Source: a virus. From it: a stretch of DNA of 26,000 nucleotides. Below are positions 1-26,000 of this stretch, piece after piece. Numbering within the stretch: the stretch's first letter is position 1; the number at the start of each line of letters is the position of its first letter. Under the pieces are notes generated by a model. The model was not told the DNA's origin. It saw only the letters and a list, made by a program, of their open reading frames with translations, and made no database searches. Both the position numbers and the translations under genes were made by a program. The stretch lies in UHGV virus genome UHGV-0185509; one strand, written 5' to 3'.

Positions 1-300
<300 letters not shown>

Positions 301-308
<8 letters not shown>

Positions 309-477
309 TCCATCCCAATCCCTTCAATACCAGAAAGAAAGCGTCGAGCGAGCTTTAACGTGCGCTAACTGCGGTCAGAAGCTGCATGTGCTGGAAGTTC
401 ACGTATGCTCCGATTGCTGCGCAGAGCTGATGAGCGATCCGAATAGCTCAATGTACGAGGAAGAAGACGATGAATGA
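301..477 (+). CDS. ninF: NinF-like zinc-binding protein
   Basis: Internal ATG at 301 yields a 58-aa protein (MLSPSQSLQYQKESVERALTCANCGQKLHVLEVHVC..CCAELMSDPNSSM.EEEDD) matching my recollection of lambda NinF, including the CxxC...C..CC motif. Confidence 0.75.
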
Positions 478-1192
478 GTTAATAAATGGCAATGCCATCA
501 AAATGACAAGCATTGAAATCGCTGAGTTGGTGGGTAAGCGTCATGACAATGTGAAACGTACCATCGAAACGCTGGCTAAAAATGGTGTTATCCGGCTTCC
601 TCAAATTGAGGTTTCCGAAAGAATCAATAACTTAGGGTTCAGTGTTCAGTACGAGCATTACGTCTTCGAGGGCGAACAAGGTAAGCGAGACAGTATTGTC
701 GTTGTTGCCCAGTTGTCGCCAGAGTTCACCGCTCGTCTTGTTGACCGTTGGCGAGAGCTTGAAGAAACTGCGGTTAATATCCCAAAAACGTTACCGGAAG
801 CGTTGCGCCTTGCTGCTGATCTTGCTGAGCAGAAAATGCAACTGGAAAACCAGCTCGCAATTGCCGCACCTAAAGTTGAGTTTGCCGATCGCGTTGGCGA
901 GGCCAGCGGAATTTTGATTGGAAACTTTGCAAAGGTTGTTGGTATTGGTCCAAACAAACTGTTTGCGTGGATGCGCGATCACAAAATCCTTATTGCTTCA
1001 GGTTCCCGGCGCAATGTGCCAATGCAGGAATATATGGATCGCGGCTATTTCACAGTGAAAGAAACAGCGGTCAACACAAATCACGGAATACAGATATCGT
1101 TCACCACAAAAATCACCGGGCGTGGTCAACAGTGGCTGACCAGAAAGCTGCTCGATAACGGAATGCTGAAAGTAACCGGGGAGGCTGCTTAA
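470..1192 (+). CDS. phage antirepressor-like protein, Rha N-terminal domain fused to ANT/KilAC C-terminal domain
   Basis: 240 aa; N-terminus (MTSIEIAELVGKRHDNVKRTIETL) resembles the phage regulatory protein Rha family, C-terminal half resembles the AntA/AntB (KilAC) antirepressor domain; ATG at 470 overlaps the NinF stop. Confidence 0.7.
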   Translation: MNELINGNAIKMTSIEIAELVGKRHDNVKRTIETLAKNGVIRLPQIEVSERINNLGFSVQYEHYVFEGEQGKRDSIVVVAQLSPEFTARLVDRWRELEETAVNIPKTLPEALRLAADLAEQKMQLENQLAIAAPKVEFADRVGEASGILIGNFAKVVGIGPNKLFAWMRDHKILIASGSRRNVPMQEYMDRGYFTVKETAVNTNHGIQISFTTKITGRGQQWLTRKLLDNGMLKVTGEAA

Positions 1193-1482
1193 TGGCTAAC
1201 CTACGCAAAGAAGCACGCGGCAGAGAATGCCAGGTACGTATTTACGGCGTATGCAATGGCAACCCTGAAACTACAGTTCTGGCACATTACCGGATGGCTG
1301 GAATTTGCGGAACGGGAATGAAACCTGACGACCTGATCGGCGCATGGGCTTGTAGCGCGTGTCACGATGAAATCGACCGACGCACCCATAACCTCGACAA
1401 CAAAGACGCCAGACTTTACCACCTGGAAGGCGTGATCAGGACGCAGGCGATACTGCTGAAGGAGGGGAAGATTAAGCCATGA
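1192..1482 (+). CDS. YbcO-like DUF1364 protein (putative nuclease of the nin region)
   Basis: 96 aa with conserved Cys/His (CQVRIYGVC...CSACHDEID); sits directly upstream of rusA as ybcO does in the DLP12 prophage; ATG overlaps the upstream stop (TAATG). Confidence 0.65.
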   Translation: MANLRKEARGRECQVRIYGVCNGNPETTVLAHYRMAGICGTGMKPDDLIGAWACSACHDEIDRRTHNLDNKDARLYHLEGVIRTQAILLKEGKIKP

Positions 1483-1841
1483 ACGAATATCAGTTTGTGC
1501 TTCCATACCCGCCGTCGGTGAACACCTACTGGCGAAGACGGGGAAGCCAATACTACATCAGCGATAAAGGCCAGAAATACCGAAAAGACGTTCAGCAAAT
1601 CATCCGCCAACTCAAGTTAGACATTTTCACCAAATCACGACTCCGCATCAAAGTCATCGCAGACGTTCCAGACTCCCGCCGCCGCGACCTCGATAACATC
1701 CTGAAAGGTTTACTCGATTCCCTTATCCACGCCGGATTTGCGGAAGACGACGAGCAATTCGATGACATTCGCGTAATTCGTGGTGTGAAAGTACCAGGCG
1801 GAAGGCTTGGAATAAAAATCACCGAACTGGAGAACGTATGA
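1479..1841 (+). CDS. rusA: RusA Holliday-junction resolvase
   Basis: 120 aa, typical RusA size; start motif (FVLPYPPSVNTYW) and acidic catalytic region (DLDNILKGLLDSL) as in lambdoid RusA; start overlaps upstream stop. Confidence 0.85.
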   Translation: MNEYQFVLPYPPSVNTYWRRRGSQYYISDKGQKYRKDVQQIIRQLKLDIFTKSRLRIKVIADVPDSRRRDLDNILKGLLDSLIHAGFAEDDEQFDDIRVIRGVKVPGGRLGIKITELENV

Positions 1842-2026
1842 ACGCCACAATTCAAACGATACCAGAGCTTCTTATCCAGACACGAGGCAATCAGACCGAA
1901 GTGGCGAGGATGCTTTCCTGCGCAAGAGGAACAGTGCTCAAGTACAACAGAGACAGCAAAGGCGAGCGTCACGTAATAGTTAACGGCGTCCTGATGGTCA
2001 AACAGGGCAAGAGAGGAAGACGATGA
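1838..2026 (+). CDS. ninH: NinH-like protein
   Basis: 62 aa; TIPELLIQTRGNQTEVARMLSCARGTVLKY...VNGVLMV closely parallels lambda NinH as I recall it; start overlaps rusA stop. Confidence 0.8.
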   Translation: MNATIQTIPELLIQTRGNQTEVARMLSCARGTVLKYNRDSKGERHVIVNGVLMVKQGKRGRR

Positions 2027-2541
2027 GCATAAGAGAACTAAACCTCACCAAAGAACAGCATGAGTGGCTGAATTGCTGGCTTGAACTGTGGGGCGCATGG
2101 GTTTATTCAGGTCGTCTGGAAAAGCGCATGAGCAGCGTAATAGCGAAGTTCATGGAGAGCGTAGAGCCGGGAAGAGTTATGACAAGGCCAATGTGCAATG
2201 ATGATGATGGAATGTTGATTTCTCAGGTCGTCGATTCCGTCATGTGCATTGACAAGAAAGCCTTTGGCATCCTCCTCAGCTACTACGCTCATGGTTCATC
2301 TAAGCGAGCAATTGCATCCTACTATCACGCGACTGCAAAGCCACGCAAGATGTGTGGACGTGGTGGCGAGGGATGGAGAAAACCTTCACTGGCAACCTGT
2401 AGAAACGAAATTGACGACATCCTGAAAGCGTCGTTATTTGTTTTGTACCAGCCAATGCAAAATGCTTTCAAAATGCGTAAACGTGTTGAGAAAGTTAAGC
2501 ATGTTGCTGTTAAAAGCCTTGACATGCAATTATCCATTTAG
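2023..2541 (+). CDS. Q: late-gene antiterminator Q (QuuD / phage 82 Q-type family)
   Basis: 172 aa; LELWGAWVYSG...PMCNDDDGMLISQVVDSVMCIDKKAFGILLSYYAHG resembles the DLP12 QuuD-type Q proteins; sits directly upstream of a promoter-terminator pair and the lysis genes. Confidence 0.7.
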   Translation: MSIRELNLTKEQHEWLNCWLELWGAWVYSGRLEKRMSSVIAKFMESVEPGRVMTRPMCNDDDGMLISQVVDSVMCIDKKAFGILLSYYAHGSSKRAIASYYHATAKPRKMCGRGGEGWRKPSLATCRNEIDDILKASLFVLYQPMQNAFKMRKRVEKVKHVAVKSLDMQLSI

Positions 2542-2548
2542 CCATAAT
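2519..2548 (+). promoter_or_regulatory. candidate late promoter PR' (sigma70 -35 TTGACA, 18-bp spacer, -10 CATAAT) overlapping the Q stop codon
   Basis: TTGACA at 2519-2524 and CATAAT at 2543-2548 read directly; position immediately after Q and before a terminator matches the lambdoid PR'/qut arrangement. Confidence 0.45.
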
Positions 2549-2561
2549 TAGAAGGTAAACT

Positions 2562-2600
2562 GCCGTTAGTGACTCTTAAGTTGCAACGGTGGCTTTTTTT
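2562..2600 (+). terminator. intrinsic terminator (tR'-like) downstream of Q
   Basis: GC-containing imperfect hairpin (ctgCCGTT...AACGGtGGC) followed by a run of 7 T at 2594-2600. Confidence 0.6.
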
Positions 2601-2604
2601 ATTT

Positions 2605-2679
2605 GGGTCAGTCGTATAAAGGTCATTACGGAAGGCTGTTAACCTTCTTATCGTGGTTCGAGTCCACGCTGTCCCGCCA
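2605..2679 (+). tRNA. tRNA-Asn (anticodon GUU), phage-encoded
   Basis: Hand-folded cloverleaf: perfect anticodon stem GAAGG/CCTTC with loop CTGTTAA (anticodon GTT), perfect T-arm CGTGG-TTCGAGT-CCACG, 3' CCA; acceptor stem has one T-T mismatch and the D-arm is short, so it is atypical. Confidence 0.55.
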
Positions 2680-2684
2680 AACAT

Positions 2685-2760
2685 GCTGGTTTAGCTCCAA
2701 TGGTAGAGCGGTCGCCTTGTAAGCGAATGGGTAGCGGTTCAAGTCCGTTAACCAGCACCA
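2685..2760 (+). tRNA. tRNA-Thr (anticodon UGU), phage-encoded
   Basis: Perfect 7-bp acceptor stem GCTGGTT/AACCAGC, D-arm GCTC-CAATGGTA-GAGC, anticodon loop CTTGTAA (anticodon TGT), T-arm AGCGG-TTCAAGT-CCGTT (one G-U pair), discriminator A and 3' CCA. Confidence 0.65.
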
Positions 2761-3002
2761 TAACTGAGCCGTAGCCACTGGCTATCCTGGATTCATCAGT
2801 GATAGTTACGCTGCGGCCTTCTACATATGACCTTCGTGAAAGCGGGTGGCATGAGGTTGCGCTAACAACCTCCTGCCGTTTTGCCCGTGCATATCGGTCA
2901 CGAACAAATCTGATTACTAAACACAGTAGCCTGGATTTGTTCTATCAGTAATCGACCTTATTCCTAATTAAATAGAGCAAATCCCCTTATTGGGGGTAAG
3001 AC

Positions 3003-3326
3003 GTGAAGATGCCAGAAAAACATGACCTGTTAGCCGCCATTCTCGCGGCAAAGGAACAAGGCATCGGGGCAATCCTTGCGTTTGCAATGGCGTACCTTCG
3101 CGGCAGATATAATGGCGGTGCGTTTACAAAAACAGTAATCGACGCAACGATGTGCGCCATTATCGCCTGGTTCATTCGTGACCTTCTCGACCTCGCCGGA
3201 CTAAGTAGCAATCTCGCTTATATAACGAGCGTGTTCATCGGCTACATCGGTACTGACTCGATTGGTTCGCTTATCAAACGCTTCGCTGCTAAAAAAGCCG
3301 GAGTAGAAGATGGTGGAAATCAATAA
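3003..3326 (+). CDS. S: class I holin S (lambda-type), dual-start: GTG-AAG-ATG gives antiholin S107 and holin S105
   Basis: 107 aa, near-identical to lambda S as I recall it ([39 protein letters not shown]...); codons 1 and 3 are both starts (GTG at 3003, ATG at 3009). Confidence 0.95.
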
Positions 3327-3786
3327 TCAACGTAAGGCGTTCCTCGATATGCTGGCGTGGTCAGAGGGAACTGATAATGGACGACAGAAAACCAGAAATC
3401 ATGGTTATGACGTCATTGTAGGAGGAGAGCTATTCACTGATTACTCCGATCACCCTCGCAAACTTGTCACGCTAAACCCAAAACTCAAATCAACAGCAGC
3501 CGGGCGCTATCAGCTTCTTTCCCGTTGGTGGGATGCCTACCGCAAGCAGCTTGGCCTGAAAGACTTCTCTCCCAAAAGCCAGGACGCTGTGGCATTGCAG
3601 CAGATTAAGGAGCGTGGCGCTTTACCGATGATTGATCGCGGTGATATTCGTCAGGCTATCGACCGTTGCAGCAATATCTGGGCTTCACTGCCGGGCGCTG
3701 GTTATGGTCAGTTCGAGCATAAGGTTGACAGCCTGATTGCAAAATTCAAAGAAGCTGGCGGAACAGTCAGAGAGATTGAGGTATGA
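3310..3786 (+). CDS. R: endolysin R (lambda-type lytic transglycosylase)
   Basis: 158 aa, near-identical to lambda R as I recall it ([39 protein letters not shown]...). Confidence 0.95.
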
Positions 3787-4220
3787 GCAGAGTAACCGCG
3801 ATTATCTCCGCTCTGGTTATCTGCATCATCGTCTGTCTGTCATGGGCTGTTAATCACTACCGTGATAACGCCATCGCCTACAAAGAACAGCGTGATAAGG
3901 CCGCATCCATAATCGCTGATATGCAGAAGCGTCAACGTGATGTAGCAGAACTTGACGCCAGATACACAAAGGAGCTTGCTGATGCTAACGCGACTATCGA
4001 AAGTCTCCGTGCTGATGTTTCTGCTGGGCGTAAGCGCCTGCAAGTCGCCGCCACCTGTGCAAAGTCAACGACCGGAGCCAGCGGCATGGGCGATGGAGAA
4101 AGCCCAAGACTTACAGCAGATGCTGAACTCAATTATTACCGTCTCCGAAGTGGAATCGACAAGATAACCGCGCAGGTTAACTACTTGCAGGAATACATCA
4201 GGACGCAATGCCTTCGATGA
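3783..4220 (+). CDS. Rz: spanin inner-membrane subunit Rz
   Basis: 145 aa; N-terminal TM segment identical to lambda Rz ([31 protein letters not shown]), coiled-coil C-terminal part diverged; start overlaps R stop. Confidence 0.9.
3982..4167 (+). CDS. Rz1: spanin outer-membrane lipoprotein Rz1, embedded in the +1 frame of Rz
   Basis: 61-aa ORF wholly inside Rz; signal peptide with lipobox ([20 protein letters not shown]) followed by a proline-rich stretch ([13 protein letters not shown]), as in lambda Rz1; start chosen by analogy. Confidence 0.7.
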
Positions 4221-4394
4221 TAGCGATAATTTTACTCATCATCCTTCACATCTGGCTCTGTAGACAGGGTGGTGATCACTTCTGGAGTGAATCCAGATTA
4301 AACATCTCATTGCTGATGCTTGAAGTTGAGCATCTGGCGCGCAGTAAGGGGCTGCGTTGAGATAAGAGCCAGTCATTACAAATACCAGGATTTA

Positions 4395-4420
4395 GCCTCG
4401 CATTTGCGGGGCTTTTTTAT
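4395..4420 (+). terminator. intrinsic terminator downstream of the lysis cassette
   Basis: Hairpin GCCTCGC-attt-GCGGGGC followed by TTTTTT at 4413-4418. Confidence 0.6.
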
Positions 4421-4565
4421 ATCTGCAACAAACGCGCTTCACACGCGCGACTTCTGAACACAGAACCTTTCAGGATGACCCTTGAGGATGCCGGTTTGGT
4501 GATCGGTGCCTTTCTGTGGGCCGGAATCCTGTGTGACAAGGTTCATCACTAAAAGGTAATCACTG

Positions 4566-5096
4566 ATGAAGTACCCAACAGTTATTGTCAATGGTGTGTC
4601 CGTTCGTGTTGATGAGGATGGACGCTACAACTTAAACGATCTCCATGCAGCAGCAGTTGCAAATGGAGAGGCTACAGAGCAACAGCGCCCAAGCCAGTTT
4701 TTGCGTAGCGCGCAGATAAAACGCTTCATAAAAGCACTGGAGGCCAAAGTGCAAAAAAGCACTTTGGAACAAATTCAACCACTTAAAATAATCAAAGGTG
4801 GTGCAGAACCAGGTGTGTGGGGTGTTGAACTTCTGGCAATCAGATATGCAGCATGGATTAAGCCGGAATTTGAAATCGAAGTTTATGAAGTTTTCAAAAC
4901 GGTCGTCCGTCTCGGCGTTGGCGCAATGTCCCGTCTGAATAGAATCGATCACATCATCAATACTGAAACCAAAGCGATAAGCCAGTGCGCAAGCCAAATG
5001 GCTAAGTGGGGCGTTGGTGGGCGAAAAAGATTGCTTCATGTTGCACGTGAGAGAGCGGCAAATGAAGTGCAAATGTATTTGCCCGGAATGGTGTGA
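4566..5096 (+). CDS. KilA-N domain protein (accessory gene between lysis and packaging modules)
   Basis: 176 aa; N-terminal region (VIVNGVSVRVDEDGRYNLNDLHAAA) fits the KilA-N DNA-binding domain pattern; flanked by non-coding DNA on both sides. Confidence 0.6.
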   Translation: MKYPTVIVNGVSVRVDEDGRYNLNDLHAAAVANGEATEQQRPSQFLRSAQIKRFIKALEAKVQKSTLEQIQPLKIIKGGAEPGVWGVELLAIRYAAWIKPEFEIEVYEVFKTVVRLGVGAMSRLNRIDHIINTETKAISQCASQMAKWGVGGRKRLLHVARERAANEVQMYLPGMV

Positions 5097-5282
5097 TTCT
5101 GCTGGTTAATCCAGTTTTGCATTACGGCAGTACCACGAAACAACCCAAGCCAGTAAGTGGGGAAATAACACTGGCAGCCACTGAAAGATGAACCTCCTGC
5201 CTTATGGCAAAAAAGATTCTTTGTGGTGGTGGACTGATGGAAAGACATCCTAATCAAGCAACCACTCCACAGGGTCATAATT

Positions 5283-5663
5283 ATGAACGACCAGCAAATC
5301 GAAAAAGAAATCGTTGAGAAAGGCAAAACGGCACCGCGAATCACCCCGCAGCACATCGAAGACGTGATTAAAAGCGAGCATTACTTTACTGCTTATGATG
5401 GACGAAATGGTGCCATTTCCAGCAACGAATATTGTGGCAGGGAAAAACCAGAAGAAGGCGATCGTGATTTATCACCATTGAAGTTGCTCACTTTCTGCGT
5501 ACTGGTGCTGAAGAATGGCTTCACCGTTACCGGAGAGAGTGCCTGTGCAAGACCGGAAAACTTTGATGCAGAAATTGGTCGGAAGATTGCCCGGCAGAAT
5601 GCTGTAAACAAAATCTGGATGCTCGAAGGTTACTTGCTGAAGCAGAAGCTAAGCGAACAGTAG
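5283..5663 (+). CDS. conserved phage protein of unknown function
   Basis: 126-aa ORF with good coding appearance; sequence looks familiar from lambdoid prophages upstream of terminase but I cannot name the family. Confidence 0.5.
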   Translation: MNDQQIEKEIVEKGKTAPRITPQHIEDVIKSEHYFTAYDGRNGAISSNEYCGREKPEEGDRDLSPLKLLTFCVLVLKNGFTVTGESACARPENFDAEIGRKIARQNAVNKIWMLEGYLLKQKLSEQ

Positions 5664-5766
5664 TTATTACAAAAGCCATTCCCTACAGAGTGGCTTTGAT
5701 AATGGCTTATACCCTACACGGGATAACTTAACTGATATCCCTTTTAACGGATAAACGGAGCCAACA

Positions 5767-6009
5767 ATGGCAGAGATTATTCCCATGACTGAAGAACAGA
5801 AATTCCAGCTAGAGATTTACAAACTGGTCATGAACCAGAACGCAGCCGCAGAGGAAGCATTTCAGTTCATTGGCACTGACGAACTGAAGCTTGAGCTATT
5901 CAAAATTCACTTCCAGTCAGGCGGCGCTAATTCAGATATCACGACCCGTACTATCGAAGCGGTGCGTAAATCGAAGGAAGCGTTAGACCTTTTCACTACC
6001 GGAGCATGA
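5767..6009 (+). CDS. small acidic helical protein of unknown function upstream of terminase
   Basis: 80-aa ORF directly upstream of the terminase small subunit, a position occupied by a small ORF in P22 as far as I recall. Confidence 0.45.
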   Translation: MAEIIPMTEEQKFQLEIYKLVMNQNAAAEEAFQFIGTDELKLELFKIHFQSGGANSDITTRTIEAVRKSKEALDLFTTGA

Positions 6010-6038
6010 TGCTCAACCTGAAATAACAACTAAGTGAG

Positions 6039-6533
6039 ATGAATATGGCAGCACCAAAGGGCAACCGATTTTGGGAGGCCCGCAGTAGTCATGGGCGAAA
6101 TCCTAAATTCGAATCGCCTGAGGCGCTGTGGGCTGCTTGTTGTGAATACTTCGAGTGGGTAGAAGCTAACCCGCTATGGGAGATGAAGGCGTTCTCGTAT
6201 CAGGGTGAAGTGATACAAGAGCCTATCGCCAAGATGCGAGCGATGACCATTACCGGCCTCACTCTGTTCATTGATGTGACGCTTGAAACATGGCGCACAT
6301 ATCGCCTGCGAGAAGATTTATCTGAAGTCGTTACGCGAGCAGAACAGGTCATCTACGACCAGAAATTCTCTGGCGCAGCCGCTGACCTTCTCAACGCTAA
6401 CATCATCGCCCGTGATTTGGGCCTCAAAGAGCAGTCGCAAGTTGAAGACGTGACACCTGATAAGGGAGATCGCGATAAGCGGCGCTCTCGTATCAAGGAG
6501 CTATTCAACCGTGGAACTGGACGCGATTCTTGA
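6039..6533 (+). CDS. gp3: terminase small subunit (P22 gp3-type)
   Basis: 164 aa (P22 gp3 is about 162 aa); sits immediately upstream of and overlapping the large terminase. Confidence 0.75.
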
Positions 6534-8010
6534 TAACTTGAGCGACGAAGAGCAAATAGAATTGCTCGAGCTACTCGAAGAAGAAGAGAACTACCGGAAC
6601 ACACACCTGCTATATGAATTTACGCCATACAGCAAACAGCGTGAGTTCATCGACGCCGGGCATGACTATCCAGAGCGATGTTTTATGGCTGGTAACCAGC
6701 TTGGTAAGTCATTTACTGGTGCTGCTGAAGTCGCGTTTCACCTTACCGGGCGTTATCCGGGCACAAAAGGCTATCCTGCTGATGGTAAATATGGCGGGGA
6801 GTGGAAAGGTAAGCGTTTCTATGAGCCTGTTGTCTTCTGGATTGGTGGCGAGACAAACGAGACTGTAACCAAAACGACTCAACGCATCCTGTGCGGTCGT
6901 ATCGAAGAGAATGATGAGCCTGGTTACGGTTCCATACCGAAAGAGGACATCATTAGCTGGAAGAAGTCTCCTTTCTTTCCGAACCTTGTTGATCATCTTC
7001 TGGTTAAGCATCACACGGCTGATGGCGTTGAAGATGGCATTTCAATCTGCTACTTCAAACCATACTCGCAAGGCCGTGCTCGCTGGCAGGGTGACACAAT
7101 CCACGGCGTGTGGTTTGACGAAGAACCACCATATAGCATTTATGGCGAAGGTCTTACCCGTACCAACAAATACGGGCAATTCTCAATTCTGACGTTTACC
7201 CCGCTGATGGGGATGTCTGACGTTGTTACCAAGTTCCTGAAGAATCCCAGCAAGTCGCAGAAAGTGGTCAACATGACCATCTATGACGCTGAGCACTACA
7301 CCGACGAGCAGAAAGAGCAAATCATTGCATCCTATCCCGAGCATGAGAGAGAGGCGCGTGCTCGCGGTATTCCTACGATGGGTAGCGGACGAATCTTCCA
7401 GATACCGGAAGAGACGATTAAGTGTCATCCGTTCGAGTGTCCTGATCACTTCTACGTAATTGGCGGGATGGATTTCGGATGGGATCACCCACAGGCGCAG
7501 GTTCAGCTTTGGTGGGATAAGGATGCAGACACAATCTACGTTTCACGCGTGTGGAAGGCGAAAGAAAAAACAGCCGTTCAGGCGTGGGGAGCTGTTAAAT
7601 CATGGGCGCATAAAGTGCCAACAGCATGGCCTCATGACGGAAACCAGCACGAGAAGGGCGGCGGTGAGCAGCTCAAAGGGCAGTATGCCGACGCTGGTTT
7701 TATGATGTTGCAGGAGCATGCGACATGGCCTGATGGCGGTAACGCTGTGGAGCCTGGCATCACTGAATTGCGCGACATGATGCTCGATGGTCGCTTCAAA
7801 GTATTCAACACCTGTGAGCCATTCTTTGAGGAGTTCCGCCTCTATCACCGTGATGAAAACGGGAAGATCGTCAAGCTTAACGACGACGTGCTATCAGCCG
7901 TTCGCTATGCATACATGATGCGCCGCTTCGCCAAAATGATGCGCGACATCAAAAAACCAAAAGAGAAAAAGATACCAGCCCCAATCAGGCCCATCGCACG
8001 GAGAACTTAA
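6511..8010 (+). CDS. gp2: terminase large subunit (P22 gp2-type)
   Basis: 499 aa, the length of P22 gp2; GTG start at 6511 overlaps the small-subunit 3' end; nuclease-like C-terminal region. Confidence 0.9.
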
Positions 8011-10176
8011 ATGGCCGACGAAAACAGACTCAATTCCATTCTGTGTAAGTTTGACGCAGACTGGATGGCGAGCGATGAAGCCAGAACCGAGGCGACAAAT
8101 GACCTGTATTTTAGCCGAGTGTCGCAATGGGATGACTGGCTATCAAACTACACCACCCTGCAGTATCGCGGACAATTCGATGTTGTCCGCCCGGTTGTCA
8201 GGAAGTTGGTCGCAGAGATGCGCCGGAACCCTATCGACGTTCTCTTCCGACCAAAAGACGGTGCTAATCCTGATGCTGCCGATGTGCTGATGGGGATGTA
8301 TCGTACTGATATGCGCCATAACACGGCAAAAATTGCCGTTAACGTTGGCGTTCGTGAGCAGATAGAGTCCGGCGTTGGTGCATGGCGTCTGGTCACGCAG
8401 TACGAAGACAACGATCCAACAAGCAACAATCAGGTAATCCGACGCCTGCCAATCCATGAGGCCTGCTCACACGTCATATGGGACGCAAACAGCAAGCAGA
8501 TGGATAAGAGCGACGCTAAGCACTGCACGGTGATTAACGCTTTGTCACGCAATGGCTGGAAAGAGTTCGCAGAGGATTACGGTATTGATCCTGACACGCT
8601 GCCATCTTTCCAGAATCCGAACGATACATGGCTGTTTCCGTGGGTATCGAATGATGTCGTCTACGTCGCTGAGTATTACGAGGTCGAAGAGAAGAAAGAG
8701 AAGGTCTTCATCTACCGCGACCCGCTGACAGGTGAGCCGGTCAGCTATTACCAGCAGGATATCAAAGACGTCATCGACGACCTGGCTAATCGTGGATTCA
8801 TTAAGGTAGCAGAGCGCAAGGTGAAGCGTCGGCGTGTGTATAAGTCGATCATCACCTGCACGCAGATACTGAAAGACCGCGAGAAGATAGCTGGAGAGCA
8901 TATCCCAATCGTTCCTGTGTACGGCGAATGGTCATTCGCTGGTGACAAGGAGTGCTACGAAGGAGTGGTAAGGCTGACGAAAGACGGTCAACGCCTTCGT
9001 AACATGATCATGTCGTTCAACGCCGATATCGTTGCCCGTTCACCGAAGAAGAAACCGACCTTCTTCCCTGAGCAAATCGAAGGCTACGAATACATGTACG
9101 GTGGAAATGATGACTATCCGTACTATCTGCAGAACAGGACCGATGAAAACGGTAACGACCTGCCGATTGGTCCAATCTCCTACATGGAAAACCCTGAAGT
9201 GCCGCAAGCCAACGCTTACATGCTTGAGGCTGCCACCAACGCAGTGAAAGAGGTGGCTAGTCTTGGCGTGGATGCGCAGGCGGCAAACTCTCAGGTCGCT
9301 TTCGATACCGTCAATCAACTGAACATGCGGGCAGATCTTGAGACATACGTGTTTCAGGATAACCTGGCTACCGCAATGCGACGTGATGGCGAGATTTATG
9401 CCTCAATGGTCAACGATATTTATGACGTTCCTCGTCATGTAACGCTGACACTTGAAGATGGAAGCGAGAAAGACGTTCAACTCTATGCGCAAGTTGTCGA
9501 TTATCAGTCCGGCAATGTGGTCACACTCAACGACATTCGCGGTCGCTATGAGTGCTATACGGACGTTGGGCCATCCTTCCAGAGCATGAAGGAACAGAAT
9601 CGCGCAGAGATTCAGGAGTTGCTAACCAAGGTTCCGCAAGGTACTCCAGAGTTCCAGATGCTGATGCTGCAATACTTCACGTTGCTTGACGGTAAAGGCG
9701 TCGAGATGATGCGAGAGTACGCGAACAAGCAACTGGTGATGATGGGGCTGAAGAAACCAGAAACACCTGAAGAGATGGAGATGGTGCAGCAGGCACAACA
9801 ACAGCCGCAGCAGCCATCAGCAGAGCAAATTCAGGCGCAGGGTATCCTTCTGCAAGGTCAGGCTGAATTGCTCAAGGCAGAGAACCAACAGGCGCAGATT
9901 CAGGTTGAAGCCGCCAAGGTTGAAGCCCAAAACCAACTCAACGCCGCGAAGATTGCAGAAATCTTCAACAATATGGACCTCGACAAGCAGGCAGAACTGC
10001 GTGAGTACCTCAAGCTCGTAGGTCAATTCCAGCAACAGCGCAGCAAAGATGCTCGTGCTAACGCTGAGCTGCTTCTTAAAGATGCAGACCAGACTCATTC
10101 ACAACGCATGGATTTCGCGAATCTTATGCGTCAAGTTCAAATCCCCTCCGGCGGAGTAGCCGAGACACCTCAATAA
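8011..10176 (+). CDS. gp1: portal protein (P22 gp1-type)
   Basis: 721 aa (P22 portal 725 aa); Gln/Ala-rich helical C-terminus ([18 protein letters not shown]...) typical of the P22 portal barrel; ATG immediately follows the terminase stop. Confidence 0.9.
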
Positions 10177-10189
10177 GAGAGAGTTAATC

Positions 10190-11101
10190 ATGGACCAAAC
10201 CACCGACATTCAGGCTTCTGAAGAATTAACCCTGCCCGGCAATCATGCAGCGGCATCTGCTGATGGCTTAGTTGTCGATAATGCCAACGACAACGCAGGT
10301 CAGGAAGAAGGCTTCGAGATTGTCCTGAAAGACGATGAGAAACCGAAACAAGACCCGGCAACTAATGCTGAATTTGCCCGTCGCCGCATCGAACGCAAAC
10401 GCCAGCGTGAGCTTGAGCAGCAGATGGAAGCGGTTAAGCGTGGAGAGTTGCCGGAGCACCTGCGGGTGAACCCTGAGTTACCAAAACAACCAGACCCTAA
10501 CGATTATCTTTCCGAAGACGCACTGGCTAAGTACGACTATGACCAGAGCCGCGCACTGGCTGCCTTCCAGCAGGCAAACAGTGAATGGCAGATCAAGGCT
10601 ATGGACGCACGAAGCCAGGCTGTCGCCGAGCAGGGTCGCAAAACTCAGGAGTTCACCCAGCAATCAGCGCAATACGTCGAGGCAGCCCGTAAGCACTACG
10701 ACGCAGCGGAAAAGCTCAATATCCCTGACTATCAGGAGAAAGAGGACGCATTCATGCAACTGGTGCCGCCAGCAGTCGGCGCCGACATCATGCGCCTCTT
10801 CCCGGAGAAATCCGCTGCACTCATGTATCACCTTGGTGCTAATCCTGAGAAAACACGCCAGTTGCTGGCGATGGACGGGCAATCCGCGCTGATTGAACTC
10901 ACTCGACTGTCAGAACGTTTAACTCTCAAGCCTCGAGCCAAGCCTGTTTCAGAAGCCCCGTTACCTGATGAACCCATTCAGGGACACGCTGTTGCTGCAA
11001 ATATCTCTGCGATTGAAAAGCAGATGGAAGCGGCAGCAAACAAAGGGGATGTAGAGACATACCGCAAGCTCAAGGCGCAACTGAATAAAGGAATTCGATA
11101 A
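10190..11101 (+). CDS. gp8: scaffolding protein (P22 gp8-type)
   Basis: 303 aa, the length of P22 gp8; charged helical composition; located between portal and coat. Confidence 0.8.
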
Positions 11102-12396
11102 TGGCATTAAATGAAGGTCAACTGGTCACGTATGCTCTGGATGAAATCATCGAAACCGTCCAGAACCTGACGCCAATGGCGTCCAAAGTGACAAAATACA
11201 CCCCTCCGGCAGAATCCATGCAGCGTTCAAGCAACACCGTGTGGATGCCTGTTGAGCAGGAAGCGCCAACCCAGACTGGCTGGGATTTAACTGGCAACGC
11301 AACCGGGATTCTGGAACTCTCCGTGAAATGCAACATGGGCGATCCGGATAACGATTTTTTCGAGCTTCGTGCAGATGACCTGCGTGATGAGCGTTCTTAC
11401 CGTCGCCGCATCCAGGCATCCGCCAAAAAACTGGCGAATAACATTGAGTCAGCGATTGCCAAACAGGCAACTGAAATGGGCTCGCTTGTTGTTCACGATA
11501 CCCGCGCAATTGGTCCATCTACTGGCCTGTCTGGCTGGGATTTTGTGTCTGATGCAGAGCGCCTGATGTTCTCCCGTGAGCTAAACCGCGATATGGGCAT
11601 CAGTTACTTCCTGAACCCTGACGATTACCGCAAAGCAGGCCGCAACCTGGTAGATGGTGACATCTTTGGGCGCGTTCCTGAAGAAGCGTATCGCAACGGT
11701 ACTATTCAGCGTCAGATTGCTGGCTTTGATGAAATTCTTCGCTCACCGAAACTTCCGGCAGTTACCAAGTCAACCGCTACTGGTGTAACTGTGTCTGGTG
11801 CGCAGAAGTTTAAGCCGCAGGCATACACCCTTGATACCGATGGTAACAAAGAGAACGTTGACAACCGTGTTGCAACGGTGACCGTATCCTCCACCACCGG
11901 GTTTAAGCGCGGCGACAAAATCAGCTTCACTGGTGTGAAATTCCTGTCTCAGATGGCGAAGAACGTGCTAACTGATGACGCGACTTTCTCAATCACCCGT
12001 GTGATCGATGGTACTCACATCGAAATCACGCCGAAACCGATTGCACTGGATGACGCGTCACTGACAAAAGAAGAGAAGGCTTACGCTAACGTAAACACCT
12101 CTCTTGCTGATACCACTCCGGTAAACGTTCTGAACGTGGCAACAACCACCGCTAACGTGTTTTGGGCTGATGACTCAATCCGTCTGCTGTCTCAGCCGAT
12201 CCCGGTAACCCATGAACTGTTTGCTGGCATGAAAACGTCTTCCTTCAGCATTCCTGGTATTGGTGTTAACGGCATCTTCGCAACGCAGGGTGATATCAAC
12301 ACTCTGTCTGGTAAGTGCCGTATTGCTGTGTGGTATTCAGCATGTGCTGTACGACCAGAGGCAATTGGTGTTGGTCTGCCTAACCAGACTGCGTGA
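11101..12396 (+). CDS. gp5: major coat protein (P22 gp5-type)
   Basis: 430 aa plus initiator Met; aligns along its length with P22 coat as I recall it (MALNEGQ.VT...DEIIET...[21 protein letters not shown]...GVGLP.QTA). Confidence 0.95.
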
Positions 12397-12404
12397 TAAC
12401 CAGA

Positions 12405-12427
12405 GGGAGCTTCGGCTCCCTTTTTTA
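12405..12427 (+). terminator. strong intrinsic terminator immediately after the coat gene
   Basis: Perfect hairpin GGGAGC-ttcg-GCTCCC followed by TTTTTT (12421-12426), 9 nt after the coat stop. Confidence 0.75.
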
Positions 12428-12440
12428 TCTGGAGACAAGC

Positions 12441-12677
12441 ATGACACACATGATCTTTCGTCATGGAGACATGAAGAAATGGAAAGGCGTTGGATACGAC
12501 TTTGAAATCGTGAAAGCCGAAGAGCTTCAGGAATATCTGGATGCTGGCTGGTTTTCACATCCTGATGACCTTTTGAAGGATGTTGCAGAGCCGGAGCCAG
12601 AGCCAGAAGAAAAACAGCGTAAAAAGCCTGGTCGAAAACCTAAGGCGGCAGCAGATGAACCTGACAACGAAGGGTGA
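12441..12677 (+). CDS. small hypothetical protein between coat and gp4
   Basis: 78-aa ORF from ATG 12441 preceded by GGAGA; acidic PEPEPE linker and basic tail; overlaps the gp4 start by 23 nt in another frame; existence uncertain. Confidence 0.35.
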
Positions 12678-13155
12678 TTTAGTTCTTGCGGCATTACGTA
12701 AGCTCGGTGTGGCATCAAATGCCACGTTAACCGATGTCGAACCGCAGTCTATGGAAGACGGCGTCAACGACCTTGAAATGATGATGGCTGAATGGCTTGG
12801 CGGTGATGCGTCACCTGGGATCAACGTTGGCTACATTTTTGCTGATGCAGATGTCGCTCCAGATCCGGGCGATGAGCACGGCTTATCAAATAACGCTATA
12901 AATGCCGTCATTTTCAACCTTGCCTGCCGCATTGCTCCAGATTATGCGCTGGAAGCGTCTGCAAAACTTATAACCACTGCCAGATACGGGAAAGAGCGAC
13001 TCGTCAAACTGTCTGCAATGGACAGAGCAAAAGCCGCTAAATGTAAGTCCGGTTATCCAAACCGTATGCCTGTTGGTAGTGGTAACCAGTTGGCGAAGTG
13101 GAACGGTTGGAATTACTTCCAGCGAAAGGAACCTTGCGATAACGGGAGCGAATAA
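12655..13155 (+). CDS. gp4: head completion / portal-plug protein (P22 gp4-type)
   Basis: Start placed at internal ATG 12655 to give 166 aa, the P22 gp4 length; [27 protein letters not shown]...[13 protein letters not shown] matches P22 gp4 as I recall it. Confidence 0.85.
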
Positions 13156-14573
13156 TGCCGATTCAGCAACTTCCGCTTATGAAAGGTGTCGGCAAAGACT
13201 TTAGAAACGCTGACTATATCGACTATCTGCCAGTGAATATGTTGGCTACACCCAAAGAAATACTCAACAGCAGCGGATATCTTCGCTCATTCCCGGGCAT
13301 TGCCAAACGTTCTGATGTGAATGGTGTATCGCGCGGCGTCGAGTACAACATGGCGCAGAATGCTGTTTATCGCGTATGTGGTGGCAAGCTGTACAAAGGA
13401 GAAAGCGAGGTCGGTGATGTTGCCGGAAGTGGTCGCGTATCAATGGCGCATGGTCGGACATCACAGGCTGTAGGCGTTAATGGTCAACTGGTCGAATACC
13501 GCTATGATGGCACGGTTAAAACCGTCTCAAACTGGCCTACAGACAGCGGATTCACGCAGTATGAGTTAGGTTCGGTCCGTGACATTACGCGCTTACGTGG
13601 GCGTTATGCGTGGTCAAAAGACGGTACTGATTCATGGTTTATCACTGACCTTGAAGACGAATCGCATCCTGACCGCAACAGCGCACAATATCGTGCCGAG
13701 TCGCAGCCTGACGGAATCATCGGAATCGGAACATGGCGAGACTTCATTGTCTGCTTTGGTTCATCGACGATTGAATATTTCTCCCTGACTGGTGCAACCA
13801 CTGTTGGTGCCGCGTTGTATGTCGCACAGCCATCGCTGATGGTGCAAAAAGGCATCGCCGGAACTTACTGCAAAACGCCGTTTGCTGATTCCTATGCGTT
13901 TATCAGCAATCCGGCAACAGGTGCGCCGTCTGTGTATATCATCGGCTCCGGTCAGGTATCACCAATCGCCAGCGCGAGCATTGAGAAAATACTACGCTCC
14001 TACACTGCTGATGAACTGGCTGATGGCGTGATGGAATCGCTGCGGTTTGATGCGCATGAGTTGCTGATTATCCATCTCCCGCGCCATGTTCTTGTTTACG
14101 ACGCATCTTCAAGCGCTAATGGTCCGCAATGGTGTGTGCTGAAAACAGGCCTGTATGACGATGTGTACCGCGCTATCGACTTCATTTACGAAGGCAATCA
14201 GATAACGTGCGGCGATAAGCTGGAATCTGTTACCGGGAAACTGCAATTCGACATCAGCAGCCAGTACGACAAGCAACAGGAACACCTGCTGTTTACTCCG
14301 TTGTTCAAAGCAGATAACGCCAGAGTTTTCGACCTTGAAGTTGAATCTTCAACTGGCGTTGCGCAGTACGCCGACCGCCTTTTTCTCTCTGCAACAACTG
14401 ACGGCATCAATTACGGACGTGAGCAGATGATTGAGCAGAATGAACCGTTCGTTTACGACAAACGCGTTTTGTGGAAGCGTGTCGGGCGAATCAGGAAAAA
14501 TGTCGGCTTCAAACTTCGCGTTATCACGAAGTCACCTGTAACTCTGTCTGGCGTTCAGATAAGGATTGAGTAA
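13155..14573 (+). CDS. gp10: tail hub protein (P22 gp10-type)
   Basis: 472 aa, the P22 gp10 length; conserved position; ATG overlaps gp4 stop (TAATG) with GGGAG upstream. Confidence 0.85.
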
Positions 14574-15274
14574 TGGCGGATTCATCACTGAATAATCCTG
14601 TCGCGGTTCAGGCTACGCGCCTTGATGCTTCAATTTTGCCACGCAATATATTCAGCCAGTCTTACCTGTTGTATGTCATTAATCAGGGGGCTGATGTCGG
14701 CGCAATTGCCGGGAAGGCAAATCAGGCTGGTCAGGGCGCTTACGATGCCCAGGTAAAAAACGATGAACAGGACGTAGAACTGGCTGATCACGACGCAAGA
14801 ATCACCGCAAACACAAAAGCGATAAATCTCCTTGAGGTCAGGTTAACAACCGCCGAAGGGAAGATAGTCGTACTGCGTAGCGATGTTGATTACTTGCTGG
14901 ATGAGGTTATCGATATTCAGGCGCATTTGGTCACAGTAGATGGAAAACTGCATGGCGTAGAAAACGATGTCTCTGGTATTAAGGCTGATTACGTATCGAA
15001 GTCAGCAACGGATGCGCAATCACTGTCGTCCGCCCTCAACGTGACGACATCATATGCAGTTAACGGAACTCAGGTTGTAGGTTCAAGAAAGACAGGATGG
15101 ACTGCTGCAATAGGAACTCCATATAGGGGTTATTTTAATGCTGACTCTGTAATGCCTGTTGGTGCAACATACAGTCAGTCAGAAGTTCAGGCAATAGCAA
15201 ACAACTTGCAGGTAACTCTAAGGCGTCTAAAAGCCCTTGAGGACGATGTGAGATTACATGGGCTGATTGACTGA
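14573..15274 (+). CDS. gp26: tail needle protein (P22 gp26-type)
   Basis: 233 aa, the P22 gp26 length; central heptad-like helical region; ATG overlaps gp10 stop. Confidence 0.8.
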
Positions 15275-15729
15275 TGATTGCATTCAAACCAACGCGAAAC
15301 ATCGACCTGATAGAAGCAGTCGGAAATCACCCTGACATTATCGCCGGGAGCAATAACGGTGATGGGTACGACTACAAACCTGAATGCCGTTACTTTGAAG
15401 TGAATGTGCACGGGCAGTTCGGCGGCATTGTTTACTATCAGGAGATTCAGCCTCTGACATTCGATTGCCACGCCATGTACCTGCCAGAGGTTCGCGGATT
15501 CAGCAAGGAAATCGGGCTGGCTTTCTGGCGATACATTCTGACTAACACCACCGTTCAGTGCGTCACATCGTTCGCTGCGCGCAAATTCCGCCACGGTCAG
15601 ATGTACTGCGCAATGATTGGCCTTAAGCGTGTAGGAACCATCAAGAAATACTTCAAAGGCGTGGATGACGTGACGTTTTACAGCGCCACACGCGAAGAAC
15701 TAATCGACTTCCTGAATCACGGGAGATAG
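15274..15729 (+). CDS. gp14: head/ejection-associated protein (P22 gp14-type by position)
   Basis: 151-aa ORF in the gp14 position between needle and gp7; start overlaps gp26 stop; assignment mainly by synteny. Confidence 0.6.
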   Translation: MIAFKPTRNIDLIEAVGNHPDIIAGSNNGDGYDYKPECRYFEVNVHGQFGGIVYYQEIQPLTFDCHAMYLPEVRGFSKEIGLAFWRYILTNTTVQCVTSFAARKFRHGQMYCAMIGLKRVGTIKKYFKGVDDVTFYSATREELIDFLNHGR

Positions 15730-15731
15730 CC

Positions 15732-16424
15732 ATGTTATATGCATTTAAGCTGGGCAGAAAACTGCGCGGCGAGGAACCTTATTGCCCTGAAAAAGGCGGA
15801 AAAGGTGGCAGTTCTGATAAAAGTGCAAAGTATGCCGCAGAAGCTCAGAAGTATGCCGCAGACCTGCAAAATCAACAGTGGCAGACGATCATGAAAAACC
15901 TTGCTCCGTTCACGCCGCTTGCGGAGCAGTATGTTAACCAGCTTCAGAACCTTTCCAGTTTAGAAGGACAGGGGCAGGCACTTAATCAGTATTACAACTC
16001 TCAGCAGTATAAAGACTTGGCAGGTCAGGCTCGCTACCAGAATCTTGCTGCTGCGGAGGCGACGGGGGGACTTGGTTCGACAGCCACAAGCAATCAACTG
16101 GCTACGATTGCTCCGACTCTCGGTCAGTCGTGGTTATCAAACCAGATGAGCAACTACAACAATCTGGCAAACATTGGCCTTGGTGCGCTGCAAGGTCAGG
16201 CGAACGCCGGGCAGACATACGCCAACAACATGAGCAGCATTGCACAGCAAAGCGCAGCACTTGCCGCTGCTAATGCCAATAAACCATCAAGTCTTCAGAC
16301 TGCAATTAGCGGTGGCACGTCTGGTGCGATTGCCGGTGCAGGTCTTGCCAGCCTTTTGGGAACATCAACACCTTGGGGCGCTGGCATTGGTGCTGGTATC
16401 GGATTGCTTGGCTCGTTGTTTTAA
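15732..16424 (+). CDS. gp7: ejection (internal virion) protein, P22 gp7-type
   Basis: 230 aa (P22 gp7 229 aa); N-terminus MLYAFKLGRKLRGEEPYCPEKGGKGGSS matches P22 gp7 as I recall it; Gly/Ala-rich C-terminus. Confidence 0.85.
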   Translation: MLYAFKLGRKLRGEEPYCPEKGGKGGSSDKSAKYAAEAQKYAADLQNQQWQTIMKNLAPFTPLAEQYVNQLQNLSSLEGQGQALNQYYNSQQYKDLAGQARYQNLAAAEATGGLGSTATSNQLATIAPTLGQSWLSNQMSNYNNLANIGLGALQGQANAGQTYANNMSSIAQQSAALAAANANKPSSLQTAISGGTSGAIAGAGLASLLGTSTPWGAGIGAGIGLLGSLF

Positions 16425-16433
16425 GGGGTAATC

Positions 16434-17822
16434 ATGGCTACTTGGCAAGGAACAAATGGCGGATTGTTGGCTGGTATCGGCGGCGTCAACTCAAACGCTC
16501 CGAGCGTAAATGACATCGGCAATACGCTTCAGCTTATCAGGCAGAACAATGATATTGAGCGTTCAGGCGCTAACAATGTTGGGCTGACTGCTTTGCAAGG
16601 CCTTTCAGGTATTGCGGGGGTGTTTCAGCAGGAGAAGCAGGCTCAGCGGCAGAAAGAATTTCAGCAGGCGTACGCTAATGCTTATGCGTCTGGTGATCGC
16701 GGTGCTTTGCGTCAGTTGGCTACTCAATATCCAGACCAGATTGAATCCGTTCGTAAAGGCATGGGATTCATTGATGAAGACCAGCGTAATTCTATCGGCA
16801 CCTTAGCGGCTGGCGCACGCCTTGCGTCATCGTCTCCAGAAGCAATGCAATCATGGCTGCAAAACAACGCCAAGGAACTGAATCGCGTCGGTGTTGACCC
16901 TAATAACGTTGCTCAGATGTATCAGCAGAATCCTTCAGGATTTGGTGAGTTTGTTGATCACCTTGGAATGGCTGCTCTTGGTCCGATTGATTACTTCAAT
17001 GTTCAGGACAAGATGGCTGGTCGTGAGATTGATCGCGGAAAACTTGCAGAGACAATCCGCAGCAATCAGGCTGGCGAGGCGCTAACAGCACGAGGCCAGA
17101 ACATCACGATGCGCGGTCAGGACTTATCTGCTTCTACTGCGCGACGAGGTCAGGATTTGGCAATGCAGCGAGCGTCAACAAGAGGAATCGCTGGGAATGA
17201 TGAGCGTACAGTTCAGTTATCAGATGGCAGAACTGTAACGGTAGGCGGGAAGCTTCACGGCGCTGGGGCTAATGCGTTCTACGAAGGCATCGACAACGAG
17301 GGGAATATGGTTCGCGTTCCTGCCAGTTCAATCGCAGCGCCTGCAACATCGTCTGCATCAGCACAAAACTATGCCATGAAGAAGGATATCGACGCGATCG
17401 CAAATGCAGACGCTTCTGCTCTCGATTTCATGACAGGAATGACAGGCGGTGCAGGTAATCCAGCAATTGGTGCTGATGTTCGTAGCCGATTAACAGGAAA
17501 AGAGCAGCGCCAGTTATATAACTCAGCACAACGTATTCAGGGCAGAATGCAGAATCAGGGTGTGGCGGCAGCAAGGGACATGGGTGCCAGTGGTATTAAC
17601 ACCGTTGCAGAAGCGAAGATGTATTTTCAGGGGATGCCGCAGGTTGACTATTCAAGCCCGGAGGCTATGCAGCAGTCGATTCGTGAAATTCAGGAATACA
17701 CCAACAATTACAACCAACAATATAACGTTAATGTTGGTAAATCTCAGCGGAAGCAATCTCAACCTGCACAGGTATCACAGCCAGCAGCCAGCAGTAACTT
17801 TTCTTCACTATGGGGTGATTAA
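16434..17822 (+). CDS. gp20: ejection (internal virion) protein, P22 gp20-type
   Basis: 462 aa (P22 gp20 about 471 aa); conserved position; Gln/Ala-rich low-complexity composition typical of ejection proteins. Confidence 0.75.
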
Positions 17823-20125
17823 TGGCTAAAGCATGGAAAGATGTTATCGCCTCTCCACAGTATCAGGCGTTAGCACCAGAACAAAAAGCGCAGGCTCAGG
17901 AGCAATACTTCAATGAAGTCGTGGCCCCGCAAGCCGGAGAAAATGCAGATCAGGCTAAGCAAGCTTTCTATGATGCCTATCCATTGCCTTCAATGCAGAC
18001 AGAACAGCAGGAAGTAGGGCAATCTCCTGATACCATTCAGCAAGACAAATCACTTATGCAGCGTGCAGGAGAATGGCTAACAGGTGGTCAAAGTGCAGGG
18101 CAAATTGCAGAACAGTCTGGTCGTGGTCTGGTAAACATACCATTTGACGTATTGCAGGGTGGCGCAAGTCTGATTAATGCAATCAGTCAGGGGCTTGGGG
18201 GGCCAAAAGTATTGGATGATGTTTATCGTCCAGTAGACAGACCGACAGACCCCTACGCGCAAGCTGGAGAGTCAATAGGCGGTTATCTTGTTCCTGGAGC
18301 AGGTGTAGCTGGAAACATGGTCATTGGTTCTCTCGCTGACGCGGCGAATCAACGGGGTGATTTTGCCGAAAATGCCGCTATTAATGCCGGACTTAACATT
18401 GCTACGCATGGCCTGATAAATGGCGTTACCCGTGGTGTTCGTGGCGCATCAAATATAATTAGTGGCAATAAAACATCTGCACAGAGAGCGACCACTGCGC
18501 TAACAGAAACATCACCATTCTCCGGTGATGCCGCTGCAGCAACAAATCCTGCGGTTCATGCCGCAGAGGCAAGAGTAGCACAAGGTGTACCAATGACGCC
18601 TGCGACGAGGAACCCAGAGGAAGTCGTTCGCACAGTAGCAGCACAAAAAAGGCCAAATCTCGCTTCATCGCTTGATGAACTAGATATCAATCCTCAGGCT
18701 GAAGTTCTGGAGTCTGCTGAAAGGCTTAATGTTGATTCATTACTCCCTTCACACTTTTCCGGGAACGAGCAATACAAGGCAGTTGAGCAAGCAATCAAGT
18801 CCCGTGCGGGTTCTGCTCTACAGGTGCAGGAAAATGAAGCAATCAGGCAGCTAGCACAGGGCGCGGGGGAGATAATTGATCGCGTTTCCGGTGCAAAAGA
18901 TGCTCTTGGTATGAGCGACAAGTTTATTGATACGGTCAATGGAAGAATGTCTGCGCTGATGAAACGAAGCGACCAGCTTTATCGCAATGTTGAAAAGGCG
19001 ATGCCTGCAGGTGCAAAAATTGATGCGCCATCAACAAGGTCAATGCTCAAACAGGTGGCAGAAGATCTTGGCGGGATGAAAAACCTTGACCCTATTGAAA
19101 AGAGAGTCTTTCGGGCAGTTAATCCAGGCAAGAACGGCGCATTAACTTATGCAAATCTCAATAAGCAACGACGACTTGTTGGTGATGCACTTCATAAGAA
19201 TTCTGGACCATATAAAGATGCTGATCGCGCTGCTTTATCGAGGCTTTACGGTTCGCTCGCCGATGATCAAAAGGCGGCGCTGTCAGAGACAAATGCATTA
19301 CGTGATTTTGAAGTTGCTCAGAGGCTTGTTCAGATGCGAAAAAGCATGGAAGAGCAAATGATTAATCTAACTGGCAGAACGCTGAACGGTGATGTTTCTC
19401 GCAAAGCAACTACAGCACTACAGGCAATGTCGAAAGGCGATGCCAAAGGATTTCGTGAATTGATGCAAAACACGCCGTCCAGGAAGCTAAGAACCGAGCT
19501 ACTGGGAACAGGTCTTCGGGATATGCTTTCGAACGGAAAACGTGGCGCTGATTTTAATCCTGCAGGGTTTGCTGACTGGTATCAAAACATGTTAGCAAAC
19601 GGGCAGATGCGCAATCTTGCCCGACATTTACCAAAAGAGACTATGTCAGGTCTGAACGATGTATATAAGGTCGCAAAGGCTATCAAAGACGCAAAATCTT
19701 ACGAGATAACTACAGGAAGACTAAACGAGTTCGTAAAACGGTTTAATCGCGTCACTGCGGCAAATGAATTTGTTGCTAACCATGCCCAACGCATTGGCAC
19801 TGCGGTTGGTTCAACTGTGTCAGGACCGTTTAGTGCAGTAGGTGCTGTTGCTGGGTCAGAAATTGGGGCAAAAGTCGCCAGCAAAATCAGGGCGATGGGC
19901 GGCGCTGAATCAATTGAATCTGCAGAAAAGCTAATTAGCTCACCAGAATTCCAGAAAGCAGCAAGGCTGGCAGTAAAACAAGCACCAGAAAGCATCGTTG
20001 ATACAACTGTAAGACGCTCTTCTGCTTGGCGCTCGTTTTACAACTCACTTCCAGAATCAGATAAGAAAACCATATCAAGGCTAGGCATCATGTACTGGAT
20101 GAACAGTGATGATAACCAGAAGTAA
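17822..20125 (+). CDS. gp16: ejection (internal virion) protein, P22 gp16-type, unusually long
   Basis: 767-aa ORF in the gp16 position (P22 gp16 about 609 aa from memory); start overlaps gp20 stop; assignment by synteny and composition. Confidence 0.7.
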
Positions 20126-20142
20126 CGGAAAGCCACGGATGG

Positions 20143-20403
20143 TTAGTTGCTGTCTTTTTTATATAAATCTCTGAGCGTATCAAAGACAATTTTCTTTACC
20201 ATATCAGATTGTTGTTCTGCCATACGCTCTGCATCGTCAATGTAAACAGATGCAGAGCTTTGTTTAGCCAATGATTCTTCAATCGCTGCAATTATCTCTG
20301 AGTTCAGCGACCTGTTATTCATCTTCGCACGCTGTTTAATTTTCGCGTGAAGCTCATGCGGAAGTCTCAAGTGAAACTGCGCCTCGTCGTATTTGCTGTA
20401 CAT
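20143..20403 (-). CDS. mnt: Mnt-like ribbon-helix-helix repressor (Arc/Mnt family)
   Basis: C-terminal region (NDAERMAEQQSDMVKKIVFDTLRDLYKK) and N-terminal RHH strand (FHLRLPHELHAKIKQRAKMNNRSLNSEI) match P22 Mnt as I recall it; start placed at the ATG giving 86 aa with an AAGGA Shine-Dalgarno; the ORF track extends it to a TTG at 20487. Confidence 0.8.
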   Translation of the reverse strand: MYSKYDEAQFHLRLPHELHAKIKQRAKMNNRSLNSEIIAAIEESLAKQSSASVYIDDAERMAEQQSDMVKKIVFDTLRDLYKKDSN

Positions 20404-20538
20404 CCTTGATGCCTCACCAAATGGGTGGAATGGCATCGTAAAACCTACTGTACAAATCAACAATAGTACCGTTTCGGTATGTAACAAATGCCAACCGTAG
20501 CCATGCTGCGGCGATTCCTTGTATCTGGAGCAAATTAA

Positions 20539-22401
20539 ATGACAGACATTACAGCCAATGTGATCGTATCAATGCCTTCGCAACTCTTCACTATGGCGCG
20601 TTCTTTTAAAGCCGTAGCCAATGGAAAAATTTATATCGGTAAAATTGACACTGACCCGGTAAATCCTGAAAACCAGATTCCGGTTTATGTAGAGAACGAA
20701 GACGGCTCTCACGTTCCTGTTTCGCAACCAATAATCATTAACGCTGCCGGATATCCGGTATATAATGGACAGATTGCCAAGTTCGTAACTGTGCAAGGCC
20801 ATTCCATGGCTGTATATGATGCGTATGGTTCGCAGCAGTTCTATTTTCCGAATGTGCTGAAGTATGACCCTGACCAGTTTAGACAGGTTATAGAGGGGCC
20901 TGACGGGGCTTACGATGTTGGGTACACAACAGCATTTAATAATAATGAGATAACCGTTGGAGATGCGCTCGATAATAAAATTCCTAACATTATTGGTAAC
21001 GTTGATGTGCCACCAACTGGGTTTATTTTCCATCCATTCACAAGATATAGCGGAGACCATGACTTGCGATATATCAACGGTGGAAACCCCAAATCAATTA
21101 AAAGGCTGAAGAAGACGGGTAATGCCACCGTCACGCTCAACCCTATCACCACTGAGGGTTCCAGCCCTAGCAAGTTAACCGTCGATACAGTAGGGTACGT
21201 TAACCCGGCAAACGCCGACCCCGACGGCACTACATTTCCGGCAGGAATAAAAATTGATGGTGTCACATTTGAAGGGGACGATGCCGGCGGGCAAAGCGGT
21301 TTAACAATACTGCAAGGACACAATTTTCAGATTAAAGAATGCGGATTCTCTAAAACAAAGATTGCGATATGGTTACGTGACGTATGGATGTCGTCGGTAA
21401 GAGACTGTAGTTTGTTCGGACAGTACCTACAAGAGGGTGGAACCAGCATGACTATTGAGAATTGTTATGCGACAGTGCACGACAGCACGGTGACTCCTGG
21501 AGCATTCAGAATTTCAAATCTTCAATACTCATCCATGTCTAGCTGCGCTTCTGATGGCACCGTAAATACAGCGTATTACTTCAACGGTAATAACGGGCTT
21601 AAGGTAACGAGTTGCGGTTCGGAAGTACCAACAGCTCTAGACAAAAACTACGGGACAGCCGCGCATTTCGAAGAAAGTAACGAGATGATACTTGATAATT
21701 TCTACACATTACCTGCTTCGGGTAGCAATATTCTGTTCTCTATAAAAAACAACAACGATCTTGTATTCAATAATACTATGGTTTACGGGGATCCGGCAAA
21801 ATGGAGTCGGGATTTCTGGTTACTTGGTTCCGGGAATAAAGTAGTTGTTAATGGGGGGACTTTTGGGAATACAGGGCGTATCCCGTTGGTGGCAACTAAC
21901 GCTGCTGGTAACACGTTTATCTACAACAGTACTGATGGCAATAGCTACATCGCTAAAACGACTGGCGCGGCTATCACTGTAACCCTTGAACCTAAATTCC
22001 TTAGCAAAACTCTGGATCTTACATCCGATGTGGTCTTTGCAAATAGTGGCCCAGTTACTGGTGGAACCAAGGACATTAAGTTCACTAAGAGTGGTAACAT
22101 TGCTACGGTAGAATTTAATATCACCATCCCTGACATATCTGGCAAAGTAGGTCAACTTTTGATAAATGGCTTACCTTATGCTGCGGCACAGTCTGGTAGC
22201 GGTAGTGTATCTATAGCTTTAGGTCTTGCCACAGGGGTTGGTAATATCACTTGTGTAATACTAAGGGATGACAACCAAATTATGTTTTACAAGTCAACTA
22301 CAACTAGTGGTGTGTCTTCAGCTCTAGGTCCATCTGACTTAATTAATGGGAGTAGTTTAAGGGGGAGCATTACTTACTCCTGCGTGTCTGACTGGGATTA
22401 A
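20539..22401 (+). CDS. gp9: tailspike protein: P22 gp9-type N-terminal head-binding domain fused to a different receptor-binding (beta-helix) body
   Basis: 620 aa; first ~110 aa ([11 protein letters not shown]...[38 protein letters not shown]...[16 protein letters not shown]...NVLKYDPDQ) match the P22 tailspike N-terminus, while the remainder has no resemblance to the P22 body that I can see. Confidence 0.9.
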
Positions 22402-22437
22402 CCTTCTAAAGGTTAATTTTGAAAGTGCATTTGTATG

Positions 22438-22481
22438 CCCCCCCTCATGAAAATTATCTAATTCCCGAGAGGGGGGGGGGG
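22438..22481. repeat. C7...G11 inverted repeat (likely bidirectional terminator) between convergent tailspike and gtrC
   Basis: CCCCCCCTC at 22438-22446 pairs with GAGGGGGGG at 22469-22477, loop about 22 nt; the G run continues to 22481 (11 G), 1 nt from the gtrC stop. Confidence 0.6.
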
Positions 22482-22482
22482 C

Positions 22483-24006
22483 TTATTTGCAACTAATCTT
22501 TCTAAAATCAATGACAAAATACTTGTCATTCACAAATGTATTATACATTTGTCCTTTTGAAACCATTTTCATTTCGCATGGGTTAATCGTATAATTGGCA
22601 TTCTCTATGGGATTCTGTATACCAAACATTTTTATCATACCTTTTCCCCACCATCCATTATTATAGTAAAGAGGAACAACTGAAGAGAGGGAGGGAAATC
22701 TTCTTATAGCATTATCTCTTTGCGGAGATGAAGGTTGCACTCCAAAAAACATGATGGTTTTTGTGGCCTCTGGATCGTTACGTGATATTTCCTCTGCCAT
22801 GATATGCGATAAAAAATAATCAAATTTATTTTGAGCGTCCATAGCACTTCCAAATGCGTATGAGTAGACTAGAAGCGGTAATACGAAAGGTGTTGATAAT
22901 ATGATATGATGCTTAAAGTTTTTAATTAAAGAAAAATAAGATATGCCAACTAATAGCATAAATCCGCTAAACGAAGCCATGACTCTATCTGAGAATACTG
23001 GATATTTTAATAAACATAAATGTATTGCAGCAAATGCCATTATTATTAATGGAGATATCAATAACAAAATAATTATAATTAAATTTAAAAATGATCTTCT
23101 GTTATTGTTAAATATTCCAATGGCTGTCTTTATAATAAATATTGAAACTGTAGCCAAGGAAATTAATGAAAGTAATAGCATGCCATTAACATATAGCAAC
23201 ACCATTGATAAAAATGCCAATGCATTATTTATGAAAATATTAATTCCTTCACGATCAATACTTATTAATGTGGAGTGCTCAATGTTATATTCTCCGAATA
23301 CGAAGTGAGCTGAAATGTTGCTATATATAAAGTATCCAACAAGTAATTGCGCAGCTCTACATAAAATATCTATAATTAGGTCTAGTTGTTTTGTGTATTG
23401 CTTATTAGATGCGTTAATTATGAATTCTATTACTGCCAGACACACAAAAAATCCTATAACAGCCTGGTACAAGCAAAGGGATATAACAACGAAAGAAACT
23501 GAGAAAAACCATTTTAATAATTTTGAACTGTACGATAGGAACGGGAGCAGCATAAGTGACAACGCTGCTATCATTGGTACAACATCGAATTTATAAGATA
23601 AATTTTCAAGCAGAAAAGGGTTTGCAATAATTAGAAAGCATATAACGGCTGAAGCTATGCTATTAAAGTGGTTAAGGTTTGAACGAAAATATAAATATGC
23701 GCATATAATAAAAATTATTATCCCGATAAATAATGTAAGCGGAGAAATGTCAATTGTTGACTCTGCATTCAAGTTAACTAAAGACATTAATAGGTCCGCA
23801 AGAGGTCTTCCATTTGAACTCCATCCAAAATAACCATCCTGTGCTCTTCCAAGATCGTCTATGTAGTATCTATTGGCAATTATTATCGGGATGATATAAA
23901 TAAAACAAAGAGATGATAAATATATTAAAAATAATTTACCTTTTGAGTCCATATGATATTTAATAATTTTATGGCCAGTAATTAATTTGCTCATTGTATA
24001 ATCCAT
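22483..24006 (-). CDS. serotype-specific O-antigen glucosyltransferase (GtrC / Gtr-type family), polytopic membrane protein
   Basis: 507 aa, multiple hydrophobic segments, very AT-rich; sits immediately downstream of gtrA-gtrB in the same orientation, the canonical position of the type-specific gene. Confidence 0.8.
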   Translation of the reverse strand: MDYTMSKLITGHKIIKYHMDSKGKLFLIYLSSLCFIYIIPIIIANRYYIDDLGRAQDGYFGWSSNGRPLADLLMSLVNLNAESTIDISPLTLFIGIIIFIICAYLYFRSNLNHFNSIASAVICFLIIANPFLLENLSYKFDVVPMIAALSLMLLPFLSYSSKLLKWFFSVSFVVISLCLYQAVIGFFVCLAVIEFIINASNKQYTKQLDLIIDILCRAAQLLVGYFIYSNISAHFVFGEYNIEHSTLISIDREGINIFINNALAFLSMVLLYVNGMLLLSLISLATVSIFIIKTAIGIFNNNRRSFLNLIIIILLLISPLIIMAFAAIHLCLLKYPVFSDRVMASFSGFMLLVGISYFSLIKNFKHHIILSTPFVLPLLVYSYAFGSAMDAQNKFDYFLSHIMAEEISRNDPEATKTIMFFGVQPSSPQRDNAIRRFPSLSSVVPLYYNNGWWGKGMIKMFGIQNPIENANYTINPCEMKMVSKGQMYNTFVNDKYFVIDFRKISCK

Positions 24007-24023
24007 GTGATTCCGTAGTTTGT

Positions 24024-24935
24024 CTATTTTTTAATGATATATCTTGGTCTTGATTTAGACTCTATATATATTCTACCTATATACTCACCAAGAACCCCTA
24101 TCCCAATCAGTTGTACACCGCCTAAAAAGAGGATTGATACAAGTAAAGATGGGTATCCACGAACAGAATTACCAAAAATTAGAGTGTCAAAAATCATCCA
24201 TGAGCCATATATAAATGCTAGCCCAGCGACTAATAAACCAATATACGTCCACATGCGAAGAGGGAAGGTCGAGAAGCTCGTGATACCCTCAAGTGCTAGG
24301 TTCCACAATTTCCATCCATTGAATTTAGAGTCACCGGCAACACGTTCTGCCCTCGCGTATTCCACAACATCTGTGCGACCGCCAACCCAACTCAGCACAC
24401 CTTTCATAAAAAGGTTGCGCTCTGGCATAAGCTTAATGTTTTCGACAACTTCACGGCTCATTAACCGGAAATCGCCGACATTCTCCTCGATCTTTGGGTT
24501 GCTTATTTTGTTGTGCAATTTATAAAACCACTCTGCCGTTTTGCGTTTCAGTCGTCCGTCAGTTGAGCGATCAGTTCGCTTAGCCAGCACCATATCAGAG
24601 CCTGCCTGCCACTTTTCGATGAGGTGGGGAATAACCTCAATCGGATCTTGCAGGTCAACATCAATTGGAATTACAGCATCTCCGGTTGCATGGTCTAGCC
24701 CTGCAAACAATGCTGGTTCTTTACCAAAGTTTCGTGTAAATGACAGCGGAACAACCAGCGGGTCTGAAACAGCCAGAGCATTAATAATTGACTCCGTAGC
24801 GTCTTTGCTTCCGTCATTTATGAAAACAATTTCCACTTCATATGGCTTCAACTCTTCGAATTCACGTACCGTTTTATAAAAAATTGGTATCGCTTCTTCT
24901 TCATTGAAGACAGGAACTACAAGAGATATCTTCAT
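24024..24935 (-). CDS. gtrB: bactoprenol glucosyltransferase GtrB (GT2 family)
   Basis: 303 aa; N-terminus ([19 protein letters not shown]...INDGSKD) is a GT2 signature with DxD-like region ([10 protein letters not shown]) and two C-terminal TM helices, as in GtrB. Confidence 0.9.
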
Positions 24936-25294
24936 TTCGTATCCCTAAAGACAATGAACTTTGAATAGACGAAACCGCACACCAGACTGATGGCGGAGAA
25001 GGTGATAAGAGTGATAATTGGAGGAAATGAGCACTTATCAGCAGCCCATCCAACAGTAGCACTCAGTGTTCCCATGAACCCGACATATAACATGTAGCGC
25101 ATCGTTGTAGTCGATGCTTTGAATGTGAATCTTGCATTCGCGAAGAAGCTAAAACTCACAGCCACAACGAAACCTGCGAAGTTTGCAAGAGCTTGATTGG
25201 TATGCGCGCCATAGATACATACACCAAAAACCACCCAGTGTATAAGTGTGTTCAGCACACCAATCGAGGTGTACTTTGCAAATAGCTTTAACAT
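24932..25294 (-). CDS. gtrA: GtrA flippase-like small membrane protein
   Basis: 120 aa, four hydrophobic segments, start motif [20 protein letters not shown]; overlaps the gtrB start by 4 nt; first gene of the three-gene gtr operon. Confidence 0.85.
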
Positions 25295-26000
25295 TTATTT
25301 AATCAATGAGTTCTGAAAGGCATGAAGTCTATCATCCAAGTCTCAATCGATCGATGATTTGCTGTGGTTGTTGAGACAAAACTGAGAAACATAAGTCTTT
25401 GCAATGGCTTTCAAGGCTTTGTGCTATTCGATTGTGGTTGAGGCTGATCACTCCACCTTTTCATCAAGCCAGTCTACCCACCACTGCATCATGTCTCTGC
25501 ATTTATCGTAGTTGATGCATCACTATCACCCTGTAATGGCTTATTACTGGTTTGCAGACAGGTAGGCATGAACAGATACCTGCGCATGAAGATGGAACTA
25601 GTCCGGATGCGATATTTTTGGTGATCACGTACATCATCAACGAAGCGCGTTATGGTGAGTTTTATGACTGCCAAGTAATGTGAAAATTGCGATGCGTACC
25701 AAATTGTGTACCAAATTAAAATCATAAACCATGAAACCCTTACTCATGGCTGTTCTCAGGCTGGGTGCGTGTAATCGTGAAACAAAAAGGTAGATTGTTG
25801 CTTACCGTCATTCATCATTAGGTTAAATCCGTTATTTCTGCTGTATGCCAGAGTACCAAATATCACAACGCTAATCAGCTTTAGAGCGACAATTTGGCAG
25901 CGTGTGGAAACAGATAATGTCAGATTAAAATGAGATAAATGTCACATTTTCTTGCACTTTATTCCAGCCAGTTCATCAGGATTTCCGTAAAAAGAACAGC

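Follow-up and report, generated by a model that had tools for sequence, protein, structure and literature searches.

A phage 21-type late-gene control region at the 3' end of the Q gene of a P22-like temperate phage

A promoter (PR') overlapping the 3' end of the Q gene and an intrinsic terminator (tR') behind it are present in the 26-kb stretch of viral DNA analyzed here, which we call the window throughout. We consider it very likely that they form the cassette controlling the late genes of a P22-like temperate phage of the Sf6/L/HK620 type with a Q protein of the phage 21 family. An earlier reading of the letters alone, the first-pass annotation, had proposed a PR'/tR' pair overlapping the end of Q, and this pair is confirmed. 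The element is already known: it is the phage 21-type array of PR', Q-binding element (QBE), sigma-dependent pause element (SDPE) and tR', in the specificity variant of Sf6-type and L-type phages. The value of recognizing it is mainly one of annotation, as it marks the start of the late operon and the family of Q that is in control.

Results

Q belongs to the phage 21 family

2023-2541, plus strand: Q gene, late-operon antiterminator of 172 amino acids, Q21 family (open reading frame with a PF06530 match).

Pfam divides Q proteins into three families, represented by lambda Q (PF03589), Q82 (PF06323) and Q21 (PF06530) (PMC9388147). The window Q matches PF06530 (E = 1.4e-25), and its residues 1-162 align with phage 21 Q as solved by crystallography and cryo-EM (PDB entries 6JNX and 6P18; E = 2e-89, ~84-85% identity). 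The first-pass annotation had thought the layout consistent with a phage 82/QuuD-type Q rather than a lambda-type one. The exclusion of lambda stands, with no match to PF03589 in the Pfam scan. Phage 82 is ruled out as well, because Q82 belongs to PF06323 and the same scan of the window Q gave no match to that family at E <= 0.01. QuuD, a protein of 127 amino acids identical to phage 434 Q, does fall in PF06530, but it is a distant relative from another subfamily, with only 29% BLASTP identity to the window Q over 82 residues. Judged by this homology, the window Q is a Q21-family protein and phage 21 is the proper reference system.

A near-consensus promoter spans the Q stop codon

2519-2524, plus strand: PR' -35 hexamer TTGACA, positions -36 to -31, aligned with the annotated -35 of phage 21 PR'.
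2543-2548, plus strand: PR' -10 hexamer CATAAT, positions -12 to -7, as far from the start as AACACT, the -10 of phage 21.
2555, plus strand: predicted transcription start, G (+1), 7 nt past the -10 and aligned with A39541, the start annotated in phage 21.

The phage 21 record (OL657228) carries literature-referenced annotations of the -35, the two QBE subsites (QBEu and QBEd), the -10 AACACT, the start, the SDPE, the terminator and genes for tRNA-Asn and tRNA-Thr. The near-consensus sigma-70 promoter that the first-pass annotation had seen across the Q stop codon is present as described: TTGACA and CATAAT are separated by 18 nt, and the stop TAG (2539-2541) falls within this spacer. Within the last 23 bases of the Q gene lie the -35 hexamer and the greater part of the QBE-like repeats described below.

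With 11 of 12 consensus positions matched, TTGACA-18-CATAAT is the top-scoring sigma-70 promoter in the 26-kb window, which has no second match of at least 11/12. By itself a match this good could arise by chance in a stretch of 26 kb. In dinucleotide-preserving shuffles of the window, 0.37 matches of 11/12 were expected per shuffled window, and 30% of the shuffles had at least one. The weight of the promoter call therefore comes from its position and homology rather than from the match score alone. The Sf6 and HK75 records annotate a promoter at coordinates homologous to those of PR' in the window. For the 97%-identical BTP1 prophage, no experimental start site of PR' was found in Owen et al. 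(2017), and Canals et al. (2019) list no small RNA for the PR' leader; the one they do list in this region is antisense to the tRNAs.

The promoter is followed by a short hairpin leader

2556-2561, plus strand: sigma-dependent pause element (SDPE) TAAACT, +2 to +7, aligned with the phage 21 SDPE TAAGCT; predicted to cause pausing.
2560-2600, plus strand: intrinsic terminator tR', a bulged hairpin (2560-2592), an unpaired C (2593) and a U-tract (2594-2600).

Folding of the RNA from 2555 to 2601 gave a bulged 14-bp hairpin of -14.9 kcal/mol (z = -3.25; 1 of 200 shuffles was as good), compared with z = -5.1 for the phage 21 leader hairpin. Folding thus bears out the earlier description of a hairpin and a run of seven T residues behind the promoter, at 2560-2592 and 2594-2600. 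A simple scan for consensus terminators did not report the tR' hairpin, because its stem is bulged and interrupted and folding is required to find it. From 2560 onward the window tR' is identical to that of phage 21, and a terminator is annotated at this place in the phage 21, Sf6 and HK75 records.

Starting at G2555, the terminated leader would be ~46 nt long (45-47 nt), in agreement with the ~45 nt estimated at first. The corresponding leader of lambda, 6S RNA, has ~194 nt. The phage 21 terminator, 21tR', has served in vitro as a Q21-sensitive terminator (PMC6606751).

The architecture is conserved across a range of distances

A scan of IMG/VR yielded 80 loci encoding a Q 97-99% identical to that of the window, 78 of which reach past the Q stop codon. 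As all of these are close relatives, they inform conservation and not covariation. TTGACA, both repeats and CATAAT are kept in every one of the 78. The upstream repeat reads AATTATCC in about half of them and AATTAGCC in the others, and the downstream repeat is nearly invariant. Seventy of the 78 have the phage 21-type leader and hairpin. The remaining eight carry another leader module, with A as the start, TATGCT and a later hairpin, joined exactly at the boundary between the -10 and the start.

HK629 and seven IMG/VR relatives share this alternative leader, joined at the same boundary. At the end of its Q gene (720-749 of its record), the -35, repeats and -10 are as in the window. The record places a "putative late promoter pR'" at 902-907, ~160 bp further downstream; this annotation is probably misplaced.

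The architecture is also kept, with other sequences, in six distant phages of the Q21 family: SE1, Hafnia yong1, Edwardsiella GF-2, Providencia PSTCR7lys, HK639 and a Klebsiella phage. In each of them the -35 lies at or overlaps the Q stop codon, two 8-bp repeats abut the -10, and TAnnnT at +2 to +7 is followed by a hairpin and a U-tract. The SE1 terminator differs by four changes in the 3' arm. Two convert G-U to G-C pairs, a third replaces the A of a U-A pair with G, and the last replaces the A of another U-A pair with U, which is mismatched when read in the window's register. The SE1 leader nevertheless still folds as one long hairpin, and a more stable one (-26 kcal/mol).

These comparisons bear on whether the promoter and terminator matches could be chance features of the 3' end of Q and the adjoining intergenic region, with no regulatory role. 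The shuffled windows show that a promoter match of this quality may arise by chance, and the hairpin escaped the simple terminator scan, but the array is positionally homologous to an experimentally characterized element. The -35, repeats and -10 persist in all 78 relatives even where the downstream module has been swapped, the architecture recurs with other sequences in distant Q21-family phages, and the hairpin is more stable than expected both here and in phage 21. Chance is effectively refuted by this homology, and we give it almost no credence as an explanation of the array.

A private base lies in the pause element

The first-pass annotation had also singled out TAAACT as a candidate pause element. 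The candidate holds up, as it aligns with the phage 21 SDPE, and its coordinates shift by one base, from 2557-2562 to 2556-2561. Its fourth base, A2559 (+5), is G in phage 21, Sf6, HK75, phage L and all 70 relatives with the phage 21-type leader. TAAACT occurs in none of the 78 close relatives from IMG/VR that reach past the Q stop codon, nor at this element in the GTDB representative genomes. The variant was found in just one IMG/VR contig, 3300045988_036588, which is 100% identical to positions 1790-9168 of the window and is probably the same phage.

The change from G to A raises the match of the SDPE to TATAAT from 3/6 to 4/6, and it costs the stem its closing G(+5)-C(+39) pair beside the U-tract. 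When folded, the leader has -20.2 kcal/mol in phage 21 and -14.9 kcal/mol in the window, where a C before the U-tract is left unpaired. By inference, G2559A should strengthen the pause and somewhat weaken the terminator, and termination may be less efficient than in phage 21. The base could equally be an assembly error. If real, it offers a natural test case for the trade-off between SDPE strength and closure of the terminator stem, which is a small question.

A short RNA made constitutively in lysogens might have a second role as a trans-acting small regulatory RNA, like StxS, the PR'-tR' product of Shiga-toxin phages. StxS demonstrates that PR'-tR' leaders can become Hfq-binding small RNAs, and phage 21 has been listed among the phages that make such short RNAs (PMC7547250). 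StxS shares with the leader predicted here its short length, its constitutive transcription from PR' and its end at tR' in lysogens (PMC7547250). The Rho-independent terminator and U-tail of the window leader are the module that Hfq usually binds, and the leader sequence is identical in phage 21 and most relatives. However, StxS is a 74-nt RNA, cut from a longer leader, that binds Hfq through a module with a defined seed, and the ~46-nt window leader is almost fully paired; its single-stranded parts, ~5 nt at the 5' end and a 4-nt loop, leave almost no seed. Recent mosaic exchange and functions in cis, as SDPE and terminator, account for the identity of the leader. No Rfam family matches it: the search of 2300-3100 returned only the two tRNAs. 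We consider an additional role in trans very unlikely. Similarly unlikely, in our estimation, is a broader speculation in which the leader may be an Hfq-dependent trans-acting small RNA and G2559A, by strengthening the pause and weakening the base of the terminator, might re-tune the switch and alter the leakiness of late gene and tRNA expression.

Repeats between -35 and -10 resemble the phage 21 QBE

2528-2535, plus strand: upstream QBE-like subsite AATTATCC, -27 to -20, in the register of phage 21 QBEu, ATTGAGCA.
2536-2543, plus strand: downstream QBE-like subsite ATTTAGCC, -19 to -12, in the register of phage 21 QBEd, AATGAGCA.

The QBE of phage 21 consists of two 8-bp direct repeats from -27 to -12, and C:G pairs at -21 and -13 are required for antitermination (PMC6606751; 10.1101/651190). 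Both window repeats likewise have C at these positions (2534 and 2542). Compared with phage 21, 4 of the 8 bases of the upstream subsite and 3 of the 8 bases of the downstream subsite are mismatched. The downstream subsite includes the Q stop codon and shares the first base of the -10. From the architecture compared here, Q is predicted to bind these repeats.

Among the Q21 residues listed as base contacts by Shi et al., R113, A124, T125 and R127 are retained in the window Q, and H95 and R128 are replaced by R95 and N128. We considered the variant QBE and the changes to R95 and N128 as a new point and dropped it, as it had been made in the phage L genome paper, where AATTATCC/AtTTAgCC was described as the likely QBE with the late start nearby and contact residues unlike those of Q21 led to the expectation of another specificity (PMC8022706). 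In keeping with that expectation, we predict that the window Q acting with AATTATCCATTTAGCC and Q21 acting with ATTGAGCAAATGAGCA have orthogonal specificities. The residue at position 95 may be linked to the end of the repeat. GF-2, which has R95 like the window Q, has repeats ending in CC (TTGAGCC), as do those of the window, and Q21-family phages in which this residue is H, Y, I or L have repeats ending in CA. This correlation is only suggestive.

Two tRNA genes and the lysis cassette follow tR'

2605-2679, plus strand: tRNA-Asn (GTT), predicted first gene of the antiterminated late transcript (ARAGORN; Rfam, 55.3 bits); arranged as in phage 21 and Sf6.
2685-2760, plus strand: tRNA-Thr (TGT) (ARAGORN and Rfam); the same gene is present in phage 21 and Sf6.
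3003-4220, plus strand: lysis cassette of holin S107/S105, endolysin R, and Rz with embedded Rz1 (open reading frames, holin match to PF05106, Sf6 annotation).

The tRNA genes begin 4 nt past the U-tract of tR', and since they lie directly behind the terminator their expression should depend on Q-mediated readthrough. In the same place, phage L has genes for Asn and Leu tRNAs and HK75 has none. The lysis genes would be the first protein-coding late genes under the control of PR' and Q. They are followed by open reading frames that we take to encode P22-type terminase subunits, and the late genes lie on the same strand as PR'. Upstream of Q, the neighbors YbcO, RusA and NinH form a typical lambdoid nin region.

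The arrangement can also be read differently. The hairpin and its seven T residues might serve mainly to end the early-right transcript that includes Q, with the promoter acting independently of Q to supply the tRNAs and the late promoter located further downstream, as the HK629 record has it. A terminator directly behind the Q stop codon would also halt unmodified early transcripts, the tRNAs start immediately past the T-run, and the phage L paper left undecided whether its tRNAs are cut from late mRNA or made from their own promoter (PMC8022706). A terminator placed between promoter and tRNAs, however, would leave this promoter of no service to them without readthrough. The region is collinear with PR'-QBE-SDPE-tR' of phage 21, for which Q21-dependent readthrough of 21tR' has been seen in vitro (PMC6606751). 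HK629 itself has the -35, repeats and -10 of the window, its downstream pR' is probably the weaker call, and the window contains no second promoter match of comparable quality. We regard this alternative as highly improbable and retain the assignment of the pair as the Q-controlled late promoter and its terminator.

Several further features were observed around the cassette. A strong terminator-like hairpin, AGCCTCGC-ATTT-GCGGGGCT followed by five T residues, lies at 4394-4413, after Rz/Rz1 and inside the presumed late operon; between it and the terminase genes is an open reading frame at 4566-5096. Terminators of this kind within the operon were recorded without explanation in the phage L paper (PMC8022706). 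On the minus strand inside Q, TTGCGTGGCTTTGC (TTGC-N6-TTGC) at 2335-2348 has the same offset from the Q start as the annotated CII-binding site of the antisense promoter paQ in the phage 21 record. The case for a CII site is one of position only, because the motif occurs at chance level in the whole window (7 found, 7.05 expected). An antisense small RNA of 320 nt, STnc6010, has been reported from the BTP1 prophage of Salmonella D23580, which is 97% identical (Canals et al. 2019, S2 Table). It spans from the tRNA-holin spacer back over tRNA-Thr and into tRNA-Asn (Canals et al. 2019), and by offset it maps to ~2642-2961 on the minus strand of the window, where we found no clear promoter for it.

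Discussion

Proposed mechanism

What the window itself demonstrates is a set of sequence elements with their register, conservation and homology to phage 21; the start site, pausing, Q binding and readthrough are assigned by homology. Q21 is known to act through a direct-repeat QBE, a sigma-dependent pause and a ring placed in the RNA exit channel, with readthrough of 21tR' in vitro (10.1101/651190; PMC6606751). By analogy, sigma-70 RNA polymerase would initiate constitutively at PR', at about G2555, and sigma region 2 would rebind the -10-like TAAACT at +2 to +7, holding the polymerase in a pause within about the first 11-20 nt. Without Q, the hairpin (+6 to +38) would form and transcription would terminate in the U-tract at ~+45 to +47, releasing the ~46-nt leader. 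When Q is present, two protomers would occupy the two 8-bp direct repeats from -27 to -12, between the -35 and -10, and the upstream protomer would insert its ring into the paused polymerase at the RNA exit channel. The nascent RNA would then be threaded through the ring, blocking tR' and later hairpins, and readthrough would extend over both tRNA genes and on through the genes for lysis and morphogenesis.

Transcription enters the 5' arm of the hairpin at +6 and completes the 3' arm only at ~+25 to +38, so Q would have to load within about the first twenty nucleotides. The first-pass annotation had argued that loading must occur very close to the start site, and the timing of the hairpin arms agrees; this would be exactly the mode of phage 21.

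Comparison with phage 21, Sf6-like phages and lambda

Over the 611 bases around the element, identity is 98% to Shigella phage Sf6, to Escherichia phages HF4s and vB_EcoP-720R6, and to many P22-like phages of Salmonella. At the homologous positions, the Sf6 record (AF547987) notes a late promoter "nearly identical to phage 21 late promoter", a qut site, a "late mRNA leader terminator; t R'", tRNA-Asn and tRNA-Thr, and the HK75 record (HM173637) has pR' and Tr' at the matching place. Sf6, HK75 and phage L have the same element with single-base differences: the upstream subsite of Sf6 is AATTAGCC, and all three phages read TAAGCT at the SDPE, against TAAACT in the window.

The late regulatory region of phage 21 was reportedly described by Guo, Kainz and Roberts in 1991. 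The window shares with it the order and spacing of the elements. The -10 occupies -12 to -7 and the repeats -27 to -12; the SDPE lies at +2 to +7, the hairpin runs from ~+3/+6 to +38/+41, the U-tract spans +40 to +46, and tRNA-Asn and tRNA-Thr come next. Between 2556 and 2770, only two bases differ, 2559 and 2710. The repeats are AATTATCC/ATTTAGCC in the window and ATTGAGCA/AATGAGCA in phage 21, the -10 is CATAAT rather than AACACT, and the spacer is 18 nt rather than 17. The window Q is 10 residues longer than phage 21 Q, which places the promoter within the gene, whereas in phage 21 it lies past the gene end. The SDPE is TAAACT instead of TAAGCT, and the window lacks the G-C pair at the base of the stem. 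The lysis cassette is of the lambda type, in contrast to the pinholin and SAR endolysin of phage 21. Identity to phage 21 changes along the region as follows.

2023-2292: N-terminal half of Q, 93-100% identity.
2293-2562: C-terminal DNA-binding half of Q, promoter and QBE, 59-81% identity.
2563-2802: most of the hairpin, U-tract and tRNAs, 93-100% identity.
Beyond 2802: lysis cassette, unrelated.

Judged by these identities, the mosaic reflects the exchange of a specificity module, one junction of which lies close to the transcription start. It illustrates the known point that phages of the Q21 family swap the DNA-binding half of Q together with the QBE, and that the block of SDPE, tR' and tRNAs stays nearly constant.

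[quoted passage not shown] In contrast, its Q belongs to an unrelated family (PF03589), has a different fold and is loaded with the assistance of NusA (PMC9388147). Compactness such as that of the window element is usual for the phage 21 system.

Follow-up and report, generated by a model that had tools for sequence, protein, structure and literature searches.

A tRNA-Asn and tRNA-Thr pair in the late leader of a P22-like phage as a probable replacement for nuclease-cut host tRNAs

Introduction

The nuclease Old of prophage P2 kills mainly by cutting the host tRNA-Thr(UGU) (Govande et al. 2025, PMC12445682). The cuts fall directly 3' of the C in paired CNG motifs (positions 28–30 and 40–42), and the target is encoded in MG1655 by thrU, a single-copy gene for a tRNA of low abundance that is the sole UGU tRNA of this strain (PMC12445682). 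Phage tRNA-Thr(UGU) genes, that of phage 21 included, restore viability under Old+Gam toxicity and resist cleavage, which has been attributed to changes in the CNG motifs together with a shorter anticodon stem (PMC12445682). Rescue from Old toxicity by these Thr tRNAs is only partial, and over-expression of the host thrU gives little or no protection (PMC12445682). Old cleaves further host tRNAs as well; the kinetics of tRNA-Asn(GUU) have been compared with those of thrU, which is cut fastest (PMC12445682).

A second anticodon-stem nuclease, AriB of the PARIS system, cleaves tRNA-Lys(UUU) as well as tRNA-Thr(UGU) and, secondarily, tRNA-Asn(GUU) at 40|41 beside the sequence U36-A-A-U39 (Belukhina et al. 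2025, PMC12409363). U39 is essential for this cleavage (PMC12409363). The Lys, Thr and Asn variants of phage T5 jointly neutralise PARIS, with the T5 tRNA-Lys being required for escape (PMC12409363).

Among lambdoid phages, two tandem tRNA genes were described for SfI, Sf6, ST64T, PS3 and p21 in the 2013 paper on SfI. In the GenBank record of Shigella phage Sf6, pR', qut, tR', tRNA-Asn and tRNA-Thr are annotated, the two tRNAs with the remark 'similar to phage 21'; further annotated pairs are those of BTP1, SPN9CC, vB_SosS_Oslo and others. It is an ordinary element that is already annotated in dozens of GenBank records and was in print by 2013.

Here we analyse a stretch of 26,000 nucleotides from the virus genome UHGV-0185509, referred to below as the window, in which an initial annotation made by reading the sequence had placed an Asn-GUU and a Thr-UGU tRNA gene at positions 2605–2760, between Q and the holin gene. 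We compare this pair with its described relatives and weigh what it may do for the phage.

Results

Position of the pair in the late leader

The window belongs to an E. coli phage or prophage of P22-like (Lederbergvirus-like) type, in which genes of the nin region are followed by Q, the tRNAs, holin, endolysin, Rz, the virion genes, the tailspike and a gtrABC operon. Q, a late-gene antiterminator of the phage-21 type with 172 aa, is encoded on the plus strand at 2023–2541 (PF06530 Phage_antitermQ, E 1.4e-25), and the records of Sf6, HK75 and BTP1 list its homologues as Q. A consensus scan located the late promoter pR' at 2519–2548 (+), with a -35 element TTGACA, an 18-nt spacer and a -10 element CATAAT (11/12 matches); pR' is annotated at the same position in Sf6 and HK75. 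Downstream at 2560–2604 (+) lies tR', the intrinsic terminator of a short late leader, made up of a 33-nt hairpin (2560–2592) and the tail C-UUUUUUUAUUU, which forms a run of 7 U. The RNA fold of tR' has -14.9 kcal/mol and a z of -3.4, none of 200 shuffles being equally stable, and the terminator is annotated in Sf6, HK75 and phage 21. The first late protein gene 3' of the cassette encodes a holin of the lambda S family (PF05106, E 7e-30) in an ORF at 3003–3326 (+) with the dual start GTG 3003/ATG 3009; genes 60/61 of Sf6 are annotated as holin inhibitor and holin. The location of the pair between Q and holin and its start directly after a tR'-like terminator, both proposed in the initial annotation, thus agree with the annotated features of the related phages.

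Two other possibilities raised by this position were rejected. A separate tRNA promoter would have no room, as the terminator tail ends one base before tRNA-Asn, and the promoter scan gave pR' alone. An att-site or integration role of the tRNAs is spoken against by their position between Q and the lysis genes.

Past tRNA-Thr by 8 nt, the late leader contains a strong hairpin without a U-run at 2768–2817 (+; RNA fold -26.3 kcal/mol, z -3.65). Its sequence is also found in HK75, which has no tRNAs, and at least its 5' half in phage 21. As judged from this comparison the hairpin belongs to the flank and not to the cassette, and it could serve in processing or stability of the late mRNA.

Elsewhere in the window, an O-antigen glucosylation (serotype-conversion) operon with a gtrC-like gene (PF14264), gtrB (PF00535) and gtrA (PF04138) occupies 22483–25294 on the minus strand, directly downstream of a tailspike gene with a Head_binding domain at 20539–22401. 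Two genes encode KilA-type regulators, one in the nin region (470–1192, with Rha and ANT/KilAC domains) and one between the lysis cassette and the terminase genes (4566–5096, KilA-N). A member of the N4 gp49/Sf6 gene 66 family is found at 5283–5663.

The nearest relatives of the locus are the lambdoid pairs already described. Over the 600 bp that surround the cassette the window is 98% identical to Sf6, and the pairs of phage 21, Sf6, SfI and BTP1 match it in gene order, in the 5-nt spacer, in encoding the CCA and in lying right after tR'. Phage 21 and Sf6 have an identical tRNA-Asn, and their tRNA-Thr differs from that of the window by A26G, which for the phage 21 pair leaves 155/156 bases identical. 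The setting of the pair differs: the window combines an Sf6-type pR' region with a lambda-S holin, and in phage 21 these places are taken by a pR'/QBE of its own and by a pinholin.

The slot had also been likened to that in which Stx-type lambdoid phages carry tRNA genes. Indeed, the Stx phage 933W has ileZ-argN-argO in the equivalent position and the same orientation, in the order Q, pR'/qut, terminator(s), tRNAs and late genes. Its isoacceptors are those for Ile and Arg (rare codons AUA, AGA and AGG), whereas the window has Asn(GUU) and Thr(UGU) and no tRNA for the rarest codons. Furthermore, a putative tRNA promoter, pT, is annotated in 933W, where the tRNAs lie about 370 nt from the first terminator, as compared with one base in the window.

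Two tRNA genes with intact identity elements

ARAGORN called exactly two tRNA genes in the whole 26 kb window, both on the plus strand: tRNA-Asn(gtt) at 2605–2679 (75 nt) and tRNA-Thr(tgt) at 2685–2760 (76 nt). The CCA is encoded in both, and between them the same strand reads AACAT, a 5-nt spacer at 2680–2684 that is AATAT in many relatives. Against Rfam RF00005, for which the gathering score is 29, tRNA-Asn scored 55.3 bits (E 1.4e-9) and tRNA-Thr 61.2 bits (E 3.3e-11), with both matching model positions 1–71 of 71. The ARAGORN coordinates coincide with those read by hand, and both tRNAs, at about twice the threshold, are far above the gathering score in the covariance-model check that had been proposed.

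In the Infernal alignment tRNA-Asn has two non-standard pairs, U4·U69 in the acceptor stem and U13·U22 in the D stem, the latter leaving a D stem of 3 pairs; these are the T-T acceptor mismatch and the short D-arm that hand folding had indicated. The tRNA has a G73 discriminator, a 4-nt variable loop and an anticodon stem GAAGG/CCUUC, and its conserved T-loop and D-loop nucleotides are intact. The canonical look ascribed to tRNA-Thr is likewise borne out by the alignment, in which G27·A43 is the single irregularity. This tRNA has G1-C72, C2-G71, the anticodon arm GUCGC-CUUGUAA-GCGAA and the G26 allele.

By E. coli rules, AsnRS recognises the anticodon G34-U35-U36 and the discriminator G73, while the ThrRS identity set consists of G1-C72, C2-G71, G35 and U36. 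Sequence reading finds each set complete: tRNA-Asn has the loop CUGUUAA and G73 before CCA, and tRNA-Thr reads GC...GC-A-CCA with the loop CUUGUAA, at positions that are invariant in 20 variants.

Automated folding had been suggested as a further check and gave a divided answer. The covariance model supports both cloverleaves, and minimum-free-energy (MFE) folding returned a near-cloverleaf for tRNA-Asn but an alternative fold for tRNA-Thr. MFE folds off the cloverleaf are common for unmodified tRNA sequences, and the misfold of tRNA-Thr carries little weight because the covariance-model and covariation results outweigh MFE folding. Both elements are predicted to be functional phage-borne elongator tRNA genes.

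Anticodon stems and tRNA-cutting nucleases

The anticodons of the pair are those of known nuclease targets, Thr(UGU) being the prime target of Old and a prime target of AriB, and Asn(GUU) a secondary one of AriB. In K-12, the anticodon stem of thrU is ACUGA/UCAGU, with the motifs CUG/CAG and U39, and that of asnT is GCGGA/UCCGU, with CGG/CCG and U39. The window tRNA-Thr has the stem GUCGC/GCGAA, in which these positions read UCG/CGA and G39, and tRNA-Asn has GAAGG/CCUUC, in which they read AAG/CUU and C39. Neither stem contains an in-register CNG or U39, and in tRNA-Asn it is the A28-U42 pair that removes both CNG motifs. The anticodon loops of both are those of the host tRNAs and the stems alone differ. 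Unchanged loops on altered stems fit nucleases that cut the anticodon stem. Motif absence is the default for a foreign tRNA, expected by chance in about 15 in 16, and by itself is weak evidence.

The pair thereby resembles the nuclease-resistant phage tRNAs on several counts at once, in that its isoacceptors correspond to the targeted host tRNAs, the loop is unchanged and the stem is without CNG and U39. The window tRNA-Thr stem is in addition effectively shortened by G27·A43, as in the reported resistant Thr tRNAs. Its anticodon arm is identical to that of phage 21, with A26G the only difference in the whole tRNA. By sequence, the window tRNA-Thr is a one-base allele of a tRNA whose action against Old has been validated by experiment.

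T5 Thr and T5 Asn are likewise without both CNG motifs and U39. In T5, Lys, Thr and Asn form part of a block of some 25 tRNAs that has promoters of its own, whereas the window has Asn and Thr only, which would be expressed by late read-through. The cassette alone should not defeat B185-type PARIS because it is without Lys, the main target of AriB; tRNA-Lys(UUU), which would complete the AriB target set, occurs in none of the 126 loci listed below.

We propose that when the host thrU is cut in its anticodon stem by Old or AriB, the phage tRNA-Thr would survive and take over. It would do so with a retained loop and ThrRS identity on an effectively 4-bp anticodon stem that presents neither CNG/CNG nor U36-A-A-U39. 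tRNA-Asn may do likewise for the secondary target tRNA-Asn(GUU), a role that is plausible, and extra capacity for the ACA-rich and Asn-rich late genes would be a compatible second benefit. Our best explanation, to which we give a probability of about 0.7, is that the pair is a functional Q-dependent late cassette in which tRNA-Thr, and by extension tRNA-Asn, replaces nuclease-cut host tRNA, with codon supply being secondary.

Besides the missing Lys and the partial rescue from Old toxicity, further observations count against replacement. The tRNA-Asn of Klebsiella phages has C28-G42, which restores the paired CNG; Q, which must be translated before the cassette can be expressed, has 1 ACA and 5 Asn codons; and it is the Thr slot, described below, that is the plastic one. 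Our literature search found neither a stated function nor a resistance test for the lambdoid tRNA-Asn.

Codon usage of the late genes

Codon usage was compared between 19 late genes of the window and 42 K-12 genes, a comparison that the initial annotation had called for. ACA is used at 16.1 per 1000 codons in the late genes (28.6% of Thr codons) versus 5.4 per 1000 (10.2%) in K-12 (OR 3.0, p 6.5e-13), and Asn codons at 55.3 versus 37.7 per 1000 (OR 1.5, p 2.6e-8). The 3-fold enrichment of ACA and the 1.5-fold enrichment of Asn codons are therefore present but not specific, as the values for AGG (6.9-fold), AGA (5.5-fold), AUA (3.2-fold) and UCA (3.1-fold) equal or exceed that of ACA, and the cassette has no tRNA to match them.

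These enrichments could be taken to mean that the tRNAs solely raise the decoding of ACA and AAU/AAC, independently of defence systems, and the case is helped by thrU being the only UGU tRNA of MG1655. Supply of Asn, by contrast, should hardly be limiting, given the several asn tRNA genes of E. coli K-12 (asnT/U/V/W). The close relative IME10 has late genes about 95% identical to those of the window but carries no tRNAs; since near-identical genes do without the pair, codon demand alone does not dictate its carriage. The site is empty in lambda and HK75 as well. The same ACA bias was reported in the SfI paper (2013), whose authors saw no Asn bias and called the significance of the Asn gene 'not clear'. 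A role in supply alone also leaves unexplained why the stems deviate from the host exactly at the mapped nuclease determinants while the loops are identical, and why the phage 21 tRNA-Thr rescues cells where thrU over-expression gave little or no rescue. For these reasons we consider it unlikely that codon supply is the whole function. The true enrichment of ACA and Asn codons nonetheless means that plain supply accounts for part of the pattern. Supply and replacement are compatible roles, and the high ACA load makes loss of the single-copy thrU costly for late protein synthesis.

Distribution and transcription of the cassette

A scan of IMG/VR with a 35-nt tRNA-Asn pattern yielded at least 120 loci, or 126 together with the annotated loci and the window. 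The pattern fixes tRNA-Asn positions 30–64, which makes conservation there uninformative; tRNA-Thr lies outside it. The plain Asn+Thr cassette is found at 100 of the 126 listed loci. A further 8 combine Asn and Gly with a Thr that escapes ARAGORN, 9 are Asn-Phe-Thr(-Arg/-Gly) variants, 1 is Asn-Thr-Gly and 5 have Asn alone, to which 3 truncated loci are added. The cassette is present in 369/5426 complete E. coli genomes (about 7%). Among about 185,000 species-representative genomes tRNA-Asn occurs in 5, either Enterobacteriaceae or MAG contigs that are short and probably mis-binned; two such contigs carrying the phage tRNA-Asn are binned as Segatella copri and Collinsella sp. (L134, L137), probably through a binning error. 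A chromosomal origin of the Asn gene was rejected on the same scan, as per their records none of the 5 genomes has it in an ordinary tRNA context.

The cassette is mosaic, lying behind different Q and promoter types and before different lysis cassettes, and lambda, HK75 and IME10 have tRNA-less sites. We asked whether the HK75 slot holds an alternative cargo and rejected this, because it mostly begins like the lambda post-tR' sequence, an empty-site arrangement. The slot (about 1705–1910 of the HK75 locus) ends in a T-arm/acceptor-like stretch (GGTTCGATTCCGGCCGCCACAACC) and has a weak, sub-threshold match of 20 bits to the tmRNA family. In a prophage of E. coli E2348/69 the tRNA pair is 100% identical to that of the window and the late genes are unrelated. 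There, an HNH endonuclease gene (24198–24710) is inserted between Q and tRNA-Asn, and the prophage has a gene for an anti-RecBCD protein as well; in T5, too, HNH genes are scattered through the tRNA block. Given its HNH gene and its unrelated late genes, the E2348/69 prophage was rejected as the source of the window despite the exact match.

Phage P1 has a tRNA-Asn/tRNA-Thr pair with the same anticodons, order and adjacency as the window. The sequences are distant, with a BLAST identity of about 81% for Thr and an Asn that is clearly more divergent by alignment. The paired CNG is retained in P1 Thr and UAAUCA in P1 Asn, and the P1 pair lies outside a Q-dependent late leader. P1 (1425–3078) and the lambdoid JLK-2012 (1603–2433) share the order tRNA-Asn, tRNA-Thr, tciA-tciB, and in JLK-2012 an STnc100 sRNA (107 bits) is found downstream of tciB.

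At the 126 listed loci the first tRNA nearly always adjoins the U-run of the late-leader terminator, and these terminators are of several unrelated types. A phage-21-type tR' hairpin precedes the cassette at no fewer than 88 of them, in combination with three different promoter regions, lambda's own tR' (checked against lambda positions 44,724–44,790) at about 17, and other hairpin types are seen as well. Conservation of this adjacency across unrelated terminators supports transcription from pR' by Q read-through, and Q-mediated read-through as the driver of the cassette fits the architecture. Late transcripts would begin at pR' and would normally end at tR'; RNA polymerase modified by Q would read through, so that the tRNAs are co-transcribed with the lysis and virion genes. 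RNase P and exonucleolytic 3' trimming would then free both tRNAs, as judged from the arrangement of the genes. Our literature search found no published tRNA expression data for the lambdoid Asn-Thr cassette.

Such processing also suggests a function of another kind, namely that the tRNAs mainly punctuate the RNA, in that RNase P would cut the late mRNA free of the Q-loading leader and terminator, while decoding would be incidental. tRNA punctuation is known in other systems, and the tRNAs are packed tightly between the tR' hairpin and the 2768–2817 hairpin. However, late operons of the same type are expressed in lambda, HK75 and IME10, which have no tRNAs there. Punctuation would need neither intact synthetase identity elements nor recurring anticodons, and the Asn GUU and Thr UGU pair recurs in P1 and in Klebsiella phages. 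We regard this explanation as very improbable.

Sequence variation in the two tRNAs

tRNA-Asn is 79% identical to the host gene and is itself identical in Sf6, phage 21, phage L and JLK-2012, the flanks of which differ. Relative to the window, the Klebsiella-phage tRNA-Asn has compensatory changes at 6-67, 7-66 and 28-42. U4·U69 is unpaired in 13/15 and U13·U22 in 15/15 tRNA-Asn variants of the listed loci. Because these mismatches are fixed while neighbouring pairs covary, we view them as conserved features of the tRNA. Free variation at the listed loci is confined to D-loop position 20, where all four bases occur; the discriminator is U73 instead of G73 at 2 of 126. The description of tRNA-Asn as divergent or decaying therefore holds for its first half, given the distance from the host gene, while decay is rejected on the conservation and the compensatory changes.

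For tRNA-Thr, 20 variants were available. Among them 5 of 21 pairs have changed on both sides (3-70, 5-68, 6-67, 49-65 and 51-63) and 94.8% of cells are paired, values reached by at most 1 in 500 shuffles, while slid controls gave 0–2 compensatory pairs. The G27·A43 mismatch is invariant across these variants, and G26 is the minority allele, present in about 20 of 109 Thr genes surveyed at the listed loci. Because compensatory stem changes occur in both Thr and Asn, we conclude that both genes are under selection.

The slot that degenerates or is swapped in some lineages is that of Thr and not of Asn. At one locus (L112) tRNA-Thr is a hybrid, with nucleotides 1–25 of the phage type and 26–76 identical to the host thrU. 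Loci of the L015 and JLK-2012 types (8 listed loci; JLK-2012 positions 1281–1356) have this hybrid plus G42U and U43C, which together abolish the 3' CNG motif and shorten the anticodon stem to 3 bp. Hybrids of these types are missed by ARAGORN, and the JLK-2012 copy scores 49 bits in Rfam. The series from L112 to L015/JLK-2012 is suggestive of selection by a stem-cutting nuclease and would also be compatible with decay. In phage L cII-101 (1281–1352), and also in ST64T and PS3, the second slot is occupied by a tRNA-like sequence of 72 nt that is degenerate; in phage L it is entered in GenBank as tRNA-Leu(TAA), with 42 bits in Rfam and no ARAGORN call.

A relic in decay, without current function and kept by linkage alone, is a scarcely credible account of tRNA-Asn or of the whole pair: the two non-standard pairs, the degenerate second slot of phage L/ST64T and the missed ARAGORN calls in JLK-2012-type loci could be read in this way, but tRNA-Asn stays identical between differing flanks, three of its stem pairs change in compensation while the mismatches stay fixed, and its identity elements, CCA and T-loop/D-loop nucleotides are intact at an Rfam score nearly twice the threshold.

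Discussion

Taken together, the essential interpretation of the initial annotation, a phage-borne tRNA pair expressed with the late genes, is supported, and its hedge that tRNA-Asn might be decaying is the sole part that we reject. Our preferred reading, replacement of nuclease-cut host tRNA with codon supply as a secondary benefit, invites a stronger version. In it, tRNA-Asn would itself be nuclease-resistant, and the pair would be a dedicated lambdoid two-tRNA counter-measure against anticodon-stem-cutting Toprim nucleases (P2 Old and relatives), placed at the front of the late transcript, with the JLK-2012 series recording a live arms race. We put this forward tentatively, as somewhat short of an even chance.

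As a discovery the Thr member matters little, since its anti-defence role was published in 2025 for a near-identical allele. For the Asn member there is now a specific hypothesis, that it is a second nuclease-resistant replacement tRNA. The locus offers an example, in a common prophage cassette, that would link Q-dependent late transcription to evasion of the tRNA-cutting defences of rival prophages.

Follow-up and report, generated by a model that had tools for sequence, protein, structure and literature searches.

Among the virion genes of the P22-like phages, those for the ejection proteins gp16 and gp20 vary most and are mosaic (PMC10461980), and the mosaicism of gp16 in both size and sequence is already documented (PMC10461980, PMC8954989). 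The gp16 protein is described as the part of the DNA channel that crosses the cytoplasmic membrane, seated on a tube of gp20 (bioRxiv 10.64898/2026.09.03.749273), and its binding to membranes was reported by Perez et al. (2009), as relayed by PMC10461980. Divergent ejection proteins substitute functionally for one another in P22, and the gp16 of HK620 works in P22 hybrids (PMC10461980). The size range given for P22-like gp16 proteins is 609-722 aa, with that of P22 the smallest (PMC8954989). By analysing a further member of this family we conclude that a 767-aa protein is very probably an ordinary, working version of gp16, the third ejection protein, with the make-up of a recombinant mosaic and without added catalytic activity.

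The window, a 26,000-nucleotide stretch of virus genome UHGV-0185509, belongs to a P22-like (Lederbergvirus) prophage. Its ORF listing contains the 767-aa protein as one ATG-initiated reading frame, exactly as an earlier sequence-only reading had reported (Table 1). That reading had placed the ORF at the gp16 position, which is correct because the gene follows those for gp10, gp26, gp14, gp7 and gp20 and precedes mnt and the tailspike. The neighbours are recognized by Pfam or PHROG families (gp10, PF11134; needle, phrog_1219; gp14, PF11039; gp7, PF25688; gp20, PF16928; Mnt/Arc; tailspike head-binding domain, PF09008), and the gene closes an uninterrupted run of three ejection-protein genes in the order 7, 20, 16. 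Its start codon, preceded by a Shine-Dalgarno-like motif (GGGGTGA), overlaps the TAA stop of gene 20 (TAATG at 17820-17824); by annotated coordinates, the same one-base overlap of genes 20 and 16 is found in P22, HK620, Sf6, ST160 and ST64T. A chance ORF was considered and rejected: the nucleotide sequence is 100% identical in E. coli PM7, the protein falls in a 90%-identity cluster of 887 member sequences, and comparison with gp13 of phage Sf101 gives a dN/dS of 0.10, with 686 of 691 residues identical.

Table 1. Window coordinates of the gene 16 homologue, its modules and the two ejection-protein genes upstream.
Feature	Position	Strand	Remarks
gp7 homologue, 230 aa, first ejection protein	15732..16424	+	PF25688 P22_gp7, E 1.4e-134
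gp20 homologue, 462 aa	16434..17822	+	PF16928, E 5e-78; periplasmic-tube partner of gp16
Gene 16 homologue, ejection (DNA transfer) protein, intact, 767 aa	17822..20125	+	stop codon 20123-20125 included
Residues 1-59, N-terminal helical hairpin, Sf6/HK620/ST160 type, '[17 protein letters not shown]...'	17822..17998	+	
Residues 60-76, Gln-rich junction, predicted disordered	17999..18049	+	pLDDT <50 for 58-76
Residues 77-214, Gly-rich core, moderately hydrophobic, conserved in all gp16 types	18050..18463	+	
Residues 215-293, Ala/Thr/Pro-rich variable spacer	18464..18700	+	without P22 counterpart in hhalign
Residues 294-686, all-alpha domain, confidently folded, HK620/Sf101/Kapi1 'long' class	18701..19879	+	pLDDT mostly >90
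Residues 687-767, helical C-terminal tail, conserved within the long class	19880..20122	+	pLDDT 79-93

The protein can be divided into a series of modules. The N-terminal hairpin is modelled with a pLDDT of 89-96 and a helix at residues 19-52, and the DNA at window 17791-18002 is 96.7% identical to Sf6; on sequence comparison the N-termini of P22 and Sf101 differ from this Sf6/HK620/ST160 type. Identity to Sf101 begins at window 18049 (gene nt 228), and, judged from sequence, the recombination boundary between Sf6-like and Sf101-like DNA lies within the Gln-rich junction, with the mosaic junctions at window ~18003-18048. The core that follows contains 24 Gly in 138 residues and is 97% identical to Sf101 and, over residues 77-209, 80% identical to residues 53-189 of P22 gp16 (77% in the profile-profile alignment). 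The core has hydropathy peaks at residues 103-121, 156-174 and 185-203 and is a candidate for the membrane- or gp20-interacting part of the protein. A further hydrophobic, Gly/Ala/Ser-rich segment lies inside the all-alpha domain (residues 658-676, window 19793-19849). By hydropathy, the protein has no strong transmembrane helix, its segments at 103-121, 156-174 and 658-676 being moderately hydrophobic; P22 gp16 is likewise described as moderately hydrophobic and without a strong transmembrane helix (bioRxiv 10.64898/2026.09.03.749273). The spacer is low in complexity, poorly conserved and predicted to be disordered (pLDDT 31-52), and its length among relatives ranges from 34 to 118 aa. Two repeat units occur in it once each, at 18494-18526 ([11 protein letters not shown]) and at 18530-18559 ([10 protein letters not shown]), and such 10-11-aa repeats occur in one, two or three copies in near-identical alleles. 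Gene 16 sequences identical or near-identical to that of the window are already present in public genomes. In the C-terminal tail, the long-class alignment shows near-invariant residues at W736, F739, L743, R753, G755 and W759.

The identification of the protein as a gp16 homologue in the earlier reading is borne out by the core identity and by a colinear match to the 'DNA transfer protein' family phrog_770 (residues 19-720 against profile positions 3-651 of 668, E 3.7e-156), which the C-part also matches on its own (E 1.5e-66) and which P22, HK620 and Sf6 gp16 likewise match end to end. In a large database, PF26808 is precomputed both for relatives of the protein and for P22-type proteins; scans of the ORF with a Pfam copy lacking PF26808 and with NCBIfam returned no family, even at permissive E-values, and searching PDB sequences with a profile built from 73 sequences yielded a chance match only (E 0.08). 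The C-terminal all-alpha module, of ~480 residues, is of the long-class gp16 type defined by phrog_6704 (residues 224-763 against 167-706 of 707, E 4.9e-81). In tblastn searches this region is 27-32% identical (about 30% for the all-alpha domain) to the C-termini of the third ejection proteins encoded after gp20-like genes in RSK1 (1280 aa), sortkaff (1007 aa) and Kapi1 (722 aa). Sequence comparison places the long-class module in HK620, Kapi1, Sf101, RSK1 and sortkaff; the window version is 99% identical to that of Sf101 and more distantly related to those of HK620, Kapi1 and other podophage genera.

The observation that had drawn attention to this gene was its length relative to P22 gp16, which the sequence-only reading gave as about 609 aa. 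This figure is confirmed by the 1830-nt gene 16 of P22, which encodes 609 aa (see also PMC8954989), and the window protein is 158 residues longer. The proposal that the extra length forms a discrete segment is not supported, because hhalign disperses the excess over four places: ~24 residues at the N-terminus, 71 in the spacer at 215-293, ~30 in small indels of the C-terminal domain and 33 in the tail, a map that is approximate past residue 214, where homology to the P22 class is less secure. The tail figure reflects a C-terminal overhang of 81 residues against 48 in the unaligned tail of P22. The spacer is the largest single contributor, at ~45% of the 158 residues, and the excess as a whole is distributed, consisting of this low-complexity block, disordered and variable in repeat copy number, and of small insertions scattered elsewhere. 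Similar lengths are common in the family: 41 cluster representatives with the same architecture measure 722-884 aa (median 777), and among the 29 proteins retrieved from the representative library with the core (residues 60-214), many of them fragments, the full-length ones measure 701-1219 aa. Individual gp16 proteins are 722 aa in HK620, 719 aa in CUS-3 (from the literature), 665 aa in Sf6, 658 aa in ST64T and 911 aa in Sf101. Lengths similar to or above that of the window protein are usual in types other than P22/ST160, and the difference from P22 arises because the P22 protein belongs to the shortest gp16 class. The length difference from P22 should not be taken as a gained domain.

The relation of the C-terminal 550 residues to P22 is more distant. 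BLASTP found no similarity between this region and the C-parts of P22 or Sf6, and hhalign on the C-parts alone gave P = 0.002 and a probability of 14% against the P22 class; the C-part of HK620 is homologous with a probability of 100% (E 1.3e-43, 459 columns). The missing pairwise similarity and the low profile-profile probability would be expected if the C-terminal 550 residues were an unrelated module fused to the core, which might then perform a different inner-membrane step or confer a different sensitivity to SieA-type exclusion. In keeping with this idea, the ejection proteins of HK620, whose gp16 C-part is of the same class, partly escape P22 SieA, at an efficiency of about 10% in the hybrid, and those of CUS-3, with gp7 and gp20 near-identical to those of HK620, do not (PMC10461980). 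The weak alignment is nevertheless colinear over 348-397 columns and lies above every shuffled and reversed control: the match to the P22/Sf6 class covers 348 columns with a score of 34, and none of 20 block-shuffled controls scores above 28. Profile-alignment identity to P22 in the C-terminal domain is 11-25%. The two classes are also spanned end to end by phrog_770, and 22 of the 40 BFVD structure matches of the P22 gp16 model are shared with the window model. The order of helices and bridges runs parallel in the two models in the hhalign register; the AlphaFold model of P22 gp16 has a mean pLDDT of 50.5 and derives from a shallow alignment (sequences of at least 73% identity), and was used for secondary-structure order and BFVD overlap only. 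Furthermore, HK620-class proteins replace those of P22 in hybrids (PMC10461980), and their mechanism is therefore at least equivalent, while an altered sensitivity to SieA fits a homologous gp16 allele just as well. Taken together, these sequence comparisons lend weak support to a common origin of the C-terminal 550 residues and their P22-class counterparts, and we regard an unrelated module as improbable.

The sequence-only reading had further suggested that the additional residues could carry an added activity, and public annotation appears at first sight to name it. Sf101 gp13 is annotated as a 'transglycosylase' or 'lytic tail fiber protein', PGAP labels the identical E. coli gene a 'lytic transglycosylase domain-containing protein', and phrog_21143 and phrog_29864 bear transglycosylase-type names. 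Were the extra length an added enzyme, a peptidoglycan lytic transglycosylase would be the most plausible. No SLT (PF01464) or goose-type-lysozyme-like domain with a catalytic Glu was found in the 767-aa protein, however, and domain, PDB and fold searches of it yielded no enzyme, which makes this explanation highly improbable. We give equally little credence to the proposal that the gene is a decaying remnant of an SLT-bearing gene of the Sf101 type. RefSeq does describe the E. coli PM7 copy as 'incomplete; missing N-terminus and C-terminus', with PGAP restricting its partial-pseudogene feature to gene nt ~226-1287, and most E. coli genomes with this C-terminal domain match the gene only from nt 228 on and have another 5' end, often of the SLT type. 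Against decay, all 767 codons are open behind a coupled start, the N-terminus is a genuine Sf6/HK620-type gp16 N-terminus, the exact architecture recurs in the 41 cluster representatives and the gene's own cluster is large, and the low dN/dS and near-complete residue identity relate it to Sf101, a viable phage. Both the 'lytic transglycosylase' names and the pseudogene label in RefSeq have been carried over in annotation from relatives that bear an SLT domain or are truncated.

The gp20 homologue of the window is itself a mosaic; blastn and blastp segments show an N-terminal half like those of Sf6 and Sf101 and a C-terminal half like those of P22 and ST64T. The pairing of a P22/ST64T-type gp20 C-terminal half with an Sf101-type gp16 C-terminal domain is absent from the six reference phages compared, and we assume that the gp20 and gp16 of the window are compatible. 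For the gp16 allele as a whole, we propose that recombination assembled the gene from circulating P22-like modules, namely an Sf6-type hairpin, the core, the spacer, and a long-class C-terminal domain and tail. By analogy with P22, the protein would be enclosed in the capsid, be indispensable for DNA entry and, once ejected by way of the gp7/gp20 conduit, associate with the cytoplasmic membrane, assemble on the end of the periplasmic gp20 tube and complete the DNA channel into the cytoplasm. Like P22 gp16, it most likely serves to complete the channel by which DNA crosses the inner membrane. A role in host range, also raised by the earlier reading, is not favored by the literature: the ejection proteins of Sf6, L, HK620 and CUS-3 function in P22 on Salmonella (PMC10461980), and the published activity of these four sets in hybrid phages argues against the type of gp16 fixing the host species.

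A more speculative idea is that the N-terminus of long-class gp16 is an exchangeable 'cargo slot', accepting either an SLT domain or the 59-residue hairpin at the same disordered junction, and that the repeat-bearing spacer, through its variable length, tunes the reach between the C-terminal domain and a core that docks on gp20 and is active at the membrane. We consider this unlikely; if it were true, gp16 variation, here combined with a P22/ST64T-type gp20 C-terminal half, would not be neutral mosaicism, and the choice of allele would set sensitivity to SieA-like exclusion or fit the phage to the geometry of the envelope. Under our preferred interpretation, of an ordinary mosaic gp16 allele, the value of the analysis is mainly corrective and it carries little weight as a discovery; the map of hairpin, core, spacer, alpha domain and tail may be useful in designing ejection-protein hybrids or SieA escape.

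A comparison with known systems places the protein closest to Sf101 gp13 (YP_009153087, 911 aa), with which the homologue of Escherichia phage APC_JM3.2 is grouped. Sf101 gp13 occupies the same genomic position and is alike in core, spacer, alpha domain and tail, with 99% identity to window residues 77-767 and 98.5% identical DNA over gene nt 228-2304. It differs at the N-terminus, where ~200 residues hold an SLT domain (PF01464, residues 7-110) in place of the 59-residue Sf6-type hairpin, and the C-terminal half of Sf101 gp20 is of a different type. HK620 gp16 shares the hairpin type and the core and has a homologous long-class C-terminal domain and tail (36% identity over 707 columns, ~23% in the C-part); in the hhalign register, nearly all of the 45 residues by which it is shorter fall in the spacer. 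CUS-3 gp16 is grouped with that of HK620 on the basis of the literature. P22 gp16 has the same position, coupled start and PHROG family, and both proteins are predicted to be all-alpha; its N-terminus (MKVTANGK...) is unlike the window hairpin in beginning with predicted short strands, it lacks the spacer, and its C-terminal domain is shorter and very divergent. P22 also carries sieA downstream, whereas the window has no sieA. The third and largest ejection protein of T7, gp16 (1318 aa), is a functional analogue that completes the inner-membrane channel (PMC8954989); it has a transglycosylase domain at its N-terminus and almost double the length of the window protein.

The gene 16 homologue is one ATG-initiated ORF of 767 aa, whose ATG shares bases with the TAA stop of the preceding gene (TAATG) and is preceded by a GGGGTGA motif. 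Its neighbours are unmistakably a P22-type virion module (Table). The position after gp20 and a core 80% identical to P22 residues 53-189 identify the product as a homologue of the third ejection protein, gp16, as the sequence-only reading had it; the difference in length that it noted is also correct, since P22 gene 16 has 1830 nt (609 aa).

Table. Genes around the gene 16 homologue (window coordinates) and modules of its product (residues).
Feature	Position	Strand	Character
gp10	13155-14573		PF11134
Tail needle gp26	14573-15274
gp14	15274-15729		PF11039
gp7	15732-16424		PF25688
gp20	16434-17822		PF16928
Gene 16 homologue	17822-20125	+	between gp20 and Arc/Mnt-type repressor
Arc/Mnt-type repressor	20143-20487	minus	114 aa counted from TTG
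Tailspike	20539-22401		P22 head-binding domain (residues 1-113, conserved)
gtrC/B/A	22483-25294	minus	after tailspike; PF14264-, PF00535- and PF04138-like
Helical hairpin	residues 1-59		confident; DNA 17791-18002, 96.7% identity to Sf6
Junction	residues 60-76		disordered, Gln-rich
Core	residues 77-214		moderately hydrophobic, Gly-rich
Stretch	residues 215-293		Ala/Thr/Pro-rich; pLDDT 31-52
All-alpha domain	residues 294-686		pLDDT mostly >90
Helical tail	residues 687-767		several near-invariant aromatic residues

Downstream, annotated homologues of the repressor are shorter (Sf101, 97 aa; E. coli PM7, 86 aa; P22 Mnt, 83 aa), so an internal ATG is probably its real start; sieA, which lies between gene 16 and mnt in P22, is absent there in the window. 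The receptor-binding part of the tailspike best matches phrog_21710, of unknown function, and tailspike similarity to Sf101, Sf6 and HK620 stops at ~20822-20879. E. coli PM7 (NZ_CP073996.1) carries a 100% identical gene 16 but lacks a gtr cassette, and its tailspike is a different one and longer, at 721 aa; this places a recombination junction just past the head-binding domain. The O-antigen glucosylation cassette is typical serotype-conversion cargo; GC in the gtrC region is 29-31%, strikingly low against ~50% in the virion genes.

BLASTP, blastn and an AlphaFold2 model (mean pLDDT 76) agree on the modules of the protein. Its N-terminus is shared with HK620, ST160 and ST64T and absent from P22 and Sf101, and at window ~18003-18048 the DNA stops resembling Sf6 and begins to resemble Sf101. 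Residues 77-767 match Sf101 gp13, the Sf101 protein in the gp16 position, at 686 of 691 positions (dN/dS = 0.10). A hydrophobic Gly/Ala/Ser-rich segment (residues 658-676) lies inside the all-alpha domain.

The 158 extra residues were located with hhalign, using profiles of 102 window-type and 124 P22/Sf6-type sequences, which gave a single colinear alignment (window 24-686, P22 4-561, E 1.5e-43) with a score driven by the core. Relative to P22, the N-terminal part gains ~24 residues, residues 217-292, without a counterpart in P22, add 71, the all-alpha domain gains ~30 net (blocks of at most 14, less 16 P22-only residues) and the unaligned C-terminal tail gains 33 (81 against 48). The stretch at 215-293 behaves as a spacer rather than a domain: its conservation is poor, its length in relatives lies anywhere between 34 and 118 residues, and essentially the whole 45-residue shortfall of HK620 falls within it in the alignment register. 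Two repeat units within it, [11 protein letters not shown] and [10 protein letters not shown], occur once each in the window (18494-18559, residues 225-246), and in 1 or 2 and in 1, 2 or 3 copies, respectively, in alleles elsewhere 92-98% identical; the 2-3 copies in such near-identical alleles (protein clusters P0002, P0008, P0009 and P0013) point to slippage-type variation in spacer length.

Past the core, the comparison with P22 is only moderately solid. The C-parts give no BLASTP match to each other; aligned alone by hhalign they score 34 (P 0.002, probability 14%, 348 colinear columns), and the global alignment, of 397 columns, has P 5e-5, against scores of at most 28, mostly over <75 columns, for 20 block-shuffled controls and 22.5 for a reversed control. 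Independent support comes from sequence families and predicted models: P22, HK620, Sf6 and the window protein all match phrog_770 from end to end (E 1.5e-66 for the window C-part alone); in a low-confidence P22 gp16 model (pLDDT 50.5), helices and isolated bridges from residue ~237 onwards follow one another as they do in the window model from ~332, in the hhalign register; and, at E <= 1e-3, 22 of the 40 BFVD matches of the P22 model recur among the 43 of the window model, all phage proteins of 430-1060 residues, several labelled injection or LT_GEWL-domain. Profile comparison leaves no doubt that the HK620 C-part is homologous (probability 100%, E 1.3e-43, 459 columns reaching the C-terminus), and the third ejection proteins of Kapi1 (Lederbergvirus), RSK1 (Firingavirus) and sortkaff (Sortsnevirus) end with the same module, which places the window protein in a widespread 'long' class; P22, ST160, Sf6 and ST64T form the 'short' class.

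Within this family a length of 767 aa is not unusual. HK620 and Kapi1 have 722 aa, CUS-3 719 (PMC8954989), Sf101 911, Sf6 665, ST64T 658 and ST160 637, and P22 gp16 is the smallest such protein in the review table of Swanson et al. (PMC8954989). In a database of 5.8 billion proteins, the best 120 relatives of the window ORF have a median of 777 aa, and the best 120 for P22 gp16 all fall between 599 and 649 aa. Among 98 full-length cluster representatives with the window-type C-domain, 41 have the hairpin N-terminus of the window protein (722-884 aa, median 777), 36 a lytic transglycosylase (SLT) N-terminus (752-969 aa, median 885) and 21 another (701-767 aa). The sequence's own cluster, P0001, has 887 members, and 50 of 5426 complete E. 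coli genomes have a match spanning at least 80% of the gene. The difference from P22 is ordinary family mosaicism, a phenomenon already known, in sequences already public.

The suggestion that the extra length brings an added activity was not borne out: none was detectable by Pfam or NCBIfam, permissive thresholds included, or by PDB sequence search. The names 'transglycosylase' and 'lytic tail fiber' among relatives derive from Sf101-type proteins, in which an SLT domain (PF01464, E 3.3e-25; residues 7-110) lies upstream of the shared part, similarity to the window protein starting at Sf101 residue 203; phrog_29864, 'transglycosylase', is merely the N-terminal half of P22 gp16. The SLT N-terminus of Sf101 gp13 (5342-8077) and of 36 of the 98 representatives (in the range P0025-P0100) indicates that some P22-like phages and prophages bear a T7-gp16-like muralytic module. 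In PM7, RefSeq/PGAP calls the identical copy an incomplete pseudogene fragment (6726-7787, residues ~76-429 only), named 'lytic transglycosylase domain-containing protein'. The underlying gene has 767 intact codons under purifying selection and no SLT domain, and the entry looks like an annotation artefact spread from truncated or SLT-bearing Sf101-type entries.

In P22, ejected gp7, gp20 and gp16 form a channel of ~50 nm, in which gp20 makes the periplasmic tube and gp16, lacking a strong transmembrane helix, finishes the channel across the cytoplasmic membrane (bioRxiv 10.64898/2026.09.03.749273). The window protein has similarly modest hydropathy; together with the conserved core and HK620-class C-domain, this makes the same inner-membrane role the most likely one by analogy, and the spacer may serve as a flexible tether. 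A part in host range, suggested for the extra length, is unlikely at the species level, because the very divergent ejection proteins of Sf6, L, HK620 and CUS-3 work in P22 hybrids (PMC10461980). The window protein may influence sensitivity to superinfection exclusion. The HK620 set of ejection proteins partially escapes SieA exclusion (PMC10461980).

Matching gp16 and gp20 are required in such hybrids (PMC10461980). The window gp20 is itself mosaic, its N-terminal half being 95% Sf6-like and 91% Sf101-like at the nucleotide level and its C-terminal half (window ~16999-17983) 81-82% P22/ST64T-like. The window thus joins an Sf101-type gp16 C-domain to a gp20 whose C-half is P22/ST64T-like. In Sf101 itself that C-domain goes with another type of gp20 C-half. 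The difference suggests that gp20-gp16 compatibility is seated outside these two variable parts.

Follow-up and report, generated by a model that had tools for sequence, protein, structure and literature searches.

An Mnt repressor without arc and ant beside the tailspike gene of a P22-like prophage, and its candidate operator

The window analysed here, a stretch of 26,000 nucleotides from the virus genome UHGV-0185509, carries a module in which gene 16 and the tailspike gene of a P22-like prophage have no regulator gene between them other than that for a homologue of the Mnt repressor, with a candidate operator retained beside it. Mnt is a textbook repressor, and its sole known job is the silencing of the antirepressor of phage P22. 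The variable slot that the module occupies was named the "ant moron" by Villafane et al. 2008 (PMC2629481); in ST64T, ST104 and Para1 it holds mnt and one unknown gene only (PMC2629481), and mnt-only regions have been published for ST64T, ST104 and L (PMC2629481; 10.1101/2020.10.05.325894). The module of the window is a further, differently specified mnt-only ant moron, which is present, mis-annotated, in published phage genomes.

An orphan Mnt with a matching operator, always beside the tailspike gene, occurs in many P22-like prophages of E. coli, Shigella, Salmonella, Proteus, Providencia and Buttiauxella. The published genome papers leave undecided whether such an mnt is a relic or serves a new function, and the comparison presented here favours a maintained protein-operator pair. 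New in this analysis are the correspondence between three classes of protein and operator and a linkage to the tailspike gene that holds throughout; together they make a long-standing remark in genome papers a directly testable hypothesis; the exact sites, promoters and residue/half-site pairs are supplied below.

Layout of the locus and the Mnt protein

The window covers the late region of a P22-like (Lederbergvirus) prophage, in which the nin-region, antiterminator and lysis genes are followed by the head and tail genes and these by gtrABC. Gene 16, the product of which is identical (100%) to Sf101 gp13 over its C-terminal 199 amino acids, is the last late gene preceding the mnt module. Its end is followed after 17 bp by the stop codon of the leftward mnt, and a divergent gap of 135 bp separates mnt from the tailspike gene. 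The initial annotation had described mnt as lying directly after gp16, divergent from the tailspike gene across a 135-bp region, and the gene boundaries in Table 1 agree with both statements.

Table 1. Features of the mnt module and its neighbours in the window (promoters, operator, ribosome-binding sites and stem-loop are predictions).
Feature	Position	Strand	Remarks
Gene 16-type ejection (DNA transfer) protein	17822..20125	+	767-aa ORF; position of P22 gene 16
mnt, 86-aa Mnt-family ribbon-helix-helix repressor	20143..20403	-	Pfam Arc and Repressor_Mnt; PDB 1MNT, 1QEY
mnt ribosome-binding site GGTGAGG	20412..20418	-	8 nt before ATG 20403; aligns with P22 mnt GGAGTG
Pant equivalent, rightward	20430..20457	+	-35 ATGGCA (20430-20435), 16-nt spacer, -10 ACAAAT (20452-20457)
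Pmnt equivalent, leftward	20435..20463	-	-35 TTGTTG (20463-20458), 17-nt spacer, -10 TACGAT (20440-20435)
Candidate Mnt operator TACCG-TTT-CGGTA	20467..20479	.	centre 20473; aligns with P22 Omnt AGGTCCACGGTGGACCT
Tailspike leader ("boundary sequence")	20494..20538	+	near-identical to the stretch just upstream of P22 gene 9
Stem-loop in the tailspike leader, CCGTAGC-CAT-GCTGCGG	20495-20511	+	predicted stem; pairing also kept in Gally
Tailspike ribosome-binding site GGAG	20527-20530	+	
Tailspike gene, P22-type head-binding N-terminal domain	20539..22401	+	Pfam Head_binding 1.5e-66

The absence of arc and ant from the locus, likewise noted at the outset, was borne out by tblastn with P22 Arc and Ant, which gave no match in the window. 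The only sequences matched by the Arc query were mnt-like, none of them in the window or in 80 close relatives, and the Ant query gave zero matches in the same set. The sar arc-ant junction sequence is absent as well, the gap aligning to the Pmnt/Omnt region and the gene-9 leader only. Antirepressor-type proteins are encoded elsewhere in the window, namely Rha+ANT/KilAC at 470-1192 and KilA-N at 4566-5096; these genes lie 15-20 kb from mnt in other operons (early-right and late), and no operator-like site was found near either of them.

The minus-strand open reading frame at 20143-20487 holds the 86-aa Mnt homologue, which belongs to the Mnt repressor family. Both parts of the family architecture are present, the Arc-like ribbon-helix-helix domain (Pfam Arc PF03869, 7.8e-15, residues 7-49) and the C-terminal Mnt tetramerisation coiled coil (Repressor_Mnt PF11423, 2.9e-14, residues 57-82). 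In the PDB, phmmer matches the protein to the N-terminal domain of P22 Mnt (1MNT, 3e-19, residues 6-79) and to its tetramerisation domain (1QEY, 1e-8), and overall identity to P22 Mnt is 48.8%. We prefer the start codon ATG 20403, because it aligns with the start codon of P22 mnt and a ribosome-binding site precedes it at a suitable distance. Two longer versions were considered and rejected: a TTG start at 20487 (114 aa) would run the reading frame through the operator, and the ATG at 20436 (97 aa), used in the annotation of Sf101, lies beside the predicted -10 element and upstream of the predicted transcription start.

Arg2, His6, Asn8 and Arg10 of P22 Mnt are, as we take it from published mutagenesis, the residues that contact the bases. 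The residues aligned to them in the window protein are Tyr5, Gln9, His11 and Arg13. Since the set of P22 contact residues is not fully conserved, the window Mnt is placed in a different specificity class (Gln9/His11/Arg13), while its membership in the family stands.

P22 immI itself resembles the window module in lying in the same slot between genes 16 and 9, with mnt in the same orientation, a two-domain Mnt, homologous overlapping divergent promoters and the operator at the same place. It differs in possessing arc, sar and ant, all three of which the window module is without, and in the contact residues (P22 His6/Asn8 versus Gln9/His11). The P22 operator is GGTCCAC-G-GTGGACC, whereas the symmetry of TACC-N5-GGTA in the window is much weaker, and the promoter hexamers of the window are weaker, too.

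The two promoters listed in Table 1 were assigned by positional homology, from which we infer that they may be functional. The leftward one is aligned with the annotated Pmnt of P22 (TTGAGA-17-TATCAT) and the rightward one with P22 Pant (TTGACA-17-TATATT). In all lineages aligned, the TTG and TAnnAT elements of the leftward promoter are retained; the rightward promoter has a TG within its spacer at 20449-20450 and reads ATGGCA-14-ATAAAT in the commonest variant. Matches to the consensus hexamers are weak, about 7/12 in each direction (7/12 plus the TG for the rightward promoter), and a generic sigma-70 promoter scan of 20000-20700 reported nothing in the gap on either strand. The candidate operator abuts the -35 element of the predicted Pmnt and overlaps the predicted divergent promoter, an arrangement that is read from positional homology, the symmetry of the site being weak.

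The candidate operator and the recognition classes of Mnt

The repeat TACCGTTTCGGTA, placed correctly at 20467-20479 in the initial annotation, had been described there as a perfect 13-bp palindrome. This description needs correction: the letters at positions 6 and 8 are both T, and the element is hence an inverted repeat with 5-bp arms (TACCG/CGGTA) around the 3-nt spacer TTT. By itself the repeat is statistically unremarkable. If arms of 5 bp or longer and spacers up to 5 nt are allowed, a shuffled 135-mer is expected to hold 0.8 such repeats, and 49% of the shuffles contain one. The weight of the repeat as a candidate comes from comparison across phages, not from its symmetry.

Operators were assigned by alignment, and automatic picking of the best palindrome was dropped because it chose TGCAA-N11-TTGCA in Sf101-type leaders. 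The comparison with the P22 Mnt operator, suggested in the initial annotation, places the repeat at the position of Omnt. The commonest form in relatives is TACCATTTCGGTA, the inner G:C pair being variable, so that the arms of 5 bp in the window are reduced to 4 bp in most relatives. The core TACC-N5-GGTA is near-invariant across 156 loci of the Gln/His class described below; a few relatives have a substitution in the core, e.g. TACCATTTCTGTA.

A second regulatory target of TACC-N5-GGTA was found neither in the window nor in Sf101 nor in relatives. In the complete 38.7-kb genome of Sf101 the pattern occurs once, as the operator, and in the window there is one other occurrence, inside a coding region at 12111. 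The recurrent TACCATATTGGTA and second TACC-N5-GGTA matches of relatives lie within the coding sequence of gene 16. An exact-pattern scan of IMG/VR for the operator gave, among the matches listed, 45 of 79 loci that adjoin mnt, the remainder being scattered except for one unrelated phage group of 54% GC. This group has two copies at a distance of 515 bp, and a ribbon-helix-helix gene was not found in its examined DNA. The scan thus says little for or against a target in trans.

Mnt proteins were sorted into classes by the residues aligned to P22 His6 and Asn8. The His/Asn class (P22, epsilon34, UPF_BP1 and a Pluralibacter prophage) has the operator GGTCCAC-G-GTGGACC. The Gln/Asn class (Gally, ST160, L and five IMG/VR loci) has (TA)AGACCAC-N-GTGGTCT(TA), with one half-site degenerate in Brookers, Providencia and Symbiopectobacterium. 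The Gln/His class, comprising the window, Sf101, IME10, JEP4, VSe13, Buttiauxella and more than 150 IMG/VR loci, has (G)TACC-N5-GGTA(C). In all classes the operator lies 55-70 nt from the mnt ATG. The window protein and its operator do not fit the Gln/Asn type with AAGACCAC-N-GTGGTCTT, the recognition strand being Gln/His and the operator TACC-N5-GGTA.

As judged from these alignments, the operator half-sites change together with the recognition residues of Mnt across lineages. The initial proposal of the repeat as an operator candidate gains from this, as the site both aligns with the P22 Mnt operator and co-varies with the residues of the Mnt beta-strand; we conclude that it is probably the Mnt operator. 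Conservation inside a class says little, because close relatives are 94-100% identical, and the co-variation between classes could have originated in a time when ant was still present. In a single case, a Citrobacter copy of mnt with a premature stop, the operator core is degenerate as well. With regard to arc and ant, Gln/His and Gln/Asn proteins are tailspike-adjacent orphans in every locus examined, and the His/Asn members inspected one by one (P22, epsilon34, UPF_BP1 and the Pluralibacter prophage) all have arc-ant, in what is a biased and non-exhaustive sample. CUS-3 has a second mnt copy, of His/Asn type and without arc.

Distribution, selection and origin of the module

Among complete E. 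coli genomes, 238 of 5426 (4%) contain the mnt-gap-tailspike unit at a coverage of at least 80%. Scans of IMG/VR confirmed 229 relatives with the window Mnt as query and 220 with the JEP4 Mnt, and the best 80 of each were examined. The mnt-operator-tailspike unit is present in all of these 160 loci and also in the phages Sf101, IME10, VSe13, JEP4, Gally, ST160, L and Brookers. The arrangement is thus common and conserved, not rare. In the best 80 of the 229 loci, 17 or 89 bp lie between the end of gene 16 and mnt, and the gap to the tailspike gene measures 121 bp (65 loci), 135 bp (5 loci) or more (eleven). Ten of the eleven larger gaps (654 or 728 bp) contain an HNH homing-endonuclease gene just inside the tailspike 5' end. 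A survey of relatives for arc or ant at the position of mnt, another suggestion of the initial annotation, found neither gene in these best 80 of 229 loci.

The gene is intact in 83 of 84 close copies, the remaining one being truncated. These copies represent 55 different coding sequences; compared with the window, their dN/dS is about 0.12, which points to purifying selection on mnt rather than decay.

Shigella phage Sf101 and coliphage IME10 are like the window in that their Mnt is 95% identical and the layout of gene 16, mnt and tailspike gene is the same. With the window region as query, Sf101 has 91% DNA identity over the whole 901-bp query, and IME10 has 89% over 74% of the query (mnt, the gap and the start of the tailspike gene). 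Unlike the window, both have a gap of 121 bp, another tailspike leader and the operator TACCATTTCGGTA. In Sf101 mnt is annotated as "partition protein ATPase" or "chromosome segregation ATPase", and in IME10 it is unannotated; the present assignment corrects the "partition protein ATPase" mis-annotation that is widespread in RefSeq phage records.

The ST64T/ST104/L type, to which ST160, Gally and the Proteus phage Brookers may be added, shares with the window a leftward mnt as the sole regulator, a divergent tailspike gene about 120-150 bp away, and a retained operator that is followed by the gene-9 boundary sequence. On the other hand, its Mnt is of the Gln/Asn class with the strong palindrome (TA)AGACCAC-N-GTGGTCT(TA), and in most of its members a further small gene separates gene 16 from mnt, where the window has 17 bp between stops.

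JEP4-type relatives have the same N-terminal DNA-binding half of Mnt and a different C-terminal half. Between gene 16 and mnt they carry an immunity-like cassette that converges on mnt; it encodes an S24-type or Arc-like repressor, a small ribbon-helix-helix protein, and proteins of the Rha and KilA or Ant-like kinds. Despite this antirepressor cassette on the far side of mnt, the operator faces the tailspike gene.

The gap of the window is composed of two halves. Its left part (20404-20481) is homologous to the Pmnt/Pant/Omnt region of P22, and its right part (20494-20538) is nearly identical to the P22 gene-9 leader, a stretch labelled "boundary sequence" in the CUS-3 record. Joined in this way, the halves read as a P22 immI from which arc-sar-ant has been excised. 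In one relative (L151), the operator and the tailspike gene are still separated by the final 86 codons of a P22-type ant (93% identity) and by the ant terminator. This relative looks like a deletion intermediate; it is the sole locus with such an ant 3' remnant among about 160 loci of the Gln/His class (best 80 of 229 and of 220). This data supports an origin of the module by deletion, as a reduced P22 immI with arc-sar-ant removed, and the loss probably took place via recombination at the boundary sequence upstream of gene 9.

Possible roles of an orphan Mnt

Based on this comparison, we hypothesize that Mnt, bound to the operator, keeps a weak rightward promoter into the tailspike gene silent and sustains its own synthesis, a model to which we give an even chance. 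The module would represent the P22 switch minus its cargo, i.e. Mnt, a matching operator and overlapping, oppositely directed promoters. With the arc-ant-sar segment lost, the rightward promoter would face the tailspike gene directly, the start of which lies 59 nt past the operator. In a lysogen, Mnt would be produced from the leftward promoter and, probably as a tetramer like P22 Mnt, bind the single operator, which abuts the -35 element of Pmnt and extends over the start predicted for the rightward promoter. Once bound, Mnt would stop late-independent transcription of the tailspike gene, leave its own promoter free and favour transcription of mnt. The tailspike would in that case come solely from late-operon transcripts that read through mnt in the antisense direction.

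That Mnt controls the tailspike gene is plausible, and the model would predict that Mnt binds DNA, that the promoters are active and that tailspike expression is affected. Counting against silencing are the weak rightward hexamers, the empty sigma-70 scan and a repeat that is short and, in most relatives, imperfect. We know of no benefit that a lysogen would draw from silencing its tailspike gene, and our literature search found no paper testing an orphan Mnt. More generally, we suggest with some reserve that repression of ant may be true of the P22 class only, and that Mnt may usually gate a late-independent tailspike promoter or another lysogeny function at this junction. If so, the three natural protein/operator pairs would provide a ready recognition code for the beta-sheet of ribbon-helix-helix proteins. 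If the module were only an autoregulated leftover, phage biology would be unchanged.

A different role would be protection in trans, in which Mnt represses the ant promoter of superinfecting relatives with the same operator class and thereby spares the C2 repressor, the operator in cis serving autoregulation only. The selection on mnt in loci without any ant is in line with such a role, as are the weak appearance of the rightward promoter and L151, where a Mnt of the Gln/His class once adjoined a P22-type ant; cross-talk of antirepressors between prophages is documented (PMC7380047). Against it, no copy of the operator lies upstream of ant, Rha or KilA in the about 160 Gln/His loci (best 80 of 229 and of 220), and Gln/Asn-class operators likewise do not lie upstream of these genes. 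The IMG/VR pattern scan, which carries little weight here, gave, among the matches listed, mnt-adjacent sites and unrelated ones only. We regard protection in trans as unlikely, though it deserves consideration beside the silencing model.

Less likely again is a role of the leftward RNA or of bound Mnt as a roadblock. Here, a leftward transcript antisense to the 3' end of gene 16 would exclude related phages, or bound Mnt would tune read-through from the late or antirepressor operon into the tailspike gene. In agreement with the former, the 17 bp that separate mnt from gene 16 contain no predicted intrinsic terminator, and an antisense RNA of BTP1 at the same junction confers superinfection immunity (PMC7067206). 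A function of the RNA alone would not hold Mnt at a dN/dS of 0.12 with an invariant DNA-binding strand, however. The BTP1 transcript STnc6030 (PMC7067206) is, like the proposed one, a leftward prophage transcript at the junction of gene 16 and the tailspike gene that provides a lysogeny function within the late operon. Unlike the window, BTP1 has no mnt, no operator and no ant moron, and its transcript begins inside the tailspike gene; sequence homology between them was not found, homology with the leftward transcript of the window was rejected, and the two are analogous at most. For the roadblock, which is a conjecture, one may cite the suggestion of Villafane et al. that late read-through into gene 9 is modulated by the ant moron (PMC2629481), and the JEP4-type phages, in which the antirepressor operon converges on mnt and its operator.

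The initial annotation had raised the possibility that the module is a remnant of an immI deletion. The deletion itself is supported by the homology of the gap and by L151, and the idea of a mere remnant is unlikely in view of the hundreds of prophages in which the arrangement is fixed. Taken to its end, this idea would mean that mnt and the repeat are what a recent immI deletion left behind, without function and passed on together with the tailspike module. The authors of the phage L paper keep this possibility for their own mnt-like gene (10.1101/2020.10.05.325894), and broken copies do occur, as shown by the truncated one of 84 and the stop codon in the Citrobacter copy. The 83 intact copies with their 55 distinct coding sequences and low dN/dS, the occurrence of the arrangement in 4% of complete E. 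coli genomes and in several genera, and the retention of the promoter TTG and TAnnAT elements and of the operator core across deeply diverged classes make an inert leftover very improbable.

We give hardly any credit to the notion that, instead of being a protein binding site, the repeat arose by chance or forms a small terminator hairpin: it is not significant by itself and a terminator scan marks it as terminator-like on the minus strand, but its stem has just 5 bp, the tail CTATTGTTGA is not a T-run, its place upstream of the mnt promoter makes termination of mnt transcription impossible, and coincidence would explain neither the positional homology to P22 Omnt nor the class-specific co-variation. 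That repeat was the sole "terminator" reported for 20000-20700. RNA folding of the gene 16/mnt junction and of the tailspike leader indicated no significant structure, and the fold of the mnt leader reached a z of -2.0 only.

Antirepressor-type genes in the window, and remnants at the mnt locus

Two antirepressor-type proteins are encoded in the window, both away from the mnt locus (see the table), and no Mnt-type operator was found near either of their genes in the window. In L151, one of the phage and prophage loci compared with the window, the 3'-terminal 86 codons of an ant of P22 type (93% identity) are still present, and beside them the ant terminator also survives. The junction of this remnant falls at the boundary sequence GTCGTAGCCACGCTGCGGCGAT. 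In L299, a Citrobacter sp. locus, codon 5 of mnt (around position 4001) is a stop (MYSK*DEAQFHLRL) and the operator core is degenerate (TACTATTTCGGTA). As judged from the sequence of this one locus (n = 1), the Mnt protein and its site are decaying together.

In JEP4-type phages, a second immunity-like cassette is convergent on mnt, comprising an S24/C2-like or Arc/Mnt-like repressor opposite a small gene for a 57-aa ribbon-helix-helix protein. Rha, KilA or Ant-like genes come after these two. Mnt of these phages has its DNA-binding half in common with the window protein and a different C-terminal half, which suggests domain shuffling.

Features of the window and of compared loci
Feature	Locus	Position	Strand	Location or remark
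Rha+ANT/KilAC protein	window	470-1192		nin region, directly ahead of ybcO, rusA and Q
KilA-N protein	window	4566-5096		past the lysis genes
Inverted repeat GATGCC/GGCATC (6 bp)	window	20408-20413 and 20432-20437		flanks mnt leader and ribosome-binding site
Boundary sequence, conserved	window	20494-20538		upstream of tailspike gene
Stem-loop CCGTAGC-CAT-GCTGCGG (7 bp)	window	20495-20511		in boundary sequence
O-antigen glucosylation cluster	window	22483-25294	-	directly 3' of tailspike gene
gtrC	window	22483-24006	-	type-specific, GtrII family, 507 aa
gtrB	window	24024-24935	-	
gtrA	window	24932-25294	-	
3' remnant of ant	L151	411-671	-	between Gln/His-class operator and tailspike gene
Second immunity-like cassette	L004 (phage JEP4); also L095-L140	1203-3863 (L004)		between gene 16 and mnt

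Inverted repeats in the mnt and tailspike leaders

The pairing of the boundary stem-loop is preserved between the window and phage Gally, in which the counterpart reads CTGTGGC-AAT-GCTGCGG. Sf101-type tailspike leaders carry another repeat in its place, TGCAA-N11-TTGCA. The boundary sequence may both act as an RNA element in the leader of the tailspike gene and be a hotspot of recombination.

The mnt-leader repeat is preserved in the Gln/His and Gln/Asn operator classes and encloses an inner CACC/GGTG pair in the window; Brookers has TTTGTC/GACAAA at this position. Because the right arm in the window overlaps the -10 element of Pmnt, the predicted leftward mnt promoter, the whole repeat would be transcribed solely in rightward late read-through RNA. 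The minus-strand RNA fold of 20400-20440 has a z-score of -2.0.

Insertions in the tailspike gene and genes beyond it

A gene for an HNH homing endonuclease (166 or 179 aa), lying on the opposite strand, has been inserted a few codons into the tailspike gene in L017, L018, L042, L052, L063, L080, L082, L084, L085 and phage Kapi1 (L093:1243-1743). The upstream mnt operator region is intact at these loci, and a new tailspike start lies downstream of the HNH gene. Beyond the tailspike gene, Sf101 differs from the window in having an O-acetyltransferase at the position of the gtr cluster.

Operator-like 16-mers and naming of mnt in phage records

L181 carries two exact copies of the 16-mer GTACCGTTTCGGTATG (7579-7594 and 8094-8109) at a distance of 515 bp, and the 16-mer is also present in L185, L204, L212, L233 and L243. 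All of these loci are phage contigs of one unrelated group (~54% GC), in which the copies lie in repeated regions ahead of small genes; the DNA examined from these contigs showed no ribbon-helix-helix gene. The pairs could be a coincidence or an unrelated operator.

RefSeq phage records (L001, L005, L089; NC_027398, NC_002371, NC_014900 and others) list mnt as 'partition protein ATPase', GenBank names the Sf101 gene 'putative chromosome segregation ATPase', and the IME10 record leaves it without any annotation. The gene encodes a ribbon-helix-helix repressor, and the ATPase naming is an annotation error that has been propagated.

Follow-up and report, generated by a model that had tools for sequence, protein, structure and literature searches.

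A P22-type tailspike with an exchanged receptor-binding module, probably specific for O10-type O-antigen, is co-inherited with the adjoining gtrC gene in an Escherichia coli prophage

The closest well-described relatives of the tailspike analyzed here are P22 gp9, Sf6 gp14, and HK620 gp9, which are specific for Salmonella O:4/O:9, Shigella flexneri Y, and O18A1, respectively, and to our knowledge, all characterized spikes with a P22-type head-binding domain are depolymerases. In these tailspike hydrolases, acidic residues lying one helical turn apart in the beta-helix are typical. The gene order of P22 is mnt-arc-ant-9-terminator-gtrC-gtrB-gtrA-attP-int, and both module exchange where the head-binding domain ends and self-exclusion through gtr are already known. 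For the P22-like prophage BTP1 of Salmonella Typhimurium ST313, in which the tailspike gene also adjoins gtr, it was reported that GtrC is needed for long O-antigen in the lysogen despite the BTP1 spike and that GtrC alone is sufficient to block BTP1 infection (PMC4413052). Moreover, the link between prophage receptor-binding proteins and host serogroups has been used as a method by Pas et al. 2023 (PMC10408124), in whose scheme an anchor carries a horizontally transferred receptor-binding domain and the spike predicts the serogroup; the locus described below follows that scheme and concerns the same phage genera (Lederbergvirus and Gamaleyavirus). The gain over this knowledge is incremental, and what is new is an uncharacterized receptor-binding module, predicted to fold as a beta-helix, on a P22-type spike beside a gtr cassette. 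We consider it likely that this spike joins a P22-type adaptor to an exchanged module that cleaves O-antigen and that it is co-inherited with a protective gtr cluster as one specificity cassette.

The window, i.e., the whole stretch of 26,000 nucleotides analyzed here (UHGV virus genome UHGV-0185509), is the right half of an intact-looking P22-like (Lederbergvirus-type) prophage of E. coli that sits at the sbcB 3' end and has its attR near 25771 (Table 1). Its first ~20 kb matched E. coli P22-like phages such as APC_JM3.2 and IME10 at ~95-96% identity over the ~60% that aligned. Among rows sampled from 5,418 E. coli genomes, most matched only positions 25771-26000 of the window, under the sbcB 3' end, and dacD comes next in contigs identical to the window. 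Homologues of the P22 ejection proteins gp7, gp20, and gp16 are followed by an mnt-like gene, the tailspike gene, gtrCBA, and attR, an order like that of P22, with neither arc nor ant present beside the mnt-like gene in the window. The tailspike gene comes after the ejection genes and an immI remnant and precedes the conversion genes and att, which is the position that defines a gp9-type tailspike. The spacer between the convergent tailspike and gtrC genes contains a terminator-like site at 22462-22479 and is probably a bidirectional terminator; P22 has an annotated terminator at the equivalent position. Contigs identical to the window give the mnt-like gene a length of either 86 or 97 aa.

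Table 1. Coordinates of the features at the tailspike-gtr locus, numbered from the first position of the window
Feature	Positions	Strand	Evidence or remarks
Mnt-like repressor gene, upstream of tailspike	20143..20487	-	PF03869, PF11423
Tailspike gene, 620 aa	20539..22401	+	ORF list; GGAG ribosome-binding site 10 nt upstream
Head-binding (virion adaptor) domain, residues 1-113	20539..20877	+	Pfam PF09008, E 1.5e-66, full model covered
Junction motif (YDPDQFRQ...GxGAxxVGY) and neck, residues ~109-162	20863..21024	+	DNA identity limits, shared motif
Predicted right-handed parallel beta-helix, residues ~163-485	21025..21993	+	AlphaFold2 model, structure comparison
C-terminal all-beta domain (predicted), residues ~486-620	21994..22398	+	DSSP strands 487-615, pLDDT 85-96; family-wide conservation
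Spacer between convergent tailspike and gtrC, 81 bp	22402..22482	.	Inverted repeats ATTAACCTT/AAGGTTAAT; C7...G11
gtrC-like serotype-specific glucosyltransferase gene, 507 aa	22483..24006	-	PF14264 (GtrII-type), E 3.9e-23
gtrB, bactoprenol glucosyltransferase, GT2	24024..24935	-	PF00535; 97% identical to LD39-1 protein
gtrA, flippase-like	24932..25294	-	PF04138; 100% identical to LD39-1 protein
Host DNA: duplicated sbcB 3' end and spacer toward dacD	25771..26000	.	E. coli genome matches

The tailspike gene, whose identical protein is present in 14 contigs, is mosaic, its exchange point lying where the head-binding domain ends. Residues 1-113 were ~96% identical to Sf6 gp14 and ~76% identical to P22 gp9 when counted from the phmmer alignment (85-90% and 74-76%, respectively, according to Foldseek). 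In a phmmer search of all PDB chains, the matches ended at residue 115-124, including those to full-length P22 gp9 (2xc1 and 8tvr) and Sf6 gp14 (7sg7/7ukj), with no significant match downstream, and a profile of 26 family sequences matched the PDB within the head-binding domain only. At the DNA level, 27 phage records, including HK620, CUS-3, Sf6, epsilon34, IME10, and g341c, matched the gene only over its initial 215-357 nt (~340-350 nt in most) at 81.5-94% identity, and none of them covered the remainder. For the tailspikes of P22, Sf6, HK620, CUS-3, and Det7, neither phmmer nor the profile gave a significant PDB match past residue ~115, and a tblastn search with residues 116-620 against 50,697 phage records gave no match in any of these five phages. 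These results agree with an earlier note on this DNA, made from the letters alone, according to which the similarity to P22 ends near residue 110 and the remaining ~500 aa are a different sequence; the junction is real and lies at ~20880 (residue ~115), within the conserved junction motif, and no characterized close relative of the downstream part was found by these searches. DNA identity to HK620, Sf6, and CUS-3 stops at 20879-20895, whereas that to LD39-1- and L009-type prophages (92%) extends to 21023 (residue 162), and since identity ends at residue ~115 or ~162 in different relatives, there are two alternative exchange points. The linker motif DP(D/N)..R..L..G.GA..VGY is common to adaptors of the head-binding-domain type and of the PF18668 type. 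In the CUS-3 record, a "boundary sequence" is annotated beneath the junction match.

As the earlier note had supposed, the part downstream of the junction has been exchanged as a module, and it is separately mobile. When 1.84 billion cluster representatives were scanned exhaustively with HMMER, a small family emerged (79 proteins with E<=1e-3, of which 16 had E<=1e-30), and a word-indexed search returned the same protein in E. coli (99% identity, 28 members), together with homologues of 38-76% identity and one of 26%. Homology among the family members begins at residue ~106-122 or ~145, and the homologues start with the P22 head-binding domain (PF09008), with PF18668 (TSP1/gp66-type), or with the T7 tail-fiber N terminus (PF03906). 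Altogether, the module is fused to at least four other adaptors, namely, PF18668, the T7-fiber N terminus, Gamaleyavirus gp66-like proteins, and T1-like siphovirus proteins (P0006 stands in a T1-like siphovirus context, and the 76% identical P0002 belongs to another siphovirus). The best tblastn matches of residues 116-620 among the 50,697 phage records were uncharacterized Gamaleyavirus "tail proteins" of ~44% identity. In the G7C-like gamaleyaviruses E20 and vB_Eco_F22, the module is the C terminus of an 891-aa tail protein, whose ~500 C-terminal residues are 43.6-43.8% identical to the window spike, with a match that spans 98-100% of the receptor-binding module from the junction onward; unlike the window spike, these equally uncharacterized proteins have another N-terminal adaptor and belong to a lytic 72-kb Schitoviridae virion. 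Receptor-binding domains are known to be shuffled between phage genera in just this way (PMC10408124).

The module is predicted to fold as a right-handed parallel beta-helix, in line with the beta-helix that the earlier note had expected. The AlphaFold2 model, a monomer built on a 26-sequence alignment, had a mean pLDDT of 81, with values mostly >90 from residue ~210 to the end, and is all beta, with short regular solenoid strands as far as residue ~485 and, beyond it, a C-terminal beta domain. Structure comparison matched the model to the Acinetobacter phage AS12 gp42 tailspike (PDB 6eu4; score, 29.0), Belisarius gp86 depolymerase (28.4), phi29 gp12 (26.9), CBA120 TSP2 (26.1), Det7/Dettilon gp208 (25.0), and the HK620 spike (22.9), and the high-scoring matches also included polygalacturonases, lyases, and epimerases with the right-handed parallel beta-helix fold. 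Foldseek concurred on a beta-helix with a probability of 1.0, and the best predicted viral structures were uncharacterized proteins of Hafnia phage yong1 and E. coli siphovirus vB_EcoS-2004III. AS12 gp42 has 15% identity to the window spike, a capsule substrate, and another adaptor, so that the likeness is one of fold only. The window spike resembles those of P22, Sf6, and HK620 in its head-binding domain, junction motif, and gene position and, as modeled, in the design of a beta-helix plus C-terminal domain, while it differs from them in having no detectable sequence similarity past residue ~115 and a structural identity of just 10-20%.

Two acidic residues are invariant in the family alignment, D339 (21553-21555, motif CASDG) and E362 (21622-21624, motif CGxE), and they lie 23 residues, or about one beta-helix turn, apart. 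By analogy with the spikes of P22, Sf6, and HK620, they are candidate catalytic carboxylates, and the module would most likely act as an endoglycosidase. An improbable alternative is that the module only binds O-antigen, or alters it in another way (e.g., as a deacetylase), leaving the chain uncut. It draws on the purely positional assignment of D339 and E362, on the presence of epimerases, lyases, and adhesins among the beta-helix neighbors, and on the absence of any match of the spike to glycosidase family models in Pfam, NCBIfam, and PHROGs, where the spike matched only a family of unknown function (phrog_21710) in PHROGs and where NCBIfam yielded no model for either the spike or GtrC. Yet no SGNH esterase domain was detected in the spike with Pfam, an invariant acidic pair one turn apart is typical of tailspike hydrolases, and the characterized spikes with this head-binding domain that we know of all depolymerize their receptor, which argues for cleavage.

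The base composition of the locus is uneven. The GC content is 50.1% in the head genes (6039-20125), 44.0% in the swapped part of the tailspike gene, 43.6% in the head-binding domain, 40.6% in mnt, and 30.9% in gtrC, which is the real compositional outlier. The earlier note was right that the swapped part is lower in GC than the head genes, but GC content was rejected as a marker of the swap, as the conserved head-binding domain is equally GC poor and the drop misses the junction. The different GC contents of gtrC (31%) and of the receptor-binding domain (44%) show that the two have separate origins.

The gtr cassette that the earlier note had read beside the tailspike is real, as gtrA, gtrB, and gtrC all scored above the Pfam cutoffs; the genes overlap or abut and form one operon on the minus strand. 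The encoded GtrC is 27.6% identical to that of P22, and gtrB is labeled yfdH in RefSeq relatives. This P22-like prophage with a tailspike adjoining gtr is comparable to BTP1, and the same mechanism of self-protection may apply by analogy. Unlike BTP1, whose GtrC works without GtrA/B and whose spike is a P22-type endorhamnosidase, the window encodes a complete gtrABC set in which GtrC is of the GtrII type (PF14264), together with a spike whose receptor-binding domain is unrelated, all known from sequence alone.

The earlier note had also suggested that spike and gtr form a matched pair of receptor recognition and receptor modification. The adjacency from which it argued is uninformative on this point because it is the ancestral P22 gene order; what favors the idea is how the two genes are inherited. 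The LD39-1 prophage, which occupies the same chromosomal site, ceases to match the window between 21023 and 24031, i.e., over the receptor-binding domain and gtrC, and the GtrCs of the two prophages are unrelated proteins. The exact spike or GtrC is present in the assemblies GCA_036292705.1, GCA_903974665.1, and GCA_000459855.1, in the read sets SRR28288589, SRR25724198, SRR14993660, ERR5311198, SRR14629820, SRR10254141, and SRR23851501, and in JGI 3300056420. The index lists the 507-aa GtrC, in its exact sequence, in 132 blocks, and all 10 distinct neighborhoods retrieved from them carry the receptor-binding domain of the window at >=99.5% amino acid identity, nine as full spikes and one (c1-17) as an insertion sequence (IS)-truncated remnant that is identical over its 317 aa. 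The same neighborhoods differ in the head-binding domain (94-100% identity) and in the upstream backbone (Mnt with a 767-aa gp16, HNH with a 665-aa gp16, a Bro-type antirepressor, or Ant/Arc), and in one of them an IntS-type integrase adjoins gtrA, while the block at ~20500-25508 retains at least 99% nucleotide identity. Diverged family members in P22-like prophages adjoin other conversion genes, namely, an Oac-like acyltransferase (P0013), a 488-aa GtrC that is 30% identical to that of the window (P0020), and 412/413-aa GtrCs unrelated to it (LD39-1 and LR-21-1), whereas P0015 has none, the integrase following directly. Across the 10 neighborhoods and the diverged relatives, the receptor-binding domain and gtrC are therefore co-inherited and vary together.

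Such linkage and covariation fit a specificity cassette, and tight physical linkage would give the same pattern; because close linkage over 81 bp is expected by simple descent, linkage does not in itself prove functional matching. We regard it as rather unlikely that the receptor-binding domain and gtrC are mere neighbors through P22 gene order and tight linkage and that GtrC serves other ends, such as serum/immune evasion or defense against other phages, leaving recognition by the spike unaffected. The identical order in P22 (9-terminator-gtrC-gtrB-gtrA-attP), co-inheritance in near-identical copies across the short gap, the strongly different GC contents of the two genes, and the P0015 prophage without any conversion gene are all in keeping with this explanation, and IS-decayed prophages retain gtr, one of them with no trace of the spike left, a hint that gtr by itself is under selection on the host side. 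Against it, the modification gene differs from one diverged receptor-binding domain variant to the next while gtrA and gtrB are conserved, and BTP1 offers an experimental precedent for matching. By analogy with BTP1, the window GtrC may block infection through its own spike.

To relate the module to a receptor, complete E. coli genomes were screened for the receptor-binding domain family. With megablast and five DNA variants, a screen that may miss members in other serogroups, all four strains (6/6 complete-genome records) with a family domain had an O10 or O10-like wzy, which occurs in 27 of the 5,426 genomes overall. Strain c1-17 carries the 3' two-thirds of the window's spike gene behind IS3, together with the same gtrCBA (99.9% identity), and EC23HZZ201 retains gtrCBA alone, behind IS1; the rfb clusters of both are annotated with O10 wzx/wzy. 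LD39-1, an O10 strain (wzy 98.6% identical), has an intact prophage whose receptor-binding domain is 44% identical to that of the window, while LR-21-1 (an intact prophage) and 2018-02-2CC (an IS1-truncated remnant), both at argW, have a wzy that is 88.9% identical to that of O10. PapM-32-1 and STEC379 harbor prophages with unrelated receptor-binding domains, and their genomes fall outside the list of 27. Three to four independent coincidences with O10 are very unlikely to arise by chance (roughly 1e-7 or less), and for the exact receptor-binding domain of the window, the O10 link comes from one lineage, as the IS-truncated remnant in c1-17. Based on these genomic associations, the module is probably specific for O10 or an O10-like O-antigen. 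A search with the O10 Wzy in a large protein database gave a best cluster representative of 91% identity, on a 33-kb contig.

That the module instead targets capsule (K antigen) or another surface glycan, with the O10 association as a by-product of clonal O:K combinations, seems very improbable. The association spans O10 and O10-like wzy genes that are 11% diverged, varied strain sources, and two integration sites; the linked conversion genes (Gtr and Oac-like) act on O-antigen; and no sequence similarity of the spike to known capsule lyases or sialidases was found with phmmer and the family profile against the PDB.

Serogroup alone leaves the diversity of the module unexplained, since domain variants of 44% identity, accompanied by unrelated GtrCs, both occur in O10 hosts. 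A tentative reading, which we hold to be less likely than not, is an arms race of serotype conversion, in which receptor-binding domain variants (38-55% mutual identity) radiate on a single O10/O10-like backbone, each locked to a different decorating gene, that is, one of three kinds of GtrC, an Oac-like acyltransferase, or none. Each spike would then be tuned to one decorated form of O10, the lysogen would redecorate the receptor and exclude its own kind, and the tailspike-gtr block (~20500-25508) would travel as a unit from one phage backbone or integration site to another. If true, this would give E. coli an equivalent of the conversion systems of Salmonella (epsilon15/epsilon34) and Shigella flexneri.

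In the specificity cassette that we favor, residues 1-113 would dock the spike onto the tail hub, and the short conserved junction and neck would act as a recombination hot spot. Residues ~163-620 would form a trimeric beta-helix receptor-binding module that binds and cleaves the host O-antigen, most likely O10 or an O10-like one, possibly through D339 and E362. GtrC, together with the generic GtrA and GtrB, would glucosylate the same O-antigen in the lysogen, which would shield the lysogen against the spike that it encodes itself and prevent superinfection, and the tailspike and the gtr cluster would be inherited and exchanged jointly.

If the O10 assignment holds, the window encodes a serogroup-specific tailspike subtype that is missing from the published map of E. 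coli receptor-binding proteins and serogroups, in which 14 serogroups have an assigned spike subtype and O10 is not among them (PMC10408124). The accessible portions of the text and supplements of that study contain no mention of O10, E20, or F22; no paper on an O10 tailspike was found in the literature, and the literature that could be consulted in part gave no host serogroup for E20 or vB_Eco_F22. According to a partly accessible review, the O10 O-unit contains a D-Fuc4NAc side branch. An O10 spike would be useful for typing reagents, depolymerase tools, and the prediction of phage host range. Moreover, several receptor-binding domain variants and modification genes on one O-antigen backbone would offer a natural system for studying the coevolution of spike and conversion genes as one cassette.

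Upstream of gtrA, where a Dam/OxyR-type signature of phase variation was sought, there are two GATC sites, 97 bp apart, unlike the four-site GATC pattern of Salmonella gtr.

Comparison of the receptor-binding domain of P0013, a diverged member of the family in a P22-like prophage, with that of P0014 from LD39-1 (locus L004) revealed 92% identity over the first ~800 nt and divergence thereafter. Judging from this shared start followed by divergence, recombination also occurs inside the predicted beta-helix of the receptor-binding domain, and not only at the adaptor junction.

Several decayed prophages have repeatedly retained gtrCBA immediately after an IS element (IS3 or IS1), often together with a remnant of the 3' end of the tailspike gene, while the remainder of the P22-like genome has been lost or replaced. 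A lambdoid tail region directly adjoins the gtr remnant in c1-17. Such repeated retention suggests that the conversion genes are under selection on the host side. The prophage lies at the 3' end of sbcB (in the window and at loci L015 and L019), only ~15 to 35 kb from the O-antigen cluster wzz-gnd-rfb-galF, and the gtr cassette is therefore genetically linked to the O-antigen genes on which it acts, such that both could be cotransferred in recombination events that switch the O antigen.

Coordinates of the features described
Feature	Locus	Position
P0013 segment similar to P0014	L009	6540-7345
Decayed prophage remnant with gtrCBA, E. coli c1-17	L001	12001-16012
Decayed prophage remnant with gtrCBA, EC23HZZ201	L003	8001-10939
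Decayed prophage remnant with gtrCBA, 2018-02-2CC	L024	4980-8715
Decayed prophage remnant with gtrCBA	L029	
Mnt-like repressor gene	window	20143-20487
C7/G11 hairpin	window	22438-22480
Presumed gtr promoter region (- strand)	window	25340-25450
Host DNA at the prophage right end (duplicated sbcB 3' end and spacer toward dacD)	window	25771-26000

The convergent tailspike gene and gtrC are separated by 81 bp, within which runs of C7 and G11 make up an imperfect hairpin. This hairpin is probably a bidirectional terminator, and the long homopolymer could also vary in length. Of the immI region, only a gene for a Mnt-like repressor remains in the window. Neither arc nor ant is present between gp16 and the tailspike gene, in contrast to P22 and to several sibling prophages with the same tailspike-gtr block.

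GATC was strongly depleted across the window (1-26000), with 59 sites; dinucleotide-preserving shuffles gave an expectation of 108.9 ± 9.5, and each of the 100 shuffles contained more. The presumed gtr promoter region upstream of gtrA contains the palindrome ATCGATCGAT and, 97 bp from it, a second GATC. Some Salmonella gtr clusters are phase variable via a Dam/OxyR mechanism, and the operon in the window might be as well.

Among the complete genomes, a second wzy group, 88 to 89% identical to O10 and annotated solely as "EpsG family protein," was found in about 8 strains and may represent an unrecognized O10-related O-genotype.

Follow-up and report, generated by a model that had tools for sequence, protein, structure and literature searches.

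A length-polymorphic C/G hairpin between the convergent tailspike and gtrC genes of a P22-like prophage is a candidate insulating RNA element

The tailspike and gtrC genes of virus genome UHGV-0185509 are convergent, as established from open reading frames and their translations, and a hairpin built from a run of seven C and a run of eleven G lies in the 81 nt between their stop codons. In the following, the window is the whole stretch of 26,000 nt that was analysed. Judged from its sequence, its modelled folding and analogy with related loci, the hairpin is likely (with a probability of roughly 60%) to be an insulating RNA element at the junction between the late operon and gtrABC, which would serve as a terminator on the tailspike strand and as a pause site or 3'-end protector on the gtr strand. 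If this is correct, the hairpin would be a piece of routine genome punctuation, by which both gtr RNA antisense to the tailspike gene and late transcription into gtr are prevented.

The tailspike gene is the final gene of a rightward late operon, and its product begins with a P22-type head-binding domain (PF09008, from hits on identical proteins). Beyond gtrC, the O-antigen-modifying gtr operon continues with gtrB (24024-24935) and gtrA (24932-25294). The start of gtrC is ambiguous (23992-24006), as the longest ORF encodes 507 aa (MDYTMSKL...) and the RefSeq protein of 503 aa starts from the second ATG. A perfect 10-nt inverted repeat, ACAAATGTAT-T-ATACATTTGT, is also present in the 3' end of gtrC (22532-22552), approximately 50-70 nt before the stop codon. 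GC content is 47% in the window, approximately 44% in the tailspike module and 26-36% in gtrC; the fall starts at the hairpin, and the stretch from 22650 to 24150 has 26-35%. Such a low GC content is typical for a horizontally acquired serotype-conversion gene.

The head genes are approximately 98% identical to those of the P22-like E. coli phages CurroJimenez_Bas106, APC_JM3.2 and IME10, and the relatives carry the element as a prophage, with its gtr end beside dacD. CurroJimenez_Bas106 lacks a gtr operon, and its tailspike gene is not followed by a comparable hairpin; IME10 is too sparsely annotated to serve as a comparator. The C-terminal portion of the tailspike, of approximately 500 aa (20900-22401), has no close relative among 50,697 phage records. 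Its receptor-binding part is best matched, at 41-43% identity, by tail fibres of Escherichia phages vB_Eco_F22 and E20, and P22-like phages match only the N-terminal 120-166 aa of the tailspike (75-96% identity).

Table 1. Features of the tailspike-gtrC junction and the two reference terminators of the window
Feature	Position	Strand	Basis or remarks
Tailspike gene, 620 aa	20539..22401	+	ORF and translation; PF09008 on identical proteins
gtrC, GtrII-like serotype-specific glucosyltransferase, PF14264	22483..24006	-	ORF and Pfam
AU-rich 10-bp hairpin GAUUAACCUU-CUA-AAGGUUAAUU, then UUG	22396..22418	+	Folding and inverted-repeat scan
Whole C/G hairpin: G-C7-UC, 22-nt partly self-paired spacer, GA-G11-C	22437..22482	.	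Sequence and folding
C7 run, 5' arm on + strand	22438..22444	+	C7 in relatives except C8 in L006 and C6 in L033
Inner AU palindrome AAUU-AUCU-AAUU	22452..22463	.	Folding; unchanged in all relatives
G11 run, 3' arm on + strand	22471..22481	+	Polymorphic: G9, G10, G11, G13, G8TGG
U-rich tail UUAUUUG	22483..22489	+	Sequence; last codons of gtrC (TGC AAA TAA) on the opposite strand
Canonical intrinsic terminator AGCCTCGCATTTGCGGGGCT, then T5	4394-4413	+	Scan; internal reference
Canonical intrinsic terminator AGAGGGAGCTTCGGCTCCCTTT, then TTTAT	12402-12423	+	Just after a 431-aa ORF ending at 12396; internal reference

Along the + strand, the junction consists of GAT and the tailspike stop codon TAA (22399-22401), CCTTCTAAAGGTTAATTTTGAAAGTGCATTTGTATG, the C7 run, TCATGAAAATTATCTAATTCCCGAGA, the G11 run GGGGGGGGGGG, a single C, TTA (22483-22485) and TTTGCA. 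A reading of the sequence alone had proposed that these two homopolymers form a stem between convergent genes, and the runs, their positions and the convergent orientation of the flanking genes are as it described. Two details required correction. The G11 run was said to abut the gtrC stop codon; it is adjacent to it but does not touch it, as C22482 intervenes before TTA, the reverse complement of TAA. The distance between the runs was given as about 22 nt and is in fact 26 nt, the smaller figure being obtained only if the flanking TC/GA pairs are included, which yields a 9-bp stem (CCCCCCCTC/GAGGGGGGG). Within the spacer, the AU palindrome and the sequence CCC-GAGA-GGG (22464-22473) are alternative inner helices. 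A G-quadruplex formed by a single G11 run would have two tetrads at most.

Two further features of the intergenic region lie outside or across the C/G stem. The AU-rich hairpin overlaps the tailspike stop codon and is unchanged in all relatives; with a weak predicted energy of -7.6 kcal/mol, it may be an auxiliary first terminator, in tandem with the C/G hairpin. Additionally, a mini-ORF on the + strand (22435-22461; ATG CCC CCC CTC ATG AAA ATT ATC TAA, encoding MPPLMKII) crosses the C7 run and would be shifted out of frame in the C6 and C8 alleles described below. It is probably due to chance, because it has no convincing ribosome-binding site.

The C/G hairpin exceeds chance expectation. Only three homopolymers of 7 nt or more are present in the 26 kb, namely T7 at 2594 and the C7 and G11 runs themselves, and the pattern C7-N15-35-G9 occurs once in the window and 0 times in 100 dinucleotide-preserving shuffles. 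The hairpin region is the top-ranked short-range inverted repeat of the window (19-nt arms, 79% complementary), and the 126-nt intergenic segment folds better than its own shuffles on both strands (z = -3.1 and -3.9). No further G8 or C8 run was found in 33 retrieved loci, which included 13 kb of P22.

The element is rare in sequence collections. Megablast and blastn searches of the region against the 50,697 phage records gave no match and yielded no annotated phage comparator for the element itself. Among 5426 complete E. coli genomes, it is carried by three records from two strains; blastn with 11-nt words and the 121-nt region as query returned 3 records of 20,395, with a single place per genome. 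The exact 26-nt spacer pattern was absent from the GTDB species representatives and JGI metagenome contigs scanned; its single occurrence in IMG/VR is on a contig that has the window's allele. A locus search based on gtrC returned only that same IMG/VR viral contig. Many further copies were recovered from draft assemblies by look-up of exact protein sequences, and the element is present in approximately 20 independent assemblies from NCBI, ENA, JGI and Logan, two complete genomes among them.

In both complete E. coli genomes with the element, the prophage is degraded. Strain c1-17 (L001, 1969-4402) has an IS3 upstream of a 317-aa tailspike remnant, and EC23HZZ201 (L002, 3248-4000) has an IS1 insertion at the equivalent of window position ~22361; in each, gtrABC and both intergenic hairpins are intact beside dacD. 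An assembly chimera at the G run was rejected, because the junction is present in these two complete chromosomes and in many independent assemblies. A known RNA family was likewise rejected: Rfam at a permissive threshold returned no family, and the only scores, for IS605-orfB-II (23 bits against a gathering score of 88) and rli43, were at chance level. Literature searches covering P22, tailspike, gtrC and terminators, as well as homopolymer tracts in prophages, yielded no account of the element.

When each sample was counted once, six alleles of the tracts were distinguished. C7/G11/C is present in seven assemblies (the window, UViG 3300045988, L008, L013, L027, L028 and L029), C7/G10/AC in six (L005, L009, L010, L011, L014 and L031) and C7/G9/AC in four (c1-17, EC23HZZ201, SRR10254141 and ERR3393093); C7/G13/C (L030), C8/G13/C (L006) and C6/G8TGG (L033) were each found in a single assembly. 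The G9 and G10 alleles have A at position 22481. Outside the tracts, approximately 125 nt around the element are identical in all allele-typed assemblies, and the relatives are approximately 99% or more identical beyond the tracts. For instance, across 12 sequences the approximately 4.1 kb from 21290 to ~25400 contain about 7 SNP sites, compared with at least 4-5 events in the 45-nt hairpin. Similarly, L033, which is 1% diverged, has 48 differences in 4.5 kb; the two tracts account for three of these, and the rest of the intergenic region for none. The concentration of events in the tracts relative to the few SNPs around them identifies the tracts as a mutational hotspot.

Long G runs are error-prone on several sequencing platforms, and neighbouring alleles are one G apart, so that a tract, or a tract length, produced by sequencing or assembly has to be considered. 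Such an artefact is very unlikely. The alleles are found repeatedly in independent assemblies, complete genomes included, and they follow flanking SNPs: G at 22481 co-occurs with G at 21241, and 21157G and 24537C are further variants common to the G11 clade. Among sequences with an identical tailspike, seven of eight have exactly G11. Of the fetched contigs that end inside the retrieved stretch, none ends at the tract and three end in gtrC. Therefore, given this association with flanking SNPs and its presence in seven assemblies, G11-C is a real allele and not a random sequencing error, and on this sequence evidence G11 is probably the true length in the window. Short-read contigs (L028-L030 and cluster members P0127-P0134) do often stop in the AT-rich gtrC, 468-1498 nt from the tract, and these interrupted contigs yield partial proteins of 157-293 aa.

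The caution expressed in the sequence-only reading, that the tract is prone to slippage and its exact length doubtful, is thus borne out in one respect and not in the other: the tracts do vary in length between assemblies and hold all of the intergenic variation, but G11-C is identical in seven assemblies sharing lineage SNPs. Comparison of these sequences indicates that the tract is slippage-prone over evolutionary time and is not hypervariable in the manner of a contingency locus. It is a genuine polymorphic marker that separates lineages of a near-identical tailspike-gtrC module, and real differences in its length are to be anticipated in annotation and variant calling. In every one of the approximately 20 relatives, a stem of at least 8 bp is retained and G outnumbers C, although the tract lengths vary. 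Since both arms are homopolymeric and G is always in excess, slippage leaves the stem standing, and the tract becomes the single variable spot in a near-invariant module.

Folding of both strands supports formation of the C7/G11 stem. The predicted structure on either strand is a long imperfect hairpin with an outer 9-pair C/G stem, an inner AAUU/AAUU helix and a 4-nt loop; on the - strand, the inner helix extends to GGGAAUU/AAUUUUC. For the four commonest alleles, the core is predicted to have -22.7 kcal/mol on the + strand and -25.1 kcal/mol on the - strand, with a stronger core in C8/G13-C and, on the + strand, in C7/G13-C, and a weaker one in L033 (-19.4 kcal/mol). For the window allele, two registers on the + strand are predicted to be equally stable. 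In the inner register (-22.7 kcal/mol), C7UC pairs with GAG7 to give a 15-pair interrupted stem with a 4-nt loop, and the U tract follows after a gap of 4-5 nt. In the outer register (-22.6 kcal/mol), G22437:C22482 closes a stem of C7 and the last seven Gs, the CCC-GAGA-GGG mini-helix takes up the first Gs, and an 18-nt bulge results.

On the tailspike strand, these features resemble those of an intrinsic terminator. The stem comprises 8-9 G-C pairs and one G-U and is found 36 nt past the tailspike stop codon, and UUAUUUG follows directly after C22482, with 5 U in the first 8 nt. The U tract touches the stem in the outer register only. The predicted pairing probability of the bases before the U tract is approximately 0.7 in G11-C and 0.96-0.99 in the G13 alleles, compared with approximately 0.01-0.04 in G9-AC and G10-AC; a stem abutting the U tract is thus predicted for GnC alleles only. 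A simple consensus scan (loop of 3-8 nt) recovered only a 5-pair sub-hairpin at the site on the + strand. For reference, the two canonical terminators of the window (Table 1) have 6 and 5 U in 8 nt and much weaker stems, of -13.6 and -14.4 kcal/mol. Overall, the folding models suggest that the + strand hairpin is a plausible, though non-textbook, intrinsic terminator. Normal termination at this site in G9-AC or G10-AC prophages would weaken this model. In addition, late transcription in P22-like phages is antiterminated by gp23, and intrinsic terminators may therefore be partly ignored in lytic growth.

The sequence-only reading regarded the hairpin as a probable bidirectional terminator, and this is supported for one strand only. 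The tailspike strand is terminator-like by virtue of UUAUUUG. The gtr strand differs in three respects: its tail, AUACAAAU, contains 2 U among 8 nt; the + strand sequence upstream of the hairpin, GUGCAUUUGUAUG, has no A tract mirroring the U tract; and the 5' arm begins 2 nt past the gtrC stop codon. For tR2, the one terminator tested, placement a few bp past a stop codon almost abolished termination in vivo, as the ribosome covers it (PMC4824070). A consensus terminator scan of the - strand at the site found nothing. Because the gtr side has no U tract or mirrored A tract and the stop codon is 2 nt away, the hairpin does not qualify as a bidirectional terminator. A single hairpin that halts RNA polymerase in both directions without additional factors is therefore quite unlikely, even though the structure is predicted to be stable on both strands and a genuine bidirectional terminator occupies the corresponding site in P22.

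Other routes could nevertheless limit read-through from the gtr side. Untranslated antisense RNA past the hairpin would be a substrate for Rho. On the gtr strand, the C:G ratio of the downstream sequence amounts to only 0.9-1.9, and the sequence is suggestive at best of Rho loading on the C11 run of that strand. Stem-loops at convergent gene pairs have been found to position head-on polymerase collisions (bioRxiv 10.1101/2022.10.23.513370), and REP palindromes, which have no U tract, are reported to be partial, Rho-assisted terminators as well as mRNA stabilizers (bioRxiv 10.64898/2026.03.23.713779).

Taken together with analogy and folding, these considerations suggest how an insulating element might operate at this junction. 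Two convergent units, the late operon, whose last gene encodes the tailspike, and gtrABC, the operon for lysogenic conversion, would meet at the hairpin. On the tailspike strand, it would most likely be a Rho-independent terminator, with 8-9 G-C pairs ending right before UUAUUUG and with a stem in which C7 pairs with seven Gs and is closed by G22437:C22482. On the gtr strand, the hairpin is more likely to be both a pause or collision point and a barrier to 3' exonucleases, which would define and stabilize the 3' end of the gtr mRNA. Polymerases travelling in the gtr direction would be released through Rho acting on untranslated RNA antisense to the tailspike gene, or by head-on collisions. Termination, pausing and RNA stabilization are activities that we infer from sequence, modelled folding and analogy. 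In lysogens of BTP1, a P22-like prophage, the gtr operons rank among the prophage genes with the highest expression (PMC7067206), which implies a need to insulate the tailspike gene from antisense read-through.

Alternatively, the hairpin could be a neutral scar, left at the junction of a tailspike module of approximately 44% GC and a gtrC module of approximately 30% GC, retained for want of anything to remove it and with no role at RNA 3' ends. The GC content falls exactly at the hairpin, as expected for such a scar, and there is too little diversity overall for purifying selection to be demonstrated. Moreover, the tailspike C-terminus, the hairpin and gtrC always move together, so that selection on the hairpin alone cannot be shown. 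However, a strong hairpin is found at the same place in P22 and in unrelated gtrC loci, and the stem has survived at least 5-6 independent tract changes without G ever being fewer than C. Even a scar would leave the junction in need of a signal limiting antisense read-through. A neutral origin of this kind is thus unlikely, and an insulating element is the reading preferred here.

The variability of the hairpin raises the further question of whether its tracts regulate expression. In a contingency-type switch, slippage of the G run would reset the terminator geometry and thereby set heritable levels of read-through between tailspike and gtr. Several observations would fit: the tracts are the only intergenic variation and change far more often than their surroundings, including in L033; six alleles exist in approximately 20 assemblies; and the predicted pairing beside the U tract rises from approximately 0.02 in G9-AC and G10-AC to 0.7-0.96 in G11-C and G13-C. 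In contrast, the tract lies after both stop codons and outside the reading frames, and no promoter-like site spans it. The main predicted change in pairing comes from the A-to-G substitution at 22481 and not from slippage. Classical contingency loci differ in nearly every isolate, whereas the alleles here are stable within lineages, as in the seven of eight identical-tailspike sequences with G11. A contingency-type switch is, on these models and comparisons, very unlikely. The same low probability applies to a mutationally tunable insulator, in which slippage or point changes would bring the stem up against the U tract or shift it away. Phase variation of the frameshift type, in gtrC or in the tailspike gene, was rejected, because both stop codons come before the tract.

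Known gtr phase variation acts through Dam and OxyR at the promoter. GATC (Dam) sites are strongly under-represented in the window, with 59 observed compared with 109 +/- 9.5 expected from shuffles. Only two of them, at 25349 and 25446, lie within approximately 160 nt upstream of the gtrA start codon, and a Salmonella-type Dam/OxyR switch is therefore not evident. If the allelic differences in the hairpin were to alter read-through, this would be a new type of simple-sequence regulation, in which a simple-sequence dial works on a terminator, and not on a reading frame or a promoter, in a phage of mismatch-repair-proficient E. coli. The alleles G9-AC, G10-AC, G11-C, G13-C, C8/G13-C and C6/G8TGG form a natural series with which the effects of register and of stem-U-tract spacing can be tested.

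The hairpin can be compared with several known systems. With the poly-G/C contingency tracts of Neisseria, Haemophilus and Campylobacter, it shares a run whose length, G9-G13, differs between near-identical strains. It differs from them in being neither in a reading frame nor in a promoter spacer, in its stability within lineages and in its mismatch-repair-proficient E. coli host. The REP/BIME sequences of E. coli are likewise GC-rich imperfect palindromes without a U tract that are located in 3' UTRs, often between convergent genes; they are, however, dispersed repeats with a consensus, whereas the element is phage-borne and homopolymeric. Identity with REP/BIME was therefore rejected, as the element has one place per genome (3 records of 20,395) and no Rfam family. 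Collision-assisted bidirectional terminators (Wang et al., bioRxiv 2022.10.23.513370) also consist of a stem-loop between convergent genes, which fixes the point at which polymerases meet. Through such collisions, a hairpin that has no U tract might still limit gtr-side read-through.

The closest positional counterpart is the annotated terminator between gene 9 and gtrC of P22 (BK000583, 18214-18245; AAAAATGGGTGTAAACACCCATTTTT), which at the same position likewise separates the stop codons of a convergent tailspike and gtrC pair and, by analogy, presumably has the same role. It is a textbook bidirectional terminator, with A5, a 5-bp GGGUG/CACCC stem, a 4-nt loop and U5. The hairpin of the window, an unusual homopolymer version, has no sequence similarity to it and differs in its homopolymer arms, its 22-nt structured spacer, its one-sided U tail and its length polymorphism. 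Similarly, loci encoding a GtrC of approximately 40-44% identity (E. coli L018, Salmonella L020/L021 and metagenomic L022/L024) each have their own perfect 10-12-bp hairpin downstream, which in L018 and L022 separates gtrC from a convergent tailspike or tail-fibre gene. These hairpins mostly have no strong U tract on the gtr side. By this analogy, the role of a hairpin at the 3' end of gtrC appears to be conserved while its sequence is not.

Follow-up and report, generated by a model that had tools for sequence, protein, structure and literature searches.

A gtrABC cassette with an uncharacterised GtrC beside the tailspike gene of a P22-like Escherichia prophage

The gtrABC genes and the end of the prophage

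The DNA analysed here, called the window in the following, is the stretch of 26,000 nucleotides of the virus genome UHGV-0185509. It comprises the late region of a P22-like Escherichia prophage together with its right end. From 301 to 20173 the sequence is approximately 95% identical to that of the phages APC_JM3.2 and IME10, and the late region within the window is apparently complete. A contig of the Logan assembly (SRR28288589) and a contig from a JGI metagenome match the window with 100% identity. Its right-hand part contains the following genes and sites:

20539-22401, plus strand: tailspike gene (620 aa), with an N-terminal P22 head-binding domain (PF09008, E = 1.5e-66), convergent with gtrC
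22483-24006, minus strand: gtrC (507 aa), type-specific glycosyltransferase of the GT-C fold, with a membrane core from about residue 21 to 410 and a C-terminal alpha/beta domain (411-507)
24024-24935, minus strand: gtrB (303 aa), GT2 bactoprenol (undecaprenyl phosphate, Und-P) glucosyltransferase with two C-terminal membrane helices
24932-25294, minus strand: gtrA (120 aa), small four-helix membrane protein, proposed flippase for Und-P-glucose
25771-25782, no strand assigned: attR core GTAATCGTGAAA, marking the right-hand end of the prophage, 477 bp beyond gtrA
25771-25818, minus strand: displaced original 5′ end of the host gene sbcB (codons 1-16), encoding the original SbcB N-terminus MMNDGKQQSTFLFHDY

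To the left, beyond the tailspike gene, there is a gene for a repressor of the Mnt/Arc type.

From the sequence of 22483-25294 the initial annotation had proposed a gtrA-gtrB-gtrC operon for serotype conversion, located as in P22 between the tailspike gene and the presumed attachment-site end. Both proposals were borne out. The three open reading frames are present, the start of gtrB overlapping the stop of gtrA by 4 nt and the stop of gtrB being separated from the start of gtrC by 17 nt. (An alternative ATG of gtrC is at 23994; the RefSeq version of the protein begins at Met5 and has 503 aa.) All three products score above the curated cut-offs of Pfam: GtrA against PF04138 (GtrA; 52 bits, cut-off 26, E = 9e-14), GtrB against PF00535 (GT2; 110 bits, cut-off 23, E = 2e-31) and GtrC against PF14264 (Glucos_trans_II; 82.5 bits, cut-off 30), with residues 41-351 aligned to positions 3-316 of the 317 in the profile. 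The PHROG families agree: GtrA falls into PHROG 2224 (E = 8e-70) and GtrB into PHROG 34335/841, the GtrA-like and GtrB-like O-antigen conversion families, and GtrC into PHROG 4829, GtrC-like O-antigen conversion (E = 1.8e-75, residues 22-506 on 7-485 of 485), which also contains GtrC of P22. In NCBIfam none of GtrC, GtrA and the tailspike is covered by a model.

GtrA is 90-94% identical in amino acid sequence to the proteins from SfV, SfI, SfII, SfIV and Hf4s and 82% identical to that of P22, and GtrB is 92% identical to GtrB of the Shigella phages, 93% to that of Hf4s and 89% to that of P22. The gene order, the common orientation, the combination of conserved GtrA and GtrB with a divergent type gene and the location by the att site of a temperate phage are those of a gtrABC cassette. 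If the glucosylation of O-antigen is taken over from the characterised systems, the operon is very probably a standard phage-borne cassette for lysogenic conversion.

The 12-mer GTAATCGTGAAA is found at both attL and attR in strain EC23HZZ201, where a related prophage is represented by its two ends. Matches to E. coli without the prophage start exactly at 25771, under the gene annotated as sbcB in K-12, and the identity to two E. coli genomes carrying the cassette is 99.6-99.9% up to 25770 and 84% thereafter (approximately 92% without one gap of 20 nt). The replacement N-terminus of SbcB at attL, MTDTDKQPTFLFHDY, comes from the phage. The prophage is integrated in the 5′ end of sbcB. From the attR core together with the drop in identity at 25771 it follows that the attachment-site end is real and that the same cassette occurs in at least two host backgrounds. 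P22 integrates at thrW and differs from the prophage at sbcB also in its integrase module.

For the control of the operon the following elements were recognized, the two promoter hexamers by alignment:

25295-25508, minus strand: conserved gtr promoter/leader region, aligned with P22, SfV, Hf4s and strain c1-17; the homology to Hf4s and to locus L018 ends at 25508
25349-25354, minus strand: predicted −35 element TCGATC, which contains the sole GATC at that spot
25326-25331, minus strand: predicted −10 element TAGACT
22438-22481, minus strand: C11...G7 hairpin immediately 3′ of the stop codon of gtrC, in the gap to the convergent tailspike gene (MFE −28.6 kcal/mol, z = −2.6)

P22 has a Dam/OxyR phase-variation block with four GATC sites, which is missing here. 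Upstream of gtrA, GATC occurs only at 25349, 25446 and 25623; the P22 block with GATC-1 to GATC-3 is absent from this region, and the equivalent of GATC-4 (25349) alone remains. A Dam/OxyR phase-variable promoter, which requires four GATC sites in OxyR half-sites, was therefore rejected. A Salmonella gtr operon with only GATC-4 does not show phase variation (PMC3688519). For the gtr operons of Shigella no phase variation is known, and the Shigella phages likewise have a short promoter region without the P22 block. Because the GATC/OxyR block is missing and the Salmonella operon with GATC-4 only does not vary, we predict that expression is steady rather than phase-variable.

The promoter alignment suggests that the operon is expressed in the lysogen. 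A generic scan for promoters and terminators yielded 10 promoter-like sites where 14.2 were expected, and nothing significant upstream of gtrA. The C11...G7 hairpin is a probable terminator. The length of its C tract differs among carriers; phase variation of the gtrC coding sequence via this homopolymeric tract was rejected, since the tract lies 3′ of the stop codon.

Family and fold of GtrC

The closest characterised homologue of GtrC is GtrC of P22, with 27.7% identity over 481 aa in BLASTP and homology from end to end; the two proteins have the motifs YIDDLGR, GWSxNGRPL, ANPFxxENLSY, LYQA and YNIEHS in common. GtrC of P22 belongs to family I and adds glucose 1-6 to the galactose of the O-antigen, which gives factor O:1 (Davies et al., 2013, PMC3688519). 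Within a Salmonella GtrC family the amino acid identity exceeds 96%, and sequences of separate families can barely be aligned (Davies et al., 2013, PMC3688519). With 27.7% identity against this criterion of more than 96%, the protein is homologous to the O:1 factor enzymes of family I without being a member of the family. It represents a different family, whose specificity presumably differs from that of the P22 enzyme.

BLASTP of GtrC against GtrI, GtrII, GtrIV, GtrV and GtrC of Hf4s gave no match (none of the Shigella enzymes better than E = 0.26), and with no identity recognizable by BLASTP an assignment to the Shigella GtrI, GtrII, GtrIV or GtrV was dismissed. In a profile comparison with HHalign the founder of PF14264, GtrII, was matched with 91% probability, a partial match of just 129 columns. 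A search of 5.8 billion proteins, through which GtrX and GtrIc were covered in place of a direct comparison, found outside the cluster of the gene itself only relatives of at most 44% identity with generic names. Among phages, the protein matches in the collection searched all had less than 60% identity, a value given elsewhere in the analysis as at most 29%; a nucleotide search of gtrC in this collection gave no match.

The nearest relatives in sequence are unnamed PF14264 proteins from E. coli, Salmonella, Enterobacter and Citrobacter (P0002-P0024 in our numbering; 38-44% identity). Three enterobacterial ones that were examined are, like gtrC, of low GC and follow gtrB (gtrA-gtrB in two; in Citrobacter gtrB alone was called), and the one from E. 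coli also adjoins a tailspike gene. They differ in being at most 44% identical and in lying in other genomic contexts, and all are uncharacterised. All close relatives of GtrC are enterobacterial.

The expectation that the protein would not be near-identical to a characterised type-specific Gtr thus proved correct, the best hit being P22 GtrC. Its description as a possibly novel transferase has to be divided. The protein is biochemically uncharacterised; its exact sequence is already public, as WP_032155898.1 and as EQV91193.1 from E. coli KOEGE 71, and is found under generic names also in cryptic-clade Escherichia and in E. marmotae. Any novelty concerns the biochemistry of the protein and not its existence: from its sequence, GtrC is a distinct member of the P22-GtrC-like family of putative GT-C enzymes.

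The predicted topology is that of a protein which spans the membrane several times, in agreement with the initial annotation, which an absence of transmembrane topology would have refuted. AlphaFold2, run on an alignment of 61 homologues, gave a model with a pLDDT of 93.7 and a pTM of 0.92, in which approximately 11-12 membrane helices are followed by the alpha/beta domain of residues 411-507; hydropathy analysis is in accord with this topology. In the alignment G58, R67, P89, D141 and Q181 are invariant, and Y48, D50, D51, R54, W62, G66 and P68 form a near-invariant cluster in the first loop. D50 and D51, which lie 6-7 residues past the helix 21-44, are conserved in at least 90% of the 61 homologues; D86 and D141 are conserved, too. 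A multi-helix membrane core with acidic residues in the first extracytoplasmic loop after TM1 is characteristic of the GT-C fold, whose glycosyltransferases depend on polyprenyl-phosphate sugars, and the conservation of the acidic pair D50/D51 in the first periplasmic loop points to a catalytic role of these residues.

Base composition of the operon

The GC content is 0.438 in gtrA, 0.425 in gtrB and 0.309 in gtrC, where GC3 is 0.276. The low value of gtrC had been noted in the initial annotation as the end of a progressive fall beginning in gtrA; the value was confirmed, and the fall is more a step, which is located at the stop codon of gtrB and coincides with the end of the DNA homology to other gtr operons (24026-24061). 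Also confirmed were the long A/T runs and the skewed codon and residue usage. Runs consisting only of A and T reach 27 nt in gtrC, codons with A or T in the third position amount to 76% as compared with 52% in the late genes, and isoleucine, leucine, phenylalanine, asparagine, lysine and tyrosine together make up 50.5% of GtrC versus 29.9% of the late proteins.

These properties had been interpreted as indicating that gtrC was recently imported from an AT-rich donor, which would also make it unusual among gtr cassettes. The interpretation has in its favour that the GC content of gtrC (0.309) deviates from that of late-region windows of 1524 nt (0.497 +/- 0.016) with z = −11.4 and that the compositional step sits exactly on the homology breakpoint at the gtrB stop. 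However, the same low GC was found in every type-specific gtr gene measured. The values for gtrA, gtrB and gtrC are 0.455, 0.418 and 0.318 in P22 and 0.430, 0.424 and 0.318 in SfII; for P22, SfI, SfII, SfIV and SfV together they range from 0.43 to 0.46 for gtrA, from 0.42 to 0.45 for gtrB and from 0.32 to 0.33 for the type gene, which in the Shigella phages, as here, directly follows gtrB. The gtrC genes of two further E. coli prophages integrated at sbcB have a GC content of 0.345 and 0.321, and homologues of 35-44% identity in Salmonella, E. coli, Citrobacter and Aeromonas have 0.32-0.38. All nine other type-specific genes measured, including those of P22 and four Shigella phages, thus have 0.32-0.38 and follow gtrAB at 0.42-0.46.

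Since the low GC has been kept among homologues of only 35-44% identity in hosts of 50-55% GC, it indicates a maintained composition and is no sign of recency or of an AT-rich donor. In part the AT-richness is due to the amino acid content: the residues I, L, F, N, K and Y account for half of GtrC, which is what one expects of a polytopic membrane protein. Moreover, the breakpoint reflects exchange of cassettes among phages and not an origin in a distant AT-rich taxon, and the close relatives come from enterobacteria throughout. Import from an AT-rich donor is therefore largely refuted and in our opinion quite improbable. As judged from these comparisons, low GC is a long-maintained property of the class of type-specific gtr genes.

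The tailspike-gtrC segment and the proposed acceptor

The prophages at the sbcB site share two conserved flanks, one formed by the head-binding domain of the tailspike, the other by gtrB, gtrA and 214 bp of upstream DNA. They enclose a variable segment of 3.1 kb consisting of the receptor-binding part of the tailspike (from approximately 20886-21024 to 22401) and gtrC; the homology of the window to the other prophages ends at 20879-21023 and restarts at 24031-24061. In other prophages the same slot is filled by unrelated genes annotated as glucosyltransferase, DUF6056 or SGNH hydrolase. GtrC adjoins the same tailspike of 620/621 aa in every context retrieved, the ejection proteins, the immunity region and the integrase being variable; at locus L018 an integrase of the Hf4s type lies directly beside gtrA. 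In strain c1-17 the tailspike gene is 100% identical over 1114 nt. For the receptor-binding part of the tailspike, sequenced phages offer no close relative; the best matches are tail proteins of the phages E20 and vB_Eco_F22 with 43% identity.

P22 is likewise a phage whose tailspike has a head-binding domain and whose genes are arranged in the order tailspike, gtrC-gtrB-gtrA, att, and it shows the same GC pattern across gtrA, gtrB and gtrC. The Shigella phages SfI, SfII, SfIV and SfV share gtrA-gtrB with 85% identity of the DNA and 90-92% of the proteins, but they are not P22-like, and in SfI, SfII and SfV there is no tailspike gene by the gtr genes (the adjacent gene is intact in these three). 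Hf4s (Lederbergvirus) is a P22-like phage of E. coli with the arrangement tailspike, gtrC-gtrB-gtrA and with homology extending upstream to 25508 of the window. Its cluster was experimentally shown to seroconvert and to block the adsorption of Hf4s and of some other coliphages. As an analogue for the presumed function Hf4s is the best available, although its GtrC is an unrelated epsilon34-like protein of 410 aa and its tailspike and integrase differ, too.

In the Gtr model, GtrB makes Und-P-glucose, GtrA flips it and GtrC glucosylates the O-unit in the periplasm (PMC7685785). GtrA and GtrB are approximately 90% identical to the Shigella proteins studied, and the donor pathway can therefore be transferred with confidence. 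In Shigella, GtrA and GtrB are interchangeable. By analogy with the Shigella, P22 and Hf4s systems, transcription in the lysogen would start at a promoter that the operon itself has upstream of gtrA. GtrB, a GT2 enzyme at the cytoplasmic face, would transfer glucose from UDP-glucose to undecaprenyl phosphate, GtrA would move the product to the periplasmic face, and GtrC, with D50/D51 in its first periplasmic loop, would attach the glucose at a single defined site in the repeat unit of the O-antigen. The serology of the cell and its properties as a phage receptor would be altered, the probable outcome being superinfection exclusion in the form of resistance to phages having the neighbouring tailspike. 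To this explanation as a whole, a lysogenic-conversion cassette of a P22-like prophage whose products glucosylate the O-antigen, we assign a probability of roughly 85%.

The acceptor could also be another one in the periplasm, such as ECA, the LPS core, a capsule or a protein, or a change of the O-antigen might not be detectable, as in Salmonella family IV. Salmonella GtrC of families II and IV caused no visible shift of the LPS even under constitutive expression (PMC3688519). A PF14264 protein encoded after gtrAB is therefore no guarantee of O-antigen glucosylation. The family II protein turned out later to be an acyltransferase. Against another acceptor speaks that gtrC is strictly linked to a tailspike of the O-antigen type, both lying in one exchangeable cassette, that the arrangement is that of the proven O-antigen converters P22 and Hf4s, and that GtrC of P22, the closest characterised homologue, glucosylates galactose of the O-antigen. 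We consider another acceptor, or an undetectable change, unlikely and retain O-antigen glucosylation as the probable function.

With respect to the O-type, the two E. coli strains with complete genomes that carry gtrC have identical wzx/wzy genes of the O10 family and apparently represent one lineage; about 15 other O10 genomes are without the gene, which is lacking for example in O10 strains of the CX series and of the NMBU-W12E19 type. One E. marmotae entry is present in both the GtrC cluster and the O10-Wzy cluster, with close accession numbers. In the O10 strain LD39-1 a prophage at the same site has a tailspike that is 53% identical over its full length to that of the window, together with an unrelated, GtrV-like GtrC. 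Among the O-units described in PMC7685785, D-Fuc4NAc occurs in that of O10 alone, where it forms a side branch. O10 as the host O-type and the acceptor of GtrC is only suggested by these findings and is to be taken as a lead. We tentatively put forward, as a possibility with the odds somewhat against it, that GtrC may glucosylate a new position or form a new linkage on an Escherichia O-antigen, possibly the O10 unit, giving an unrecognised O-subtype. GtrC would then be one half of a portable 3.1-kb cassette to "recognise and then mask", the receptor-binding domain of the tailspike being the other, which may be exchanged as a whole among P22-like phages that differ in their integrases.

Of the 20 O-units of E. 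coli that bear glucose as a side branch, 10 have no matching transferase encoded in the O-antigen cluster, and their glucosylation was ascribed to gtr genes elsewhere (PMC7685785). A structure has been assigned to very few gtrC genes of E. coli, and the assignment of this one would add one more entry. It could explain discrepancies in serotyping or phage typing, possibly within O10, and would be relevant to the choice of phages or O-antigen vaccines against carrier strains; the understanding of how gtr systems work would be left unchanged. The interest of the operon, a modest one, is mainly that of an as yet unassigned E. coli O-antigen modification gene travelling with its cognate tailspike.

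The index of the assembly collection lists the GtrC protein in 132 blocks, and the protein occurs in several Escherichia lineages. About 70-130 assemblies contain WP_032155898.1, among them those of KOEGE 71, GCA_903974665.1, SRR28288589 and the E. marmotae isolate. Among 5,426 complete E. coli genomes the carriers were two strains, c1-17 and EC23HZZ201, with at least 99.8% identity. In both the prophage has been broken by IS3 and IS1, and from this one could conclude that the operon has lost its function and is left over from a prophage in decay. Against this stand the full length of the three open reading frames, the conservation of the residues in the catalytic loop and the late region of the window, which is apparently complete. 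Furthermore, between hosts that differ in their flanking DNA by about 8-16% the intact gtrABC frames keep an identity of at least 99.8%, and in c1-17 and EC23HZZ201 adjacent phage genes have been lost while gtrABC is whole. That the operon is a relic is therefore extremely improbable. That the IS elements destroyed the neighbours and left gtrABC intact argues for selection on the side of the host, which the sequences of these decayed prophages suggest.

Integration modules and the sbcB site

The homology of the window to Hf4s, a P22-like seroconverting phage of E. coli, and to L018, a contig carrying the same tailspike-gtr cassette, ends at position 25508 (region 25295-25770), 214 bp upstream of gtrA. 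In L018 (1-1500) gtrA is directly adjoined by an Hf4s-type integrase, whereas the integrase of the window's lineage is sbcB-specific and located at the opposite prophage end. From these two arrangements it follows that phages with two different integration modules carry one and the same tailspike-gtr cassette. In the stretch of phage DNA that separates attR from the gtr promoter region there is a putative open reading frame, which may be spurious:

25489-25725, minus strand, putative ORF of 78 amino acids

The prophage is integrated within the first codons of sbcB (window 25771-25818). There attR retains the host's original sbcB 5' end (16 codons), and at attL a different, phage-supplied SbcB N-terminus (MTDTDKQP...) is present; SbcB in lysogens is therefore a phage-host chimera.

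Among 5,418 complete E. coli genomes, none matches the host flank (25783-26000) at more than about 93.5% identity, and the host of the window may belong to a divergent Escherichia lineage. In such hosts (loci L010 and L012-L017) tmaR is adjoined by an intact microcompartment operon, which encodes BMC, PduV/EutP, Fe-ADH and aldehyde dehydrogenase; beside tmaR of the E. coli O10 strain c1-17 there is only a remnant of this operon.

The tailspike and the decayed carrier prophages

No close relative of the receptor-binding part of the tailspike (20886-22401) was found among 50,697 phage records; phages E20 and vB_Eco_F22 supplied the best matches, tail proteins with 43% identity. A same-site prophage in LD39-1, another O10 strain, has a tailspike 53% identical to that of the window, together with a GtrV-like GtrC that is unrelated to the window's.

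The prophages of c1-17 and EC23HZZ201, both O10, are decayed. In c1-17 (L001, 4254-8000) the tailspike is truncated by an IS3 element and the cassette adjoins a lambdoid tail region (gpJ, Lom and tail fibre); in EC23HZZ201 (L002, 7207-8000) an IS1 lies immediately next to gtrC. In both of the two prophages gtrABC is intact.

The gtrC end and the immI region

Between the convergent gtrC and tailspike genes and in the immI region, respectively, we find:

22438-22481, C homopolymer on the minus strand, hairpin in which the C tract is paired with a G7 tract
20143-20487, minus strand, Arc/Mnt-type repressor gene

In the window the homopolymer, 11 C long, begins 1 base past the gtrC stop codon, outside the coding sequence. 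Its length differs among the carriers: c1-17 and EC23HZZ201 have a T followed by 9 C, KOEGE 71 (a further E. coli carrier) and L018 a T followed by 10 C, and L010 has 13 C. These differences could reflect slippage or assembly error.

Read mechanically from a TTG start, the repressor frame is 114 amino acids long, but on identical or related contigs the gene has been called with a product of 86-97 amino acids; the true start is therefore probably internal to the longer frame.

Follow-up and report, generated by a model that had tools for sequence, protein, structure and literature searches.

The DNA analysed here, a stretch of 26,000 nucleotides (the window), is a mosaic colinear with a ~37-kb P22-like prophage of E. 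coli LD39-1, from the nin region to the right end. The genes that precede the attachment (att) region are listed with the other features in Table 1. Their order, tailspike–gtrCBA–att, is that of P22, where attP follows gtrA. An attachment site after the gtr operon, as in P22, had been put forward in the original prediction, and the gene order agrees with it. The ~700 bp beyond gtrA had also been described as lacking a convincing ORF. The region 25295–26000 indeed holds none, a 78-aa minus-strand ORF being unconvincing (see below).

Table 1. Positions of genes, attachment-site elements and repeats in the window.
Feature	Position	Strand	Remarks
Tailspike gene	20539–22401	+	
gtrC	22483–24006	−	
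gtrB	24024–24935	−	
gtrA	24932–25294	−	ORF, last phage gene before the att region; Pfam GtrA_DPMS_TM, E = 9e-14
Phage P arm of attR	25551–25769	+	Recombination-module DNA common to Sf101, 2851/1717-type Stx phages and LD39-1
Candidate arm-type integrase site P1, TGCGTACCAAAT	25693–25704	+	Copy 1 of the original prediction, 25696–25705
Candidate arm-type integrase site P2, TGTGTACCAAAT	25705–25716	+	12-bp period with P1; copy 2 of the original prediction, 25708–25717
Truncated sbcB 5' stub fused to phage DNA, MMNDGKQQSTFLFHDY-THPA*	25756–25818	−	Translation compared with the native K-12 N-terminus
att core, TGTAATCGTGAAA	25770–25782	+	12/13 match to the published CGTAATCGTGAAA
Host DNA: first 12 sbcB stub codons (minus strand) and sbcB–dacD intergenic region	25783–26000	.	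Annotated as sbcB in E. coli
Host sequence GTACCAAAT upstream of the sbcB start	25853–25861	+	Treated as a chance match made by a SNP at 25856

The last 706 bases are made up of pieces with different relatives, and some part of them matches 5418 of 5426 complete E. coli genomes. Positions 25295 to ~25420 resemble the region upstream of gtrA in Shigella Sf phages. Sf101 matches from 25551 to ~25799, while Stx2c/Stx1a prophage records match over the whole of 25551–26000, host flank included. A scan of 25250–26000 with the sigma-70 consensus found no promoter.

Two remnants were recognized in this region. Upstream of gtrA, at 25372–25432, lies a fossil P arm of P22 type. Its elements TGAGACAAA (25372–25380) and TGAGAAACATA (25383–25393) align with the tandem short repeats TGGGACAAA/TGGGACATA of P22, which have an 11-bp period and lie on the gtrA side of the P22 core; they are followed by CTTTGCA...CAAGGCTTTG repeats common to P22 and Sf101. 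The second remnant, at 25555–25683 on the plus strand, is the 3' end of a humD/umuD-like S24 peptidase gene and stops 12 nt before the first candidate arm site. In two E. coli genomes its homologue carries a PGAP annotation as a HumD or S24 pseudogene, and differences among the window, Sf101 and phage 1717 look coding-like in this frame. The 44-aa stub has no Pfam match, the fragment being too short for one.

The attR junction in sbcB

The P arm adjoining the junction is counted from window position 25551 (query position 257), where homology to Sf101 and to Stx2c/Stx1a phages sets in. From there to the core, identity is 100% with LD39-1, 90.8% with Sf101 and 82.2% with phage 1717. The core itself is a known element. 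A 13-bp core, CGTAATCGTGAAA, has been published for phages 2851 and Sf101 (PMC4159516), and the same 13 bp are annotated as an insertion duplication in NC_011357. The window differs from it in the first base, which is T as against C. The core is common to attP, attB, attL and attR, and is present in the attB of K-12 and in the attP of Sf101. In attB, GTTTC and GAAAC form an inverted repeat on its two sides, around GTAATCGT; these pentamers are probably the core-type sites, with GTAATCGT as the likely 8-bp overlap region.

In the window, DNA to the left of the core is of phage origin and DNA to the right is of host origin. The 218 bases on the right have matches in 5416 of the 5426 complete E. 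coli genomes, none above 93.1% identity, and are annotated there as sbcB. Their minus strand encodes the native N-terminus of exonuclease I (MMNDGKQQSTFLFHDY), which runs into four phage codons and a stop; the junction falls after codon 16 of sbcB, within the core. The window and LD39-1 are 100% identical over 25551–25782 and 92.2% identical over 25783–26000. This step in identity at 25782 shows the same phage in two host backgrounds, so that the window ends in attR, composed of P arm, core and B'. On these sequence comparisons, the right end of the window is the attR of a P22-like, gtrABC-carrying prophage inserted into sbcB codons 13–16, next to dacD.

Phages 2851, Stx2c-1717 and Sf101, as well as HK544 and mEp234, have the same core (12/13) and the same insertion point at the 5' end of sbcB. 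Their P arms are homologous to that of the window (82–91% identity) and contain both GTACCAAA units. The P arm of LD39-1 matches that of the window at 100% identity, and the LD39-1 integrase is 98–99.5% identical to that of the sbcB-integrating phages.

Several expectations change with this assignment. The repeats had been taken to mark the proximity of attP, whereas the site belongs to an integrated prophage; attP in place of attR is rejected, as host DNA lies to the right of the core. The failure to find a core derived from a tRNA 3' end was correct, because the target is the 5' end of the protein-coding gene sbcB; a tRNA-type core is likewise rejected, the core consisting of sbcB codons. 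The original prediction had proposed to look for integrase past position 26000. Judging from LD39-1, in which dacD begins ~27 bp beyond the point matching the window end, dacD lies there, and int is to be expected ~37 kb away at the other prophage end. An integrase and core elsewhere, with no further copies of the repeat near them, had been named as the case against arm sites. The closest relatives show otherwise: a distance of 53 bp separates core and pair, and another three copies are found no more than 50 bp from the int ATG. With this assignment the prophage's right end is fixed to the base and its target named, which points annotators to int and attL.

The P22 comparison, which rests on repeats seen in the P22 sequence, separates the two attachment sites despite the shared gene order. 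The P22 core is derived from a tRNA gene (thrW), as against the 5' end of a protein-coding gene here, and the motifs differ too, the arm repeats of P22 being TGGGACA. As to a P22-type attP, only degenerate TGAGACA/TGAGAAACA relics at 25372–25393 were found, with no tRNA-like core. The arrangement suggests that a recombination module of sbcB type was grafted onto a former P22-type att region.

The stub of sbcB left at attR has 20 codons and keeps the native promoter along with the first 16 codons of the gene. At the other end of the LD39-1 prophage, in attL (locus L005, 11461–11550, minus strand), the int-proximal arm provides a replacement start and N-terminus for sbcB, MTDTDKQPTFLFHDY..., which joins the gene in frame at the core. 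As a result of this fusion the sbcB of the lysogen is annotated as an intact 474-aa gene. The phage, as read from LD39-1, thus rebuilds the gene that it interrupts, and such a replacement of the 5' end would require a promoter and a ribosome-binding site on the phage arm. A terminator-like hairpin with a T-run was seen on the minus strand between the core and the arm sites (25727–25751). It is weak, with three G–C pairs; phage 1717 conserves it only in part and SEN34 lacks it. The hairpin could block read-through from the orphaned sbcB promoter into gtrABC. With a flank no more than 93.1% identical to any complete E. coli genome and an arm 100% identical to an E. coli prophage, the host probably belongs to an Escherichia lineage other than E. 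coli, or to a close relative.

The tandem repeats and their probable integrase

The repeats reported originally were all recovered. The 10-mer GTACCAAATT occurs twice on the plus strand ahead of the core and the 9-mer GTACCAAAT recurs beyond it. The 26-kb window contains three exact matches to this 9-mer; the mean after dinucleotide shuffling was 0.13 and none of 100 shuffles reached three. The true unit of the pair is 12 nt, repeated head to tail as TGCGTACCAAAT and TGTGTACCAAAT (P1 and P2 in Table 1). The pair lies in phage DNA, 53 bp from the core as counted from the end of the second 10-mer (25717), and the third copy lies in host DNA. By their position relative to the core, the three copies are not one feature.

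Both units are conserved in the attP of Sf101, in the Stx2c phage 1717 and in the LD39-1 prophage. In Sf101 attP the motif GTACCARAY is present five times on one strand, twice to the left of the core and three times to the right, the right-hand copies standing at −50, −39 and −16 from the int ATG. Integration divides the set in LD39-1, which carries the tandem pair in attR and the three int-proximal copies in attL; the 49.5-kb LD39-1 locus contains six GTACCANA sites, five of them in attL and attR and one elsewhere. The LD39-1 integrase adjoining attL combines an N-terminal Arm-DNA-bind_3 domain (PF13356, E = 8e-18) with a tyrosine-recombinase catalytic domain (PF00589). Given that P arm and core are 100% identical to those of LD39-1, the window's own int, which lies outside the window, is presumably of Sf101 type.

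To extend the comparison, integrase relatives were gathered from annotated phages and IMG/VR, giving 37 distinct int-upstream regions with integrases 59–99% identical. GTAC was found at −50/−49, −39/−38 and −16/−15 from the start codon in 37/37. Contigs with an intact attP (Sf101/HK544-type, and lineages with integrases at 73% and 61%) have an extra pair at −300 to −302 and −288 to −290. Pairs with 12-bp spacing are also seen in ENT39118 (−280/−268) and phi296 (−296/−284). When eight P arms were aligned (integrases 49–99% identical), two GTAC blocks were the only invariant blocks, P1 aligning with the first; the flanks could not otherwise be aligned. After GTAC the bases vary by lineage: the Sf101 type has CCARAY, and A-rich variants occur in the others. 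Among close relatives, whose arms are 82–91% identical, the sites are only slightly better conserved than their flanks; it is the more distant ones that give the strong footprint. The N-terminal ~67 residues are the best-conserved part of the integrase, which fits a shared GTAC recognition core.

The pair goes with int and core and not with the cargo beside the arm, which is gtrABC in the window, oac in Sf101 and genes for T3SS effectors in Stx phage 1717. A role of the pair as gtr regulatory elements is rejected on this ground.

A rival reading takes the pair as a tandem duplication without function, or as part of a small gene. The 78-aa minus-strand ORF (25489–25725) spans the repeats in the window, in LD39-1 and in Sf101, where it is the hypothetical gp17. 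Nevertheless, it has no Pfam match, lacks its start in phage 1717, and shows mostly non-synonymous differences between the window and Sf101; it also overlaps the plus-strand humD-like remnant, in which the substitution pattern is coding-like. With no family, a lost start and non-synonymous drift, the ORF is rejected as a real gene. A functionless duplication is disfavored by the positional conservation of GTAC, since elements with unalignable flanks still have GTAC-N8-GTAC at the corresponding place. Taken together, an origin of the pair in duplication or in a small gene is exceedingly unlikely.

An experimentally studied parallel for the pair is the cryptic prophage KplE1 (CPS-53) of K-12. 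Its attR starts with the tandem units GGGTAAAATAGC/GGGTAAAATATT, with a 12-bp period and ~50–75 bp from the core. A 135-bp KplE1 attR starting at this tandem pair recombines in vitro with a 220-bp attL in the presence of IntS, TorI and IHF (PMC3509656). IntS and TorI repress intS, whose promoter overlaps the arm-type P' sites of IntS (PMC2951348). The KplE1/HK620/Sf6 module (IntS, TorI, argW) is alike in having tandem units of 12-bp period at the start of attR and further attL units over the int promoter. As in KplE1, transcription of int in the Sf101-type module leads away from attL; this int encodes a P4-like integrase and is uncoupled from the recombination directionality factor, a small protein of wHTH/AlpA type.

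The two modules also differ. Int and IntS are only 21% identical, and the motif is GTACCARAY in the Sf101-type att as against GGGTAAAA in KplE1. All five sites are direct repeats in the former, while one P' site is inverted in KplE1, and the targets are the protein-coding sbcB and the tRNA gene argW, respectively. Judged by its layout, the module works like that of KplE1 but stands outside the IntS lineage. Compared with P22 and lambda, in which int is transcribed towards att and together with xis, int of the Sf101/2851 type is transcribed away from att. The P22-like frame in which the repeats had been placed therefore stands for the position of att after gtr and falls for the recombination module, which is of Sf101/2851 type with a P4-like arm-binding domain and an int directed away from att.

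With a pair laid out as in KplE1 attR, a motif present on both arms and conservation in position, P1 and P2 very probably represent arm-type sites on the P arm for a tyrosine integrase of Sf101/2851 type. The original prediction of integrase arm sites is thus upheld for the pair, while the third copy, in host DNA, has to be set aside.

Tandem direct repeats on a single arm are frequent targets of excisionases, and the pair could accordingly serve the directionality factor, a 63-aa AlpA-like protein, in place of integrase. In Sf101 and LD39-1 an AlpA/HTH_17-like gene adjoins int, on the other strand and convergent with it, although the Pfam matches are weak and below the family cut-offs; in both, the int ATG has the three int-proximal sites no more than 50 bp away. 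The motif, however, is found on both arms in a 2+3 layout reaching the int start codon, and its GTAC core tracks the strongly conserved N-terminal domain of Int. In KplE1, moreover, the five TorI sites are confined to attL and the tandem units are arm-type sites of IntS (PMC2951348, PMC3509656). Binding of the pair by the directionality factor is for these reasons very unlikely.

If P1 and P2 are arm-type sites, the N-terminal Arm-DNA-bind_3 domain would bind the GTACCARAY repeats, by analogy with lambda and KplE1. Two sites would lie on the short arm (P1 and P2) and three on the long arm, beside the start codon of int. The long arm belongs to the opposite prophage end, which is expected ~11–12 kb upstream of window position 1 in the order rest of sbcB, core and an arm of ~215 bp, with copies reading GTACCAGAT, GTACCAAAC and GTACCAAAT predicted at −50, −39 and −16 from the ATG of a 392-aa integrase. 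The C-terminal integrase domains would bind and cut the core, the overlap probably being GTAATCGT. Bridging of arm and core in a bent nucleoprotein complex would then allow integration (attP × attB), and the same complex with the small AlpA-like directionality factor would allow excision (attL × attR). The three int-proximal sites probably let integrase repress its own promoter, as IntS of KplE1 does. We infer the binding of integrase to the sites, the bending of the DNA and the autoregulation, of which bending and autoregulation are drawn by analogy. This heterobivalent-integrase logic is that of lambda; it was reportedly treated by Ross and Landy in 1982 and, along with P22 att, by Smith-Mungo and colleagues in 1994.

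Searches for accessory elements gave little. No match to the IHF consensus WATCAANNNNTTR with up to one mismatch was found in 25650–25900, a consensus scan being a weak test and an IHF site being common but not universal. The same scan (up to one mismatch) gave no match in SEN34 attP, and in Sf101 attP the sole match overlaps an arm site. A sigma-70 consensus scan over the int-proximal sites of LD39-1 found no promoter.

The recombination module and its core have already been published. Searchable papers describe the 13-bp core and not arm-type sites; no binding or recombination experiment on an Sf101-type integrase was found in the searchable literature, and the word 'arm' is absent from the Sf101 paper (PMC4159516). 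Arm-type sites are an expected feature of this known kind of system, whose anatomy is otherwise that of textbook site-specific recombination. The candidate sites provide a testable arm-site definition (consensus approximately YGYGTACCARAY, 2+3 layout) for the integrase of Sf101 and of the sbcB-integrating Stx2c/Stx1a phages.

The host-side copy of the repeat

The third copy of the 9-mer is located 35–43 bp upstream of the sbcB start codon. At its position K-12, LD39-1 and the O157 flank of phage 1717 carry GTATCAAAT, which differs in one base. The match depends on the C at 25856, which counts among 17 differences from LD39-1 (17–19 against three E. coli flanks) in a flank that is ~92% identical to E. 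coli. In a genome-contig scan with the 17-mer AGAGTACCAAATATCAC, no enterobacterial species representative carried the sequence and 25 unrelated chance matches were returned. LD39-1 is a lysogen of the same phage and has GTATCAAAT, so the third copy is not linked to lysogeny. We treat it as a chance match, in which a pre-existing 8/9 resemblance would have been made exact by one lineage-specific SNP.

All three copies might still form one functional cluster, in which integrase would use the host-side copy too, say as one more arm site on the B' side of attR. By sequence the third copy is a good site (agaGTACCAAATa, compared with agcGTACCAAATa at an int-proximal site of LD39-1 and Sf101). It is oriented as in the pair and starts 71 bp from the core, and an exact 9-mer in a 218-bp flank is a priori unlikely (~0.002 by our own estimate). 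The copy nevertheless lies in host DNA, with GTATCAAAT in the K-12, LD39-1 and O157 flanks, and the SNP at 25856 is only one among the 17 differences from LD39-1 and was seen in no enterobacterial species representative. To our knowledge, attB sites need no arm sites, as is established in lambda biology. A single cluster of three functional copies is therefore extremely unlikely, and the chance match is the reading kept here.

A bolder reading, and a distinctly long shot, has two separate parts. In the first, the SNP at 25856 would have given this host lineage a sixth arm-type site, perfect in sequence, on the host side of attR and within the sbcB/dacD promoter region. Were integrase to bind the third copy, it could alter the efficiency of excision or let a prophage integrase regulate host promoters. 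In the second, the GTAC-centered 2+3 layout, in fixed register with the int start codon, would mark a large clade of enterobacterial integrases, Stx phages included, as a general feature not described so far; if true, it would help to predict att sites and int autoregulation.

Related integrases with different cores

Some integrase relatives keep the layout of arm sites while their cores differ. They comprise an IMG/VR contig (L073, Int 73% identical), Salmonella phage SEN34 (L006, 60%) and the Klebsiella type (L098/L007, 61%). SEN34 has the same sbcB core. The core of L073, CGTAGTCGTGGAA, is a synonymous variant of the same sbcB codons, and the Klebsiella type has an unrelated core beside an 'intracellular protease' gene. 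These relatives could serve as a small natural series for a change of core specificity at fixed arm recognition.
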